Below, one piece after another: positions 1 to 64,000 of a DNA stretch of 64,000 nucleotides. The position numbers and the translations under genes were made by a program. This DNA comes from Phaeosaccion multiseriatum. Taxonomy: Eukaryota; Protista; Ochrophyta, other classes. The notes beneath the pieces were generated by a model. That model worked only from the letters and a program-made list of their open reading frames with translations, did no database searches and was not told where the DNA came from. The stretch spans positions 1,240,001 through 1,304,000 of the forward strand of contig OZ218960.1 in assembly GCA_965112735.1 (NCBI GenBank). Direction: 5' to 3'. Positions within the stretch are counted from its first letter, which is position 1, and every line of letters begins with the position of its first letter.

Positions 1-314
1 TGTGGTGCTGGGGGTTTGTAGTGCTTCCGTGGTGAAGAAGAGAGAGAGAGAGGGAAAGAGAAGGGAGATGGCAGGGGACGGGGGGGGGGGGCACTATCCC
101 GGGTGGGCCGTGCGGCAGGGACCCAAACGTGATAGGCAGGGACCCAAACAAGATAGTATGGAGAGTCCGCATAGCCCCCCCGGGGGTGTTATGTAAGGCT
201 TACATGGGCGGCTTGCTTCTTCCTGTCAGTGATGGTGCGCGCTTCGATCTCGCTCTTGGTGATCTCTCCCTTGTAGTAAAGGTCCTCCAGCTTGGCGGCA
301 CTGAGAAGGCAAAC

Positions 315-346
<32 letters not shown>

Positions 347-2181
347 CACACGCACATACACACGAAGAGGAGGACAGATGTGATGAGCCGGGATCCCAAG
401 ACCTCCTACACCCTGACCCTGACCCTGACCCTGACCCTGACCCTGACCCTCACCCCCACCCTGAAGCCTCAAGAGAGAGCCCTGCTACGAGCCTCAGCTT
501 TAAGCCTCAAAACCCCGGGGGGAGGGCCGGAGGGGCCTCTGCAGAGAGATGAGATGAGAAGAAGAGATGAGGCGCTCTCATGTTCTGTCTCTCCCTCCCT
601 CCCCCCCCCCCTCCTCTCTCTCTCCCTCTCCTTCTCCCTCTCTCTCTCTCTCTCTCTCTCTGCCTCCTTCCCTCCCCCCATCCCTCCCTTCCTCCCTCTG
701 CCCGTTCCTCTCTCTCTCTCTCTCTCTCTCTCCCTGTCTCTCCCTCTCTCTCTCTCTCTCTCTGACCTTGGGGGTGCCCCCAGTGCGATGATGCGCTCAA
801 CGTTCTGCAGCAGTTTGGCGCAGCGCACAAAGTACACGGCGTTTCCGTTCTCGTTGTGGGCTCCATCGGGGCGCTCCACCTGGGGGGATGGCAGTGGATG
901 GAGGTGACAGCAAATGAGAGAGATTGCGATTGTACCTCTTTCTCCTTCCCTCTCTTTTAGCACCGTGAGGGGTGTGTGTGTGGGTCTCCCTCCCTCCCTC
1001 CACCTGCCCCTGGCCTCGACCCTTTTACCCTTCTTGATGTGAGTCTCCCTCCCTCCCTCCCTCCACCTGCCCCTGGCCCTGGCCTTGGCCTCGACCCATA
1101 TACCCTTACTTGATGACCCATATACCCTTACTTGATAGTCCTCCAATGCGGCGATGAGGATCCAGTTGAGCTGCAGAGCCACGTGAATGCTCTGCTGACA
1201 GATGACCAACGCAAACTTCTCTAGGGCCATGTTGGAGACGTCTGCCTCTATGTGAATCACCATATGCGCCAGCTGAGGGAGGTAGAATTCGACTCCGTTG
1301 AAGACGGTACGTGAGTTTGAGTTCTCCATGAGCTGGTCTGTAACGGCTTTGATGACGTCCTTATCCTTGCGATTGGCCCAGATGAAGGACACCACGACAC
1401 GCATGTCGAGGTTTCCGCTGCTGTCCACGAGCTTGCGGAATAGCCTTTTGGGGGTGGGGTAGGGTGTTGTGGGGGGGGGGGGGGTTGTTCGCGTATGTGT
1501 GTGTGGGTGGGGGAGGGGCAGGGAGGAAAGGAGAGAGGGCGAAAGAGGGGAGACAAAAGAGGGCGTAAGAGATCGAAGAGAGAGATCGAAGAGAGGGAGT
1601 GAGGGAGAGAGAGAGAAGGAGTAGTTGAGTAAGAGAGGAAGGAATGAAGACGATGAAGCATTGAGTAGTTGAGTAAGAGAGGAAGGAATGAAGACGATGA
1701 AGCATTGAGTAGTTGAGTAAGAGAGGAAGGAATGAAGACGATGAAGCTAAGCATTGTGTCGTCGACTGATTCCCAAGAGAGCCTGAACTGCCAACAGCAG
1801 CAGGTAGCCACGCGGGCAGTCCCTCGTTGAAGAAAAGATCAGCATGAGTACCCCCGTTCCAAGGGAGAGCCGACCATCAAGCTTCAGGAGACAGGACGGC
1901 TGTTCCCCCCCCCCCCCCCCTCCCGTTCCGAGGGTCGCGAAGCGACCAACCCACATCTCAGGGAGCAGAGAGCGGCGACAATCGCCGCCTTGCCTCCATG
2001 CGACGACCCCCCTCAGCCCCTCTGGTTCAGCCCTCTGGCTGCACTGCAAATTGACTGCCCGTAGTGTGCTATCTTATCCCTCCTTTCCTTGTCCTTCCCC
2101 GACTCACTCTGCGTCTACTCCGTCGGCTGGCACGGTGCCCCCTCCCGCTGCTGCTCCTGCTGCTGCCGCGGTGCTCGCCAT
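1..2181 (-). CDS. Phosphatidylinositol 4-kinase (type III-beta-like), N-terminal part; multi-exon, runs off left edge
   Basis: Exons about 2181-2108 (MASTAAAAGAAAGG..), 1444-1132 (LFRKLVDSSGNLDMRVVVSFIW..VEFYLPQLAHMVIH..ALEKFALVICQQSIHVALQLNWILIAALEDYQ), 879-768 and about 300-204 join in frame at GT-AG sites. EFYLPQL / C..S.H.AL...W is the PIK helical domain signature. The kinase domain is not in the window and the first exons are uncertain. Confidence 0.75.
1619..1747. repeat. 44-bp tandem repeat x3 (intronic)
   Basis: gagtagttgagtaagagaggaaggaatgaagacgatgaagcatt repeated three times. Confidence 0.9.
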
Positions 2182-3594
2182 GGCAGAGCAATAGGGCGGA
2201 GAGTAGAGACTACCCTGGCTCAGATGCTTCAGTCAGTCCGGTCTGGCTGAATGCGAGAGAGGGTTCGCTTCTTTCGAAGGGGAATCTCTGGTGCGGTTCC
2301 TTTCGTTGAGGTAACTCCTCTGCTGCTGGGGCAGGGTTTGGGGCTCTGAATGATGTACTGGCTTACCGAAAAGCCTCCCACCTAACCACTCCACGCTCTC
2401 GTTAGCTGCTCCTCCAGCTAATCATCCTGCTGTGTGTGCTGCCACACTTGCTAGTTGTTTTGTCCCGCGTCAGCAGATTCAGCAGGAAGAGGAATTTGAC
2501 GAACCGGGGTTGGAAGGAGGAACAGGAGAGAGACACACAGTCAGGCTTAGTGGGACAACGACTCCAAGCACAATGCTGTGTTGGGTACGCTCGCTGGTGG
2601 TCAATGATGGGATATTGTGATGGACAGGGAGGAGAAAAGGGATGGAACGCGGGAGAGAGCGAGTGGGTCGAGAACACAAGAATTTGTGCGTAAAAGTGGG
2701 GTGTGACGCACGAGACCAGGACCCACTCGTCCACAAGAAGGATCCCACACTCCTCCTCCACCGCTACTTGTGCTAAGCCCTCACCAACACGTTCCACTCT
2801 TGCGATGAATTCTGTGCAAGGACACCAAAACGGCTTAAGCTGAAACTGAAACTGCCCGTATGCCTGACATGCCCAGCACCCCCCCGGGTTTCATCTCCCG
2901 ATCATCGTAGCTGCAAACGATCCAAACAGCACTTTTTTTGAGCAGCGAGGCAAGGAGGAAGACCAACCGCCGGTGCCCCACCGCCTCACCTCTCTGTGTG
3001 CTTCACTTTAGTCGGTATGCAGTGCCTTTTGCAAAGCAGCAGCGGCAGCTCCAGCAGCGGTACAAGTCGAAGAAGTCTCGACAAGTTTTGAACTGGACAA
3101 ACTCCCTCGTCGCGGCTTGAGCGCTCTACCTGGAGGTGAGGTGGCCAGAAAATGCACCTCTAGATCACCGTGCTACATGAGGCAGAGTACTGACCCCAGC
3201 GGCGACCTTTGGGCCCGCTCCAATCGTCTATTCTCCCTCCTCTGAGTGTGGAAAGGGGCCGAAGGAAACGTGGCCATCTCGATAGCATTGCTTTTGCTTG
3301 CGGCTGCCGCGCCCTTGAGGCAACCCCTCTGCAGTCACACCCTTGATATTCCTGCCTCTACCCTCCCTCTTACACGTCGCCTTTCCTCCCGCCCCTTGTT
3401 TGCTCAGGGCCAACGGGCGTCGACAGCGCAGGAGGTATACTAGCACAAAGTCAGTTTTGTTTTTGTACAGCAGCAAGCAGGACATCCTTGGAGGCCGATC
3501 CGAAGTGTGCCTGCGTATTGAGCTGCTGATGCCAATCGGCTAGACCCTTAGGCGAACACGTTGGATTAGAGGTAGTGCTCGGCGCCGTGGGAAC

Positions 3595-5960
3595 ATGAAG
3601 ACGACAACGCGGCGAGGGGTCATCGTGGGAGTCCTTGGGCTCACGGGAGGAGGCGGCTCATGCACGGGAATAAACAGGGCAGGTGGAGTCATTGGAGTAG
3701 CAGCAACAACAGCAGTAGCAGCAGCAGGATCAGTGGGGGTTCACACACCACAAGGAAGGGCACGCGGAGGAAGGGGTGCAATGGCCGGACGGAGTGTGGT
3801 GGCAGCTTTCCAGGCTACCCCAGCCACACGCAAGGATGGACTACGCACCAGCTCAGGGAGGCTCACAGCGCCCCCGAGAGGAGGAGGAGGTGGGGTGGGT
3901 GGGAGGGTAACAAGAGGGCGAAGTGAGACGTGGGCACATAAATGCAACAGCAGCGGCAGCAGCAGGAGGAGCAGCCGAGGCAGTGGTAGTCGGCAGCGGC
4001 CTTCGGCAGTAGTCATGGATGCATCATCAGAATCAGTAGGAGGAGAGACTGGAAGATCGGGTCGGAGGAGAAGGGGGGGAATGGGGCTGCCCAAGATCGT
4101 ATCTGCGTCGGGCCTTCGCGCCTTTGCACGGAGGAGCACCAAGAATGAGCTGAACCAAGGGGTAAGTAAGTCGCTCTCGCGGAGATGATGAGCCAACACG
4201 CCCTGCAGGCTTGCAGGGTTATACATTGGGCCATCTTTACTGGGCCCCACAGTTGTGGTGCCTCTTGCCTCATCCGTCTTCTCTTCTCTCTTACCACCAA
4301 AAGACTTGTAGGGCTTTGCATGTAACACGTGTGCTTCGTACGTATTACATTCCCTCGTCGTCACCCCCCGCCGCAGACACATGCAGCAGTAACGGCGGCA
4401 GCAGTCGGAGCAGGAAGGCTGGCAGCCATCGATGGCAAGCGCGGCACGCTTACTCAGGACGACCGAGTGTCCCTGTCCGACCCCGCTGCGGCTACTTCCA
4501 AGTACATCTCACTGGACGTGTCTCTGGACCAAAGAGTGACCCCACAGCCCGTCAACCCGGGGCTCTTCGCGTTCAGGTGTGTGTGTGTGTGTGTAGAACT
4601 TTTTATCTGCTTGCCTTTCTCGCTTCACTACTCGCTCACTCACTGCTCACTCACTCACTCATCCACTCACTCATCCACTCACTCACTCACTCACTCACTC
4701 ATCCACTCACTCACTCACTCACTCACTCACTCACTCACTCACTCATCCACTCACTCATTCACTCACTCACTCACTCACTCATCCACTCACTCATCCACTC
4801 ACTCACTCACTCACTCACTCACTCACTCACTCATCCACTCACTCATCCACTCACTTACTCACTCACTCACTCACTCACTCACTCACTCACTCATCCACTC
4901 ACCCTTTGACTTTTCAAGCGTGCGTGGCGTGTGTGTAGCACCCCGCTGTTTTGTGTCCAAAAGAGTCCCACCCTTGCTCGTTTGCGATATTGAGCTGAGC
5001 TCACCCGAACTCTCTGTCCCTGAGTCTTTCTCTCTCTGCTGTATTCCTCAACGCTCTCTCTCTCCCCCGCCCTTCTGCTACGTCCCGTGCTTTCCACCAC
5101 CACCACCATCACCACCGCCTCCACCATCACCACCGCCGCCACCACCATCACCACCGCCGCCACCACCACCACCATTACCACCACCTCCACCATCTCCGCC
5201 ACCACTACCACCACCACCACGTTCACCACTTGACAGTTTCAGTATACTGCTGCTGAGCGTGGTTGCCGTTCTGGCAAGGGTCCCTCTCTTCCTGGGCTCA
5301 GCTCGGAACGTTCTTGATGACGCCTTGGGGACAGGCGGCTTGGGGGGGACGGTCGACGCCATCGCCCAGAAGCTGACAGGACCTTCGGGCTGGTGGGGTG
5401 AGGTAGCGTATCGGAAGAGGGTCATGCTGGGCAGACTAGCAGCGTGGGGAGACGGGTGGAAGATGGGCTGGGAGCGCAGGTTTGGGCCAGAGCAGGAGCA
5501 GCTACCCTCGGACTCTTGGTCCGTGTGTGTGTTGGAGGAGAGGGAGAAGCTTGGGCCCAAGTACATTCGCTACCGTTTCTCTCTGCCTGGCCCTAACTTG
5601 GTGCTTCCCCTGGAGTTGGGGCAGGAGCTCACTCTTTGTGGGCTGGACAGCAATGACCAGGCGACTTATGCCAGCTTCCCTCCCATCAGCAACCGCTCCG
5701 CCCTGGGCTATTTCGAAGTGGTGGTGGAGCGGAATAGGGAAAACACGGGCACGTCAAGTCAGCGCACTTTCACGGAGATGCTAAGGAAATTGGCCGTCGG
5801 TGAGTAAGGGGAGGAGGAAGAGGAGGAGGGGCGGAGGAGGAGAAGGAGGGAGAGGGGGCGGGGGGGAGGAGGTGGTGGTTGTCGCTGCCGGGGGGTGGAC
5901 GGACGGCAGGAAGGAAGGAACGTAGGAATGCAGACGGGGCGAGGATTGAAAAGCCACAAA

Positions 5961-6027
<67 letters not shown>

Positions 6028-7520
6028 CTCCCTCACTCTTACACCTCGCCTCCCTCCCAAACACAAACTCAAACTCAAACTGGGACCTCTACTCTCCTCA
6101 GGTGACGAGCTTGCGGTCAAGCCCGGCCGCTCAGCGCTCGTCTACAAGGGGCCGACGGACGCGCCAGTAACGGACGTTGTTATGATCTCCAGCGGCCTGG
6201 GCATCGTTCCCATGCTGCAGCTGGTACGTGGGAGGAGAGAAAGAGAAGAGTAGAGAAGGGAGAGAGTGTACACACGAGGCGTGATGCACCGATGCGGCTC
6301 TGTCGATACGTATGTCGATACATACGTAGGCTTACATGGGGTGGGAGCGCGCGGACGAGAGAATGCAGGGGAGGCGGGGGGTGCTCTTTCACTCCCGCCT
6401 TGAGTGTGTGTGTTGTTCATTTTCGATGAACAAAAGTTTTGACGTACCTCCCTCCCTCCCTCCACCCCTCCCTCCACCCCTCCCTCCCTCGCTCCCTCCC
6501 TCCCTCCCTCCCTCCCTCCCCCCCTCCCTCCCTCCCTCCCTCCCTCCCTCCCTCCCTCCCTCCCTCCCTCCCTCCCTCCCTCCCTCCCTCCCTCCCTCCC
6601 TCCCTCCCTCCCTCCCTCCCTCCCTCCCTCCCTCCCTCCCTCCCCAGACGGGCGAGCTCCTGCCCAGCAGAGAGAGCAGCGTGAACACCGCCACGGTCAT
6701 ATGGATGAACGAGCACAATGAGGACTTCACGCTGTATGACCGGCTCGAGAGTGTGAGTCATCACTGACGGGCCTCATCTGTCATCATTCTTTCCTCTTCC
6801 TGCTTCTTGACGTACAGCTCATTCTTTGCGCCGGCTGTGGCTGTGTTGGCTGATGTTTGGGAGGAGACGAATGCGGTTCTCTCTACCTCTATCTTACGGG
6901 CTTTGTTTGCCTCATTTGCCTCCCTGTATGAGACGACAAAGCCCACGGACCTGTACTCTCTTCTCGAACACAAGTCCTCTCCACTCCCTCCCCACCTACT
7001 CACAGTGGTCCTCTCCCCTTGTTGCTCACTCACTCACCTCATGCTGTTGTGTGTATCTACGCGCAGCTCTTCTACAAGTACAACAGCAAGCTTGATGTGT
7101 CTTGCATCATCGAGAGAGACCTCTTCGGGCACAACCTCGCCTCCAATGAGCAGGTAGGTATTGTAGTTGGTGATGCAGCAGCAGCTAGAGCATTCGTATT
7201 GATGCGTGAGGTTCCCGTCTCACTCACTCACTCACTCACTCACTCACTCACTCACTCACTCGCTCACTCACTCACTCATCAATTACGTCTTTGCTTTCAT
7301 CCCTGTGCGTTTTGGTGGCCCTGCTGGACCCCCTCCCTTCGCGCCCCCCCCCCCTCGACCCTGCTCCCTGCCTGCTTCGTGTCTGTAGCTGCGTGAGGCG
7401 GTGCCTCCCTTCGAGATGGGCACCATGGCCGTCGTTTCCGGGCCGGACTACTTCACCAGGAAGGTGGAGGAGTACCTCACTCGCCTGGGCTATCCGGAGA
7501 ACGTCATCGTGTCCATGTAG
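3595..7520 (+). CDS. Divergent NADH:cytochrome b5 reductase-like (FNR-fold) oxidoreductase, multi-exon
   Basis: Exons about 5235-5800, 6101-6223, 6648-6753, 7066-7153 and 7389-7520 give ..YRFSLPGPNLVLPLELGQEL..PIS..GYFEVVV..L.VGDEL.VKP..VVMISSGLGIVPMLQL..VSGPDYF..L.RLGY.ENVIVSM*, the CBR domain order. The 5' exons and start are uncertain. Confidence 0.75.
4630..4900. repeat. (ACTC)n intronic microsatellite
   Basis: Direct inspection. Confidence 0.95.
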
Positions 7521-8330
7521 AGCGTAGAGAGGAGAGGAGTTGAAAGAGGGGGGCACACGGCCAACCTCAAACTCAAAATCAAAGCCTTGTTGGCTCCTTG
7601 GCTCCTTCCCTTCTTTTGAGTGGGATGGCAGTGGATGGCAATGGAGGGGTGGAGGGGGCTTTAAATGAGAAGGTTGATGGGATTTGATTTGTGTGGGCAA
7701 GAGAGGTTGCATGGTCAGAGAGAGAGGGAGGGAGGGTGAAGGGGAGATTACACGAGTCTTGAGTGAAATGACGGAGGGAGGGCCACCTCAGCAGGCTGGA
7801 TGCTGTGTGTGCGTGTGCGTGCGTGTGCCGCAGGTGCGTTCAACGCACTATGCACTATCGTGTGTGCGTACAGGAGGAAAGGGAGCGAGGGGAGGTTTCT
7901 TTCCTTCGCTTCTTGAGTGGAGGCTGGCCACACCATGGCTGGCACATGAGGAAGAGGGAGGGGGAGGGGTTTTACGAAGAGGGCGGGCGTACAGATGGCG
8001 ACAGATGGGCGTGGATGTAGGGGAGAGGGGAGGGGAGGAAAGTGCCTGCATGTAGCCGAGGTACACCCAGAGCGCCTCTGGCGAGAGTCAGCAGCCCGAG
8101 CGGCAGGCGAGAGGGTGCCAACATTGCGCATGACCCCGGGCGGAAGAGAATGGAAGGAGGTTTGTTTCTTAAATTGCTCACGTTATTAGACTTGATGAAA
8201 GGGTCAAGGGCTTCCATGATACACAGACATACATACATACATACATACATACATACATACACATACAAATAGTACAGAGGTTGACCCAAGTCCAAACCCA
8301 ATATAGACGGGAAGGGAAGTTCAGAGTTCT

Positions 8331-8563
8331 CTACCCAGTAGGAGCAAGCGCTTCGAGAGCATGGACCCTCTTCCCCAGCTCCTCGAGCGAGGCTCGAAGC
8401 TCCTGGACAGAGGCACGTGTCTCTGTTTTGAAGCCCTGCTGCTCCTCCAACAGAGTCTTGCGCGTCTCGTCCGCAACTCCCACCTGCTTGTCGAAGCGCT
8501 GACCGAGCTCCGACAGGTCGGTCGCCATTCCTTCGGCAAGGACCTTCACCTCTGAAAGCAAGG

Positions 8564-8599
<36 letters not shown>

Positions 8600-8934
8600 C
8601 ACAAGCCAGCATGAGCGAGATGTACGTACCGCACACATCTAAAGTGGTGGAGGTTGCTCGCCTGCGGCGGTGGACGAGAGGTACCTCTCGTCCAGTGCTT
8701 TCACAGCGTTCTCCTCAATATGAGCGCTGGACTTGGCCAGCAGCGTTGCCTTGGCAATCTCCTTATAGGCGCGGATGGGGTGCTCAACGTAGGAGCCAGG
8801 GTCCGACGTGATCTTCTCGATCTCTTGCTCCTGTTTTCGTGAGAGGAAGTGCGTCAAGTGGAGGAAGAGGAGTCGAAGCAAGGCGGAGTGAGGCACACAT
8901 AAAGACGAAGACACGTCGCTCCTCTTCCTACACA

Positions 8935-8965
<31 letters not shown>

Positions 8966-9365
8966 CGAGAAGTCCTACTCTTTATACGTATTCCTCCCCT
9001 CTTCCTTACCGCGACGTTTGGGTCCATTGTCTGGGCCATGAGGCCCAGCCATTCCTTCAGCGAAGCTTCCGCGTCGGCCCTCTCGAGCTGAGCTTTGTTG
9101 AGGTTTCTCTGCAGCATGTCAAGAGCGGAGGGAAAAGGTGCAGGGGTCGACTCAGCACAAACACCAACAGGCTTGGCTCTCCTCAGCTCCAACAACAACG
9201 CACCTCAACGCTCACCCTACTCGCAGCGCGGATAGCCTCGGCATGGCGGGTCGCCAGCGCGGTCTCCCTCTCCTCAGAGTCGCCCTGCTGCTTGTCGCTC
9301 GCGAGAAAGAGCTCAAAGCCCCCGGCGTCTCCACCGCCGGCCTCCTCGCCCTGCGAAGGAAACAT
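8331..9365 (-). CDS. Unknown helical/coiled-coil protein, family copy A (4 exons)
   Basis: Exons about 9365-9204, 9108-9010, 8830-8662 and 8551-8331 splice in frame (last donor GC) and are collinear with copies B and D. Confidence 0.65.
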
Positions 9366-9525
9366 GTATTCACTCTCCCCGCCCATTGCTTCGTTCGGCT
9401 TTACGCGAGGGAGGGAAGATGGATTTTCACTTCTGGGCTACCTTTTGTCAAAAGGTCACCCCCGCAAAAGGGCTCTGCACTTTTTTTGTTCTTTCTCTCG
9501 GCTTTTTCTCTCCCTACCCTCCCCC

Positions 9526-11493
9526 ATGCCTCCTCTGGTGCCTGAATCGAGGCTCAAAGAGGCGTCTCGCATCCTCTACAGTCAAGGGGAGGAGCACTCC
9601 ACTCTGCTCGCTGCGACCGAGCTGCTCTTGGGAGGTGGAGACTCTTTGGAGAGGCCAGGCTCAGGGCCGCAGGTGGATGCTTCCGTCCTTCTGACGAGGA
9701 TGGTGAAGCAGCTTCAGCAGGATCCCTACCTCACTCTGGGGATAGACGCGTGCGCGGAGCCTAAGCACATCAAAGCCGCATACCACAGGTGTGTGTGTAC
9801 CTTTGCGCATTTTGCTAAATTTCACCAGAAAAGGCACTTTAAATCAAAAAGCTCAACGCAGGCAGACGACTTCTCTGCACCCTGATGGCACGTGTGGCAC
9901 AGATTGGCGAGGCGCTATCACCCGGACAGGAATGGAGTGGCGACTGGCGCAGCAGCGCCCCTCTTCGACCTCGTCAAGTGCGCGTACAACACCCTGTCCA
10001 ACCAAGACACCCGGAAAGCTTGGGATAGCGCACGGCAGAGTGAGAAGGCAGAGAGAGACAGGCTCCTCCGGCGCAGCTCCACGGGGGGAGTATGGAGCAG
10101 GAGTTGCTCAGCAGGCACCCGCACGGCAGGGGTTGTCCGTGAGTCGAGCAATGGCGACAGTCATGCCCATGGTGGTCGTCTTCGGAACACAGGCAGCGAG
10201 GACCACCACCCCGTCCCCGTGCCCAACGCAGCGGTAGGGTCAACGCCTCCTCTGAAGCCTACAACAGAGACGAGACCAGGAGAGGCAGCACGCGAGTCTC
10301 TCAGTACGACTTCCCATGCCCCGCACATGGCCTCGCGCTCTTCGATGGCCCCTCCAGCCTTCCCAGCGAGATCGGTGCCAAGCGACTCTTCAGAGCAGGC
10401 TCGGCGTCCAGTGACGGCAGCAGGAAGGGAGGAGTATGGGGAGAGGAGAAGAGCGGAGAACAGTGCGCAAGGAGCAGGAGAACGAGGAGGAGGGGGGCGA
10501 CCAGGAGGAGCAGGAGGAGAAGAACGAGCAGGAGCCCTTGGTGCGCGTACCGAGAGCGCTTGCGCGGGCACGGCACACCAGCATACGAAGAAGCCAGACA
10601 TTTTGGCCACCAATATGGAGCGGTGTGATCATATGCTAGCCCAAGGGAAAGAGCGGGCCTCAGGACATCGCAATCTGTCCCTTCAGCAACCGCCGACGAG
10701 AGTGCCCCGGCCATTCGCCTCTCTCAACGCCCATGTTACAAAGCGACACTTGCTAAGGGAGCACCCGGCACGGACATCGCCCGTCATTGCCATCATCGGG
10801 CCAGGTGATAAGATGGAGGTCTTGCAGCAGGGCGGGTCAAGTCCTTACTCTCTTCGCGCAGGGGCGAATTCCAATGGGAAGGCAGTCGAGGGGACAGTGT
10901 CGTCAGGCGAGGCAGGGGAGGAGCAAACCGAGGAGTGCTGGCTGCGAGTTCGCCTGGCTGGACAGGGGGCGAAGGAGGGCACGACGGGTTGGTGCTTGAG
11001 TCAGGAAGCACAGGGAGCGAGCGGGGCAGCGGAACCCTTCGTTCTTGTCTCCCACGAAGACGGCAGCAACTGCAACACGAGGGAGGAGGAGGAGAAGAAG
11101 AAGAAGAAGGAGGAGGAGGAGGAGCAGCAGCAGCAGCAGAGGCACTCCTCGTGCGCGCTACCGCACGTTCCACCTACTCTTGGGTATCGTGAAGAGGGCC
11201 ATGTCAACAGCCAAGAGCATGAAAGCCGTACCGACGCTCCGGCCAGGAGGACCTCTTGTCCCAACAGCTGCCACCTTCGGGTTTCAAGCTGCAGCAGAGG
11301 TGGCTCGAGTGCTACAGTCAGTGCTACGGCAGCACCGGACGGTCTCCACCACCCCTCGGGCGAGCCTCATGCATCAAGTTGCCGCCCACGAGCGAAAGCA
11401 GCTGCGCCTTCCCAGGAGGAAGCAAACGAGGGCGTGATTTGTCGCTCTGTTCGCTACATGGCGGCCTTTGTGCAACCACCGTGGAAGTATTGA
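9526..11493 (+). CDS. J-domain (DnaJ-type) protein with long disordered region and SH3b-like segment
   Basis: Exon 9526-9788 (DPYLTLGIDACAEPKHIKAAYHR) joins an exon from 9903 (LARRYHPDRN..LFDLVKCAYNTLSNQDTRKAWD), giving a complete J domain with HPD. Later LLREHPARTSPVIAIIGPGDKMEVL..WLRVRL..GWCLS resembles SH3b. The 3' end is uncertain. Confidence 0.8.
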
Positions 11494-11979
11494 GCAACCA
11501 TCGTGGAAGTACTGTGCAACCACCGTGCAAGTATTGAGGAGTGTATCTCGCCTCACCGAACCGAAAAGCAGCCGTTGTGGCTGGGAGGAGCCGACTAACG
11601 AGCTGTTGTACCATGCCAGCTCAGCATACTCGGGCGAGCAGGCAAGAGCGCGAGTGCGTTTCTTTAGGGGGGATGGGGAGTCGAGCAGCCGAAGAAGCAA
11701 AGAGGAAGGCTTGAGCCTAGGAACTACACTTCCCTTTAGCGTCAGCCCTTATAACATTAATCTGTCCGTTGACTTTTCTAACCACCCATTGGAGTACTGT
11801 ACTGGGCAGGAGCGCGCCTTGGCGTTGGCGAGTCTGCTCCCGATAGCCTCCTCCCTTGGGGAATGAATGGCTGCTGCTCTGCCTGAGTCGGAGATCCCGA
11901 GCTCCCTCTGGCGCCGGTCACTCCAGGCGAAACTGCCGCACCGACCAGCCTTCTTCCCTTTAATTAAAGCATGTGCATC

Positions 11980-13688
11980 TCAGTGCTGTAGACTCCAGTA
12001 GTCTGACCCTTCTGAATGGCGTTGCAGTCCCACTTCTGCTGCGTGCTTGCGGAGGAAGCTTTGAAAGCTTTCAAAGTGAGAAAGCTCACCGTGCAGTCGC
12101 TGGTGTCTTATCAAGTAAGCGTGAAGGTCCCATGAGTTAAAGTGAATGCGACCCGTACCATCATCATGAGGGGGGGCGAAGCTCTTCACGTGACCGCGTA
12201 GAGAGGAGAGCAGCTCCTTCCTCGCCTCTTCTTTCGTCTTGTCCATCTCCAGTACCTCTTCGCAGCCCGGTCGCGCTCTCGACGCGAGAAGCGCGAGCTC
12301 AGTTCGAAGCTTCTGCGAGTCCTCCTTCTCCGCCCGAAGCTCCTCCTGGAGGTACTTACGCGCCTCCTCTGAGACTCGCACCTGCTCGTGGAGGCGGGCA
12401 CTGACCTCCGATAGCTCTGCCGTCATTCTTTCCTCCACCGCCTTCACCTCCTTCACACACGCAGTTCGAAGCTTCTGCGAGTCCTCCTGCTCCGCTCGAA
12501 GCTCCTCCTGGAGGTACTTACGCGCCTCCTCTGAGACTCGCACCTGCTCGTGGAGACGGGCACTGATCTCCGATAGCTCTGCCGTCATCCTTTCCTCCAC
12601 CACCTTCACCTCTGTCACACACCCAAACAAGGGGGCAGGAAAAGAGAGGAGGGAGGGCGACAAGTGTCTCATGTGCAGGTGAATAGTAAAAGCGAAAGCA
12701 AGCGCTACAGCAGTGGTTGCGGCTGCGCACCTTTCGCGGTGGTGCTGATGAACCGCTCGATCAGCGCGCTGATAGAGTTTGACTCTAAGCGCGAGCTGGT
12801 GGTCGCGTCAACCGCCGCCTACATGATGAATATGGCCAGAGCCAGCGAGCAGGGAGTGTACAGAGCGGAGTCAAGGAGGAAAGCTGAGCAAGGGCAGCTT
12901 GGGAAAGGACGCAGACCCCAATGACTTGCCTTGGCAATCTTCCTGTACGCAGGGTTATGGCTGGAAAGGAAGGCCCGAGGGTCCGACTTGATCTTGTCAA
13001 TCTCTTTCTCCTGTTTGGTTAAAGGAGAGGGGCGGCGAAGCAGGGAACTATGAGTTAAGGGGGGGGGGCTGCGCGACTGAGACGTGGCTTCGCTCTTACC
13101 GCCACATCGGGGGCCATGGTCTGCCGCATGAGCTCTAGCCCCTCCTTCAGCGAGGCCTCGGCCTCGGCCCTCTCGAGCTGGGCCTGGTTGAGGTTCCCAT
13201 GCGGGGGAGAGGTCAGCCCAGCTGAGGTGGGAGAGTGCGACTCAGCACAAAAGAGACGACTTCCCACTCACCTCAGCGCTCGCCCTAACCGCTGTGCGGA
13301 TGTCTTCCGCATGTTGTCGAGTAGCCCTCTCGCTCTCGCTCTCATCTTTCTCCCTCTCATGCTCCTCCTGCTGCTGGTCCTGTTCATTGTCTTCCGCAAG
13401 AAAGAGGTCAAACTCCTCGGACGCCAGGCCTAGCTCATCGCTGGCCCTTTCGTCCTGGGCGGGATCGCCAAGAAGGCTGGACCAAGACTCGCTCGGCGTC
13501 GAAAACGGTGCACGTTCTGAAGCCCGCTCTTTCTCCGCTCTTTTGCCTTTGGCCACACGTTGATCACGGTAGTGCTCCATTTCGCGCTGCCTCCGTTGCT
13601 CGTGCTGCTCCTCCTGTTGGAGCTGCTTCTGGTGGTGCTTCTTCTCTTCCACTAAAGTGCTCTCCATGCCGCTCTGCGGGCCGGCCAA
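11980..13688 (-). pseudogene. Family copy B, with 54-aa tandem duplication and C-terminal small domain; possibly pseudogenised
   Basis: Exons homologous to copy A (NLNQAQLERAEAEASLKEGLELM; EKEIDKIKSDP..AYRKIAK; EVKVVEERMTAELSE). The exon-2 acceptor reads CAT instead of CAG (about 13199-13201), and no clean start is visible. Confidence 0.5.
12300..12611. repeat. 162-bp in-frame tandem duplication
   Basis: EVKVVEERMTAELSEISARLHEQVRVSEEARKYLQEELRAEQEDSQKLRT occurs twice. Confidence 0.9.
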
Positions 13689-13719
13689 TCCAAGGAACCC
13701 TTTTTTTATTCCCCCGGGG

Positions 13720-13896
13720 TGTTGTAGGTCGATGCCATTTGTGATATGCGAATTACTTACGCACGTCGTTAAGGAACCTGGGTTTCCCTCTCAGAGCTTG
13801 GTTGTGTAAGGACAGAGCGGCCAGCAGGCTTGCTCTCGGGTTAAGCTGTATTGATACACATTCCAGTAGCTCACACTTGTCTAGTAGTCTGATTGA
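13720..13896. repeat. ~175-bp dispersed repeat, copy 1 (carries the empty MITE site)
   Basis: tgttgtaggtcgatgccatttgtgatatgcgaattac..ttaagctgtatt..ctagtagtctgattga; closely matches 14496-14981 once the MITE is removed. Confidence 0.85.
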
Positions 13897-14133
13897 CTAT
13901 TTACAGTGGCAGCTAAGTGCACAGCCTCAACCACCGCGCGATCCTCGCGATAGAACACCACCATCTCGGCGGCGGGATGAGGCGCGGCATATGGAGCGAA
14001 CAAGGTGCCAACCTTGTGAGTGCGACTCCGTGCGGGTGGATGTTCAGCCGGCCCTTAGATGGACTGCACGCTAAGCCAAAGGGTGCGCGGCAGCCGTGAC
14101 TGAGAGTGGACTGAGGCCTTTGGTCTCGCGTCG

Positions 14134-16075
14134 CTAGTGGGAGGAGGGGAGGCGGGTTGAGCAGCCGAACAAGAGAATGAATTGGGCATACACACTGTTG
14201 TTCAGTCCCAGGGACATAAACGTGGCAGCAATGCTACAATCAAAGAAGGCACTCTGCTTCAGTGTCCACCTGTCCTGCCACCCTCGTTTCACCCCTAGTT
14301 CCGCTCCATGCTTGTGAAGGAAGCGGCGAAAGCTTCCAAATCTAATCTCTGCAGTTTTCGTAAGTAGCTGTGAAGCGCCTCTGAAGAAAAGGAATGCCTT
14401 AGTCTCTTGTGCCCAGTACGATACTTGGCGTAGCGAATCACATGAGGGCGGAGAGATACAACACCAATTTCGACTCTTCTTTCGTCTTCTTCTCTTGTTG
14501 TAGGTCGATGCCATTTGTGATATGCGAATTACTGACGCACGTCGCTCAGGAGCCTGGGTTCCTCTCTCAGAGCCTGGTTGTGTAAGGACAGAGCGGTCAG
14601 CAGGCTTGCTCTCGAGTTAAGCTGTATTAAAATAACAACAGAGACTCATCTAGTACTGTGATTTCGCGGTTGAGTGGCACATTTGACGCCCCGTGAATTT
14701 TTTTGACGCCAAATGACGATTACTCTGACGACGTTTGACGACTTTTGAACCCCCTTTTTTACCCACTTTAAAGCCCTATTTGACGCTTTTACGTGATTTT
14801 TTTTAGACGAAATTAAGGCGAATAAAGGTAAGAGGGCGTCAAAAGGCGTCAAAATGCGTCAAACAGGGCTTAAAAGTGGGTTAAAAAGGGGTTCAAAAGT
14901 CGTCAAACGTCGTCAAAGTAATCGACATTTGGCGTAAAAAATGCCACTCAACCGCGAAATCACAGTTAGTAGTCTAATTGAAAAAAATCTTCTTCAAGGC
15001 GGGTTGCTCTCGAGGCGAGAAGGGTGAGCTCAGTTCGCAGCTCCTCGATGGCTCGGCGCGACCCCTCCTCTTCAGCGCGAAGCTTCTCCTGCAGGGCCTT
15101 GTGGTCCTCCTCCGACATGCGCACCTGTTCGTGCAGGCGCTCGCTCAAGCCCGAAAGCTCTGCGGCCATGTCCTCCTGGAGCACCTTCACCTCTGTAAGT
15201 TCATCACGGGGCAGTAGAGAGAAAGGGGGGTTTAACAAGGCAGCACGAGTGACAGCTGTATACTATCGGGAGCAAGTGCCACACACAGGGTAGAAGAGAG
15301 CGGGGGGGGATTGAGACTAGCCACGTAGCTCTCATCGCGGCGCACCTGCGGCCGTTACGTCGAGGTAGCACGAGTCAAGGGCCTTGATGGCCACCGACGT
15401 GCATGAGGCGTTCTGCTCGATGTCCACCAGCATCTGTCTCCAGCGGCGCGGCCAGACAGGAGAGACCACATGCAAGACATCCATGTAGGTAGCGATCCCA
15501 TCTCATGAGCCTGTCGTTAAGTAGCGTTTCACCCCTGCATCGCCTGTCTCACCTTCGCGATCTCTCGATAAGCCGGAATACGGTGGGAAAGGAAGGCGAC
15601 GGGGTCCTCCCTAATCTTGCCTACTTCGGTCGCCTGGAACGAGAAGGAAGTGGGGGTGACTTTTTCAAGAGTCTTCGATCACTCTTCTCAAGCCAAACCA
15701 CTCGCTCTTACCACAGTTTGTTCAGAGTTGGTGTCGCGCATCAAACCCAGCCAGTACTCTAACGAGTCTTCTGCCTCGCTCTTGTCCTGCCTTGCGCTGG
15801 CGAGCTTCGCCTGCGAGGCATCATACAGTAAGCCCGGGGGGCGAAAGACTGCAGTTGGCAAGTTGTCTCGTGACTCAACGACTCGGAGTACAGCTACCCC
15901 AAGGCAACGCTCTCTCTCGACGCAGCAGACGTGCAGTGCGTTGTTGGTAGCCAAGCCGCTGCCACTTCGATCTTCTCTTCCTTACTTCAATATGGTTCCT
16001 TGTGGCAGCTCGATAGAGGTCCGCATTGAAGACGGTGAGGCTGGTCTCCTCACTCTGCACCGGAAGGTCGGCCAT
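14134..16075 (-). CDS. Family copy D (5 exons), truncated at 14966 by insertions; detached degenerate C-terminal domain at 14134-14495
   Basis: MADLPVQSEETSL..NHIE | AKLASARQDKSEAEDSLEYWLGLMRDT | ATEVGKIREDP..AYREIAK | MLVDIEQNA..IKALDSCYL | EVKVLQEDMAAELSGLSERL. The distal FGSFRRFLHKHGAELGV matches copy B FESFQSFLRKHAAEVGL. Confidence 0.65.
14496..14981. repeat. ~175-bp dispersed repeat, copy 2, interrupted by MITE and inserted in last exon of family copy D
   Basis: Same sequence as 13720-13896. Removing it rejoins LEEDF-L-EKKTKEE in frame, matching copy B EEVLEMDKTKEE. Confidence 0.75.
14655..14966. mobile_element. 312-bp foldback MITE, 25-bp perfect TIRs, 4-bp TSD (TAGT)
   Basis: actgtgatttcgcggttgagtggca (14655-14679) / tgccactcaaccgcgaaatcacagt (14942-14966). 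TAGT at 14651-14654 and 14967-14970. Internal arms are also inverted, the element is AT-rich, and an empty site exists at about 13880-13896. Confidence 0.9.
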
Positions 16076-16226
16076 GTCGGGTGGGAAGGAAGGGGTATGA
16101 GCGAGAGTAGGTTTGCTTGCTGCAAGGGGGGGGGGGGGGGCTTGGTTGTTTGTAAAAAAGACTTGCCAATTGGACTGGAAGAAAAGGGTTCTTCCCTCAC
16201 AGGCGGCGCTTTTGCCCCCCATCCCC

Positions 16227-17362
16227 ATGGAGCAACAGCCACTCTACAGGAGCTGCAAGCGCTACAACAAAAGCATGAGTCCGAGGAGGAGGGCCTCCCC
16301 TACTGGAGAGACCGTAGCGGGCAGCAGAGGAGAGGGAGGGGATGGAGAAGATGAGCCGTGGCTACGAGTTGCTCGTGTAGCTGGAGGCGCTGTTCCCGAG
16401 GAGTCGGAGCGGGAGGTGGAGATGGGCTGGTGCTTGCTTAATAGAGCGGAGGGCGAGCTTAAAGCCTGGGCGACAAACCTGGACGAAGCGGGGGCGACAC
16501 AGAGGAAAGGGGAATCCCCTCATTCTGAAGGCTCAGACGCGGTACACGCCCCGGCCCATGGCTACGACGGAGAGGACCTATTGTTCAGCACAGGCAGCGG
16601 CTGCGGTCTTCGGAGGAGAAGGAGAAGTAGTACGAGGAGCACGAGCGAAGGGCCTATGAGTCGAAGTAGCCCCAAGCCGCTGTTGTCCGGGGGAAAGCCT
16701 CAGCGGAGGGCGGCTAGGAGTACTGATGGAGACTCCATCGGGGAGGAAGATGCCTGCATGAACCGCTCCTGCTCCTGGGTTCGCGTTGCCGAGCCAGCGC
16801 CCCCCCCCCCTCCCTCGATTGGGGAGTCCAGTCGCCCTCGCACGCCCTATGAGGAGGAAACGCAGTCTTGGCTGGACTGGGGCACGTCTCGTCTCTGGGG
16901 GGCAGTCCCACGCCGCCGTGAAACGCCTCGGTGGAGGTGACGGCAGGAGATACGCTCAGCTGAGATATAGTCACCGATGCTTGCCTCCCTGCTGGACTGC
17001 CGAAGTAGACTGGGGCGGACGGACGAAGAGTCATCGGAGTGACGAGCAGGCAGGCAGGCAGGCAGGCCGACAGACGGGGGAGGAAGGAGGGAGGTTGCTC
17101 CCTCCTCCACGCTCTCCGGCAGGACCGCCCGCCCGTATGCTCCTGCATACTCTGCAGCATTGCACCCAAGTCCTTCGCTCGACCAAGTCCCAAGGACTTG
17201 GGCCCAGAGCTCAGGGGCCTCCTCTGCTTTTCGCTCCGTATGATGTATGAGCAAGACAGGAAGGAGAGCGCGAGGCGGGCAATCGCATCGGGAGCGGAGG
17301 AGGTGACTCGCACGACTTCGGTACTTGGGAGGCTGATTGGGTGGCCCCGGATGGGTGAGTGA
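16227..17362 (+). CDS. Truncated paralog of the J-domain gene (no J domain); possibly pseudogene
   Basis: EPWLRVARVAGG..EMGWCLL matches ECWLRVRLAGQG..TGWCLS of 9526-11493, in the same head-to-head position relative to a family copy. Confidence 0.45.
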
Positions 17363-17576
17363 TTCAACGAGGGCGTGGAGGCAACAACGGGAAGATTTGT
17401 CCGAATCAGGAAGGACGGCACCGGCCTGCTCTTTCACCGGTATTCTTTGTGCAAATCAAGAAGAAGGTAAAGCGCTCTGCCGCATCTTAAGGACGGAAAA
17501 CACTTCTCCACCTATATAGACAGACAATGTATGTATGTGCTATCGGACACGCACACAAAGAGACGACTGGTACGAG

Positions 17577-20500
17577 TCAACCTGTCGGCGCTTCGGTATG
17601 ACTACCGTCATTCGCGAAGCTGCTGCTGCTGTAACTGCGGCTGCTACTGCCACGGCTGCCACTACTGCGGCTGTTGGACCCCCCCGCGCTCCCCGCCGTG
17701 TCGATTCGACCCTCCGCATCGAAATCAAAGTCGACATCAGAATCGAAGCTCCCCGTATCCCCCTCTGCAGTGCCTGGCAGCAAGCTCCGTCGCCCACTAT
17801 CCAGGGCCCCGAGTCCGTAGCTGTCCGGGGTGCTTCTTCTGCCCATAGGACTGCTTCTGTTGCTGCTTCTGCTGCTGCTACTCTTGTAGCCGTCCCCTCC
17901 CTCCGCCCCCTCTGACCCGGTGACAGCACGCGGAGCACCAGGCAGCAGAAGCGACGGGAGGGAGGAAGAGGACTCCATGGACTCCATGGGCATCTGCGGC
18001 AGCGGTGGTAGTGTGACTTCGGCCTCACTTTCCGTCGACTTGTCATTCCGTTGCTGCCCCGTACGAATGCTGCCAGACTGAGTGCTGCTGCTGTGGCCGA
18101 GGGGTCTATTGCCGCTTCCATCCTCGCCCTGACTCACCTCCTTGCCCCCCAAGGAGGAGTCGCTTCGCACCCCTCTGCTGGTGGTGCCAAGAATGGGCCC
18201 GCCCCCCATCCCTCTACCGCTCATCATGCTGCTGCTGCTGCTGCTGCTGCTACTCGAGGGAGCTAGGGTAGGCATCGCCACCGTACTGCTGCTTCCTTTC
18301 CTCTTGTCTGCCCCCCAGCGCTGATCCTTGCTGCTGCTGCTGCTGCTGCTGCTGCCGCCGTAGCTATTGGTCCGAGTCAAGTGAGTTACACTTGACACAC
18401 TTGAGAGAGTTGGCTGGTCGCGCCCGGCAGCTTCCTCTCCAGTGCCCTCGCTTGGCCTTGCTTCCTCGCTTCGGTTCTCCCCTTGTTCTTGCTGAGATTG
18501 CTCCGCTTGTCGCTTCGCCCCAGTCTTGTCCTTCGTCACCCCCACCACATCTGCAGCTGCCCGATTCTCTGTTCCATTCTCTCTCTCCAGCACCGGCGTT
18601 GGTGCTTCGACACGCTCAGCACTCCCCCTCCCCTCCCTCTCTTTTCGACCGAGCTCTCCGCCCTCCTCCTCCTGTCCTTCCTCCTCTCTCCCCTCGTTCT
18701 CCTCCTCCACCACCTTCTCCTCCTCCACCACCAAATCCTCCTCCTCCACATCCTGCCGTTCCTCCTCCTCTTCCTCCGCCTTCTCCTCCTTCTCTCTCCC
18801 CTCGTCCTCTTCCCCTTGCCTTGTACCTCCTTCCACCTCGTCGACCGAAGGAAGTCTCGACAGTCTCCCCTCCGCGCCCTCCTCCCCACCCGCGGCAGCT
18901 TCCACCCACTCGATGGGTGGGCTCTTTCGCATCGGCACCAGCTCCTCCTCCTCCTCCTCCTCCTCCTCCTCCTCCTCCTCCTCCTCCTCCTCCTCCTCCT
19001 CCTCCTCCTCCTCCTCCTCCTCCTCTTCCTCCTCCTCCTCCTCCTCCTCCTCCTCCTCCTCCTCTGCGTCGTCCCACGCATCATGCTTTCGTCCCCTCCC
19101 CTCCAAATGGTCGATGACGTGTTCCTCATCTACCTCTTCGAAGTCGTCGTCAAACGCCGCCATTGAAACGCCACTACACGAGCTCCTGCTCCTCTCGCTG
19201 CGATGACTTGGTAGCGCCCCCCCAGCTTCTTCCTCTGCTGCTGTTGCTGTATCACCAACCACCGCAGTGTCCCCAGCCCTCACGGCTCGTCCCTCGTGGG
19301 CATCCTCCTGCTTCCCCGGGAGTTGGCGGCGAGGGGGAGATGGAGAAGGGTCGCGATGTGATCCCAAGGGGGACAAGTCGTAATGCTCCATCGTTTCAAA
19401 GTCGTCGTCAAAGCCGTGATCCTCCGAACCTGTCTCTGACTCTGACCCTGACCATGACCCTGACCCCGCGGTCTCAGGCTTCCGGTGGTGGTGGTTGCTA
19501 AAGCCACCACCACTGCTGCCACTGCTGCCACTGCTGCTGCTGCTGCTGCTGCTGCTGCGATAATTGTCCAAGCCCGTGGACAGTAAATCATTGGAGGTGC
19601 AGTCACTCCCAAAGCCAAGCGCACCGCCATCAACCCCTTGGGCATCCAACACCAACATCAGCGACCCTCCTTCTCCAGCGGCCCCCCCATCACCGGGTGA
19701 CCTTCGCTTCGAGCCCCGTCTCTTGCCCGAAGCTGAACCTCCTCCGTCTCCTCCACTGCTACCGGTGCTACCCAGACTAATCATGCTATTCGCGTTCAAC
19801 GACGCTCCATCCCCGCCGCCGCTGACACGTGGGCGCTTCTTCCCCATGCCTCCTCCTTCGCGCCTCGTCCCCTCCAGGCTGGATTTTGATGACTTACCAC
19901 CACCACCACCGGTGGGAGAGGGATTCCTTGGCGATAACCCCCGTCCATCTCTGCGGCCCCTGCCTCGGGCCCCGACCTTGCCTGGACCATTCTTACCCAC
20001 AGCACCTCCTCTTCCTCCTCCTGCTGTTTCTCCCAGCAGGGCTTCCTCTGCCTTGCGTCTTCTCCTCGCCCTTGTGATCCCCTTCCTCTGCCGTTTGCGT
20101 TGCTTCTCGAGCTTCATCTTCTTCTCCAGTATCTCTTGTTCCCTGCGAGCCTTCTCCGCTTCCTCCTTCTTCTGCTTGAGCTGCTGCGCCTTTCGAAGGG
20201 CTGCGTCCCTCTCTGCCCTCTCCCGCTCCTTCTCCTCCTTCTCTCGGTCTCTTTGTTGTATCCTTGCCTCCTCCTCCCTCGCCTTCACCGCCGCTTGTAT
20301 CTTGGCAATCACCACGGCCTGCTCCTTCCTCTTGACCGCATTTTCCCTCGCCTGAATCACGCACCGCCGCTTCTCCGCCTCCAACTTTTCCGCCAACACC
20401 GCTCGACGCGCATCCTCCTCCTTCTTCTTCTCCTCTTCCATCCGCCTCTCCTCTATCCTCTGCTGTTTGGCCGCCCGGATGAGCGCCTTAACCTGCTGCT

Positions 20501-22944
20501 TGTGTGCCAAATACTTTTGCTCCAACAGCTTGTGCCTCTCCACAGCATCTTTCTTCCGCTGCGCCTCTCGTTTCAAAGCTGCAATCTCTCGCATCCGAAT
20601 CTCCTTCACCCAGCGAAGTGCCTTCTCCTGGTCGTGGTCGTGGATGGTCTGTAACTTGCTCGACACGCGCACCTCCGACAACAGCGCGTATCGAGCCTTC
20701 ATCTCCTTCACATGCGCCTCCCAGCTAGGCAGGCTATGAACATCCACCTCTGACTTCGGACCTTCGCCCAAGACCATGGAGCGGGTCCTTAGCTTCTCCT
20801 TGTCCGGCGGCTGCTCTTGCCACGGTCCCTGGCTCGCAGCAGCAGCCCCAGCTGCAGCGGTCAGTCGGGTAGTGGTCCCACTTGGGCATGGACCACCACC
20901 ATCACCGCCGTGCTTCCTCCTGCTACTATTGGTACTACTGGTTCTGCTGCTGCTGCTTGTAACGTTGGTGGCTTTACTGCTCGTTGTGCCCATTGCTGAG
21001 GCAGCAGCACTGCCCCCCTTGCTGGCATGCACCCCCCACCCAAAGATGCCTGTCCGCAGACGGCTGCGCTTCGCCTTGTACGAGCTAGTCCCCTCTCGGA
21101 AACCGTTGTCGTCCATCCGATGGCCACTGCTTTTACCACCCCCACCACCTTCTCCTCCTCCTCCTCCTTTGCCACCGTCACCGTTGCCGTCGCCCGGACC
21201 GCTAACGGTGCTTTGCCGTCGTTGGCTCCGAGTCTCCAGAAACACTCTCTTGTGCTTCCTCCTCATGCTCTCAAGGGTTTCCCCCTTCTCCATATTCGTG
21301 ACCGCCGCCACCACAGATGTGCCCAACACTCCTGCATCACTTTGGGACACCCGCCGACTGAGCACCGCTTTACGCTTGTCGCTCACGAGGGCATGATACA
21401 TGTCCATCTTACTGTTGCGCACCCGATTCACGTAGATGAGGACCTGTACTCTGATGGCAGTCATCGCCCATGCCTTGCGCACCAGCCGCTTGCGATAGCG
21501 GACGCTCATGGCCTCGTAGAGCTTCCTCTCTGCCCGCCGGAGGGCGAGGGACCGGGCCTTCTGCAGGGTTTCCAGTCGGTCACGCGTCTCCTCCACCAAA
21601 TCGCCAGCGAAGTAGTCCGCGTCCAGGAACACTTTGAGTATGCGCCGATCGCTGAGTCGCTTTCGCAGATCCCTGTGTTGTTGTGAGTGGTGTGGTAGGG
21701 GCAGTACATGTCAGTGGTACAGGGGGGGAGGGACGGAGGAGAGGGGAGGAGAGGGAACGGGGGAGAGGTTGGGGGTTAGGGGCAAGAGGGTATAGAGGGG
21801 GTGAGAAACACAGAAGAGCATACGGCGTCGGCAGAAGGCCATGATAGGAAGGCCAGCGACCGCTCAAAGTGCTCTTCAGTAGCCAGGGCGAGACCTCACT
21901 TATTTGCTCCTTCTTTCGCTTCACTCCCCTCCTCCCGCTCCTCCTCCTCCCTGTCTCGACTGCGCCGTGCAGCTCATCCAACCCATCGTCTACCCTCTGT
22001 TCGACCTTGAGTCTCTTGACTTACTTACTGACTTACCACTGCATGTGCATACCCCGGGCCCATGCGGTCACTCGGTTGACAGCGGCAAGTCTCCTGGCCG
22101 CGATCTTCCTCTGCACATGTCCCCGCCATACCCGCTGCAAGTCAAGCGCCTTCTCCCCTTTCCAAATCTCGTACTTCTTCCGCAGCTCCTCCCTCTCCGC
22201 TCTCCGGCGCTGCTCGGCCCTTCGTCTCTCTTGAATGGCGACGATCTTTGCCTCCGCCTCCAACGCGGCTATTCGATCCGCCTCGTGCCTCTGAGACAAA
22301 ATCTCCACTCGACTGATCTTATCCGTGAGGAGAGGCGCAGCGGGAGATGGCATACCTGCGACCGCTCTCGGCCGCCGTCGGCGATTCTGCTGGCGGTAAG
22401 GGACGGCAATCGTGCTCCTTGTGCTGTTGTGGTATCTGTTAGCGCCTTGCTGGGAGGGCTCACTGTTGCCGGCCTTGGGTCTACCAGCAGGGCTAAGTAG
22501 CGGAAGGTCGAGTTCATGTCGTTGCTGCAGCTGTTGTTGACTGTACTGCTGCCACCCACCTCCATCCGCACTCCCCCCTCCCCCGTCTCCTCCTCCATCT
22601 CCTCCCACCGAGGCGGCAGACTGCTGCTGCTTCAGGGCTTGGAGCTTCGCTTGGAGCTTCGCCTGCGACCTCAAAATTTCCCGTCGTTCGGCCGCCAATT
22701 TGCGTCTCTGCGTCTCTGCTTTGGAAAGAGTGGGCGAGGACGCAGCAGCCCCCCCCACCCCAACCTGCATGTGCCCCCCATTGAGGCCTACCCTCGTGGG
22801 GGAGGCGAGCTCCACGGACGCCACCGCTGCAGACACTGCAGCAAGCTCTAGACCCTCCCCGTCGCTCGCTAGCGGCGGAAGGGACGCCATCTTCTGCTGC
22901 TGCTGCTGCTGCTCTTGCTGTCGGCGGCGCACTGTTGCCGCCAT
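17577..22944 (-). CDS. Large IQ-motif, coiled-coil and acidic low-complexity protein (2 exons)
   Basis: Exon 22944-22037 (LQRVWRGHVQRK, IQ-like) splices in frame (TG|G) to a 4.1-kb exon 21672-17577 with an E/K/R coiled coil and poly-E. Confidence 0.7.
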
Positions 22945-23307
22945 CCTGTTGCCCCCATCCCCCTTTTACCCTCTATGTTTGATCAGGACGTCCGGAGTTC
23001 CTTCGTTCCGCCGTCGCTTCCCCTTTCTCTTCTTCTCTTCTACACTATACTGATGAGGCTTCGCTCTGCTGTCCTCTTCCTCTGTTCTAAGGGCCGGGTT
23101 CTCATGGGAGGGAAAATGGCTCACAGAGACTGTTACAGACAATTGCTCATTTGCGTTCAAATTTCAGAGCCATTCACAAATGGACATGGTCGAGTTGGTT
23201 CTCTTTCTCAAACAAATTTCAAATTTCAAAGTCCTTCCCTTCAAGCAAACAAGGGAAGGTGGACGACGGCTGCAGGCAGGAAGCCAAAGACATAATACAA
23301 GGGCGGC

Positions 23308-25458
23308 ATGATGGCGAATCCCAAGGCTAAGGTTTTGTTGTTATTTCTTTGGTGTTCTGTTCACCTTCAGAGGGCCGTGGCCTTTACAACGGCAGCAGCA
23401 TCGAGACCGCAGCGCTCGTGTGGAACGCTTCTAGAAAGGGGCTGCACACGGGCCGCCTTCACGAGTCCAAGGTGAGCCCTGAACATCTGGCTCGGTTGAA
23501 GCAGGGGTGAAAGCACCGCGAGCACCGCCTGATGGATTGATTGCGCCTGGCACGAGGAGAAAGACCAGCGTTGCCCTTGGAAATAACCTTGGAGGAGGTG
23601 GAAATTGAAAATTGGCTGAGCGTCTTCCCCATGCCTGTCTCGCCCCTTTGTCCTTCTCCCCATCCGCCCTGCCACCACCAGCAGCGATGGCCCAGTAAGC
23701 CGGAGCTGGAGCAGCATCAGCAGCAGTAGCACCAGCAGCAACAGGAAGCGGCAGAGGAGTACAGGATTGACGCCAATGATGATGGCGAAGCGAGCCCCCC
23801 CACCGCCTGTGGAGAACTCCTTCCTCTCCGCTCTTAAGGCTGTCAAGTCGAGCGTCGGGGAAGGCGCGTCCTCGATGGCGTCAGGTGCCTCTTCTGGGTT
23901 ATCCTCCTTGTCTTCAGGCGTCTCTTCTGGGTTGTCCTCGGCCTCCAACGGTGTTTCCTCTGTGGCCTCTACCATAGGATCCGGGGCCTCCTCAGCGGCT
24001 TCAGGCGTCTCTTCTGGACTATCCTCGGTGGCGTCAGGAGCCTCTTCTGGTCTATCCTCGGCCACCAAAGGTGTTTCCTCCGTGGCCTCTTCCATATGGT
24101 CCGGGGCCTCCTCGGTGGCGTCAGGAGTCTCTTCAGGCGTCTCTTCTGGGCTTTCTTCGGTTTCCTCAGGCGCGTCGTCAAGTCTATCCTCTGTCTCCAA
24201 CAGTGTGTCCCCTGTGGCCTCTTCCATTGGGTCAGGTATCTCGTCTGGGCTATCATCGGCCACCAAGGGTGTTTCCCACGTGGCATCTGGGCTGACGTCC
24301 GGTGTCTGTGACTTGTCGTCGGGCGTCTCCTCGAGCATCTCCGGCGCCTCTTCTCGTGTGGCGTCCGGTGTTTCCCACGTGGCATCTGACATTTCTTCGG
24401 GTGTATCATCCACGCTGTCCAGTGACTGGGCATCAGGGCTCACTTCCAGTGTCTCCGGCTTGTCGTCGGGAGTCTCCTCGGGAATCTCGAGTGCCTCTTC
24501 ACGAGTTGCGTCAGGTATTGCCGAGCTGGGCAGCAGCAGTGCCGCTGCCGCCTCAAGCATGACCGCATGCCTTCGTGAGCTGCTCATACGCCTCCAAGCC
24601 ACGGCGTTATTCGCCCACATCGCCAGCATCGACGGTAAGTAGATGCCCATACACATATAGAACCCCCTGTGAGGCCGGCCGTGTGGTCAGCCGTGTGGTC
24701 AGCCATGTGGTCAGCCGTGTGGCCAGCAGTGTAGACCCTTTGGAGCAAGGTGTATCCCAACCACTCACGCACGCACGTACTCACGCACGCACGTACTCAC
24801 GCACGCACGCACTCACCCACTCACTCCCACACGCACACTGGCAGGTACCACGTGGAGATTTGTTTGCCTCGTGCCCATTATTCTCTTCGCCCCCTGGGCT
24901 GCGAGAAGGCGGGGAGGTGAGTGAGGAAAGACGAGGAAGGAGTAAGCTCGCGCAGCGTATCACAGGCAGCAGCTCGCACCCAGCCCGGTACCCCTGTCCG
25001 GCGGCCTTCAGCTTAGCTTAGGGGGGGGTGGGCGGGTAGAGGGAATGGGTCATGAGCCGTAAGCCGCCATCCAAACATCCGCTCCTCCCACCCACCCCAA
25101 CCACACCCACCCCAACCATCGTTATTTGTTCACTCACGGTATTCGTTCACTCGTCGACATTGCGTCTGATCGATTGAATCACCAACTGCCCCATCAGACA
25201 CGCGGGCGGACGAGATTCAGAGGGAGGGCACCATCACTGTGGGCAGCTTGGAATGGAAGAAGGAGCGCACTAAGGTGAGTGAGGAGGGATAAGCGTAGTG
25301 CCTGGCCACAGCCTACGGAGCGGTTGATAGGCAGGCAGGCAGCACGTCGCACCTTCAGTTTGCCTACCCTACGAAGGGCACCCTTCCCAGTGGCCTTCCA
25401 GCTTAGCTGTTGGGAGCGGATGGAGGGAAGGTGCCACACAGCGCAGGCCACAGTCCCC

Positions 25459-25494
<36 letters not shown>

Positions 25495-26600
25495 CTCTCT
25501 CTCTCTCTCTCCGCTCCTCCCTCCCACACCAGCCCAATGCAATGTTGATATTTTTTCTTCCGTTACCATGTAGCGCCATCCCGTAACGGCCGTAACGGCC
25601 TTCCTCGCGTCGATCGAACACCCCCCCCCCCCTCCCCCTTAACCATCGAATCACAGACTCTGCGCGCAGCCATCGTGGGCCGTGGGCGTGGAGTGTCCTC
25701 CTTGTCGTTCCTCGCCTCCGACCTTATGGCTTGCCTCAGCACCGCCGTGCTACTCACCTGCGCGACCTCCATCCTCCTGGGCGGCTCCGCGGGCGACGTG
25801 ATCCGAGTCGCCTCCAGAGGGAAAGCAGGCCGATCGAGGGTGGTTGGGAAAGGAGGAGGAGGAGGAGGACGAGGACGAAGAGTGGTGCTCGCGGGGGGGG
25901 GCGGTGACCGAGCGGCAGGAGGGTGGTTGCCCGGGGGGGGGTCGCTGGAGAGTGTAGGCCGTCTGTTCGGCGCCCCCAAGACGCTGTTGGTGTTGGTGGC
26001 GGTGTGGGTGGGCGGCACGGCGGCGCTGAGGAGGGGCGGAGAGAAGAATTTGCTTCCGCCGGACTTTGAGGTGCGTTTTCTTCGTTCCCTTGCTTCCTTC
26101 CTTCGTTCCTTCCTTCCCTCCTTCCTTCCTTCCTTCCTTCCTTCCTTCCTTCCTTCCTTCCTTCCTTCCTTCCTTCCTTCCTTCCTTCCTTCCTTCCTTT
26201 CCTTCCTCCCTCCCTCTTTCGTTCCTTCCTTCCTTCCTTCCTTCCTTCCGTCCTTCCTTTCTTTTTTTCTCTTCCTTTCTTCCTAGATGCATGCAATGTC
26301 TCCTAGCATGGCGCGTATTGCTCTTATTCCCTCACCCTCCCACCCACCCGCCCTTACCACGTACGCACACACACACACACACACCACCCTGTGAAGTACA
26401 CACGCACGTCCTTCGCAGCCTGGGTGGCCTTCCGAGGGAAGCGCGTGCCCGATGGAGCCGAGGCTGCTATTCAAGACAAGAACATGGCTGAGCTCGTCGA
26501 GAAGGAGGCGGCGAGGGACGCAGACGCGGAGTTTGAGGTTGTGGTGGGGGAGCAGGGAGAGGTCCCAGAGCCCCGGAGGTGGTGGAGTAACCTCTGGTAG
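23308..26600 (+). CDS. Putative plastid-targeted membrane protein with Ser/Gly 11-mer amphipathic repeats
   Basis: Exon 23308-23471 (MMANPKAKVLLLFLWCSVHLQRAVA-FT, signal + F) joins 23682-24634 in frame (SGASSGLSSAT/KGVSSVASSIW repeats). Then about 25198-25274, 25657-26070 (two hydrophobic segments) and about 26419-26600. Confidence 0.6.
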
Positions 26601-27550
26601 GCCTCCAGGAGGCCTCTGGGAGGCCTATGGGAGGCCTGTGGTATGCCTCCGGTAGGCCTATTGTGGCAGGCCTCTGATAGGTGCATGGGGACATGGAGGT
26701 AGTGGGTAGTGGTGGAGGGGGGTTTGGTTACGGCAAGGATGAACAGGGGGGTGGTTGGGTGTTGGTTAGTTGGCATATGCGCTGTGGTACGCGTAAGTCC
26801 ATGTAGAGGTGTATAGTTGACGAGCAGCAGCAGCAGCAGCAGCAGCCTGCTGACTTGAGAGCGGAGGTAGGAATGTATAACTGAGATGGGGGTGGAATGG
26901 AGGGAAGGAGGGAGGGAGGAAGGGAGGGGTGGTGACGGAGGGAGGGACAGAGGGAGGAAGGGAGGGAGGGGGGGGAGGGAGGGAGGGATGGATGGATGGA
27001 TGGAGGGAGGGAGGGAGGGAGGGTGGGCGGGCGAGCGGGAGGGAGGGAGGGAGAGAGGGAGGGAGGGAGGGAGGGAGGGAGGGAGGGAGGGAGGGAGGGA
27101 GGGAGGGAGAGAGGGAGGGAGGGAGGGAGGGAGGGAGGGGAGCTCTCTATGCCAAGTGCTCTACCCACCCAAAGGCAAGCAGCGGATTATGCGACCGATG
27201 GAAGGGGCCACCGCGGACAGAGAGGAATTGGTACCATTGTAAGAGCACGCGACGGGGCAATGGAGGGGCTCAAGGGGGGGGAGGGGTGCTTCACGCCATG
27301 GAATAAAAATTACTGTATGATGGACAGACAGTGAGTGAGAGAGAGCACACCGAAAAATAGGAAAGAGTGTTTTTAAAGGAAGGAAGGAAGGAAGGAAGGA
27401 AGGAATTTATCCATTACCATCCATGGTCGCACCATCAACAATCCATCCCAGGTAGCGCCTCGAAACAAAAAGTCGAGGTCGATATCGGCGCCTCCAAGCA
27501 AAAAGTCGAGGATGTGAATGTCGAGCTGCACAACTCAACTTCCACCCCCC

Positions 27551-30500
27551 TCACTCCCCCCCGGGTAGCGCCTCCAAGAAGGCAAGGATGTCGACTTCGA
27601 GCTCGAGTTCATTGTACGAGAGGTCGTGGAAGCTGCAGTCCCCGCGGAGGCCGAAACCGCCGTTTCCGTCACTCGAGGCAAAGCCGCCCACACACTGAGG
27701 GAGGGAGGGAGGGAGGGAGGGAGAGAGGGAGGGAGAGAGGGAGGGAGAGAGGGAGGGAGGGAGGGAGGGAGGGAGGGAGGGAGGGAGGGAGGGAGGGAGG
27801 GAGGGAGGGAGAGGAGGAAGAAATCATGTCACAGCAAAGCACCGCTAAAGTAAAGCAAAGCAAAGTAAAGTAAAGCACCGTGATATGAGTAGGGGTCCTC
27901 TCTGCCTACCCAACACTGCCCCACCCTACCCACCCTAGACTGCTGTACACTCTAACTTTCCTATACCCTACCCACCCTAGACTGCTGTACATTCTGACTC
28001 TAACTTTCCTATATCCTGCCCTTCAACCCATCCTGTACCCCCTGTATACTTTATCTTCCCTGCCCTATCCCGTACCCTCAATACCCTATACCCTATACCC
28101 TATACCCTACACTCTATGCCCTACCCTATACCCTATACCCTATTCCCTCTCCTCTTTGCCCTATACTCTACCTTCCCTACCCTACCCCACCCTACCCTCC
28201 CTGCACCCTACAGCCTTCATGTGTGCCCTAACGTACCCTATACCCAATATCCTATATACCCAATAACCTGTATCGCATACCCTATGCCCTATAACCATAC
28301 CCTATATCGCATACCTCGCATAGGCCCGTGTCGTAGTCACAGTAGCCCTTGGGGCAGAGAGGAAAGGCCAGCAAGAGGGAAGCAAGAGGGGGAACGAGAG
28401 GGCAAGAAAGGTGGACGAGTCAGCCTCCCTCCAACGAACAATAGCCCCTGCAGATGGGTCTCCGTGGCTGCATGTCAGACCTCTTATCTCGTTTCAGGCC
28501 TTCATGCACGCCCAACGCGTCCTCCCCCTCGCCCTCGCCCTCGGCCTTTCCCTTTTCTTCTCCTCACCTGCCCGCCGCACTCGATGTCGTCTTTGGTGCC
28601 CTTGGTCGTCTCATTGACCCAAAAGAAAGGATCCGTGCTCAACGCGGGCAAGTCTCCTGTGAAGGCACAACATGTATGGATACACATATACATATACATA
28701 CATATATATAAGGCAAAGACGTGTCGATATCGATTTCGATTTCGCTCCCTCCCTCCCTCCCTCTCTCCCTCCCTCCCTCTCTCCCTCCCTCCCTCCCTCC
28801 CTCCTTCTCTCACTCACCCAGCTCCGTGATAAAGGTCACAGCAATGCCCTCCCCCATATCAAAGGCACTGCTGCAGGCGACCTCGGCTCCATTGGTGAAG
28901 TTGACAGTTACTTGTCCGACGGTGGTGAGGTTCTGTATCGCACTTTGCACCTCTTCAGCGGTGGCATTGACGCTGATGGGCTTGCTCTCTTGACCGCGGA
29001 ATGAAACTCGGAAGTCTCCGTCGGTCATGTTGCATCTTTGTGTGGTTGGGACGGATGGATGGATGGATGGATAGATAGGTGGATGGATGGATTATGGATA
29101 GATGGATGGATGAATGGATAGGTGGATAGGTGGATGGATGGATGGATGGATGGATAGATGGATGGATGGATGGATAGGTGGATAGATGGATGGATGGATG
29201 GATGGATGGATGGATAGATAGATGGATGGATAGATGGGTGGGTAAATGGATTGGTGCATGGATGGATGGACGCATAAGGAAGGTGGATGGATAGACAGAT
29301 AGTCAGGTGAATGTACAGATACATCCTCACCCCTCTCTCCTCCCTCACCCCTCTCTCCCACGCACCTTATGGTCTGAACCTCCGACCGCCCGAAGCCTGT
29401 GAGCATTCTGTCTCCGGTGGGGCAATTGCGCATCTTACAGTTGTAACCGCTGCGGCCGCCGAGCCTCTCATTGTCTGTCCACACGCCGCTTACGAACATT
29501 GTAGGGCCGTTGTAGGGCTGATATCTGTAGATTAAGTAAGTGGGGGAGTGAGTGAGTACAGTAAAGTGAGTGAGTGAATGAGTGAGGGGGTGAGTGGGTG
29601 AGTGAGTGAGTGCAGTAGAGTGAGTAAGTGAGTGAGTGAGTGTGTGAGTGAGTGAGTGAGTGAGTGAGTGAGTGAGTGAGTGAGTGAGTGAGTGAGTGAG
29701 TGAGTAAGTGAGTGAGTGAGTGTGTGAGTGAGTGAGTGTGTTCAGAAAGAGTGGGGGAGTGAGTGAGCGAGCGGGAGAAGTGAGTGAGTGAGTGAATGCG
29801 TGAGTGAGTGAGTGAGCGAGTGAGTGAGTGAGTGAGTGAGTACAGTGTGAATGGTTGGCGAACAAGGGGGCGCCGTAAGGACCAGGGGGGTCAGGACGGG
29901 GTAGTGAGGTCTGCCAGTCCGAGAAAGAGCAGTGGGGACAAACGAGACAACAAAAACTCCCCCTCGCCCCAACCGCCCTCCTTCCTTCCTTCCTTCCTTC
30001 CTTCCTTCCTTCCTTGACTTACTCGTCTCTTGTATCGCACAGACACCCATGTACCATATCAAAGTCCCAGGCCTTATCCGATCGAAAGAGGGATTGTCCA
30101 AAGGGCACAATGAGGTCGGCATCGTAACCGTAAGATACCGTTCCGTCTGCTCCTCCACCTTCCGCTTGGTGTGATTGAGCCAAGACGAACATGGGCAGGC
30201 AGCGGCCCATACCGCCTGGATGGAGGAGAGCGAGAGCGCGAGAGCAAGGGGGCGAAGGGGAGGAGGGAAGGAGGATGAGGAGGGGTGAGGGATGGAGAGA
30301 GGGAGAGCGAGGAGTGAGAAGCGAGGAGCGCACAGGGAAAAAGGAAGGTCACGAGCATGGGGCTCTTGCTGTGTATGTGTGTGGAAGAGAGAGAGACGTA
30401 CAGACAGAAAGAGGGAGGGTCGTGCACTCACGCCCTCCCTCTTTCATTCACTCACTCCCTCACTCACCCACACCCTCCCTCCCTCCCTCACTCACTCACT

Positions 30501-32109
30501 CACTCACTCACTCACCCACCCACCCACTCCCTCACTCACTCACTCACTCACTCACTCACTCCCTCACTCACTCACTCCCTCACTCACTCACTCACTCCCT
30601 CACTCACTCACTCACTCCCTCACTCACTCACTTACTCACTCACTCACTCACTCACTCACTCACCCACTCACTCCCTCACTCACTCACTCACTCACTCACT
30701 CCCTCCCTCCCTCACTCACTCACTCACTCACTCACTCACTCACTCACTCACCCACTCACCCACCCACTCACTCACTCACTCACTCACTCACTTACTCACT
30801 CACCCACTCACTCACTCACTCACTCACTCACTCACTCACTCACTCACTCACTCACTCACTCACTCACTCACCCACTCACTCCCTCACTCACTCACTCACT
30901 CACTCACTCACCCACTCACCCACTCACTCACACTCACTCACTCACTCACCGCAGTTATCCTCACAGGTCATTCGGTCGCAAGCAGCGCCTGTGTAGCCCG
31001 TCCGACAACTGCAGCGTCCTATGGGTGTGGACCCCAAGGAAGGAGGGGAGAGGAGCGCACCAGTAAGTCATTAATTTACGTCCTCATGTCGACCTCTCTC
31101 CCTCTCTTTCTCTCTCTCTTTCATCTCGAAATATCAGCTGCGCGGATGCCCAGACTCGAGTCACTCCTACACAAGCTCCTCATCCAGACACATTACCTGT
31201 AGAGTAGTCACAGATGCCGTTGTTCGCGCACTCTGATCCGTGTGCATGGGCGGCGTTGTTGGCAAAGGCCTCGTCAAACCAGGCCTTTCCGGTGGGGCAG
31301 CGCTTCTGATTGCAGTCATGGCCGAACCTCCCTGGGTCGCAGTCGCAGCCGCCGGTATCGTTGTTGCATGCTCCAAAGCCACCGCAGAAGGCCAAGTTCT
31401 GAGGAATGGACGGGGGAAGGAAGGAAGGGGGGGGGAGGGAGGGAGTGAGGGAGGGTGGGAGGGAGGAAAAGAGGCAGGAAGGAGGGAACGACGGAAGGAA
31501 GGAAGGAAGGAAGGACGGAAGGAAGGAAGGAAGGAAGGAAGGACGGACGGACGGACGGACGGACGGAAGGAAGGACGGAAGGAAGGGAGGAAGGAAGCGA
31601 GGAAGTCCGTCCGTCAGTCAGTCAGTCAGTCAGCGAGTCAGTCAATCACGCAACCGGTGAATTGGTTAGTCGGCCAGAAAAAGGCGAACATGCTATGGGC
31701 AGTAATCAGATCCCGAGAGTTGACTTGCAGCTTTGTTGGCTTGCGGCGAGAGTGAGATGACTTGGGGGCCGCACAACAGCCTCCCAACCCATGCTACCCA
31801 ACCAAGCCTGCCTGCTACCCAACCAAGCCTACCTGTGTGTCCCAAGTGGGGGCATCAGGGTCATCGTATATTACTCTCGACGGGCAATACAGGCTAGTGT
31901 TCCAGTAAGACTCGAACGCGAGGTTGTTGAACAGGTAGGGAACGTTCTCTGTTCTTCGACTTCCGCAATCGCCTCTAGAAGGGGGGGTTGGGAGCGAGGA
32001 AGGGAGGGAGGGGATGGGCGAGGAGGGCGTGAGAGCAGGGGAGGGGGGGAGGAGAGAGGGAGAGGGACGGCGAGGGGGGGAAGGGGGGGGAGGGAGAGAG
32101 ACAGAGAAC

Positions 32110-32156
<47 letters not shown>

Positions 32157-34711
32157 TCACCTATCCCCTGCTTGTCCATAGCCATCGCTGGACTCCCAAA
32201 AGTACCAATCCCCGGGGTCGGGATAGAATGTTACATTCATGGCACACGTACACGTGGCTGTGTTCCAATCACATGTTCCGTGGTTGCTGCAGACAACGTC
32301 CTCCTGGGAGGGAAGGGGAGGGGGGCGGGGTGTGATGGAGGTGTATGGGCGGATAGAGAGAGAACGAGGGAGGGAGGGAGGGCAGGAGGGCGAGGGGGGT
32401 AATTAGAGGCTTATGGGTAGCTAGAGAAAAGGGGAGAGAGAGAGGAGGAGAGAGGGAGGAAGAGGGGAGACAAGCGGAGTGAGCGGGAGAGGAGGAGGAG
32501 GAGGAGGAGGAGGGAGAGGGGCGTATTGCTTGTGTGCCGGGGACAGTGCGATACACTCTCTGTTTCATCCCATTCCTCTCTCTCTCTTCCTCTTCTTCTT
32601 CTCCCTTGCTTAAGCCCTGTTTCCCACCTTGGTGCCCTTCGGAAAGGTGAAGTTGAGTTGCGCTTGGTCCGAGCCGTCATACACGGAGTTTATGACCGTG
32701 ATGTTGGGCTGCAGAGGAGACCCAAACCCACACAGGGAAGAGTTTGATTGTGTGCGTGCGTGTGTGTGTGTGCGTGTGCGTGTGTGCGTGTGTATGGGAG
32801 AGAGAATGGTATTTAGGTTACATCCACGTTAGAACAATTGTCTCTCGCATTTCATCAACTTGCGCCATCCGAAGCTCTGCACGCACAAGGCGCAGAGCGA
32901 AGCAGCAGAAGAAGAAGGAAGAAGAAGAAGAAGAAGAAGAAGAAGAAGAAGAAGAAGAAGAAGAAGAAGAAGAAGAAGAAGAAGAAGAAGAAGAAGAAGG
33001 GAGGGACACGCATCGGCACAGAGAAAGAGAGCGGCAAAGGGGCAGGGGGAAAAGGCGTCTGTATCGCCACGAGCACGACGCACCATTCGTCGATTGCTCA
33101 TCAACCGCCCCTCCACCTTTCTTCCATTTCCTTCTCCGCCAGTTCACAGGCTCACTCACGACGACCCTCACTCATTCACTCACTCACTCATTCACTCACT
33201 CCCTTCCTCCCTTCTTCCCTCCCTCCCTCCCGCTCTTCCCTCCCTCCCTCCCTCACCAGATTGCCGTACTGACTCCACGCCTTGACGATAGTAACAACGT
33301 CCTGGCTGCTGTCGCACATAAATCCCGAGGGGGACGCGCTAATGTTGGTGCTGATCGCCGTTATGTTGCCGTACACGGAGGCCCCTGAACGCAGAGTAGG
33401 CAGAGCCGCTATCGCCTCCGTTACGTCCAAGTACGTGGCATTGTGGGAGATTTTGCTGGGGATAGGGTGGAAAGGAAGGGTTCGGTTACATGCATCTTAC
33501 TGGAGAGGGTGGAAAGGGCATGTGTCTTACTGGAGAGGGTGGAAAGGGATTGTGTCTTACTGGAGAGGGTGGAAAGGGAATGTGTCTTACTGGAGAGGGT
33601 GGAAAGGGAGGGTTCGATTACACATGTGCTTGCGTGTGTGCGTGAGTGAGGGTGTGTGTGGGGGGGCTCTTCTCCGAGGGGAATGGGAAAGGGAGGGAGG
33701 GAGGGAGGGAGGGAGGGAGGCGGGGAATGGGTACTACCGAGCAAGCGCATGACATCACCCAAAAAGGTCAAGCGTACTACATCATATCATCCCTGTCAAG
33801 CGCCTGACGTCACACCACCCCATGTCAAGCACACATGTCAGGCGTTACACATCACGCCGTCCCTCGTCAAGCGCTTGACATCAACCCATCCTATGTCAAG
33901 CATGTCCAGCGCTCAAGGTACCTGGAGATGGCCCCATCGTACAGGACGTAAAGGCCCCCTCTGCAGTCCGAGCACACCGGGCAGGTCCACTCCCAGCGTG
34001 TCTCGAGCAGGACAGAGGCCTCTCCGCCGCCGGAGCTGCTAGATAGGTCCACAGATCTCACCTGGCGGGGGTGCAGGTGCATACGTGTTATATTATGTAA
34101 GTATGTAGGTAAGGGGTAAGGGGTAGAGTAGAGGGTGTATTGGCAGAGGAGGGGCGGGGTGAGGGAAGGGAAGGACAGGAGAGGGCCCGACAGGGTAGGG
34201 CAGGGCAGAGAGATCAGAGCAGAGAAGAGCAGAGATGCATGTATCTCTAAGCGCCGCCCCCACAGAGTCCGCCTTGAGCGCCAGCCGTGAGTGACAGCCT
34301 GTCTTGGCGGCATAGTAAAGACGTTTCAGATGTGCCTACCTACCTTGGCTGCCGGCAGATCGCCAAACTCCTGCATGAACTCGATAGTCGTAGTCACGGC
34401 CTCTGCCTTTCCGCACAGAGTGTCGCCGCTGTCGAACGACACCTCGACGTCCCTTTTTGGCAAGCAGCAGAAATAGCAGTTGGTGATGTGCAGCAGTTGG
34501 TGGTATACAGCAGAAGAGGGATAGATGCATGGTTTCGAGGCCAGGAACACAACAGCAGCACCAGCAGGAGGAGGGGGAGACACCGCAGTAGAGCATCACA
34601 TAGCAAAGTTCTATAGTGGCAGCCGTCTTCTGACTCACTAAACCAAACAACGACGCACCAGCCCCCTCGTCATATACGTAATTCTTTCCCTCTACCCTCG
34701 CACAGCGACAC

Positions 34712-34746
<35 letters not shown>

Positions 34747-37462
34747 TTCACACTTTCAGTTTCTTAGGTGGTTCCTATTAAGTCAATAAAGCACTCCCTC
34801 TACCCTCGCCTCATCCACCCATTCATCCACCCCCCCCTGCCTTCTACCACTTCCCTACCTTATGCTAGTGAGATCCTCCAGCAAATACTCAACGTAACCG
34901 TAGCTTGAGTTGGCCGGAATGGGGTCCGTCTCAAAGCCGCGGAAGGAGAAGGTGAAGGAGCCGCTGTCGGCCAGACACACGACACGCATCTTCTCGTTTT
35001 GCTGACCTGTACGATCGACACGGCAGTTCCGACAGTTACGACAGTTACGAATAGAGCAGGCAAGCGGCAAAGGGATAAAGGGGCAAGCATTCCAGTCATT
35101 GTGTGAAGAAAGTGGTGGGGCAAGCAGGGTGTAGAGGTAGGAGGCACTGTGAGTGTGCGGAAGGTACCGGTAGGGCGTGGGTGCGTGCGTGAGTGCGGTG
35201 CCGTCCTGCGGATACAGACAGAGAGATACACAATGAATGACCGCCGCAAACTGCCCATCCCCTCCCCTCCCCTCCCCTCCCCTCCCCTCCCCTCCCATCC
35301 CCTCCACCTCCCTCCCTCCCCTCCCCTCCCCTCACCTCACCTCCCCTCACCTCCCCTCCTCTTCGGTCCCTTCCCTTCTCTTCCTTCCCCTCCCCTCCCC
35401 CTCCCCTCCTCTACCCCCCTCCTTCCCCCCCCCTCTCCCCTCCCCTCCTCTCCACTCCCCCTCTCCCCCACTCCCCCGCATTCCCCTTCTTTACCCTCCC
35501 CTCCCCTTCCCTCCCCATATACCTCTAACCTGTGGTTAGAGGATCATCCCCGGTGGGGCAGCTCTGGCGGGAGCAATCGTAGCCGCTGTAGCTCCAGTCA
35601 CACACACACCCCTGTATCATGTCAGCGTCCCAGCGCTGAGGGTAGGTGTAGGCCACGTTGGGCCTCACGAGATTCCTCCCATCCCAATTAGAGGCCGCCT
35701 TCGGAGAGAGAGGGCGAGAGGGGGACAGGACGGAGGCGAGAGCGAGAGAGAGGCTTTAGGCTTAAAGAGAAAAAGAAGAACAAGAACAGGCTTAGGCTTA
35801 CAGAGAAAAAGAAGAAGAACAAGAACGACAAGACGAAGAAGAGGTTAGCAGGCGATTCCAGAAAGTGGAGGGGGTATCGTTGTTCTGCCTCTGCTGTTCT
35901 TTCTCGCTCAAGTTCTTCTTCTTTTGCTCGCGGGCTGACTGACTGACTGGCTGGCTGACTGATTGACTGGTTGACTGACTGACTGACTGACTGACTGACT
36001 GACCGACTGACTGGCTCACTGACTGACCGACTGACTGACTCATTGACTGACTGACTGACAGACTAACCTGAGACATGGTGAGACAAACTCCGTGCCCTGA
36101 GCACTCTTTTGACGGCACCGCCGATGGACAAGTCACTGTAGCGGGAAAGAAAGGAAGTAACGGAAGGAAGGAAGGAAGGAGCGAAGCATGTTAGTAAATA
36201 AGAGGAGGGGAGAGCAATGGAGGGGAGGGGAGGGGAGGGGAGAGTAGACAAGGGTGGAAAGGGGAGGGATGGAAGGGGGGGACGCGTAGAAGTACATGCA
36301 CAAAGGAAAGAATAAAGGTGACGCCCGCACACGTCCTTTCCCTCCTTCTTTCCCCTGCGCTTCATGCGTTTCATTGTCTTTCTTTGGTATTTGGCAGTGA
36401 CTGAGTCCGTGAGTGCGTGCTTGCGTGGGTGGGTGGGCGCGTGGGTGCGTGCGTGCGTGCGTGAGTGCATGGACACATGCTTACTTCTTTCACATGCGAG
36501 GCCCTCGAAGCCTGCCCGGCAGGTGCACGTCCCGGCCGAGTGGTCGCACGTGCCCATGTTGGAGCATTCCGTGTCTGCCGCGTGTGCCGTGTCCGTAGCA
36601 GATGCGATGTCGGACCAAGCAGGGCCGGCCGGGCAGACCTCTGCCCGCAGATGGGAGCAGCAGGTGGGCAGGGAGGGGAACGGGGGAGGGGAGGGGAGGG
36701 AAGGGGAGGGGATTGAGATAGGATAGGGTAGGGTAGGTAGGCAGACCATAGGATGGGTACGTAGACCATCGAGCGGGCCACGTGTGTGGTCACATACGTG
36801 GGTCATATGGTGAGTATGCCACTGCAAGTGTGTGGCCAAGCTCCTGTGTCCCAAGGGGGGACGCTCATTCATTCATCCCACTTTGTCGTGGAGCTGCTGC
36901 TGTCAAGGCTCAGCCTTCACTGTTCTGTGCACTCTCGTCAGTCTCTTAGAGGGGGGAGGTTGTGAGCCAGAAAGCTCTCTCGAGTCGAAGCCCGTCCCCA
37001 CCTCTCCACTCTTAAGTGATCGAGCAGTCGGGGGGCCTTCTCTTGAATACAAGTCCGGGCAATGACGACAAGCCAAGTACCGACGATGCAGATTGATCCG
37101 TCCTACTCACTTCGAAGGCAGGTGGGCCCAGTGTACCCGGAGAAGCAGGAGCACGTCCTGTTTAGATGCACCACTCCATTGCCGTTGCAGCAGCTTGCCC
37201 CCACCGAGTCACCAGCCGCTGCTGCTTCAGCGCCCCATTGTCGGCCAACGCCAATACCACCTCCGAGTAAGAGCGCTACTGGCCGGGTGGAGACCAGTAG
37301 AGGAACCACCACGCTCATTGCCGCTACCCTTCCCACCTGCGCCACGGCAGCACCAACAGCAGCAGCTCCTGTTGGGTGCGCCATACTGCCTCTGCCACGG
37401 GAGGCCAGCACAGCCAAGAGGGTGACTACACCCATCTGCAGCGGTCCGAGCCTCGACGACAT
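27551..37462 (-). CDS. Secreted Cys-rich EGF-like repeat protein (Sig1/Ocm mastigoneme-like or tenascin-like), many exons
   Basis: Two rounds of CP.G.AW.D..AH..ECSN.G.CD..G.C.C..GF.G.AC.R / CSGHG.C / WD..M..GC.CD / CPTGD modules. Ends [11 protein letters not shown]|[21 protein letters not shown]. The N-terminus is hydrophobic. Confidence 0.8.
30445..30950. repeat. (TCAC)n microsatellite starting exactly at an intron donor (GTGAGT.. on - strand)
   Basis: Direct inspection. Confidence 0.9.
33491..33610. repeat. 30-bp tandem repeat x4 (intronic)
   Basis: tgtgtcttactggagagggtggaaaggg.. units. Confidence 0.85.
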
Positions 37463-39263
37463 CCACGGGCGCCGGCGACGGGGTCGAGGGGAATGCCGCG
37501 AGTTGGCTTGAGATGAAGTGGATCCTTGACTGGTGCTGCCGCTGCTGCTGCTCCCGGCAGCCCTCTTCCGTCCCCTCTCTGAGCTGCTGTTACTGCTACT
37601 ACTGAGCACGATCGCACGAAATGGCGACTCGTCTTGCTCATCGCTACACGCTCTTGCATCCTTTCTTTCATCCAGAAAGGAGGAGCAGCCGCAGAGAGAC
37701 ATTTGTGGCATCCTTCTGCTACAAGCAGGTGCACAACAGGAGAAGCCGTAGGGTCATCAGGTGGAAGGTTACGACACACGAAGGTCCGATCCTCTTGTTC
37801 ACAGTATTTGGATATGTGAAAGGCGAGAGCCAGGTGAGCCAAGAGAAGGGGAAGATGGATCGAGATCAACCGTCAAGGCCACATAACTGAAATTGGTGGT
37901 ACAACTTGGGCGTCACGAAAGCTATTTTGGGCATCAGCGATCCCCTGGCCTACTGTAGGCCTTTTTTCCCCCCCACCCGGCCTAGGCCTATAGTGATACA
38001 TTACACAGTTACTCTACACACTGTGTACAAAGGGGAGAGAGAGCGTCACTTCCTGGGTGCATATCCTGCGAGTCCGCTCCTCCAAATCCTTCTCCCGACC
38101 AATGGCCCCGTTTGTCCTGCATACGTAAGTCCCGACGGGCGCTCCTTCGCTCTCCCTGATCAACTCTCTCCAAGCAGCGCGCTCTCGTGACCTTCCCTGC
38201 TCAGATATCCGCTCCATCAGGCTCCATCAGGCTCACAGCTGCACTGCCAGACACGGTCTCCTCCTCATCCTCGTCGTTGGCGGCTCCTCCTCCTCCTCCT
38301 CCTCCTCCTCCTCCACCACCACCACCACCAGTCAGTAACTGCCACAGGCACAGCCAGATCTCTCAGGCATCCCACCCAAGTTTCCAGTAGAAATACGGTC
38401 TCCAGCTACTACCGACAAGCGTCCGTCTTTCTCGCTCCCTACAACACGAAGCCTCCATGCTACAATGTTCGTCCCTCTATTGCTGTTGGAGGGACAAGGC
38501 TCTAGTGTCACCTTTCATACTATACAATGGAGCGAGCACGTCTAGGCCCGCCATGACCGCATGTGCGCCTCTCTATACCGGCTGCTGGCCCCTCCCTCCC
38601 ATAGGACTCCACTCAAGAGCCTCCTTCCTTCAAGTGACAAAGCCTCGCCCCAGCAGCTTGGCACGCCGCGGTGTCCCCTCGACACGTGCAGGCTCAATAC
38701 TTCCTCACCCCCTTACTCTCCCAGAGGAAAAAGAAAGAAGAATTCACTCTCCACTCCTCCTGTGCATAAAGAGACCTTTTGGAGTTCTCTTGGGGTTGCC
38801 ACTAATGTGCGTACATGTTTGTATCGACGCGCAGAGTGCTCGGCAAGGGGCAAGGAACGCATCTACGTTGGTTGCAACTCCAAGGGAAATGCAGGCACGG
38901 CCCGAGGAGCCATTGGACGACGGTTCTTGTCCGAGCAGGTCTGTCTGTAACCCGCCTTCGCCTTTGGGTTCCTATCAAAAGGCGGAGTTCACCTTCCCGA
39001 CCACCTGTATGCGTGACACACGCACGTAATTATACTTAACGCATACAGGTGCTTGGCAAAGGGATACACCCTTTTGGTAGAAACCAGAAGACAAAGCCAG
39101 ACATGGGTTGATGAGGACGGCGGTTCTTCACCGAGCTCACTCGTGCCTTAGCCTGTCACTGACTCCATCTTATAGAGATTGGATAGCTGGTGCTCCACCT
39201 CCCCTCCCAAAGAGACTTAGGATGACCTCCCTCCCTCACCTAGTGCTTGAAAAAGTGTCAACA

Positions 39264-40176
39264 TCAGTATCCGTCGTTGCTCCACTCGACGGTGTGGCCA
39301 CTGTACTTTTGTCTGAGTAGTTCGCAGGTGTGGGAGTGATCCGCCCGACCGAACTCCATTGAGTAGCCGTACACTGCTTGGTAAATTTGGGGAGATAAAT
39401 CAAACAATCAATCAATCAAGAGGGGGAGATCAATCAATCAATCAAGAGAGAGAGAGAGAGTGCGTGTGAGAGAGAGAGACAGAGATAGAGTCAGAGAGAG
39501 AGAGGGTGCCGGAGAGCGAGAGAGAGAGAATCACAAAGAGTACGGATGAAGGCCACACACACACCGTACCGTAGATTTCTTTCTCGTCATGCCTAATCCG
39601 CCCGCCCCCTGTGACCTTGGCACTCAAGCCCATCGACCTGTGATTGAGGGGGACACAAAGGCCGCACAGGAAGGGAAAAGATGGGGGCGCGGGGGAGGGA
39701 TTGGGCGGGGGGGCAGCAGCCAGCAGGGTGAGATCAGGGTGAGGTGCGAACTTGTCCGCCAACGTGTATCGTTGGGCTGCCTCTGCTGCCGCCTTGCACC
39801 CTGTCCCTCCTGTGAGTCACTCGACGGACCTCAGCATCTCGATGGTGTCTTTGGCGGCGTCCTTGTGGTACTCTGCCGCTTTCCTCCCTCGGATGAGGGT
39901 TTGCTTATCGCTCGGCACCGCCTCGCCCTCGACCTGGATCACCGCATACTTCTGCACAGTGTCTTCATCAATGGACACCACCTCCAGCTCGGGCAGGTCT
40001 CCTCCACTTGCCGCCATTGCAGACGACGAGTGGTATCGGTTGTTCCAACTCCGACTGGCTCCCCTCAAGGTGCAGGTGCTGGTCTGCTGCAGACTCAGGC
40101 CGAAGCTTGCAGAGGGCCTGAGGAGAGCAGCCGTGGACAGAAGAGGGAGAGCGAGGCGCCACGCGGAGCCACGCAT
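39264..40176 (-). CDS. PHPT1: 14-kDa phosphohistidine phosphatase (Janus/Ocnus family) with N-terminal presequence
   Basis: V.IDE..QKYAVIQV..LIRGRKAAEYHKD | ..VTGGGRIRHD | VYGYSMEFGRADH..CELL..WSNDGY*; the catalytic His motif is intact. Confidence 0.85.
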
Positions 40177-40319
40177 ATAGAGAAAAGGGCTAGTCGAAGA
40201 AGCACCGTCGGAAGATTTGCCGATTATCATTTGCCGTTGCGTAGGGTTACGTAACCTCGGGTAACCGTCAAGCATTTTCTCTCTGCCTTCCTTGGTCGGT
40301 GCTTGCCTCTTGGAGGACA

Positions 40320-41582
40320 ATGGAGGGCGACAGCGCTGGGTGCACTAGCACCCGCCCTGTTACGATGGCCAGGAGGAAGCGCCCTCGCCGAGTGGCAATC
40401 CACAGCGTGGGCGCGTCTCGGCGCGTATCTTGGTACGACGGGGCCTCTCCGGAGACCATTCTTCGCTGTATCCGAGCGGCCTTTAGCGTCCCTACGGATG
40501 CAAGCGTGGAGCTACGGACGGCGGAAGGGCAGGTCGTCACCGACTTTGGGGGGTGCGCGGACGGCGAGAGGGAGGAGGACGATGATGACAGAGGGGGCGA
40601 TGGTGTTGGTGGAGGAGGTGCTGCGAGTGGAGGTGTTGATGGTCGGCAGTGGCCGAGGCTGCATCTGTGGGTGGTTTACCCGATGGATGATTTAGCCAAC
40701 CAGGCCGAGTCCCGCGTCCAGTCCTTTCTCTACGATGGTGACGGCGGTCACAGTGGTGGTGATGGAGGAGGAGGAGGAGGTGGTAGTAGCGGTAGAGGCG
40801 GCGAAGCCGAGGGGAGAGAGCATATAATTGGTGATGACAGCCCTTCTGATAGCTGCATCGGGGCAGGATCAAGCTGGAGCATTCGAAGTCGGACGAGAGG
40901 GGGGTGCGGAGGAGCAGGGAGAGGGGACTCCCTTCAGGGCGAAGTGACAGCAGCCGGAGTAGAGGTGGATGATATGAGTGGAGACCGCGGCAGCAAGCCC
41001 GTCGGCGAGCGGACGCCCCTCCTCGGTGCTAGTACTGATGCTGGCAGACGTGTTTCCTGCCCCCCTACCAAGCTGCCACTCGCATCACCAGCCTCTGCCG
41101 GACCTTTCCAGCAGATCGTGTCACGCGCTGTCGCCGTGGCCATACACCCGCCCCCTCCGGACTCGACCGCTCTCACGTGGCTGCGACTCAAGCGCATTCT
41201 TGCGCACCTCGCCAACGAGCGAACGTACCTGGCGTGGGTGCGGACGTCCTCCAAGACTTTCACCGTGGCTCTCTTATGCCTCGCCCTCGCCAGTGAGAGC
41301 GAGGACTATGCTTCATCCGCAGGTAGCAGCAGCAGCGTCTACGCAAGGCAGTACGCGGCCGTGGGGTTTCTGTCCATGCTCATGACCCCTGTGACGGTGT
41401 GGGTCGCCTTGGAGAGGTACCACAGCGTGGATGTGGCCATGCGGGGGGGAGTGTATGACGTGTTCCACAGCTTCCGCCACGGGGAGGTGCAGAAGGTGGC
41501 CCTCACGCTGGCCTTGCTCGTGGGCCTGGCTCTGTTTTTGATCACGGTGGACATTGTCGAAACCATTCGTCAGAGCTCGTAA
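40320..41582 (+). CDS. DUF202/VTC1-like membrane protein with N-terminal beta-grasp-like domain (intronless)
   Basis: HLANERTYLAWVRT followed by three hydrophobic segments. Confidence 0.8.
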   Translation: MEGDSAGCTSTRPVTMARRKRPRRVAIHSVGASRRVSWYDGASPETILRCIRAAFSVPTDASVELRTAEGQVVTDFGGCADGEREEDDDDRGGDGVGGGGAASGGVDGRQWPRLHLWVVYPMDDLANQAESRVQSFLYDGDGGHSGGDGGGGGGGSSGRGGEAEGREHIIGDDSPSDSCIGAGSSWSIRSRTRGGCGGAGRGDSLQGEVTAAGVEVDDMSGDRGSKPVGERTPLLGASTDAGRRVSCPPTKLPLASPASAGPFQQIVSRAVAVAIHPPPPDSTALTWLRLKRILAHLANERTYLAWVRTSSKTFTVALLCLALASESEDYASSAGSSSSVYARQYAAVGFLSMLMTPVTVWVALERYHSVDVAMRGGVYDVFHSFRHGEVQKVALTLALLVGLALFLITVDIVETIRQSS

Positions 41583-41943
41583 AGCGAGGGCAGTGTGGTA
41601 GCGCCCGTAAGCAGGGGACGGGGGAGGGGGGATTAGAGGCCACACATGCCCAGAGGCAGTTAGTAGGAGAGGCGTCATCGGAGGGGTGGGCGGGCGGGAC
41701 GGGGCTTTCGCATGATAGACAGCTCTATTTTTGTATAGCAACTAGATGTATACGTGCGGGGGTTCCCTCAAACAGGACAAGAAGAAGAAAGAAAGAAAGA
41801 AGTCTACGACGTGGAAAACATGAAAGTCCAGAGAGAAGGAGGAGAGGGCATGGCTGCGGCTCACTTCTCGGTAAGCAAGGAGGGGGGGGAGGAGGAGAGG
41901 CGCAGCAATAGCGGCTGTAGAAAGACAAGCTGGCTACACGTTC

Positions 41944-43148
41944 TCAACGCTCCCTTGCTGGTAGGGCCGTTGGTGGTACGACTTCGTCTAGCGACCTCGC
42001 CAGCGTGGTTCGCAGGCCCACGGCCTCGTCGACCTTCACCCCATTATGGAGCATTGGGCTCCACCATCTCGCTGCAATAGATGGATACACGGATATATAC
42101 ACAGGCAGAGGAAGCAGTAAGACAAGGAGTATACAAAACACACACACACACACACATGCACGCACACACACACACATGTGTGGCGAATCGGTGCCAAAAG
42201 CTGCCATCGACCCTCACGACCCACCTGGCACCTTACGCTCGTGGTTGTGAAGCATGTCCGCTCCTTTGTTGATGAGGCCCGCATCTCTCTCAAGGCCAGC
42301 CGTGTACGCCACGTTCGTGAGCATCAGCTGCAACGGTCGGTGGTATGGCGGTAGCAGCGGTTGGTGATACAGATTAGCGGCAGCAGTTGGCGACATAGCA
42401 GCAGCAGAAGCAGTAGCAGTTGGTCATACAGGCGTGACAGTTTCACTCCCTCCCTCCCTCCCCCCAACCCATCACTCACTTCTAGATTGTGGAAGTTGCC
42501 AGCGAACTCCATGTCCCCCTTCCAGGCGTCGGGATGCATGACCCAGGGGGTCCAGAACTTGTACAGCAGATCTGTGTGGAGCACATAGCCATCATTGACG
42601 TGGTCCTTGCCGGCCGCCTGTTCAGTTTCAGTTTGAGTTTGCTTGAGCTTATCTAGACCATTGCATCCGTAGATGATTCATGATTGTCAACCAAGAGATC
42701 GAAAAGGCCACCCTCCCTCCCTCCCTCCCTCCCTCCCTTCCTCCCTTCCTGTCTCCCATATTGAACGCGTTCTTACCTCCTTGCCGAGAGGGCCCAGGAA
42801 GGCGCTGACAGGCCCCAGGAGGGACTTGAATGAAGGGGAGAAGCCTGGCCAGAAGACGGGAACGGGGTCGAGGCGTCGCAAATCGCCTACGTGCGTGTAG
42901 CTCTGGCACAACGAATAAGTAGAAGGAGGGAGGCCAAGCCAGAGAGAAGGGGGGGGGGGGCGTTGGTGGCGGTAGGGGTATATTGTGGAGGAGGAGGAGG
43001 AGCAGCAGCAGCAGCAGAGCGAGGAGGAGGAGGACATGGAGGAGGATGAGCAGGAGAAGAAAAAGGAGGACGAGCAGGAGATGCAGCAGCAGCAACAGCA
43101 GTAGTAGGAGTAGGAGGAGGAGTAGGAGAAGAGGAGTAGTAGGAGTAG

Positions 43149-43223
<75 letters not shown>

Positions 43224-43865
43224 GAGTAGTAGTAGTAGTAGGAGGAGTAGTCCGCCCCCACTTACCGGAGCGACGACGTTTAAAGGGGTAGGCACAACGT
43301 CCCCTCTCTGGTAGTAATGCCTGCATAGAGGAGAGGAGGAGGAGGAGGAGGAGGAGGAGGAGGAGGAGGAGGAGGGAGGAGGAGGCGGAGACAAGAAGGA
43401 AGCCAAGAGAAAACAAGATGAGCCACTGTGGTAGTGCTAGAAGAGGAGCAAGTAGTGATACACCAGCAGCAGTAGTTGGTGATACAGTAGACGTCACAGG
43501 CAATGACTGACTACTGGGTGGTCTTCGGGCCTGGTGTTGAGCTACTACCCTAGCGCGGCACCATCCGTGTACTTTACCCTACTCTGCCCTTACTACTCTA
43601 CCCTTCGCATACTCTACCCTACTCTGCCCTTACTACTCTGCCCTACTCTACACACCTGAAGTCGACATTCAAGTCACTGTGGGGTGGTCACGTGGTGATG
43701 ACGAAGGTGCAGGTCAGCAAGGACCACCAGCCAGAGAGCACAGCAGAGCGAAGAGTTAAGGGCACATGGAGGGGCGAGTGAGTGAGTGAGTGAGTGAGGG
43801 AGAGAGGATCAGCGGCAGGGGCACGTCGGGGCACGGTCTGCCTGTCAGTCCAAGAGCGGAGGCTA

Positions 43866-43953
<88 letters not shown>

Positions 43954-45165
43954 GAGAAGTCCTCCCCTCAACCTCACTTCACTCCGCTCCATTCCCGTCC
44001 ACTCAACTCCACGCCCTCGCCCAGGCCCGTTCCCACTCCCCTCCCACCCCCAACTCCACCCCCACTCCACCTTTTCATACCTGAAAGCTTTCTTCAGAGC
44101 CTTGCTCCCTACCGTTGGGCTGCAAAAGACCCTCCCGCGCACCTGCACCAGTCCTCCATCCGAGGCCTTGGCCCACTCCTTCACCTCCTTCTTCGATCCA
44201 TCCTCCGACGCCGCTTGGTACTCCTTGTGCTGGTTGACCTTCAGTACTACGTCAAGGGCGGCGACGGTGGCCAGTGCCGATCCTAGACTGTGTCCGCTCA
44301 TAGTGATGGTGTCTACCTTACCCACACCCTTGTTATCCTTGCTGCCACCAACTTGCAGATACTCCTCAACAACACCCATGACGGAGGCCATCAGCGAAGT
44401 GTCTAACCCAAAGTCCTCCACCACCTTCTTGTCCTGTGCGGGTTGTGCGACGTTTTTGAGCCCAGGGAGGCCTTGGGATACCTGTGTGTGTAAGTCAATC
44501 AACCACGGAGTGCCATCGATTAGAGAACGATGGAAGGAAGGAAGGAAGGAAGGAAGGAAGGAAGGCAGTACTCGACAGGCAGCTTCGCAATCGGTGAATG
44601 CAGCGTGATCACAGTGAGCGGGCCAAGTAACATGATGGTGTGTGTCGACTACAAGACTAACTGCCACTGCTTACCTCAGCCAGGAGGCTGCCGATATCGC
44701 CTGCCCACGAGGAATCGGAGTCCTCGCCCATGCTGGAAAACTCATCGTCGTCCCCATCACGTGAGTAGAGCCCCAAGAACCCCCTGTGAGTGAGTGAGTG
44801 AGTGAGTGAGTGAGTGAGGGAGGGAGAGGAGGAGGAGCAGGGAGATAAGGGGGGGTCAGGAGGAGGAAGAGGAGGAGGGGAAGGGGGAGGAGGAGCAGGG
44901 ACGAGGAGCAGGAGGGGGAGGAGGAGCAGGAGGAGGAGGAGGAGAAGGAGGAGGACGAGGACGAGGAGGAGCCCTCCACCCGTCTTGGCCTCCCGTATGT
45001 ACCTACCTGTGGATGCCAATGTTGTAACACTCCTTGCCCTTGTGCTCTGTTTTGATCGGCAGGAGGGGCATGAGGACGAGCCAGCGCAGCCAAGACACCC
45101 ACTTCTGCTCCCTCTCCTTGCGCTTGTGCCAAAGGACCTGTTTTGCGACCCACCCGTCACACATC

Positions 45166-45230
<65 letters not shown>

Positions 45231-46435
45231 GCAGGCCGACGGAAAGACAGAGAGAGCACAGCATATGGAGGGAGAGGTTGAAGGGGGGGAGAGTAAGGGA
45301 GAGTAGAGGCATATGGGGGAAGAGGGATGTAGAGGCGTATGGGCTTACTCACCATGCCGGCCTTGGCGTCCTCCTGCCACTCCATCGGGGTGAGTGTTCC
45401 TCTGAAGATGATGCTCAGGTCTTTAGTGCTCTCTGAGTAGCCCACAAAGCCGGCGAAGGTGGACTCCGCGGGGTCGGGATCGTCCACAGCCGCCAACAAA
45501 GCACTCGCGGTGGAGTAGAGCACTTTGACAACGACAAAGTCCTCAGGGAGGCTCTTGACGTTGGACTGGGGTGATGGATGCAGGGGGGGGGGGGGAGGGA
45601 GGAAGGGAGGGAGGGACGGAGGGAGAGACACAGAGGAGATGGACAGGCAGTGGGTGAGAGAGAGTCACGGGTGGAAGGAGGGAGGGGGGCGGGGGGCCAG
45701 GGAGAGAGGCAGACATGGAGGCCGCGCGGGGAAGAGGGAGGGGTGTGTACGGTTGCACGAGAGGAAGAGGCGAGGCAGTGCTATGTACGGGTGGGTCTAC
45801 TCATGACAACTGACACGCCCGTCCTCTCCTCCTCCCCCTCCTGTTCCTCTTCTCCCTTCTCCTCGTCCTACCTGTATGAACTTCCCGAGCAGATCTCTGA
45901 TGGCCTTGTTATCGTCATCCAGTTTCCCGTTCCCAAGGATACAGTTCCCGTAGTTTCTGTTCGTCGCCAGTGGGGCAATGGGGGGGGGGGGGGGGGGGAG
46001 GAGGAGAAGGAGAAGGAGCAGCAGAAGAAGAACAAGAAGAAGAAGAAGAAGAAAGAAGAAAGAAGAAAGAAGAAAGAAGAAGAAGAAGAAGAAGAAGAAG
46101 AAGAAGAAGGAGAGAGAAGGACGGCATGTTAGAGAAGCAAGAAGCCGCAATGGGAAGCATCATGGAGATGGAGGAACGGGAGGCAAATATGTATGTAAGC
46201 AGATGGGCAGAGAGTCAGACCGACCCTTCCCCCCCCCCTCTCTCGCTCTCTCTCTCCCTCCCCCTCCTCTCCTCCTACTCACTTGTTGGTCGAGTCAGTG
46301 ACGAAGAGATCGTACACGGCTTGCACCATTTCTCCGTACATTACGTCCCCCCCCACATCATCCGCCCGGAGCATGTCCTCCTTGACCTTTTCCACCTCAT
46401 TGGGCCGCTTTACTCGCATACCGAGGTAGATTCTG

Positions 46436-46469
<34 letters not shown>

Positions 46470-47510
46470 CACACAGAGAGAGAGAGAGACAGACACACAC
46501 AGAGAGAGAGAGAGAGAGTGGTACGAGGGCGGGAGGAGGCGAGATGGGGCGAGGAGCGATGGGAGTGTTCAGAGAGGAAAGGTGTTTCCCCCCTTCCTTT
46601 ACCGCTACGCAGGCCGTTAGTTGTTCACCTTCCCCCACCGCAGCAGCCCCCCCCCACACCCCTCCCCATAGGCCCCAACAGCAGCACTTACTCCAGATAC
46701 TTGTAGACGGAGAGTGCTCCCATCACCACCAATGCACCCACAATGGCCTTCTTGTTGCTTCCCTCGGGGAGCATGTCCACGACTCCGACGAGCTTGGACA
46801 CAGCGCCGAACACGGGACCAAGGAACATTTCTTTCAAGGCACCGACGAGCCCCCCTCCCGCATCGCTGAGTAGGAGGACGAGCGACGGAGGCAGGAGCAG
46901 TAGACGAACAAGAAGATCGGCTCAGCGAGGGTGTGGAGAGGAGGGGGTGTTAGGTATGGATGAGTGAGCCCTTCCTGGCTGCTCTCCATTTCATTTAGCA
47001 CCTTTCGCCACCTCCTCCTCATCCAGCAGCCCAGCAGGTCGCATCGGAGAGGAGGCTTCCTGTGGTATCAATGGTATCAGTAGCCTCCGTTGCCCCCTCC
47101 TGCCGCCTGCATTCGGCTTGCTTAGCTGCACCTTCCCCCAAGCAACATCTCTCCTCCCTTCAAGGAACACTATCGCATCGGAGAGGGAAAGGACTGCTCA
47201 TGTCAGTGCAGACGCACCTGAGGTTCAGCTGCGGCATGTCAATCGTCGACGGGCCAAGAAGGTTGAGTTGCAGAGCGCTTGATGCTGTTGCTGCGGCCTG
47301 TGCACGTGATCCCGGCCCTCGGGATGCTCCATTCGCCCCCCTTCCTGCCAGTGGTCTTCTCTGGCCATATCCTCGGCCTCCGCTGACTGCTGCTGCTGCT
47401 GCAGGTGCAGCTGGATTGAGGAAGGCCGCAGCTGGGGCATCGAGCAGTAGCACACAGAGCACAAGGACGGCTTTGCCCGCGCAGCAACCACCACTACGCA
47501 GCTCAGGCAT
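41944..47510 (-). CDS. Class-3 lipase, plant DAD1/PLA1-like (phospho/galactolipase), putatively plastid-targeted, many exons
   Basis: YGEMVQAVYD, AGFVGYS..IIFRGT..EW.ED, GFLGLY, ITMSGHSLGSALAT, VFCSPTVG, GDVVP, HNLE, RDAGLINKGADML..PRWW..NG. N-terminus VLVLCVLLLDAPAAA-FLNP. Confidence 0.85.
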
Positions 47511-47920
47511 CCTTTTTCTGGAGTGTGATATTCCTTCTCTTCATTTGGCCCCTCGTGCTTTACCTGCATGCTTACCTTGAAGCGGTGAAGAGGTGACGAG
47601 AAGGAAAGTCAGAAAATTTACAACACCCCGAATGACCGCAACTTCGCGTTGCGAAAAACTGGTCGGGGGAGGCACATGTTCCGTGAGAGAGAACCTACGC
47701 CAGTTGGTGATATGATAGGAGGTTCACAGGGTGCTGGCTTCCGTGCGTGCGCGTGCGTGCGCGCGTGTGTGTGTGCGTGTGTATAATGTGTGTGTGATTG
47801 CGTGTGTGTGCCAGGCTCTAACTTGTTCGCAATTCCGGACATGAAGTGTCCATACTCCACTCGGCTTTGGACAAGGTTACAGTGTGTACCAGGCCGAAAA
47901 GAAAGAAAGAAAGGCTGGCT

Positions 47921-48026
47921 GGTCACCGGCTGTAATCAGCAATCAGGCCGGCTGGAGCTGCCGATAATCAGTAATCAAGGCGGGCTGGCGCCATAAAAGG
48001 AATCAGATAATCTTGTCCAGGGCCGA
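47921..48026. repeat. Left arm of imperfect inverted repeat flanking the LOX segment
   Basis: 48001-48026 is 25/26 identical to the reverse complement of 54673-54698. 47935-47955 is 20/21 identical to the reverse complement of 54731-54751. Internal taatcag motifs. Confidence 0.8.
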
Positions 48027-48112
48027 CTCCACACCCAGGGAGCTGCCTGTGCAAGGTGTTGAGGTTTGAACAGGTTGATGACGACCACCACCACGACGAT
48101 GCCGACGACGAC

Positions 48113-49794
48113 GAGGAGGAGGAGGAGGAGGAGGAGGAGGAGGGGGAGGAGGAGGAGGAGGAGGAGCAGGAGGAGGAGGAGGAGGAGGAGGAGGAGGAGG
48201 AGGAGGAGAAGGAGGAGAAGGAGGAGGAGGAGGAGGAGGAGGAGGAGAAGGAGGAGGAGGAGGAGGAGGAGGAGGAGGAGGAGGAGGAGGAGGAGGAGGA
48301 GGAGGAGGAGGAGGAGGAGGAGGAGGAGGAGGAGGAGGAGGAGGAGGAGGAGGAGGAGGAGGAGGAGGAGGAGGAGGAGGAGGAGGAGGAGGAGGAGGAG
48401 GAGGAGGAGGAGGAGGAGGAGGAGGAGGAGGAGGAGGAGGAGGAGGAGGAGGAGGAGGAGGAGGAGGAGGAGGAGGAGGAGGAGGAGGAGGAGGAGGAGG
48501 AGGAGGAGGAGGAGGAGGAGGAGGAGGAGGAGGAGGAGGAGGAGGAGGAGGAGGAGGAGGAGGAGGAGGAGGAGGAGGAGGAGGAGGAGGAGGAGGAGGA
48601 GGAGGAGGAGGAGGAGGAGGAGGAGGAGGAGGAGGAGGAGGAGGAGGAGGAGGAGGAGGAGGAGGAGGAGGAGGAGGAGGAGGAGGAGGAGGAGGAGGAG
48701 GAGGAGGAGGAGGAGGAGGAGGAGGAGGAGGAGGAGGAGGAGGAGGAGGAGGAGGAGGAGGAGGAGGAGGAGGAGGAGGAGGAGGAGGAGGAGGAGGAGG
48801 AGGAGGAGGAGGAGGAGGAGGAGGAGGAGGAGGAGGAGGAGGAGGAGGAGGAGGAGGAGGAGGAGGAGGAGGAGGAGGAGGAGGAGGAGGAGGAGGAGGA
48901 GGAGGAGGAGGAGGAGGAGGAGGAGGAGGAGGAGGAGGAGGAGGAGGAGGAGGAGGAGGAGGAGGAGGAGGAGGAGGAGGAGGAGGAGGAGGAGGAGGAG
49001 GAGGAGGAGGAGGAGGAGGAGGAGGAGGAGGAGGAGGAGGAGGAGGAGGAGGAGGAGGAGGAGGAGGAGGAGGAGGAGGAGGAGGAGGAGGAGGAGGAGG
49101 AGGAGGAGGAGGAGGAGGAGGAGGAGGAGGAGGAGGAGGAGGAGGAGGAGGAGGAGGAGGAGGAGGAGGAGGAGGAGGAGGAGGAGGAGGAGGAGGAGGA
49201 GGAGGAGGAGGAGGAGGAGGAGGAGGAGGAGGAGGAGGAGGAGGAGGAGGAGGAGGAGGAGGAGGAGGAGGAGGAGGAGGAGGAGGAGGAGGAGGAGGAG
49301 GAGGAGGAGGAGGAGGAGGAGGAGGAGGAGGAGGAGGAGGAGGAGGAGGAGGAGGAGGAGGAGGAGGAGGAGGAGGAGGAGGAGGAGGAGGAGGAGGAGG
49401 AGGAGGAGGAGGAGGAGGAGGAGGAGGAGGAGGAGGAGGAGGAGGAGGAGGAGGAGGAGGAGGAGGAGGAGGAGGAGGAGGAGGAGGAGGAGGAGGAGGA
49501 GGAGGAGGAGGAGGAGGAGGAGGAGGAGGAGGAGGAGGAGGAGGAGGAGGAGGAGGAGGAGGAGGAGGAGGAGGAGGAGGAGGAGGAGGAGGAGGAGGAG
49601 GAGGAGGAGGAGGAGGAGGAGGAGGAGGAGGAGGAGGAGGAGGAGGAGGAGGAGGAGGAGGAGGAGGAGGAGGAGGAGGAGGAGGAGGAGGAGGAGGAGG
49701 AGGAGGAGGAGGAGGAGGAGGAGGAGGAGGAGGAGGAGGAGGAGGAGGAGGAGGAGGAGGAGGAGGAGGAGGAGGAGGAGGAGGAGGAGGAGGA
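48113..49794. repeat. ~1.7-kb (GAG)n trinucleotide tract
   Basis: Essentially uninterrupted from about 48250 to 49794. Confidence 0.95.
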
Positions 49795-50367
49795 AGGAGA
49801 CATGGAGGAGGGAGGAGGAAGGAGACATGGAGGAGGAGGAGAAGAAGGAGGAGGAAGGAGGCTCGGAGGAGGAGGATGATGATGTGTTTGGCGAGGCAAA
49901 CGCGGCAGAGCACCCTATCCAAAGCCATCACTCCACTGCCACATCCGCCGACCACTACCATCCCCCATCCACTGCCATCCCTTCCCTCCCTCCCTCCCCT
50001 CCTTTACCGGTACAACTGCAAACCCTGCTCCGCTCTGCTGTGCTGTGCTGCTCCTTCCACCCCACCCAGGAGGCTGTTGGCTGCCCCCAGGCGGGGACCC
50101 GAGACTCGGGAAGATACGGCACTGAACAGAACGCCAAATGCATTACTTAAATCGTGAGTGAGGCAGCACCCGTATTGTAGGGCATTCCGTGGTGGCTGAC
50201 AGCATGACGACTCAGCCTACTGTCTCGTACTGCCTGTACGTAAATGAAAGAGAAGCATGCTCCCGAACCCAACTCAATTATCACCCCAAGCAAAACACTA
50301 CAAGTCAGGCACTCGCAGCTGAGCAGGGGCAAAGCAAGACGGCCCCCTTGCTTCTTCACACTCCATG

Positions 50368-53118
50368 TTAAATGTTGATGCTCGAGGCCACCTTGCTGGG
50401 CAGCAGGACCTCATACGGAATGGTGGCGCCCTCGTTCCGCTTGTTGATGATGAGCTCCACCGCGTCCAAGTTGCGTTTCAAGTTGTTGTACACCGTGGGG
50501 TACTGCGAACGGAACTCCACCCACTCAATCGGATTGTTCGAGTTGGGGATGCGCTCGCCAATCTGGTCCAAGGTGGGGTTCTCAGGCGAGGCCAAGAGCC
50601 AAGACACCAGTCCCTGGAAGACGGCGATTCCAAACCCGCGCGGATCGGTGCCACCGGGCACAGCAGCGAGGATATCAGCCGTGGTGATGTCCTCCTCGCC
50701 GTCGGGAACGCCCGCGAAGATGGAAGCAGGGCGGTTGATTGGGGTCGCCGTGTACGGGTATTGCACATAGTTGAGGGCCGAGTGTTGAGCAGAGGCTGCC
50801 CAGACGATGGTGGTGAGCACCTTGACGAGCAACTGCTTCTCCGCAATACTCTCCGGAAAGCCGGAAATGTCCGCCTTGGTACACGCCTCGGTGCACCACT
50901 CTTGAATAATCTTGTCTGCCTTCACGTCCGCGTCGGACTCGTAGATTTCATCAACCATGTCCGAGCAGTAGCTCCACAAGGTGTCCCAAATGAGGTATCC
51001 GTCATCACGATAGCGGTACCCCTTAAACTCGTCACTGCGGCTAAAGCCGCGCTTAGCCAGCTCGTCAGGCAGCCCCCATGTCATGAAATCGTAGTCGACA
51101 AAGGCCTCCTCGATCAGTTGCACCCCCTGAGCGGTGCCGACGGCAAGGGTTCCATCCGTAATGGCGCCTTCATCCGCCACGAGAGTTTGGCGCCCCAGGT
51201 AGTTGATGCCGATGCTGCCGCGAAAGTGAGGCTTGAGGAAGTCCCCGAGGGGGTGCTTGTTCTTCTCCAGCACGTTGTGGCACGCAACAACCATCGGCTC
51301 GACGGCCAGGTGCGTAAAGCCCAGGTGGTTGGTGAACTGATGGACTTGATTGTCAGCGCAGTTGACATGCAGCTTGGCGAAGAGGTACTTGTTGGGTGTG
51401 CTCGAATCCGGCGTGTACACAGGCGCATCCTCCCTCTCCGGCTCCAACAGAATCCCCAGGACGGAGAGCTCCTCGGCACCAGTGCGGTAGATCAACATGG
51501 TTGGAGCATAGAGTGTGACGCCGTTGAGGTTCAGATCCATATGGCGGAGGGGCTTGTAGTCCAAGACGTAGAGACGCTTCTCCTCCACGAGCTTGTCCAC
51601 GTCCGAGCCATCCTTCGCCTTGAGTGCGAGGAGCTTGGCGGGAAGACCGGCCTTGTCCTCGCCCCCCACCACTCGGGCTTGGATAGGGTTGAGGCCAGCA
51701 AAGATTTGCCGGAGGAACTCCTCGTCTTGCGCCCAAAGGTTGTTGTTCAGGATGCTCGGTATCGGAATGTGTCCTCCTTTGCCCTCCTTTGAGAAGTAAG
51801 CGGCATAGCGCTCGTAGGTGCTGGCCACCGGGATGAGCCGACGTTGCAGATCGAACTGCGTCTCAATGTACTCGAAGATAGCGTTGAAGATAAGCCCAAC
51901 CTTGCGAGGAGGAAGCACCTCCGAGCGGGGCAGACCCTTGACGTTGGTGGGCAGGCCTGCTGCCTTGCGGGCGTACTCCCAAACGGGCAGCTCCGGTGCC
52001 GAAGCGAACTTGAGAATGTCAAACGCACGACTCTTGAGGAGATCGACTGCTCCCTGTAGCTTCTTGAGCGACTGCACCTCCTGCTGGGCCTTGGACAGGG
52101 GCAAGACGTCACCTGTTCGCAAGGTCAGCTCCAGGTCCACAGTCACTGTGGCACCCTCCTTGCCGCCTTCAAGGTCCAGCGTCATCGTGACGGGCTCACC
52201 ACTGGTGAGGCCCTCCTTCTGAATGTCTACAACGGCGTTGCCGAGCCACCTGTCGATGCCCATCTCACGCTCGTACACTGTGATGAGGGCCTTGCTATCC
52301 TCCTTCAGCACGTCGAAGCAAACGGGCGCGGCGCGAAAGGAAGGAGAGCTTCCAAACTCCTTGGACTTGACGGTTACCGGCGGCGCTCCGTCCACGGCAA
52401 TGTTGGCGTAGGATGTAACCAAGAGGTTGGACGAGAGATTCTCCCCACTGACCACCGTCACGTCCAGCGTGCCCAGGGAAGGATTGATCGTACTCTGCAA
52501 GTGATCAATCCCATCCTTGTAGCCTTTCGCTTGGGCGCCGACAAGCATGTTGACGGCGGGGGAGTCGGTCCAAGAGCGCCACAAAACGTTTGTTGAGTCA
52601 CCGTTGGCAGTGAGAGAAACCACCGTCTGGATAGCCTCAATCTTGAACGGAAGGCCTTTCATCGAGACGAGGTCGTAGCGCAACACATAATTGCTGGGGT
52701 CACGGGCCACCAACACTTCCTTGGTGGTCAAGCTGGGGCGGTCCTTGAAGACGAAAGTGCGGGTGTCGCCAATGTCGTTGCCCGTAGACTCATAGTCGGT
52801 GTAGATGGGCCACCAGTCGTTCATGCCCTCGAAGTTGGAGAGGAGTCCCCACACCTTGTCGATGGGTGCATCGACCGTTCCAGTAGCAATGGCAGTGGCG
52901 GTACCGTCGGGAATGGTCGCCGCTGTGGCGGCAGGAGGAGCAAGGGTGTGTGAAGCTCCTGCTGCTGCTGCTGGTGTTGAACTTTTCGCAGATGCCCGCG
53001 CCATCGACTGGCGACTGCTGACAGGGGAGTGGTCGAAGGGCGCGATGGGTGCGAACCCCTCTGACAGCAGGGTAGTGGTCGCGGCCGCGATGGCCAGGAC
53101 CATCAGCTGGAGCCTCAT
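50368..53118 (-). CDS. LOX: Lipoxygenase with N-terminal SRPBCC/START-like and C2 domains; putatively plastid-targeted; intronless CDS (916 aa)
   Basis: MRLQLMVLAIAAATTTLLSEG-FAP presequence; VDAPIDKVWGLLSNFEG..WWP..GDTRTF (SRPBCC); GTLDVTVVSGENL..ITVYE..DRWLGNAVVDI (C2); WAQDEEFLRQIFAGLNP, HQFTNHLGFTH, HPLGDFLKPHF, YRYRDDG, QHSALN and C-terminal SINI (all iron ligands). Confidence 0.95.
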   Translation of the reverse strand: MRLQLMVLAIAAATTTLLSEGFAPIAPFDHSPVSSRQSMARASAKSSTPAAAAGASHTLAPPAATAATIPDGTATAIATGTVDAPIDKVWGLLSNFEGMNDWWPIYTDYESTGNDIGDTRTFVFKDRPSLTTKEVLVARDPSNYVLRYDLVSMKGLPFKIEAIQTVVSLTANGDSTNVLWRSWTDSPAVNMLVGAQAKGYKDGIDHLQSTINPSLGTLDVTVVSGENLSSNLLVTSYANIAVDGAPPVTVKSKEFGSSPSFRAAPVCFDVLKEDSKALITVYEREMGIDRWLGNAVVDIQKEGLTSGEPVTMTLDLEGGKEGATVTVDLELTLRTGDVLPLSKAQQEVQSLKKLQGAVDLLKSRAFDILKFASAPELPVWEYARKAAGLPTNVKGLPRSEVLPPRKVGLIFNAIFEYIETQFDLQRRLIPVASTYERYAAYFSKEGKGGHIPIPSILNNNLWAQDEEFLRQIFAGLNPIQARVVGGEDKAGLPAKLLALKAKDGSDVDKLVEEKRLYVLDYKPLRHMDLNLNGVTLYAPTMLIYRTGAEELSVLGILLEPEREDAPVYTPDSSTPNKYLFAKLHVNCADNQVHQFTNHLGFTHLAVEPMVVACHNVLEKNKHPLGDFLKPHFRGSIGINYLGRQTLVADEGAITDGTLAVGTAQGVQLIEEAFVDYDFMTWGLPDELAKRGFSRSDEFKGYRYRDDGYLIWDTLWSYCSDMVDEIYESDADVKADKIIQEWCTEACTKADISGFPESIAEKQLLVKVLTTIVWAASAQHSALNYVQYPYTATPINRPASIFAGVPDGEEDITTADILAAVPGGTDPRGFGIAVFQGLVSWLLASPENPTLDQIGERIPNSNNPIEWVEFRSQYPTVYNNLKRNLDAVELIINKRNEGATIPYEVLLPSKVASSINI

Positions 53119-54543
53119 ATTGGACCTGTGACAAAAAAATGTTCCGTGGAAGAGCAACATGATAGGGAGCGAGTGAGGAGGGTAGCAGGGAGGACAATGC
53201 ATGCAGCCAGGGCTGGTGTTGGCCCCTGCTGCCTCTTCCCTCCCCGCCGTGTCAAAAGCTGCCCGCCCCTTTCGCTACATGGAGGCCGCCGCCCAAGGCA
53301 CAAGAAGAACAGCATTGGACCGCTCCTCCCCCTCCCCTCGCTCCCTCCCCACTGCTCGAGTCGAGACTCGCAGCAGAGCGATGCATGTGGTGAAGAAGGG
53401 CCACATACACCAGGTCACGCAACCGCCCCTTGAAGCTGCCCCCATCTTAGTAAACAAGCCCAACCCTGCACGGAACCCACTCCCCCCCCCCCCTCTCCCC
53501 TCTTCTTCCTCACGTTCGGCTCTTGGTTCTTCCTGCTGCTCCCTCGTCTGCCCCTCCTGTCCTGCCTGCTGGGGTGGCCCGCCCCTCGGCCTCTCTCAGC
53601 AGCAACAACCCTGCAGACCGCAGTCGCCTGCCTTCTTGCTTTGCTCCTGCATGCCAGAAAGGGAGGAGAAGAGAAGGAAGTGCATTTCACTTAGGAGTGT
53701 TCAGGCAGATCAAAAATAATAGCGGACCCCGTACCTCTCGCTCCTCCTCCTCCAATACCCTGCAAACACGACTTGCAAACGCCTTCTCCACTCTGGCTCT
53801 TTTGCTTGTATCGCCCACCAGACAAGGGGGGGGGCATTAGCCAGCAGTCTGCAAAAAAGCTTCAAGCTTCCGTCGGAGAGAAAACGGCGCGAAAATTAGG
53901 ATTGGGGAGAGAGCAAGGGGTAGCAATTGGGAGAGGATTAAAACAATAATTGACATCAAGCCTCCGCTGTGGTGCCCGCTGCTGCTGCGGCATTGCTCAA
54001 TCCAATTGCAACCAGCAGCAGCACAACTGCAATCCAACAATTGCAGCAGCAACAACAGCAGCAGCCAAAGCAATGGTAAGAATCTCGGCAGAATCTCGAG
54101 GGGTGTCGAGGGTGCTGCTGGGTAGACAGGAGGCGAGAAGCAAGAGATGAGAGAGCCTGCTCGAGAGAGAGTGCTTTACATCTGCTCTTCGTCTTCTCAG
54201 GCGGCACAGGGTCAGCCCCCCTCTCGCTGATTGGATGACCATGGTGCTGTTGGGGCTGGGGGGACGGAGGGGACGGAAGGAGGGAGGGAGGGAGGGAGGG
54301 TCGACCCCTGACGTGCTACCTGCTACCGCCGGCACCAGCCGGCATGCGACCTACCACCGCATCCGGCCTTGATCTGCTACCAGCCGACCAGGCAGCCGAC
54401 CGGCCAACCATTTTCAGTTTTCAGTTTTCAGGAAAAAAAAAAGCTTGAAGGCCAACCAGCCGGCCGGCCAAACATCAGCTGCCACCGCCGGCATGAGCTA
54501 GCTGCTACCTCCTCCCTCGATGCATGCCCAGCGCAGGTCTCTG

Positions 54544-54672
<129 letters not shown>

Positions 54673-54770
54673 TCGGCCCTGGACAAGGTTATCTGATTAC
54701 TGATTACGGCCGGCGCCAGCCGATATGTCGCCAGCCGGCCTGATTACTGATGCGCAGCAGATATGACCGG
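54673..54770. repeat. Right arm of imperfect inverted repeat flanking the LOX segment
   Basis: See 47921-48026; followed by an A-run at about 54780-54800. Confidence 0.8.
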
Positions 54771-54885
54771 TTTGGAAGGAAAAAAAAAAAAAAAAAAAAA
54801 TCTCAAAGGATCTCTAGATGGCACCTAATGGCGCTCACGTAGCCCTTTACTCATCTCTCTTCTTCCCTCTCTACAGCCTGTCCCC

Positions 54886-56490
54886 ATGGCGACAACCGAG
54901 GCATCGGCGTGGAATGGCGCCAATGCGAGCGAAATGTCGCAGGAAGACTTCATGTACAAAGACGAGGTCATCTTGCTCGATGAGGACGACAACATCATTG
55001 GCCACGAGAACAAGTACAAATCTCATCGCTTCATTCCCGGACAGGTACTGAGAAGCGAGAGAGAGAGGGGGGAGGAGGGGAGACGAGGGGGGTGGGGAGG
55101 GAGAGAATGAGGGGGATCAATGCTGCGATCTTTCTATTGCATGGAGGATCTGATTTGAATTTGTCGCTCGGTAGTCGTCTCCTGGAGGTGAGGAGCTGCG
55201 ATCGGGCTGAAAGCAACGGCACGAAAGAAAATTGCATACTCTTTTTCTGTGTTGCGACTCTTGTTAGCAGCAGTATCAGTCATGGCAGCAGGAGAGCGAG
55301 GAGATGAGAGAGGGGAAAGAGGTTGTTTCACTCAGCACTCACTCACTCCCTCCCTTCCTCTCTGCCTCCCTCCCTTCCTCCTCCCCGCTGCCATCTCTGC
55401 CGCCTCCACGCTGCCATCCCTGCCTCCCCCCCCCCTCTGCTCTCTACCTGTGCCTCCCTCCCTCTGTCCCTCCCTCGACTGACTCGCCCCTGCCGCCTGC
55501 CCTTCGCGGTCCAGCCTCGCGGCCTTCTGCACCGCGCTTTCAGCGTCTTTCTATTCAATTCGGCTGGAGATCTCTTGCTTCAGAAGCGAGCGGAGTCCAA
55601 AATCACCTTCCCCGGTGTGTGGACCAACACCTGCTGCTCGCACCCCATCTTTGGCTTCAGCCCCACTGAGGTGGACCAGCCCGCTGACGTCGCGAATGCA
55701 TCGGTCATGGGTGCGAAGCGAGCTGCCGTGAGGAAGCTGGACCATGAGTTGGGTATCAAGGCCGAAGACGTGCCCATTGATCAGGTTGGTTAGTGTGTGG
55801 GCGGAGGCGGGTTGAGTGCGAGGAGGGGAATTACAAGGGAGGGGAAGGGAAATGTAAAAAGGAAAGGCGTTGCGGTGTACGAAGTGCGGATCTGCTTGGT
55901 CGTGTGCTTGGTGAGGGACATCAAAGAAGCGCACACAAGCACGTATGCCCTCTCTCTCTTCTCTCTCTCTCCCTCCCTCCCTCTCTCTCTCCCTCTCCGT
56001 CTCTCCCTCTCTCTCTCCCTCTCTCTCTCCCTCCCTCGCTCCGTCTTCCTCTCCCCCTCTATCTCTTTCGCACCGCCGACTGCCTCAATACCAGCACCTT
56101 TCAATCCCTCCCTGCACACTACACTCACCCCCCCCCCCCCTATATTACATTTTATTATTTCCATGTTCCCCTTCGCTCAGCCCCACCCACCCCTCCATCC
56201 TCCATCCCTCCCCGCAGTTCAAGTTCATCACCCGCCTGCACTACTATGCTGCCGACAGCATCACCCACGGCGGCAACTCCCCCTGGGGCGAGCATGAGAT
56301 CGACTACCTGCTGTTCATCCAGTTGGCTGACGAGCCCGCCATGGAGCCCCATCCCGATGAAGTGGACGAGGTCAAATGGGTGTCGCAGAAGCAGCTCAAG
56401 GAGGTACGATATACACAAACCCTCACGTAAGGGGTACGTAAGAATAAGACACATGTGCCAACGACAGCACTGCGCTCTCTCCCTCTCGTG

Positions 56491-56557
<67 letters not shown>

Positions 56558-59500
56558 TGTGGTGGGTGTTGTGTTGCGTTGTGTCGTGTTGTTTCTCGCG
56601 CCGCAGATGATGCAAGAGCCGGACCTGTTGTGGAGCCCTTGGTTTCGGATAATAATGGAGCGCTTCGCCTTTGCGTGGTGGGCAGACCTCAAAACATGTA
56701 TGGCGACAGACAAGTATGTGGACGTGGAAACCATCCATCGTTTCGATCCTCCCAAGGAGCACCGAGGCGGGGCGGGTGTAACAGGGGTGCTCGAGAAGGA
56801 GGGAGAAGGAGAGGGGAAGCTCGATGGAGACAAGAAGCAGGGCGGGTACGGAAAGGTGAGGAGGAGGGGGACGGAGGACGAGGAGGAGGGGGAAGAGAAG
56901 GGGGGGGGGGGGGGCGATGGAGGAGGAGGAGGAGGAGGAGGAGGAGGAGGAGGAGGAGGTGGAGGAGGAGGAGGGGGAGGAGGAGGAGGAGGAGGTGGAG
57001 GAGGAGGAGGGGGAGGAGCAGGAGGAGCAGGAGGAGCAAGAGAAGACGGGAGAAGACGGAAGAGACCAGACCTGCCCTTTGCGGAAACGAACAAGTGTTG
57101 TGAAGCATACTCTCTCTCTCTCACACACCTGACGGTGTTCCAATGTGGACCCCCTCAGGTACCCATTTTGTCAGACCCCAAGTGGAAGCAGCTCTGCCAT
57201 CTCGACGAGGTGCTCGCAGCCTTGGCCTTCAAGTCGATAGGCCAGATGAGCAGCAAGATAGACACGAGCCCTGAGATAGACGGCTTCAAGCATGTGAAGT
57301 TTTGCGATAAGATGCTCGGGAAGGTCAGCAGGTCTTTCGCAGCTGTCATTCGCCAGCTGCCCAAGGTTAGTGAGGTTGGGAGGGAGGGAGGGAGAGGGAG
57401 TGAGGGACGGAGGGAGGGAGGGAGAGAAGGAATGAAGCCAATTACGTTCAATCATTCAGCCCATAACCTCCAACCCACAACCCCCATCCACTGCCATCCA
57501 CTGCCATGCACTACCATCCACCATCCCCACGCCCCCCTCAGGAGCTCTGCTTGGATATCCTCATCTTCTACTTGGTGCTGCGAGCGCTGGACACCATTGA
57601 GGACGACATGAGTGCTTTCCCTGACCCCAAGGACAAGATCGCTCACTTACAGACATTCTACAAGGTGGCGCTGAAGGATCCAAACTGGAGTATGGATGGG
57701 GTCGGGGAGGGGGATGAGAAGGTGCTGCTGCAGTGCTTTGGGAGAGTGGCCTCGGTAAGTGGGGTGGGAGGAGGAGGAGGAGGGAGGAGAAGGGGGCTTG
57801 GGAGTTTTTAGTTTTGAGAAGAGTTGTCTAGAAGAACGATCACTCATTTCCCTTGCTGTGCTGTCGTCTGCCTGCTGCTGCCTGCCCACCTTTTCACGAT
57901 GGCAAAACAACAAAAACAAACAAACAAACAAAACAAAACAAACAAAAGGTGTACCTGACACTGCCTCAGACAAGCCAAGACGTCATCGCCGACATCACCA
58001 TGCGCATGGGTGCAGGCATGGCGGAGTTTGTCAACAAGGACCTCGGCCAGGGTACCGACAAGGTTGCTGACTACGATCAATACTGCCACTACGTGGCCGG
58101 GCTGGTAGGGCACGGGTTGAGTCGGCTCTTCTCGGCAACGGGTGTGGAGGGGCCGGAGGTCGGGGAGGAGCTGGCGCTGGCAAACTCCATGGGGCTGTTT
58201 TTGCAGAAGACCAACATCATTCGGGACTATTTAGAGGTATGTAGGAGAAGGTATTTGGAAGGTATTTGGATGTTTTTGCAGAAGACCAACATTATTCGGG
58301 ACTATTTAAGGTATATAGGGGAAGGTATTTGGAAGGTATTTGGATGTTCTTGCAGAAGACCAACATCATTCGGGACTATTTAGAGATGTGTAGGGGAAGG
58401 TAGGAAGGAAATGGGATGTATATTGGCGTATGTATATGTATGTATATTGTTGGAATGTTTTCCGTGTGGAGGGTGTGCAAGGGAGAGCGTGACGTCATTG
58501 GGTGTGTGGGTGGGGTTGGGGGCCTGGGATTTGGATTTGATTTTTGACTCATTTCCGAATCTTTTTTTGTATTTCGGCGCTAGAGCCGCTCCTCTCGAGC
58601 CTCTTCCTGTCACTTATCCTCCCATCTCTCTCTCTCTCTCTCTCTCCCCCTCTCTCTCTCTCTCTCTCTCTCCGTCTCTCTCTCTCTCCCTCTCTCTCCC
58701 CCTCTCTGTCTCTCTCTGTCTCTCTCTCTCTTTCATCTTCTCTTTCTCTCCTCTCTCTCCCTCCCTCCCTCCCTCCCTCTCTCCGTCTCGCCCTCCCTCC
58801 TGCTCTCCCTCTCCCTTTCCCTCCCTCTCTCCACCTCTCTCCCCCCCTCCTCCCCCCCTCCCCTCCCTCCCTCCCTCCCTCTCTCCCTCCCACTTTTTCT
58901 TGTATCCCTTTTCAACTAAAGGATTATGTGGACGGGCGTGCGTTTTGGCCGGCGGAGGTGTGGAAGAAGTACAGCAAGACCGGCCAATTGGGAGAATTCG
59001 CCTTGCCCAAATTCCAGAGCGGGGTGAGTGAGTGAGTGGCCCGGCGGGCGGCCGCGGGCGGGCGGGTGGGTGAGAGAAGATGGAGGGAGGGAGGGAGGGA
59101 GGGGACATGCATCATCACCATCATTCACCCTCTCCTCTCCTTTCATCCCTCCCTGCACCATCATTGCACATCGCTGGACCCACCCACCTTCCCCCCTTCC
59201 TCGCTTTCGCCATCATGGCTTTATAACCCCCCCCCCCACACACGCACCCACCCAGGCTCTGGCCTGTCTGAACCACCTCGTCACGGACGCATTGGAGCTG
59301 GTGCCGGACTGTTTCGCTTACATGGAGGGCCTGCACAACGAGGAGGTGTTCAGCTTTTGCGCCATCCCGCAGGTACACGACTTTGTTGCTTGGGGTTGGG
59401 GACCAAGTGGTGGGTGTTGGGGGTGTTGGTGCGCGAGGTTGGGTACCGGCCCTTTTTGAGTGAATCGAAGAGTTGAAAGTCATGTGCGCAAGCCTTCGAA

Positions 59501-60416
59501 ACACTCCTCCTCAAGGTTCCTCACTGCTCCTCCTCCGCCCTCCTCTGATCTCAGGTGATGGCTGTGGCCACTCTCAACCTCGTCTACAACAACCCCAAGG
59601 CCTTCAAGGGAGTGGTAAAGATCCGCAAGGGGCAGGCAGCACAGCAGATCATGGGCAGTCGTACGATGGAAGGCCTACTCGGCTGGTTCCAGAGGTGCGT
59701 ACAAACACAGGCAGTGTTGATACATACGGAAGGGGGGGGGGGGGGGAGTATCGAAATCGGGACGCAATTTTTAGTTCCAGTTTTTTTCGGCCGACGAGGA
59801 GGCCTGCGGAGAGGCAGAAAGCAGCGCGGAAAGCAGAGCGGGGAGCAGCGATGAGCTTGATGTGATGTGATGTGTGTCCCTGTGTCCCTGTGGTCGTCTT
59901 TTTTCCTTGTGCCCGTCTCACCCCCCCCAGCCCGCATCCCTCCCTTTTCCCTTGCTCCCCCCTCTTCTTTCTCTTGTCGCTGCCCCTGGTTGCCCCCCCC
60001 TACGCTCGAGCAGCAACATCCAAGACATCAAGTCACGCGTGCCCCCCGGGGACCCCTCTGCGGAGCGAACGACCCAAGTGTGTACGCGCATCCTTGCCCT
60101 CGCAAAGGCCAAGGGTGGCAGCCCGCCCCCCTCGGGCCTGTCTCGCTTCCTGGACCTCGCTGCTCCTGTGCTCTTTAGCAGCTGTGCAGGCCAGGTCTAC
60201 TTCTCCAACCCGAGGGTTATGGATTGGGCGTCCGAGATGTCCTCACGCGGCTTGGGGGGTGTGATCAGCGCGGTCACAGATGGGTTGCGTGGTGGTGGTG
60301 GTGATGGTGGTGATTTCTTTGGAGACCTGGACTCTTGGGAGCGGAGCTTGGTGGCGGGTATGGCACTGAGTCTGCTGTATCTGCTGGCCACTATTGTCAT
60401 CAGAGGGCTACGGTAG
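54886..60416 (+). CDS. IDI-SQS: Isopentenyl-diphosphate isomerase - squalene synthase fusion (11 exons)
   Basis: Exons 54886-55044, 55515-55784, 56218-56403, 56607-56855, 57159-57365, 57542-57754, 57949-58236, 58922-59023, 59256-59372, 59555-59694 and about 60014-60416, all phase-compatible. IDI motifs [31 protein letters not shown] motifs [50 protein letters not shown], plus a C-terminal TM. Confidence 0.95.
58195..58400 (+). repeat. ~76-bp x3 tandem repeat spanning the exon-7/intron donor of IDI-SQS
   Basis: tttttgcagaagaccaacatcattcgggactatttagaggtatgtagg.. three copies. Confidence 0.9.
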
Positions 60417-61155
60417 AGGGGAAGCACGGGAAGACTTTCTTTCCTTATAGGAGTCACCTAAGAAACTGAAAGTGGAAAGGAAAGGGGAAGGGGGGTGGGA
60501 GGGCTGGCAATCTGTGGCCCCTGCGTACTGAGCAAAGCGCCAGTGGTGAAGGGAAGGGAAGAAAAGGGTCTCCCGCGCCCCTCCCGTACACAGGCGAGGC
60601 CACAGCTGCGGTGCTGCGGAGGCTCTGCTGCTACTACCGTCCTTGTTGCTGCTACGACCGGAGGGGGCTGCTGCAAACGGATGTCTGTCACAGGGCGTTC
60701 CCTTGCCTTGCCCTGGCCTTGACACTCGCTTGGCCGGGGAGAGCGGGCGGGCGGGCGGGGGGGGCAAGAGATGTGGGGGTTGGAAGGGGATAGAAGGAAG
60801 CAATGCTCCTACCCAACCGGCGCGAATTCTCCGCTTGGCAACTCGCTGAGGTATACAACTGTACTAGAGGCGAGTGAGTGAGTGAGGGCGTGCGAGCGTA
60901 CATGGCATGTGGATCACGGGCGGGGGAGGGCTTGACTTTGGCCCCTTTGTTCGCTCTCTCTCCCTGTCCCATGCGTCCCCACCGGCCGTCGTGCTGCTTC
61001 TCAGTCCTTTTGGCCTGGTCCGCTCTTTTCTCTGGCGGGGGCGGAGTGTGTGTGTGTGTAGGGGGGGGGGGGATTGTGCCGGACAACCAACACCCCCCCA
61101 CAGAGCTGCAGACCCCAGCGGCGAATAGAAATGCCTTTTGAGTTTTGTCGTTCTA

Positions 61156-62231
61156 TTATTTACCGTAGGAGGAGCGCGACCCCCGTGGGGAGGTACATGC
61201 GCCGCCTCCGCCCATCTTCTCCACCACTCCCATATCCTCTATAAACTCAAATTTGTTCTCCAGCATGTCATTTCTATATGCCTCCAAGAAGGCCGAGAAG
61301 GAGTGCCCTACTTCGTCCCCCAGCCCCTCGTCGGAGTCGAACTCGAACACTGCGCCATTGGCTTGAGTGTCTAGCACCTGTTCGTACGTATGGGAGCAAG
61401 GTATTTCGTCACAGCGGGCGGGGAGGATGAGACGTGTGAGGAGGTGCCATATGGGACTTGGTGTTTCGCTGAATGTAGGGGGTACATGGGAAGAGGAGAG
61501 GCGTTATGGACAATATGCGAGTCGGTCGACCCTCGAGAATGTAGAAAGGGAAAGTGTGGTGCCTATACGTGAGAGAGTACTAGTGTGGAGGATTTTTGAT
61601 TCGTCATCGATCGATCCATCCATCGATCGGTCCATCAGCCGAGAAGGACGAAAACAGCAAGCAGGGCCGTAGATGTCCATAGAAAGAAAGAGAAGGGCCT
61701 GCACTCACAAACATGTTGCTGTCGCAGTCGGAGGCAAAGGGCACAAGCCCCTCTCTCCAGCCCTTGGGGCTCTCCGAGTCGAGATCATTAATCATCTTGC
61801 ACATTGCCTCATGTGTTAGTGCCTGCTTGTCGTAGAACCAAATCTGACCGTTCTGCTCGTGTTTCGCGCACCAGTCATAGGGGTCAGAGGTGTACATGTG
61901 GAGAAGCATTATCAGGCCAGTTAGTTGGGACTTGCACTGTTCGTTTGTTTGTCAGGAGGGATGGACAGACAGATGATGCCGAACCTGCTGGGCGCAGAGG
62001 GTCTTAAAACCCTTGGGAAGCCCCCCTCCACATGTCTTCTCGAGCGTCTGAATGTCCTCTGGGGTGGCGGGGTCACCATCCTCTAGAACTATGCTGGAGC
62101 ACCGCGTGAACCAAGCGCACACATCTGCACAGCGAGAGGAGAGAACGGAAGATGAGAAGGTGGTCGTTCCCCCACGGCCCTTTCCTTCTTTCCTTACCTA
62201 AGACGCACTGCTGTATTTCGTCTATTGACAT
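61156..62231 (-). CDS. SMI1/KNR4 (SUKH)-like protein (about 4 exons)
   Basis: PATPEDIQTLEKTCGGGLPKGFKTL..NGQ..W..GLVPFASDCDSNMF|VLDT..GAVFEFD..SFSAFLEAY..LE. Confidence 0.7.
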
Positions 62232-62493
62232 GCTTCCCCTCCTCCGGTTCCCCTCCACCGCAACAGTCACCATGTTGCCACTACGTCAGGCCGTGGAGAG
62301 CACCGTGACGAAGCAAGAGAACGGCGGGATGGTGGGGGCGAGTCAACCGTCCGGTGAAGAACCAACGTTTGTACCTGTGAATCCGTTACTTTTTTCACGG
62401 GAGATGCATCTGATCTGTGGAGCCATTGACTTCCTTCTCTACCTTCTGAATTGGCCTGCATTGCATGGTTCGCTAGAGAGCGCTGGCACTGCC

Positions 62494-63456
62494 ATGCCGA
62501 CAACTGCAGCCCCCGGTTTCAGCAGCAGCTTGCTCTCAGGTGGGGGCAGCGAGAAGAAGCGGATCTACGTGACCTTCGAAGGAACCACCGCATGCGTAGC
62601 ATGGTTCAGTGGCGCTAGCGATGAGAGCATTTGTAAGGGAATCGCGCAAGCCTTGCGACTGCCTGCAGGCGCCGGTTTCTGCGTCATCGATCCCAGCGAT
62701 GATGAGGGAAGCGTGCTTGCCATAAGTGACTCCATGCCTTCCGGGCTCCAGGTAACCCTTCAATTGGGCAGAGAAACAAAGCCACCAGCATCAGCGGTGG
62801 AACGGGAGGCACGAGGAGGAGAAGAAGAAGGAGGAGGAGGTGTAGGAGGAGCGTCAACACATCAGCAACAGTCACCCTATCAACCTTCGCTGCCGCTGAG
62901 CGGGAGTGGACACAATAGCGACAGCGAGGAGGCGGACCGCCATGAGGGAGAGGGGCGGCCAACCGCAGCAACGAGCTACGGTGGAGTAGCGGTGAGTGGC
63001 GGCCTGAATGGTGGGGGCGGCAGCGGGAAGAAGCAAGGGGACCACAACAACAAGGGGGAGGGCGAAGAAGGAGACTTTCGAGGCCAACTACTCAAGTTCG
63101 AGCGGATCAACGCGCACCTGGCCAACGAGCGAACGTGGCTAGCGTGGGTGCGCACCGCCCTCTCCGTCCTCACGCTCGCCCTCAGCTTCCTCAGTCTCAC
63201 CGAAGACCTCAACACGTGGACAAAGGTGTGCGGGGGCATCCTCGGCATTGCGTTCGTGTCGAGCACTTTGCTTACCTATGTCACGGGGTGGAAACGCTAC
63301 CAGCGGGTGACGGAGGTGCTGGCGTGGAGGGGCAAGCAGATCCAGGGCAAGTTTGGGCGCTTTAGCCTTTCGTACCAAGCCCAAGTGCTGGCGTTTTCGC
63401 TGGCGCTGGCGCTACCGCTGTACGGCTATGCGGCCTACCGAGTGGACAGTTTGTAG
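62494..63456 (+). CDS. DUF202/VTC1-like membrane protein, paralog of 40320-41582 (intronless)
   Basis: INAHLANERTWLAWVRTALS plus three TM segments; N-terminal VAWFSGASDESICKGIAQAL matches VSWYDGASPETILRCIRAAF. Confidence 0.8.
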   Translation: MPTTAAPGFSSSLLSGGGSEKKRIYVTFEGTTACVAWFSGASDESICKGIAQALRLPAGAGFCVIDPSDDEGSVLAISDSMPSGLQVTLQLGRETKPPASAVEREARGGEEEGGGGVGGASTHQQQSPYQPSLPLSGSGHNSDSEEADRHEGEGRPTAATSYGGVAVSGGLNGGGGSGKKQGDHNNKGEGEEGDFRGQLLKFERINAHLANERTWLAWVRTALSVLTLALSFLSLTEDLNTWTKVCGGILGIAFVSSTLLTYVTGWKRYQRVTEVLAWRGKQIQGKFGRFSLSYQAQVLAFSLALALPLYGYAAYRVDSL

Positions 63457-63702
63457 TAAGACACAGTAGTGGGAGAAATGAAACAGAAACTGATACATAC
63501 TTACATTACATGATACTAAGCCGAGTTGTTTTGTACCCATATATTTATTTTATGTGTTCATCTGTATATTGGGGGGGGGGAAGGCGATCTAAAGGCGCAA
63601 ACCCAAAAAGCTTTCATTGAAATATTCAGTATGAACAAGTTGAAGTTGAGAGAGTGTTGGTTGCCTGCTGAGTACGTGGCGAATGCCTCCTCCTGTCTAA
63701 CC

Positions 63703-64000
63703 AGTCTCTCTGGAAAATGGCGTTGGTTATTTACACGAGCATTGTCATCAACGGGCCTGGTTTGCCCAAGATAAGGGTCGATGAAAGTGCCAACATACAT
63801 AACAAACGCCCTCGTCCAGAGATATGACCAAGGACGGAAGTCCGTAGTGCAGAGCTGTGACTTTGTCTGTCATATCTCTGGAAGAGGATGTTGGTGATAT
63901 ACACCGGCTTTGTGACCAACACACTTGGCCAACAAGCCAATACGAGGGTCGATTACCAAGCCGACATACATAACAAACGCCCTCGTCCAGAGATACGACC
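63703..64000 (-). ncRNA. Two tandem homologous long hairpins (candidate pre-miRNA/structured RNA cluster), truncated by window edge
   Basis: Units about 63703-63828 and 63869-63999, each a ~50-bp imperfect stem. One arm is identical over 32 nt, the partner arm and inner stem are diverged but still paired, and most mismatches are G-U on the - strand. Confidence 0.45.

What the first reader, a model, noticed from the sequence alone, without database searches (positions are those of the whole stretch)
41944..53118. Putative plastid oxylipin mini-cluster: DAD1-like lipase immediately beside a lipoxygenase
Seen: two consecutive genes on the same strand with no recognisable gene between them, a GHSLG class-3 lipase and a complete LOX. 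The lipase carries plant PLA1-type motifs (YGEMVQAVYD, RD.GLINKG.D.L..P.WW). Both start with a signal peptide + F-type presequence (AAA-FLNP; SEG-FAP). Known: in plants, DAD1/DGL-type plastid lipases release PUFA from membrane lipids and LOX oxygenates it (first two steps of jasmonate/oxylipin synthesis), and wound-activated lipase-LOX cascades occur in diatoms. Those genes are not normally neighbours. Inference: a physically linked release-and-oxygenate module for defence or signalling oxylipins in an ochrophyte plastid.
Basis: partly seen in the sequence, partly recalled or inferred. Interest (0 to 1): 0.82.

Follow-up and report, generated by a model that had tools for sequence, protein, structure and literature searches.

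The report
Neighbouring lipase and lipoxygenase genes
In this alga a plant-type lipase gene lies next to a bacterial-type lipoxygenase gene, and because relatives of both genes are also found paired with a lipoxygenase or a lipase in another alga and in bacteria, the two probably work together to turn chloroplast membrane fats into oxidised signal or defence compounds, which is still unproven.

Summary
On the minus strand lie a 14-exon class-3 lipase gene (41944-47510, about 708 aa, intact Ser-Asp-His triad) and an intronless lipoxygenase (LOX) gene (50368-53118, 916 aa, all iron ligands). Only a 2.9-kb spacer, mostly a (GAG)n microsatellite, separates them.

- **Lipase family:** its nearest named relatives are plant PLA1/DAD1-type enzymes. 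The only close homologue among 1.84 billion representatives is in Chrysoparadoxa australica, where it sits next to two LOX genes of a different subfamily.
- **LOX type:** it is an SRPBCC-C2-LOX fusion that branches among myxobacterial enzymes. In four of six bacterial relatives' loci a lipase gene lies directly beside the LOX (patatin in three, class-3 in one).
- **Targeting:** both window proteins, the Chrysoparadoxa lipase and its neighbouring LOX, and the closest algal LOX homologue all start with a hydrophobic signal followed by small-x-small|Phe, the ochrophyte plastid pattern.

So a linked hydrolase-plus-LOX module is well supported by comparative genomics. Plastid location is plausible. 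Expression, enzyme activity and reaction order are untested, because no RNA run was available.

The scan found this arrangement before on another piece of this same genome (s1-338370). This is therefore a second locus, not a first discovery. I rate it a new variant of a known pathway, of moderate interest.

The parts
41944..47510 (-). Class-3 (plant PLA1/DAD1-like) lipase gene with 14 exons: 47510-47218, 46865-46692, 46432-46283, 45956-45872, 45565-45353, 45137-45007, 44783-44675, 44481-44081, 43676-43656, 43320-43266, 42902-42777, 42617-42480, 42327-42225, 42071-41944. The coding sequence is 2127 nt, about 708 aa.
   Evidence: Hand model. All 13 introns are GT-AG, 152-404 nt long and mostly C/T-rich. 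Exons 3-14 are collinear with the Chrysoparadoxa gene in L009. Exons 3, 5, 7 and 8 are collinear with plant PLA1 proteins.
47424..47510 (-). Lipase N-terminal signal-peptide-like segment (MPELRSGGCCAGKAVLVLCVLLLDAPAAA). Phe30 follows at 47421-47423, then an Ala/Gly/Arg/Ser-rich stretch with no acidic residue.
   Evidence: the most hydrophobic 12-mer has mean KD 2.85. The candidate cleavage site is APAAA|FLNPA, and the next 40 residues hold 6 R+K and 0 D+E. The Chrysoparadoxa orthologue begins MRVIGTFLLSGVALPAFA|FQAP.
46692..46865 (-). Lipase exon 2, with hydrophobic segments (…AIVGALVVMGALSVYKYL) that are a probable membrane anchor. Plant PLA1s lack this.
   Evidence: Translation. The acceptor was chosen by phase and polypyrimidine tract. 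A comparable hydrophobic open frame lies at L009:912-1034. The transmembrane role is an inference.
44281..44295 (-). Nucleophile elbow GHSLG. The catalytic Ser codon is 44287-44289.
   Evidence: Pfam Lipase_3. It aligns to the GHSLG of Arabidopsis PLA1-IIgamma 2yij.
43299..43301 (-). Predicted catalytic Asp, in HYYQRGDVVP of exon 10.
   Evidence: It aligns to NYIERGDIVP of P0026, which in turn aligns to the DIVP of plant PLA1 7x0d.
42489..42491 (-). Predicted catalytic His, in FAGNFHNLE of exon 12.
   Evidence: It aligns to FAGDWHNLQ of P0026, which in turn aligns to the WHLLE of 7x0d.
47511..50367 (.). Intergenic spacer of 2857 bp. A (GAG)n array of about 585 units at 48113-49876 makes up 1764 bp of it. 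No recognisable gene lies here.
   Evidence: Tandem Repeats Finder. Open frames here are homopolymeric only. The one longer complex open segment, 47621-47935, has no Pfam hit.
50368..53118 (-). Intronless SRPBCC-C2-lipoxygenase gene, 916 aa from Met 53118. The frame stays open upstream to an ATG at 53202.
53056..53118 (-). LOX N-terminal signal-peptide-like segment (MRLQLMVLAIAAATTTLLSEG). Phe22 follows at 53053-53055, then a Ser/Thr/Ala-rich, net basic stretch up to the SRPBCC domain.
   Evidence: Bacterial homologues lack this extension, while the algal-type homologue P0001 starts MMKTSILFTLLAAALHNLPHAHA|FSL.
52489..52887 (-). SRPBCC (Bet v 1-like) lipid or ligand-binding domain of the LOX.
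   Evidence: Pfam PF10604 at 2.2e-13. In the AlphaFold model, residues 1-137 have pLDDT around 90. Foldseek matches PYL receptors and YPO0625 with TMt 0.6-0.79.
52180..52473 (-). C2-like beta-sandwich domain of the LOX.
   Evidence: Pfam C2 at E = 8.3e-4 and 20 bits, just under the 22-bit cut-off, with full-length model coverage. Homologues P0027, P0003 and L007 score above the cut-off. Model residues 142-259 match the extended-synaptotagmin C2A domain 7as6 with TMt 0.73.
50371..51783 (-). Lipoxygenase catalytic domain, with H598, H603, H779, N783 and the C-terminal Ile916.
   Evidence: Pfam. The columns are invariant in A1. The nearest solved structures are human 5-LOX at 1e-44, 12-LOX, and coral, cyanobacterial and Pseudomonas LOXs, matching the catalytic part only.
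50323..50343 (+). One arm of a 21-nt inverted repeat that brackets the LOX gene alone. The other arm is at 53630-53650.
   Evidence: The arms are 19/21 complementary and are the only two copies in the window. Their meaning is unknown.
53630..53650 (-). Second arm of the 21-nt inverted repeat that brackets the LOX gene.

Best explanation
These are two adjacent, separately transcribed nuclear genes of an ochrophyte (stramenopile) alga that together form an acyl-hydrolase-plus-lipoxygenase module.

The genes:
- Gene 1 encodes a probably membrane-anchored class-3 lipase. It belongs to the same family as plant PLA1/DAD1 enzymes and has a complete Ser-Asp-His triad.
- Gene 2 encodes an intronless lipoxygenase. 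Its lineage was acquired from myxobacteria-like bacteria and its base composition has since become host-like. Two N-terminal domains precede the catalytic domain: an SRPBCC lipid-binding domain and a C2 membrane-docking domain.
- Both proteins start with a signal peptide followed by Phe at the predicted cleavage site and a transit-peptide-like stretch. This is the pattern that sends proteins into the ochrophyte plastid.

Most likely mechanism (inferred, not shown):
1. On wounding or stress, the lipase frees polyunsaturated fatty acids from plastid galacto- or phospholipids.
2. The LOX, held at the same membrane by its C2 domain, dioxygenates them to hydroperoxides.
3. If it resembles the characterised red-algal SRPBCC-LOX (PhLOX), it may carry them further to volatiles or ketols.

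Adjacency keeps the two genes inherited together, and possibly regulated together. The same pairing logic is seen in the bacterial operons of this LOX lineage, but there the lipase is unrelated.

Shown here: gene integrity, domain architecture, family placement, and recurrent lipase-LOX adjacency. Inferred: plastid location, substrate, reaction order, co-regulation.
For: 1. Both genes are intact: LOX and lipase.
2. The lipase belongs to the plant PLA1 family. The best solved matches are PLA1-IIgamma 2yij and 7x0c for exon 8. For its orthologue P0026 they are 7x0d at 3.5e-10 and 2yij at 1.2e-7, against 0.19-0.76 for fungal lipases. The nearest named proteins among 5.8 billion are plant PLA1s. 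Matches to plant PLA1s are collinear, exon by exon.
3. Linkage recurs independently.
   - The only hit for exon 8 among 1.84 billion representatives is P0026 of Chrysoparadoxa australica.
   - That gene is collinear with exons 3-14. It lies next to two LOX genes on a 23-kb contig.
   - Those LOX genes belong to a different, intron-rich subfamily.
4. Bacterial relatives of this LOX have a lipase gene directly beside them.
   - Patatin follows at a gap of 10-31 bp for P0003, P0005 and the Myxococcales MAG L007. The two patatin proteins compared, from L001 and L007, are 53% identical.
   - A class-3 lipase lies divergently 331 bp from P0006.
5. The window LOX groups with two metagenomic algal-type homologues (100/100 support). 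That group branches inside a clade made up mainly of myxobacterial SRPBCC-LOXs.
6. Its composition is host-like: GC3 is 0.755, against 0.703 for the lipase exons and 0.85-0.93 for the bacterial genes.
7. The SRPBCC and C2 folds are confirmed by Pfam and by AlphaFold plus Foldseek.
8. The signal-peptide-plus-Phe pattern is present in all five algal N-termini examined. These are the window lipase, the window LOX, the Chrysoparadoxa lipase, the first Chrysoparadoxa LOX and P0001. The bacterial LOXs lack it.
9. Literature: wound-activated lipase-to-LOX cascades fed by chloroplast glycolipids are established in diatoms (reference list of PMC7024367). SRPBCC-LOX of Pyropia is multifunctional and of bacterial origin (PMC11507377).
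Against: - There is no transcript evidence. The only runs that hold this DNA are DNA contig sets. Expression, splicing and co-regulation are therefore unknown.
- Targeting was judged by hand-made criteria, not by SignalP, ASAFind or HECTAR.
- The LOX has two further in-frame ATGs upstream (53202 and Met14 of that frame). Starting at either would bury the signal peptide.
- The genes are 2.9 kb apart, so they are not an operon.
- Gene orientation differs between the window (tandem) and Chrysoparadoxa (convergent), and the partner LOX subfamily differs too. The two adjacencies may therefore have arisen separately.
- Of the six bacterial relatives' loci, two show no lipase. Enhygromyxa salina has none within its flanks. 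P0004 has none downstream and its upstream side is cut off by the contig end.
- The window holds no further oxylipin enzyme.
- Only two species carry this lipase lineage in the databases searched.
- A 21-nt inverted repeat brackets the LOX alone. The LOX may therefore have arrived by a mobile element rather than by selection for linkage.
Confidence: 0.6

Rival explanations
1. The two enzymes are the same partners but act in the opposite order. The LOX docks on the membrane through its C2 and SRPBCC domains and oxygenates esterified acyl chains. The lipase then removes the oxidised chains, either to release a signal or to repair the membrane.
For: The LOX carries two lipid- and membrane-binding domains in front of the catalytic domain. 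The lipase appears membrane-anchored (exon 2). A secreted bacterial LOX (Pseudomonas) oxygenates membrane phospholipids directly (abstract of PMC5764228, listed).
Against: Nothing in the sequence decides the order. The characterised SRPBCC-LOX of Pyropia was assayed on free fatty acids (PMC11507377). Diatom cascades are described as lipase first (reference list of PMC7024367).
Confidence: 0.15
2. The two genes are neighbours but functionally independent. The adjacency would be a by-product of chance, of local duplication, or of insertion of a mobile LOX-carrying element beside a lipase gene.
For: A 21-nt inverted repeat (19/21 complementary) brackets only the LOX gene. An earlier scan note (s1-343360, not checked by me) describes another LOX of this genome as lying between the terminal inverted repeats (TIRs) of a transposon-like element. 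The LOX is intronless in an intron-rich neighbourhood. The window and Chrysoparadoxa differ in gene orientation and in partner LOX subfamily.
Against: Adjacency of a lipase and a LOX recurs in this window, reportedly at a second locus of this genome (s1-338370), in Chrysoparadoxa, and in four of six bacterial loci with two unrelated lipase families. Both window proteins carry the same kind of targeting signal. The inverted repeat is short, does not extend, and has no visible target-site duplication.
Confidence: 0.15
3. The pair works together but not in the plastid stroma or thylakoid. The signal peptides would send both proteins to the ER or secretory route, the periplastidial compartment or the cell surface, for example for an extracellular or wound-released defence reaction.
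For: Only the signal-peptide-like part is strongly hydrophobic. No predictor could be run. The LOX has Glu at -2 and Gly at -1, which is less typical than Ala-x-Ala. The lipase has a second hydrophobic segment that could act as a membrane anchor in any endomembrane.
Against: Phe sits exactly at +1 in five of five algal N-termini, and S/T/A-rich, net basic stretches follow it. Brown-algal LOXs have been predicted plastidial by ASAFind (PMC5712309). The PUFA-rich substrate lipids are plastidial in diatoms (Cutignano 2006, cited in PMC7024367).
Confidence: 0.2
4. One of the two genes is a decaying or unexpressed copy, or the lipase model is partly wrong, so no working pair exists at this locus.
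For: There is no RNA support. Exons 1, 2 and 6 have only weak outside support. Introns are full of microsatellites.
Against: The LOX frame is open for 944 codons with every ligand conserved. The lipase has 14 exons in consistent phase with canonical splice sites, no internal stop and an intact triad. Even the 21-nt exon 9 is matched in Chrysoparadoxa (DLNVDF against ELDVTL).
Confidence: 0.07

Closest known systems
Plant DAD1-like phospholipase A1 family (for example Arabidopsis PLA1-IIgamma, PDB 2yij/7x0c, and the PLA1 of PDB 7x0d)
   Same: Class-3 alpha/beta hydrolase with GHSLG, a DxVP Asp and an HxLE His. It has the N-terminal YGE..QA.YD.F motif and the C-terminal RD..L(I/V)NK…VP..WW motif. 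These plant enzymes are the best solved and best named matches. Class I plant members are plastidial and feed LOX (established knowledge of jasmonate synthesis).
   Different: Identity is only about 25-35%. The window protein is about 708 aa, against 400-530 aa in plants. It has an ochrophyte bipartite presequence instead of a simple transit peptide. It carries an extra hydrophobic anchor (exon 2) and an insert (exon 6). Its close relatives are known only from Chrysoparadoxa. Activity and positional specificity are untested.
SRPBCC-lipoxygenases of marine bacteria and Bangiales red algae (Pyropia haitanensis PhLOX/PhLOX2, Shewanella violacea SvLOX; PMC11507377, PMC4319731)
   Same: An N-terminal SRPBCC domain plus a second beta-barrel sits in front of a roughly 480-aa LOX domain. 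Total length is about 900 aa. The eukaryotic host's copy is of bacterial origin.
   Different: I had no PhLOX or SvLOX sequence, so direct relatedness was not tested. The window LOX branches with myxobacterial enzymes. It also has an ochrophyte plastid-type presequence. No lipase neighbour is mentioned in that paper ('lipase' occurs 0 times).
Myxobacterial SRPBCC-C2-LOX / patatin operons (contigs L001-L003, L007 and the P0005 contig)
   Same: The LOX architecture is the same, at 41-44% identity. A lipid acyl hydrolase gene lies immediately beside the LOX.
   Different: The bacterial partner is a patatin-like phospholipase 10-31 bp downstream, in what looks like an operon. Here the partner is an unrelated, intron-rich, plant-type class-3 lipase 2.9 kb away with its own promoter. 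To my knowledge this bacterial pairing is not described in the papers I could search.
Brown-algal prokaryote-like LOX family (Ectocarpus, Saccharina; PMC5712309)
   Same: These are ochrophyte LOXs. Some are predicted plastidial by ASAFind, and many are tandemly duplicated. The two LOX genes next to the Chrysoparadoxa lipase resemble this type in length (678 aa) and intron richness. Their membership of the family was not tested.
   Different: They are 650-730 aa with 15-20 introns. The Chrysoparadoxa genes of this kind show only the LOX Pfam domain. The window LOX has no intron and two extra domains. That paper does not mention lipases.
Wound-activated lipase-LOX cascade of diatoms (Pohnert 2002, Cutignano 2006 and Adelfi 2019, as cited in PMC7024367)
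   Same: The proposed chemistry is the same: an acyl hydrolase frees PUFA from chloroplast glycolipids or phospholipids and a LOX oxygenates it.
   Different: The diatom hydrolases identified so far are patatin-like or PLA2-type. No physical linkage of the genes has been reported there.

Membership tests
Class-3 lipase (Pfam Lipase_3) | Profile match above the curated cut-off, including the GxSxG nucleophile elbow | tested here: met
   Exon 8 alone scores 27.8 bits against a cut-off of 22, at E = 2.7e-6, and contains GHSLG.
Plant DAD1-like PLA1 family | Ser-Asp-His triad in the family's conserved contexts (GHSLG, D-[IV]-VP, H-x-L-E) | tested here: met
   The window has GHSLG in exon 8, RGDVVP in exon 10 and FHNLE in exon 12. 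They align through P0026 to plant PLA1 7x0d and 2yij.
Plant DAD1-like PLA1 family | Family-specific flanking motifs: N-terminal YGE..QA.YD.F and C-terminal RD..LVNK…VP..WW | tested here: met
   GEMVQAVYDLFVTDSTNK matches GDFCQATYDAFNNDSNSK of Helianthus PLA1. RDAGLINKGADML…VPARWW corresponds to RDISLVNK…IPPLWW of 7x0d, through P0026.
Plant DAD1-like PLA1 family | Plant PLA1s are the nearest relatives in unbiased searches | tested here: met
   In the PDB, plant PLA1s rank first and fungal lipases are far weaker. Among 5.8 billion proteins, the only named hits to P0026 are plant PLA1s. No phylogeny was built, so orthology to any plant class (I, II or III) is not shown.
Plant DAD1-like PLA1 family | sn-1 acyl hydrolase activity on glycerolipids | not testable with these tools
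   Needs a recombinant enzyme assay.
Lipoxygenase (Pfam PF00305) | Profile match, the metal ligands (two His on the HxxxxH helix, then His and Asn) and a C-terminal Ile | tested here: met
   Pfam at 1.1e-55. H598, H603, H779, N783 and the C-terminal I916 are invariant in A1. The nearest solved LOXs score 1e-44 and weaker.
SRPBCC-(C2)-LOX fusion type (bacterial and red-algal PhLOX type) | N-terminal SRPBCC domain followed by a second beta-barrel before the LOX domain | tested here: met
   PF10604 at 2.2e-13. C2 scores 20 bits against a cut-off of 22 but covers the full model, and homologues score above the cut-off. The AlphaFold model has pLDDT around 90 for both domains. Foldseek finds Bet v 1/PYL folds and the extended-synaptotagmin C2A domain.
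SRPBCC-(C2)-LOX fusion type (bacterial and red-algal PhLOX type) | Sequence relatedness to the characterised members PhLOX and SvLOX, and multifunctional (HPL/AOS) activity | not tested
   No PhLOX or SvLOX sequence was on hand. Activity needs an assay.
Ochrophyte bipartite plastid-targeting presequence (ASAFind logic) | A predicted signal peptide with F, W, Y or L at +1 of the cleavage site, followed by a transit-peptide-like stretch | tested here: inconclusive
   A manual screen found a hydrophobic core (mean KD 2.1-2.85), small residues at -1 and -3, Phe at +1, and S/T/A-rich net basic sequence after it. This held in five of five algal N-termini. SignalP, ASAFind and HECTAR are not available, and the LOX start codon is not fixed by RNA.
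Eukaryotic metabolic gene cluster | Adjacent non-homologous genes for consecutive steps of one pathway | tested here: met
   The lipase and LOX genes are neighbours with no gene between them. That the steps are consecutive is inferred from the known lipase-LOX cascade. There are only two genes, which is fewer than the three or more usually required.
Eukaryotic metabolic gene cluster | Co-expression of the clustered genes | not testable with these tools
   No RNA run holds this DNA. The contigs laid on it are genomic.
Eukaryotic metabolic gene cluster | Linkage conserved or recurrent in other genomes | tested here: met
   In Chrysoparadoxa, the lipase orthologue lies next to two LOX genes. Bacterial relatives of this LOX lie next to a patatin or class-3 lipase gene.

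The most novel reading that the evidence does not exclude
An ochrophyte took up a myxobacterial SRPBCC-C2-lipoxygenase, gave it a plastid presequence, and keeps it beside a native plant-type plastid lipase. This would re-create in a eukaryotic nucleus the 'hydrolase next to LOX' arrangement of the donor's operon, but with a non-homologous lipase. Selection for lipase-LOX linkage would then act across bacteria and at least two ochrophyte classes. If the LOX is multifunctional like red-algal PhLOX, these two genes alone would form a complete pathway from membrane lipid to volatile or ketol oxylipins.
Probability: 0.35. Interest if true: 0.75.

Novelty: new variant of a known kind. Interest (0 to 1): 0.6.

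Why it matters
- **Rare kind of cluster.** Functional gene clusters are uncommon in eukaryotic algae. No genes for the first, lipid-releasing step of algal oxylipin synthesis are firmly assigned outside a few diatom patatin-like enzymes.
- **Testable candidates.** A lipase-LOX pair that recurs in two ochrophyte lineages and, with other lipase families, in bacteria gives guilt-by-association support that this lipase lineage feeds or follows LOX. It offers named candidates for wound- and grazing-activated defence chemistry.
- **Evolutionary point.** A horizontally acquired enzyme has ended up beside a host gene that fills the role of its lost bacterial operon partner.
- **Practical point.** A two-gene module with a possibly multifunctional LOX is an easy target for expression and biocatalysis.

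Tried and rejected
- **Word-index search with exon 8**: nothing found. The length window of 167-530 aa excludes a 708-aa protein.
- **Exhaustive HMMER search with exon 8**: one hit only. This was useful, but it shows the lineage is barely sampled.
- All lipase evidence is exon by exon.
- **RNA evidence:** The look-up of sequencing runs returned only five runs, none recorded as RNA. Laying four of them on 41800-47650 showed intron-covering genomic contigs and repeat-induced false joints, with no splice joints.
- **Metagenome survey for more lipase-LOX pairs:** A degenerate DNA pattern for GHSLGSxLATxAALD found eight loci. All are other class-3 lipases no closer than plant PLA1, and none has a LOX in its flanks.
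- **Genome-contig scan with the LOX alignment:** only two named bacteria, a Myxococcales MAG and Enhygromyxa salina.
- **Contigs of the closest algal-type LOX homologues** (P0001, P0002 and P0027): 2.3-3.5 kb, too short to show neighbours.
- **Is the class-3 lipase beside bacterial P0006 an orthologue of the window lipase?** No. Only the GHSLG region matches.
- **Is L009 the same genome as the window?** Rejected. There is no nucleotide similarity, and GC is 0.505 against 0.579. No Chrysoparadoxa protein appears among the LOX hits.
- **Literature look-up of the assembly accession:** blank.
- **PDB search with the first exon of the Nudix-containing gene upstream:** blank.
- **Inverted repeats around the P0001 LOX:** none flank it, but the contig flanks are too short to judge.
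- **Scan-notes look-up by sequence:** blank.

Full report
**What is in the window.** The region is eukaryotic nuclear DNA with about 58% G+C and microsatellite-rich introns. On the minus strand, 50368-53202 is one uninterrupted frame. Pfam finds a lipoxygenase domain at 1.1e-55 and an N-terminal Polyketide_cyc2/SRPBCC domain at 2.2e-13. Downstream on the same strand I rebuilt the lipase gene from the sequence. It has 14 exons between ATG 47510 and a stop ending at 41944. All 13 introns are GT-AG. The exon phases are consistent and the coding sequence is 2127 nt, about 708 aa. Exon 8 holds GHSLG and passes Pfam Lipase_3 by itself. Between the genes lie 2857 bp, of which 1764 bp are about 585 GAG units. 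No other gene is recognisable there.

**The lipase.**
- A word-index search with exon 8 found nothing.
- An exhaustive HMMER search of 1.84 billion representatives found one protein at E ≤ 0.001. It is P0026, an unnamed 268-aa product of Chrysoparadoxa australica.
- P0026 is collinear with window exons 8-14, including the 21-nt exon 9.
- The DNA upstream of P0026 in its locus L009 matches exons 3-7 in order. The Chrysoparadoxa annotation therefore splits one orthologous gene into three models.
- Against solved structures, exon 8 and P0026 hit plant phospholipases A1 first. P0026 scores 3.5e-10 against 7x0d and 1.2e-7 against 2yij, while fungal lipases score only 0.19-0.76.
- The only named proteins found with P0026 among 5.8 billion are plant PLA1s. 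These align collinearly to window exons 3, 5, 7 and 8.
- The triad is complete: Ser in GHSLG, Asp in RGDVVP and His in FHNLE.

This is a divergent, rarely sampled member of the plant PLA1/DAD1 family. It differs from the plant enzymes by an extra hydrophobic segment (exon 2) and an insert (exon 6).

**The lipoxygenase.**
- All metal-ligand positions and the C-terminal Ile are conserved.
- The middle region matches Pfam C2 over the whole model. It scores 20 bits against a cut-off of 22, and homologues pass the cut-off.
- An AlphaFold model of the N-terminal 386 residues has pLDDT around 90 over two domains. Foldseek matches the first to Bet v 1/PYL-type SRPBCC proteins (TMt 0.6-0.79). It matches the second to the extended-synaptotagmin C2A domain (TMt 0.73).
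- The closest relatives are two metagenomic proteins at 61-68% identity. Next come 41-44% identical proteins with the same architecture on G+C-rich, gene-dense bacterial contigs.
- A scan of one genome per prokaryotic species found the type in a Myxococcales MAG and in Enhygromyxa salina.
- In a maximum-likelihood tree the window LOX groups with the two metagenomic proteins (100/100). This group is sister to the Nannocystaceae-type bacterial enzymes (96/94). The Myxococcales MAG enzyme lies outside, and all of these are separated (100/100) from the 5-LOX and Kangiella-type LOXs.
- The gene has no intron, whereas its neighbour has 13. Its composition is host-like: GC3 is 0.755, against 0.85-0.93 in the bacteria.

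The simplest reading is an old transfer from a myxobacterium-like donor. The same fusion type, also attributed to bacterial transfer, is characterised in the red alga Pyropia. There PhLOX combines LOX, hydroperoxide-lyase and allene-oxide-synthase activities and needs its SRPBCC domain (PMC11507377). I could not test direct relatedness to PhLOX.

**Is the adjacency meaningful?** Three independent lines say yes.
1. In Chrysoparadoxa the orthologous lipase is followed 487 bp later, in convergent orientation, by two LOX genes on a 23-kb contig. They are intron-rich (the complete one encodes 678 aa) and are not close to the window LOX. In length and intron number they resemble the brown-algal LOX family (PMC5712309). 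L009 comes from a different genome from the window. There is no nucleotide similarity and G+C is 50.5%.
2. Bacterial relatives of the window LOX have a lipid hydrolase gene directly beside them.
   - A patatin-like phospholipase starts 31 bp after P0003, 22 bp after P0005 and 10 bp after the MAG enzyme.
   - The patatins beside P0003 and the MAG enzyme are 53% identical, although their LOXs are deeply diverged.
   - P0006 has a class-3 lipase divergently 331 bp upstream. That lipase is not an orthologue of the window lipase.
   - Enhygromyxa has no lipase within its flanks. P0004 is cut off upstream by the contig end.
3. That follow-up also noted the bacterial LOX-lipase habit.

Three unrelated hydrolase families next to LOX genes, in bacteria and in two algae, are hard to explain without functional coupling. 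A rough estimate puts chance adjacency of one given pair of small families at the order of 1e-3 per locus. That figure is inference, not computed from a gene census.

**Targeting.** The lipase starts with a strongly hydrophobic core, then APAAA|F and an acid-free Ala/Gly/Arg/Ser stretch. The LOX from Met 53118 reads MRLQLMVLAIAAATTTLLSEG|FAP, followed by about 55 Ser/Thr/Ala-rich, net basic residues before the SRPBCC domain. The same design appears in:
- the Chrysoparadoxa lipase (…ALPAFA|FQAP);
- the first Chrysoparadoxa LOX (…GASQG|FLPP);
- P0001 (…PHAHA|FSL).

The bacterial LOXs start directly at the SRPBCC domain. This fits the ochrophyte signal-peptide-plus-Phe rule, but it is a manual judgement. 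The LOX start codon is supported only by alignment with P0001.

**What remains open.**
- No RNA data exist for this DNA in the runs served.
- The order of the two reactions cannot be read from sequence. The C2 and SRPBCC domains would also suit a LOX that attacks esterified lipids, with the lipase acting second.
- A 21-nt inverted repeat (19/21) brackets the LOX gene alone, at 50323-50343 and 53630-53650. Together with scan note s1-343360 this raises the possibility that the LOX moves as cargo of a TIR element. The repeat is short, has no visible target duplication, and could not be compared with other loci.
- No further oxylipin enzyme lies within 25-64 kb.

**Verdict.** This is a chimeric pair of a plant-type lipase and a horizontally acquired myxobacterial-type LOX. 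Its linkage echoes the donor lineage's operons and recurs in a second ochrophyte. I found no paper describing lipase-LOX gene linkage in algae or the myxobacterial LOX-patatin pairing. The underlying lipase-to-LOX chemistry is well known, and the scan has already flagged a sister locus in this genome.

Noticed in passing
window:48113-49876: A very long, 97% pure (GAG)n microsatellite of about 585 units fills most of the spacer between the two genes. Introns of the lipase also carry many di-, tri- and tetranucleotide arrays.
   Followed up: no
window:50323-50343 and 53630-53650: A 21-nt inverted repeat (19/21 complementary) brackets the LOX gene alone. These are the only two copies in the window. 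This may be a remnant of a mobile element that carried the LOX.
   Followed up: partly
window:55308-55790 (+) and 57832-58380 (+): Divergent from the LOX lie open segments with a NUDIX domain (7.5e-7) and, 2 kb further on, a squalene/phytoene synthase domain (5.8e-18), on the same strand. From memory, diatoms have a fused IPP-isomerase/squalene-synthase gene. Whether this is one fused gene was not checked.
   Followed up: partly
window:58160-58382: Three tandem 74-nt copies lie inside the squalene/phytoene-synthase region. Copies 2 and 3 are 95% alike. Each ends in …TTTTTGCAGAAGACCAACATCATTCGGGACTATTTA, which looks like a repeated intron end plus exon start (family D12).
   Followed up: no
window:40299-41582 (+) and 62152-63456 (+): Two DUF202 membrane-protein genes flank the lipase-LOX-isoprenoid stretch. 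They are old paralogues, 36% identical over the DUF202 part, with an 81% identical 58-nt core.
   Followed up: partly
P0008 and its cluster (lamprey proteins): Lampreys (Lampetra, Petromyzon, Lethenteron) encode a LOX that is 37% identical to the window LOX. It falls in the clade of myxobacterial and algal SRPBCC-LOXs, apart from the three vertebrate 5-LOXs included in the tree. Its branch is long and its composition deviates, so the placement is unsure.
   Followed up: no
L009:462-5311 (Chrysoparadoxa australica, GCA_964200425.2 contig CAXMZZ020000766.1): The public annotation splits the lipase orthologue into three gene models (462-803, 1189-1990, 3107-5311).
   Followed up: partly
L001:2794-3717 (also in L002 and L003): In the P0003 operon a stand-alone 307-aa SRPBCC protein is encoded directly upstream of the SRPBCC-C2-LOX. 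The order is SRPBCC protein, then LOX, then patatin.
   Followed up: no
window:36063-37711 (-): Open frames with EGF-like domains (EGF_2, EGF_Teneurin) suggest a secreted or surface protein gene 4 kb beyond the lipase.
   Followed up: no

Follow-up and report, generated by a model that had tools for sequence, protein, structure and literature searches.

Gene structure and locus organization

The window, that is, the whole 64,000-nucleotide stretch of Phaeosaccion multiseriatum DNA that was analyzed, harbors an intron-free gene on the minus strand (50368..53118; 916 codons plus a stop codon at 50368-50370), which was delimited from the ORF list and the family alignment and encodes a lipoxygenase (LOX) carrying SRPBCC and C2 domains. 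The uninterrupted reading frame in the ORF list spans 50368..53202(-), and the Met at 53118 is the likely start because the closest relative, P0001, aligns there from its own first residues, end to end and at 60% identity. The in-frame ATG at 53202 was rejected as a start and is probably unused, because the N-termini of relatives coincide with the Met at 53118. On this strand, 5.7 kb downstream, an exon-sized ORF with a GHSLG nucleophile motif encodes a class-3 (DAD1-like) lipase (43756..44667(-); PF01764 Lipase_3, E 7e-6). A second copy of the LOX gene, 87% identical, was detected on contig C5 with a 70%-identical copy of the lipase 5.9 kb downstream, and the occurrence of a downstream lipase at both loci suggests a compact module of substrate release and oxygenation.

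The 916-amino-acid protein consists of a presequence, an SRPBCC domain, a C2 domain, a helical linker or lid and an iron lipoxygenase catalytic domain, in this order. The Pfam search of this protein returned Polyketide_cyc2 (PF10604, SRPBCC) at residues 78-210 (E 2e-13) and Lipoxygenase (PF00305) at residues 446-809 (E 1e-55), with no match to PLAT/LH2 (PF01477) at E values up to 1, and the AlphaFold2 (AF2) model of the full protein reached a pTM of 0.70. The preliminary description had proposed an SRPBCC, C2 and LOX protein in which PLAT is replaced; both points were borne out by Pfam, profile and fold searches, C2 being recognized by profile and structure and SRPBCC by Pfam and profile, and the coordinates given there for the two N-terminal domains (about 52900-52480 and 52475-52120) agree with those obtained here (52486-52893 and 52117-52482).

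Characteristics of the domains

The SRPBCC domain (residues 76-211; 52486..52893(-); PF10604, E 2e-13) has a helix-grip fold and belongs to the PYR/PYL-like Polyketide_cyc2 type. A profile of this domain (A4) searched against the PDB matched 7tmu, annotated as 'SRPBCC family protein' (3.8e-14), and abscisic acid (ABA) receptors (~1e-10), and its AF2 model comprises a strand, two helices, an antiparallel sheet and a long C-terminal helix, with block-mean pLDDT values mostly of 85-96. The domain displays a mean column identity of 43% across the family, with invariant Arg, Gln and Thr positions and nearly invariant Glu, Asp and Tyr positions.

The C2 domain (residues 213-334; 52117..52482(-)) was recognized by profile, Foldseek and VIA-align as an eight-stranded beta-sandwich, and its Ca2+-binding loops are degenerate. 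Taken alone, the middle domain scored 19.9 bits against the C2 family PF00168, just below the 22-bit cut-off, and the column-aligned domains of relatives scored 27, 58 and 70 bits, all above it. A profile of the domain matched solved C2 domains, such as those of myoferlin (2.5e-31) and synaptotagmin-7 (5e-19), and the AlphaFold model (pLDDT 90) gave Foldseek TM scores of 0.73-0.82 and a VIA-align Z score of 16.5 to the C2A domain of plant E-Syt1. The 50 matches listed for this model by Foldseek and VIA-align contained C2 folds only and no PLAT fold, and a PLAT identity for the sandwich was ruled out by the Pfam, profile and fold searches together. Foldseek also aligned the full model with animal PLAT-LOXs over ~750 columns at an rmsd of ~25 A, which therefore reflects a likeness in domain order only.

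Canonical C2 domains carry five Ca2+-binding Asp residues in loops 1 and 3. In the alignment read against this consensus, one of the five positions is still Asp and two are Glu; the loop-1 DP[YF] of many relatives reads TSY here (Asp to Thr), the loop-3 WDxN..KD reads YERE..ID, and the first loop-1 Asp is missing throughout the whole family. The domain combines a C2 fold with an incomplete set of the five acidic ligands of Ca2+-dependent C2 domains. The Ca2+-dependent membrane recruitment through C2 that had been suggested initially is doubtful because, judged against this consensus, the canonical Asp residues are mostly replaced. The C2 domain would occupy the place that PLAT takes in the plant and animal enzymes and may assist in attaching the protein to lipid surfaces, probably with no classical control by Ca2+.

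The helical linker or lid (residues 342-445; 51784..52095(-)) was delimited with the family 'link' HMM, AF2 and Foldseek, and contains AF2 helices at residues 343-373, 404-421 and 424-431. It is shared with bacterial LOXs lacking N-terminal domains, as LOXs that have neither SRPBCC nor C2 are matched by the 'link' HMM as well, and Foldseek aligned ~600-690 columns with the bacterial LOX structures of Cyanothece, Pseudomonas and Enhygromyxa. The catalytic domain (residues 446-916; 50371..51783(-)) was assigned from PF00305 (E 1e-55) and from a PDB sequence match to 5-LOX (1e-44). All five predicted iron ligands are present (H598, H603, H779, N783 and the C-terminal I916) and align with H585, H590, H774, N778 and I899 of the red algal PhLOX2; the three His are invariant in the family alignment, with N783 and I916 nearly so, and the pocket residues N590, Q786 and R796 are likewise retained.

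Phylogenetic placement and comparison with known lipoxygenases

Relatives were gathered by an exhaustive search of representative proteins, and a word-index search gave at least one match for the whole protein and at least eight for the LOX region. In a quick maximum-likelihood tree of the catalytic domain, the two paralogs and a pair of metagenomic proteins are joined first by Anisonema, next by P0003 and Enhygromyxa and then by SvLOX of Shewanella violacea; SH-aLRT values of 96-100 support the nesting of this clade with Enhygromyxa, P0003 and SvLOX, and PhLOX2 of Pyropia haitanensis lies in a neighboring subclade. The architecture search and phylogeny proposed in the preliminary description thus recovered three-domain relatives and placed the catalytic domain inside the SRPBCC-C2-LOX clade, and the window protein displays the features of this family, namely a catalytic domain with its ligands, SRPBCC, C2 in place of PLAT, and the position in the tree. 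The architecture has precedents in red algae, marine bacteria, cyanobacteria and amphioxus, with SvLOX and PhLOX2 studied biochemically, and it has been explicitly described in a preprint (bioRxiv 10.1101/2022.05.18.492404); since it had already been described, finding it in the window protein is unremarkable for a member of this family.

SvLOX (Shewanella violacea DSS12, BAJ02412; in the 90% cluster of P0033) is the nearest characterized protein in the tree and has the same SRPBCC-C2-linker-LOX order; the Shewanella protein P0033 is colinear with residues 75-853 at 40% identity (E 3e-152), and the S. psychrophila sister record of SvLOX is already named 'Lipoxygenase/Polyketide cyclase/C2 domain'. 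It differs from the window protein in being bacterial, in having no presequence, and in carrying Ala and Phe at the Coffa and Sloane sites, respectively; hydroperoxide-lyase activity has been reported for it, with allene-oxide-synthase (AOS) activity absent (PMC11507377). The early mention of SRPBCC-LOX in red algae was correct and applies to Pyropia haitanensis PhLOX and PhLOX2 (AFQ59981 and AGN54275; P0066 and P0180), proteins of ~900 amino acids with SRPBCC, a second beta domain and LOX, which share the iron ligands and the pocket Asn, Gln and Arg with the window protein but differ in their identity of 28-36%, their separate subclade, and Ala and Phe at the specificity sites; the pocket-bottom residues Arg792 and Phe826 of PhLOX correspond to Phe801 and Val838 here. 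The family HMMs find SRPBCC, C2 and the linker both in SvLOX and in PhLOX2 (P0066, AGN54275), and the second 'barrel' of PhLOX2 is the same C2 domain as here. The Pyropia papers label the whole N-terminus of PhLOX 'SRPBCC' and leave the C2 domain unnamed, and PhLOX itself probably contains it as well, judging from PhLOX2. Multifunctional catalysis, including double peroxidation and hydroperoxide-lyase or AOS-like reactions, is known from the assays of PhLOX and SvLOX (PMC11507377).

The proteins of cyanobacteria (Coleofasciculus, Trichocoleus and Prochloraceae) and amphioxus consist of the same kinds of domains in the same order, SRPBCC(1-5)-C2-LOX, with up to three SRPBCC repeats in cyanobacteria and five in amphioxus compared with one in the window protein; they keep more of the acidic C2 loop residues (DP[FY], WDxN..KD), the cyanobacterial C2 domains scoring 58-70 bits against PF00168, and carry Ala at the Coffa site. 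Coral 8R-LOX, coral 11R-LOX and human 12R-LOX resemble the window protein in having Gly at the aligned position within an N-x-x-G-R motif, and coral 8R-LOX is activated by Ca2+ through a 'C2-like' N-terminal domain according to the title of PDB 2fnq, but these classical R-LOXs possess PLAT rather than a true C2 domain, lack SRPBCC and show ~20% identity in the structural alignment; R products are proven for the coral and human enzymes, whereas for the window enzyme they are predicted from the Gly. The LOXs of the brown algae Ectocarpus and Saccharina share with the window protein a stramenopile catalytic domain of the bacterial type and a helical lid, and some of them carry signal peptides, but the published description is of single-domain proteins, 496-747 amino acids long, with no N-terminal beta domain (PMC5712309).

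Presequence and predicted localization

Plastid proteins of stramenopiles are imported with a bipartite presequence, which comprises a signal peptide, a Phe at position +1 of the cleavage site and a transit-peptide-like region. Residues 1-21 of the window protein (53056..53118(-)) form a signal-peptide-like hydrophobic helix that ends in SEG and is followed by Phe; residues 2-19 are helical in the AF2 model, with disorder afterwards, and the hydropathy reaches its maximum of 2.1 at residues 7-18. The Phe just past the hydrophobic core is also found in the C5 paralog and in P0001. The following stretch (residues 22-70; 52909..53055(-)) starts with FAP and is transit-peptide-like in composition and pLDDT: Ser, Thr, Ala and Pro account for 69% of its residues, with three basic residues and one acidic residue, and it is little conserved and disordered, residues 1-61 having pLDDT values below 50, and contains the highest divergence between the window copy and the paralog. 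By eye, all three elements were seen in the window protein and the paralog, and P0001 showed the signal peptide and the Phe with a less typical region downstream. On this inspection, the N-terminus, with its signal peptide, Phe at +1 and hydroxylated basic stretch, would direct the enzyme into the complex plastid.

The N-terminal signal might instead route the protein into the secretory pathway or ER, making it a secreted or periplastidial enzyme rather than one of the plastid stroma or thylakoid. The signal-peptide-like helix is indeed the only certain part of the presequence, and some brown algal LOXs with signal peptides have received mixed ASAFind calls (PMC5712309), but the Phe directly past the hydrophobic core in all three proteins and the 45-50 residues of Ser/Thr/Ala/Pro-rich, net-basic sequence behind it match the bipartite plastid pattern, and we regard the secretory route as rather unlikely, at perhaps one chance in a few.

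Specificity sites and divergence of the paralogs

The Coffa position of the window protein is Gly642 (codon GGG; 51193..51195(-)), within INYLGRQTL, where it aligns with the Ala of 5-LOX INTKAREQL and soybean LOX-1 INALARQSL; the Gly noted at this position in the preliminary description therefore withstood the alignment with both enzymes. The codon in the C5 paralog is GCG (Ala), and Ala also occupies this site in P0001 to P0005 and in 36 of the 38 family rows. Among 148 representatives of all LOX matches, the Coffa column contained 108 Ala and 34 Gly, and nearly all of the Gly rows are distant LOXs, the only one within the SRPBCC-type clade being the 409-amino-acid fragment P0061. Judged from these alignments, Gly642 is a recent derived change in the window copy. 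Contigs from three runs of one sample cover the Gly642 codon, and none of the differences listed falls there (23 further differences are unlisted), a check that is not independent since the sample is probably the assembly's own; a run of a second study gave one 49-base piece across the codon with two differences at unlisted positions.

The Sloane-type pocket residue is Leu658 (codon CTT; 51145..51147(-)), which is Phe (TTT) in the paralog and aligns with PhLOX2 F644, equivalent to PhLOX F642; this mapping was validated, as the alignment reproduces the published equivalents of SvLOX Ala739 and Leu770. A further derived change close to the Coffa site is Asp to Gly634, and the window copy departs from the family at conserved positions in all three cases: D634 (26/38 rows), A642 (36/38) and F658 (33/38). 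Sequence comparison with the paralog and the family thus marks the window copy as derived at both the Coffa (Ala to Gly642) and the Sloane (F658L) sites. Changes at conserved positions could also mean relaxed constraint.

The relation of Gly or Ala at the Coffa site to product stereochemistry has been documented (PMC13319228, PMC10531496), and PhLOX, with Ala at this site, yields 9(S)- and 12(S)-hydroperoxides (PMC11507377). That Gly usually predicts R-stereospecificity, as initially stated, stands as a fair rule, although with documented exceptions, as the LOXs of zebrafish and other bony fish carry Gly and form 12S products (PMC10531496). For the bacterial-type LOX clade, where it is poorly validated, the Gly/Ala rule is an extrapolation. 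At the Sloane site, the F642V-F826L double mutant of PhLOX shifted the main product of alpha-linolenate to 13-HpOTE, with double peroxidation lost and no volatiles formed, and F642 was mutated only together with F826, never singly (PMC11507377). An R-type or otherwise shifted product is a reasonable prediction for the window enzyme.

The whole-gene dN/dS between the two copies is 0.41. An excess of amino acid change was observed in the segment around the Coffa helix (residues 621-685; 51064..51258(-)), with 13 non-synonymous versus 1 synonymous change compared with 69.5 versus 60.5 elsewhere (Fisher p 0.004, the region having been chosen post hoc), and 8 of its changes are derived in the window copy versus 1 in the paralog. 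Synonymous divergence between the paralogs is patchy, ranging from 0 to 0.3, and local ratios of this kind could for this reason be distorted by gene conversion.

The window copy might alternatively represent a redundant duplicate under relaxed constraint, in which Gly642, Leu658 and Gly634 result from drift or early decay and the products are unchanged or the activity reduced. The location of several derived changes at positions conserved in most of the family is compatible with such a history, as are the fish LOXs, in which Gly need not lead to R products, and the failure to find the gene in any run recorded as RNA. However, the ORF is intact across its 916 codons, the iron ligands and the three pocket residues N590, Q786 and R796 are all retained, the whole-gene dN/dS is 0.41, the changes cluster in one pocket segment instead of along the whole gene, and both classical specificity sites have changed to smaller residues, which together make a redundant duplicate an unlikely account of the window copy.

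Proposed function and significance

Our preferred reading, which we consider probable, is that the window gene encodes a bacterial-type iron LOX of the SRPBCC-C2-LOX family in a stramenopile alga that was retuned after duplication. The neighboring lipase would release EPA and other polyunsaturated fatty acids from the lipids of the plastid; after the duplication the window copy would have been retuned, with Gly642, being smaller than Ala, giving oxygen access to the opposite side of the pentadienyl radical and Leu658, being smaller than Phe, deepening the pocket, and the enzyme may thereby convert the substrates it has in common with its Ala/Phe twin into a hydroperoxide that differs in position and is probably of R configuration. 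The SRPBCC pocket may bind a fatty acid or oxylipin and tune access to the LOX pocket or the product spectrum.

Mutagenesis of PhLOX assigned its hydroperoxide-lyase and AOS chemistry to residues of the LOX pocket, and PhLOX without its N-terminal part showed this chemistry changed or abolished, with the hydroperoxide-lyase products lost (PMC11507377); taken together, the two observations suggest a modulating or substrate-handling role of the N-terminus. The earlier proposal that SRPBCC captures or converts the hydroperoxide in a second catalytic step found no support, the PhLOX chemistry residing in the LOX pocket (PMC11507377). A second catalyst in the SRPBCC domain (cyclase, dehydratase or isomerase) that converts the LOX hydroperoxide, within a two-step synthase whose C2 domain brings it to membranes in response to Ca2+, could draw on the strong conservation of the domain across the family and on the products lost upon N-terminal deletion of PhLOX, but it is highly improbable given the assignment of the lyase and AOS activities to the LOX pocket, the closest solved relatives, which are PYR/PYL ligand receptors and uncharacterized SRPBCC proteins with no cyclases among them, the PhLOX2 enzyme, which lacks lyase activity although it keeps the domain, and the replacement of most C2 Ca2+ ligands.

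Returning to the retuned LOX, a more far-reaching version, which is conceivable but which we hold only tentatively, regards the paralogs as a natural specificity-switch pair, in which the lipase-LOX block was duplicated, selection then acted on the Coffa helix (Ala to Gly, Phe to Leu and neighboring positions), S- versus R- or regio-shifted oxylipins arise in the two plastid lipase-LOX modules from one EPA pool, and the conserved SRPBCC pocket serves as an integral sensor of fatty acids or oxylipins that gates the LOX channel. If true, this would represent the first case of the Gly/Ala stereo-switch being used by a recent natural neofunctionalization in the bacterial-type SRPBCC-C2-LOX clade. 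The SRPBCC-C2-LOX type is now placed in a stramenopile alga, where the published brown algal LOXs are single-domain proteins (PMC5712309), and the new element is that the Coffa and Sloane residues, which as a rule govern the position and handedness of oxygen insertion, are both changed in the window copy, unlike in its 87%-identical twin. The two genes offer a ready-made and minimally different pair (Ala/Phe versus Gly/Leu) that could test the Coffa and Sloane rules in the bacterial-type clade, and could show how algae diversify their oxylipin signals after gene duplication.

Domain architecture and family membership

The window lipoxygenase (LOX) lies within a single open frame of 944 codons (50368-53202, minus strand), and its nearest database protein is P0001, a metagenomic protein of 902 aa with 60% identity that aligns with it over the full length, between the Met at 53118 and the C-terminal Ile. 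On the basis of this alignment the gene is intron-free and the Met at 53118, which gives 916 aa, is the likely start, as the preliminary description had proposed. None of the runs recorded as RNA contains the gene. The surrounding DNA, with G+C of about 58% and trinucleotide microsatellites of kilobase length, reads as eukaryotic in style.

Pfam detected Polyketide_cyc2 (SRPBCC; E 2e-13) and Lipoxygenase (E 1e-55) in the protein, and no PLAT domain. An AlphaFold2 model built from a 42-sequence family alignment (mean pLDDT 86.4) comprises a disordered N-terminus (residues 1-61) that begins with a hydrophobic helix of 19 residues, a helix-grip domain (residues 76-211), an eight-stranded sandwich (residues 216-333), long linker helices from residue 343 and then the helical LOX domain. 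In the PDB, the SRPBCC-domain profile matched 7tmu (3.8e-14), titled 'SRPBCC family protein', and, at about 1e-10, the PYR/PYL abscisic-acid receptors. The sandwich by itself scored 19.9 bits against Pfam C2 (cut-off 22), column-aligned domains of relatives scored 27, 58 and 70 bits, and a profile from 21 sandwich domains matched the solved C2 domains of myoferlin (2.5e-31), synaptotagmin-7 (5e-19) and NEDD4L (5e-16). A separate model of the sandwich (pLDDT 90) had structural matches exclusively to C2 domains, including plant extended-synaptotagmin C2A (Foldseek TM 0.73-0.82) and the cPLA2 C2, and with VIA-align, an aligner independent of Foldseek, C2 accounted for 50/50 of the matches listed (Z 16.5 to plant extended-synaptotagmin C2A). 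None of those 50 was PLAT. The Pfam, profile and fold searches reject a PLAT identity for the sandwich and bear out the tri-domain SRPBCC, C2 and LOX reading of the preliminary description and its approximate coordinates.

This architecture is already known, and the window protein is a new stramenopile member. SRPBCC-LOX fusions have been described and assayed from Pyropia haitanensis (PhLOX, PhLOX2) and Shewanella violacea (SvLOX) (PMC4319731, PMC11507377), and SRPBCC(1-5)-C2-LOX proteins have been described from amphioxus and cyanobacteria (bioRxiv 10.1101/2022.05.18.492404). An exhaustive HMMER search returned 2380 LOX relatives, and about 12 clusters at 50% identity are colinear with the window protein over all three domains. 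By cluster look-up, P0033 is a Shewanella protein whose 90% cluster contains S. violacea DSS12 BAJ02412, P0066 is PhLOX2 (AGN54275), and P0005 and P0004 are Coleofasciculus/Trichocoleus and Prochloraceae proteins, respectively; a sister record from S. psychrophila carries the name 'Lipoxygenase/Polyketide cyclase/C2 domain'. Family-derived HMMs detected the SRPBCC, C2 and linker modules in both SvLOX and PhLOX2, so that the 'two perpendicular beta barrels' of the published PhLOX model are most simply read, through PhLOX2, as SRPBCC and C2. Other members lack C2 or carry 2-3 SRPBCC repeats. P0003 (JGI, 883 aa; two SRPBCC and LOX) and P0034 (Enhygromyxa salina; one SRPBCC and LOX) are both cleanly without C2, and so gain or loss of C2 has occurred among family members. 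A quick ML tree, built on the catalytic domain, grouped the window protein with its paralog and two metagenomic proteins, followed by an Anisonema transcript, P0003 with Enhygromyxa, and SvLOX as successive sisters, with PhLOX2 in the neighbouring subclade.

Paralogous copies and lipase neighbourhood

A second LOX copy of the same genome, on contig C5 (814855-817575, minus strand), encodes a protein 87% identical to the window protein. Overall dN/dS between the copies is 0.41, and synonymous divergence is mosaic, with dS of 0 (residues 221-300), about 0.03 (381-440, 601-680) and 0.2-0.3 elsewhere, which suggests recurrent gene conversion between contigs C11 and C5 and makes simple ratio tests fragile. 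Replacements polarized with P0001 and P0009 as outgroups were 8 window-derived against 1 paralog-derived in residues 620-685; the former include Asp634Gly, Ala642Gly and Phe658Leu, where 26/38, 36/38 and 33/38 relatives keep the ancestral residue. Residues 621-685 contain 13 non-synonymous and 1 synonymous changes, against 69.5 and 60.5 in the remaining mature protein (Fisher p 0.004 for a region picked post hoc), and replacements retained within a low-dS tract are the more notable.

On the same strand as the window LOX, 5.7 kb downstream of it, is an exon of a class-3 lipase with a Pfam Lipase_3 match and the GHSLG motif. A lipase 70% identical to it (C5:808159-808983, minus strand) lies 5.9 kb downstream of the paralog, so a lipase-LOX block was duplicated. 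The window locus has the downstream copy only, whereas two inverted copies flank the C5 LOX, the second upstream at C5:822214-822777 (plus strand). Stops within the C5 lipase matches probably reflect introns.

A trinucleotide-repeat microsatellite of about 1.8 kb (48000-49900; G+C 65%, GC skew 0.86) separates the window LOX from its lipase; in translation its plus strand gives poly-E/R/K and its minus strand poly-S/L/P. A (CA)n-type dinucleotide microsatellite upstream of the LOX (54500-54650) translates in one frame to a Thr-His repeat. Two plus-strand ORFs about 20 kb apart (40299-41582 and 62152-63456), each carrying DUF202 (PF02656) at the C-terminus, may be paralogous to each other.

Stereocontrol and Sloane positions

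The INYLGRQTL motif of the window protein lines up with INTKAREQL in human 5-LOX and with INALARQSL in soybean LOX-1, which places Gly642 (codon GGG, 51193-51195) at the Ala/Gly stereocontrol position of Coffa and Brash (review: PMC13319228) and upholds the Gly claimed there previously. The column is Ala in the C5 paralog, P0001, P0009 and 36/38 more distant family rows, and Gly642 arose by one base change (GCG to GGG). Three runs of a single sample, probably the source of the assembly, gave contigs that cover the codon with no difference among those listed (at least 23 more exist); in a second study (run X5) only one short, low-depth piece covers it. Run X5 contigs differ from the window at 12/417 bases (50368-50784) and 19/398 bases (52093-52490), about 3-5%, and stem either from the C5 paralog, placed at the 95% threshold, or from a different strain.

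Sixteen residues past the Coffa site, Leu658 replaces a family-conserved Phe (TTT to CTT) in the column of PhLOX2 Phe644 and PhLOX Phe642, called the Sloane determinant by the Pyropia authors (PMC11507377). This mapping is validated by the same alignment, which puts SvLOX Ala739 and Leu770 opposite PhLOX Arg792 and Phe826, as published. Phe642 was mutated only together with Phe826, and in the double mutant F642V-F826L the main alpha-linolenate product became 13-HpOTE, double peroxidation was lost and no volatiles formed (PMC11507377). Wild-type PhLOX, with Ala at the Coffa site, yields 9(S)- and 12(S)-hydroperoxides (PMC11507377). The PhLOX pocket residues Asn575, Gln777 and Arg787 are conserved in both copies, each of which has Phe in place of Arg792 and Val in place of Phe826. 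Since bony-fish LOXs carrying Gly form 12S-HETE, as exceptions to the Gly rule (PMC10531496), the R stereochemistry predicted from Gly642 stands at about even odds.

Accessory modules and proposed function

The N-terminus runs from a hydrophobic core through Ser-Glu-Gly to Phe-Ala-Pro, and the next 49 residues are 69% Ser/Thr/Ala/Pro with three basic residues and one acidic; the C5 paralog shares this arrangement, and in P0001, too, Phe directly follows the signal peptide. The arrangement resembles that of stramenopile bipartite plastid presequences and suggests plastid import. Calcium ligands of the C2 domain were judged from the family alignment against the C2 consensus: the loop-1 DP[YF] Asp kept by many relatives is Thr, the loop-3 Asp/Asn/Asp of cyanobacterial members is Glu/Glu/Asp, and the first loop-1 Asp is absent throughout the SRPBCC-C2-LOX family. 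With these ligand positions largely replaced or missing, the classical Ca2+-triggered membrane recruitment formerly proposed is doubtful.

The earlier interpretation was right in part: the observed architecture is real, and SRPBCC as a second catalytic step is without support. In PhLOX, truncations change the product spectrum, and the chemistry of the lyase and AOS reactions was traced to the LOX pocket (PMC11507377), which is consistent with SRPBCC as a ligand-binding modulator of that pocket. The lipase and LOX would form a module acting on plastid PUFA within the plastid, where C2 may dock on lipid as a PLAT-like module, and the window copy may have shifted to R and/or to another oxygenation position. 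The interest of the window LOX is as one half of a natural paralog pair, Ala/Phe versus Gly/Leu.
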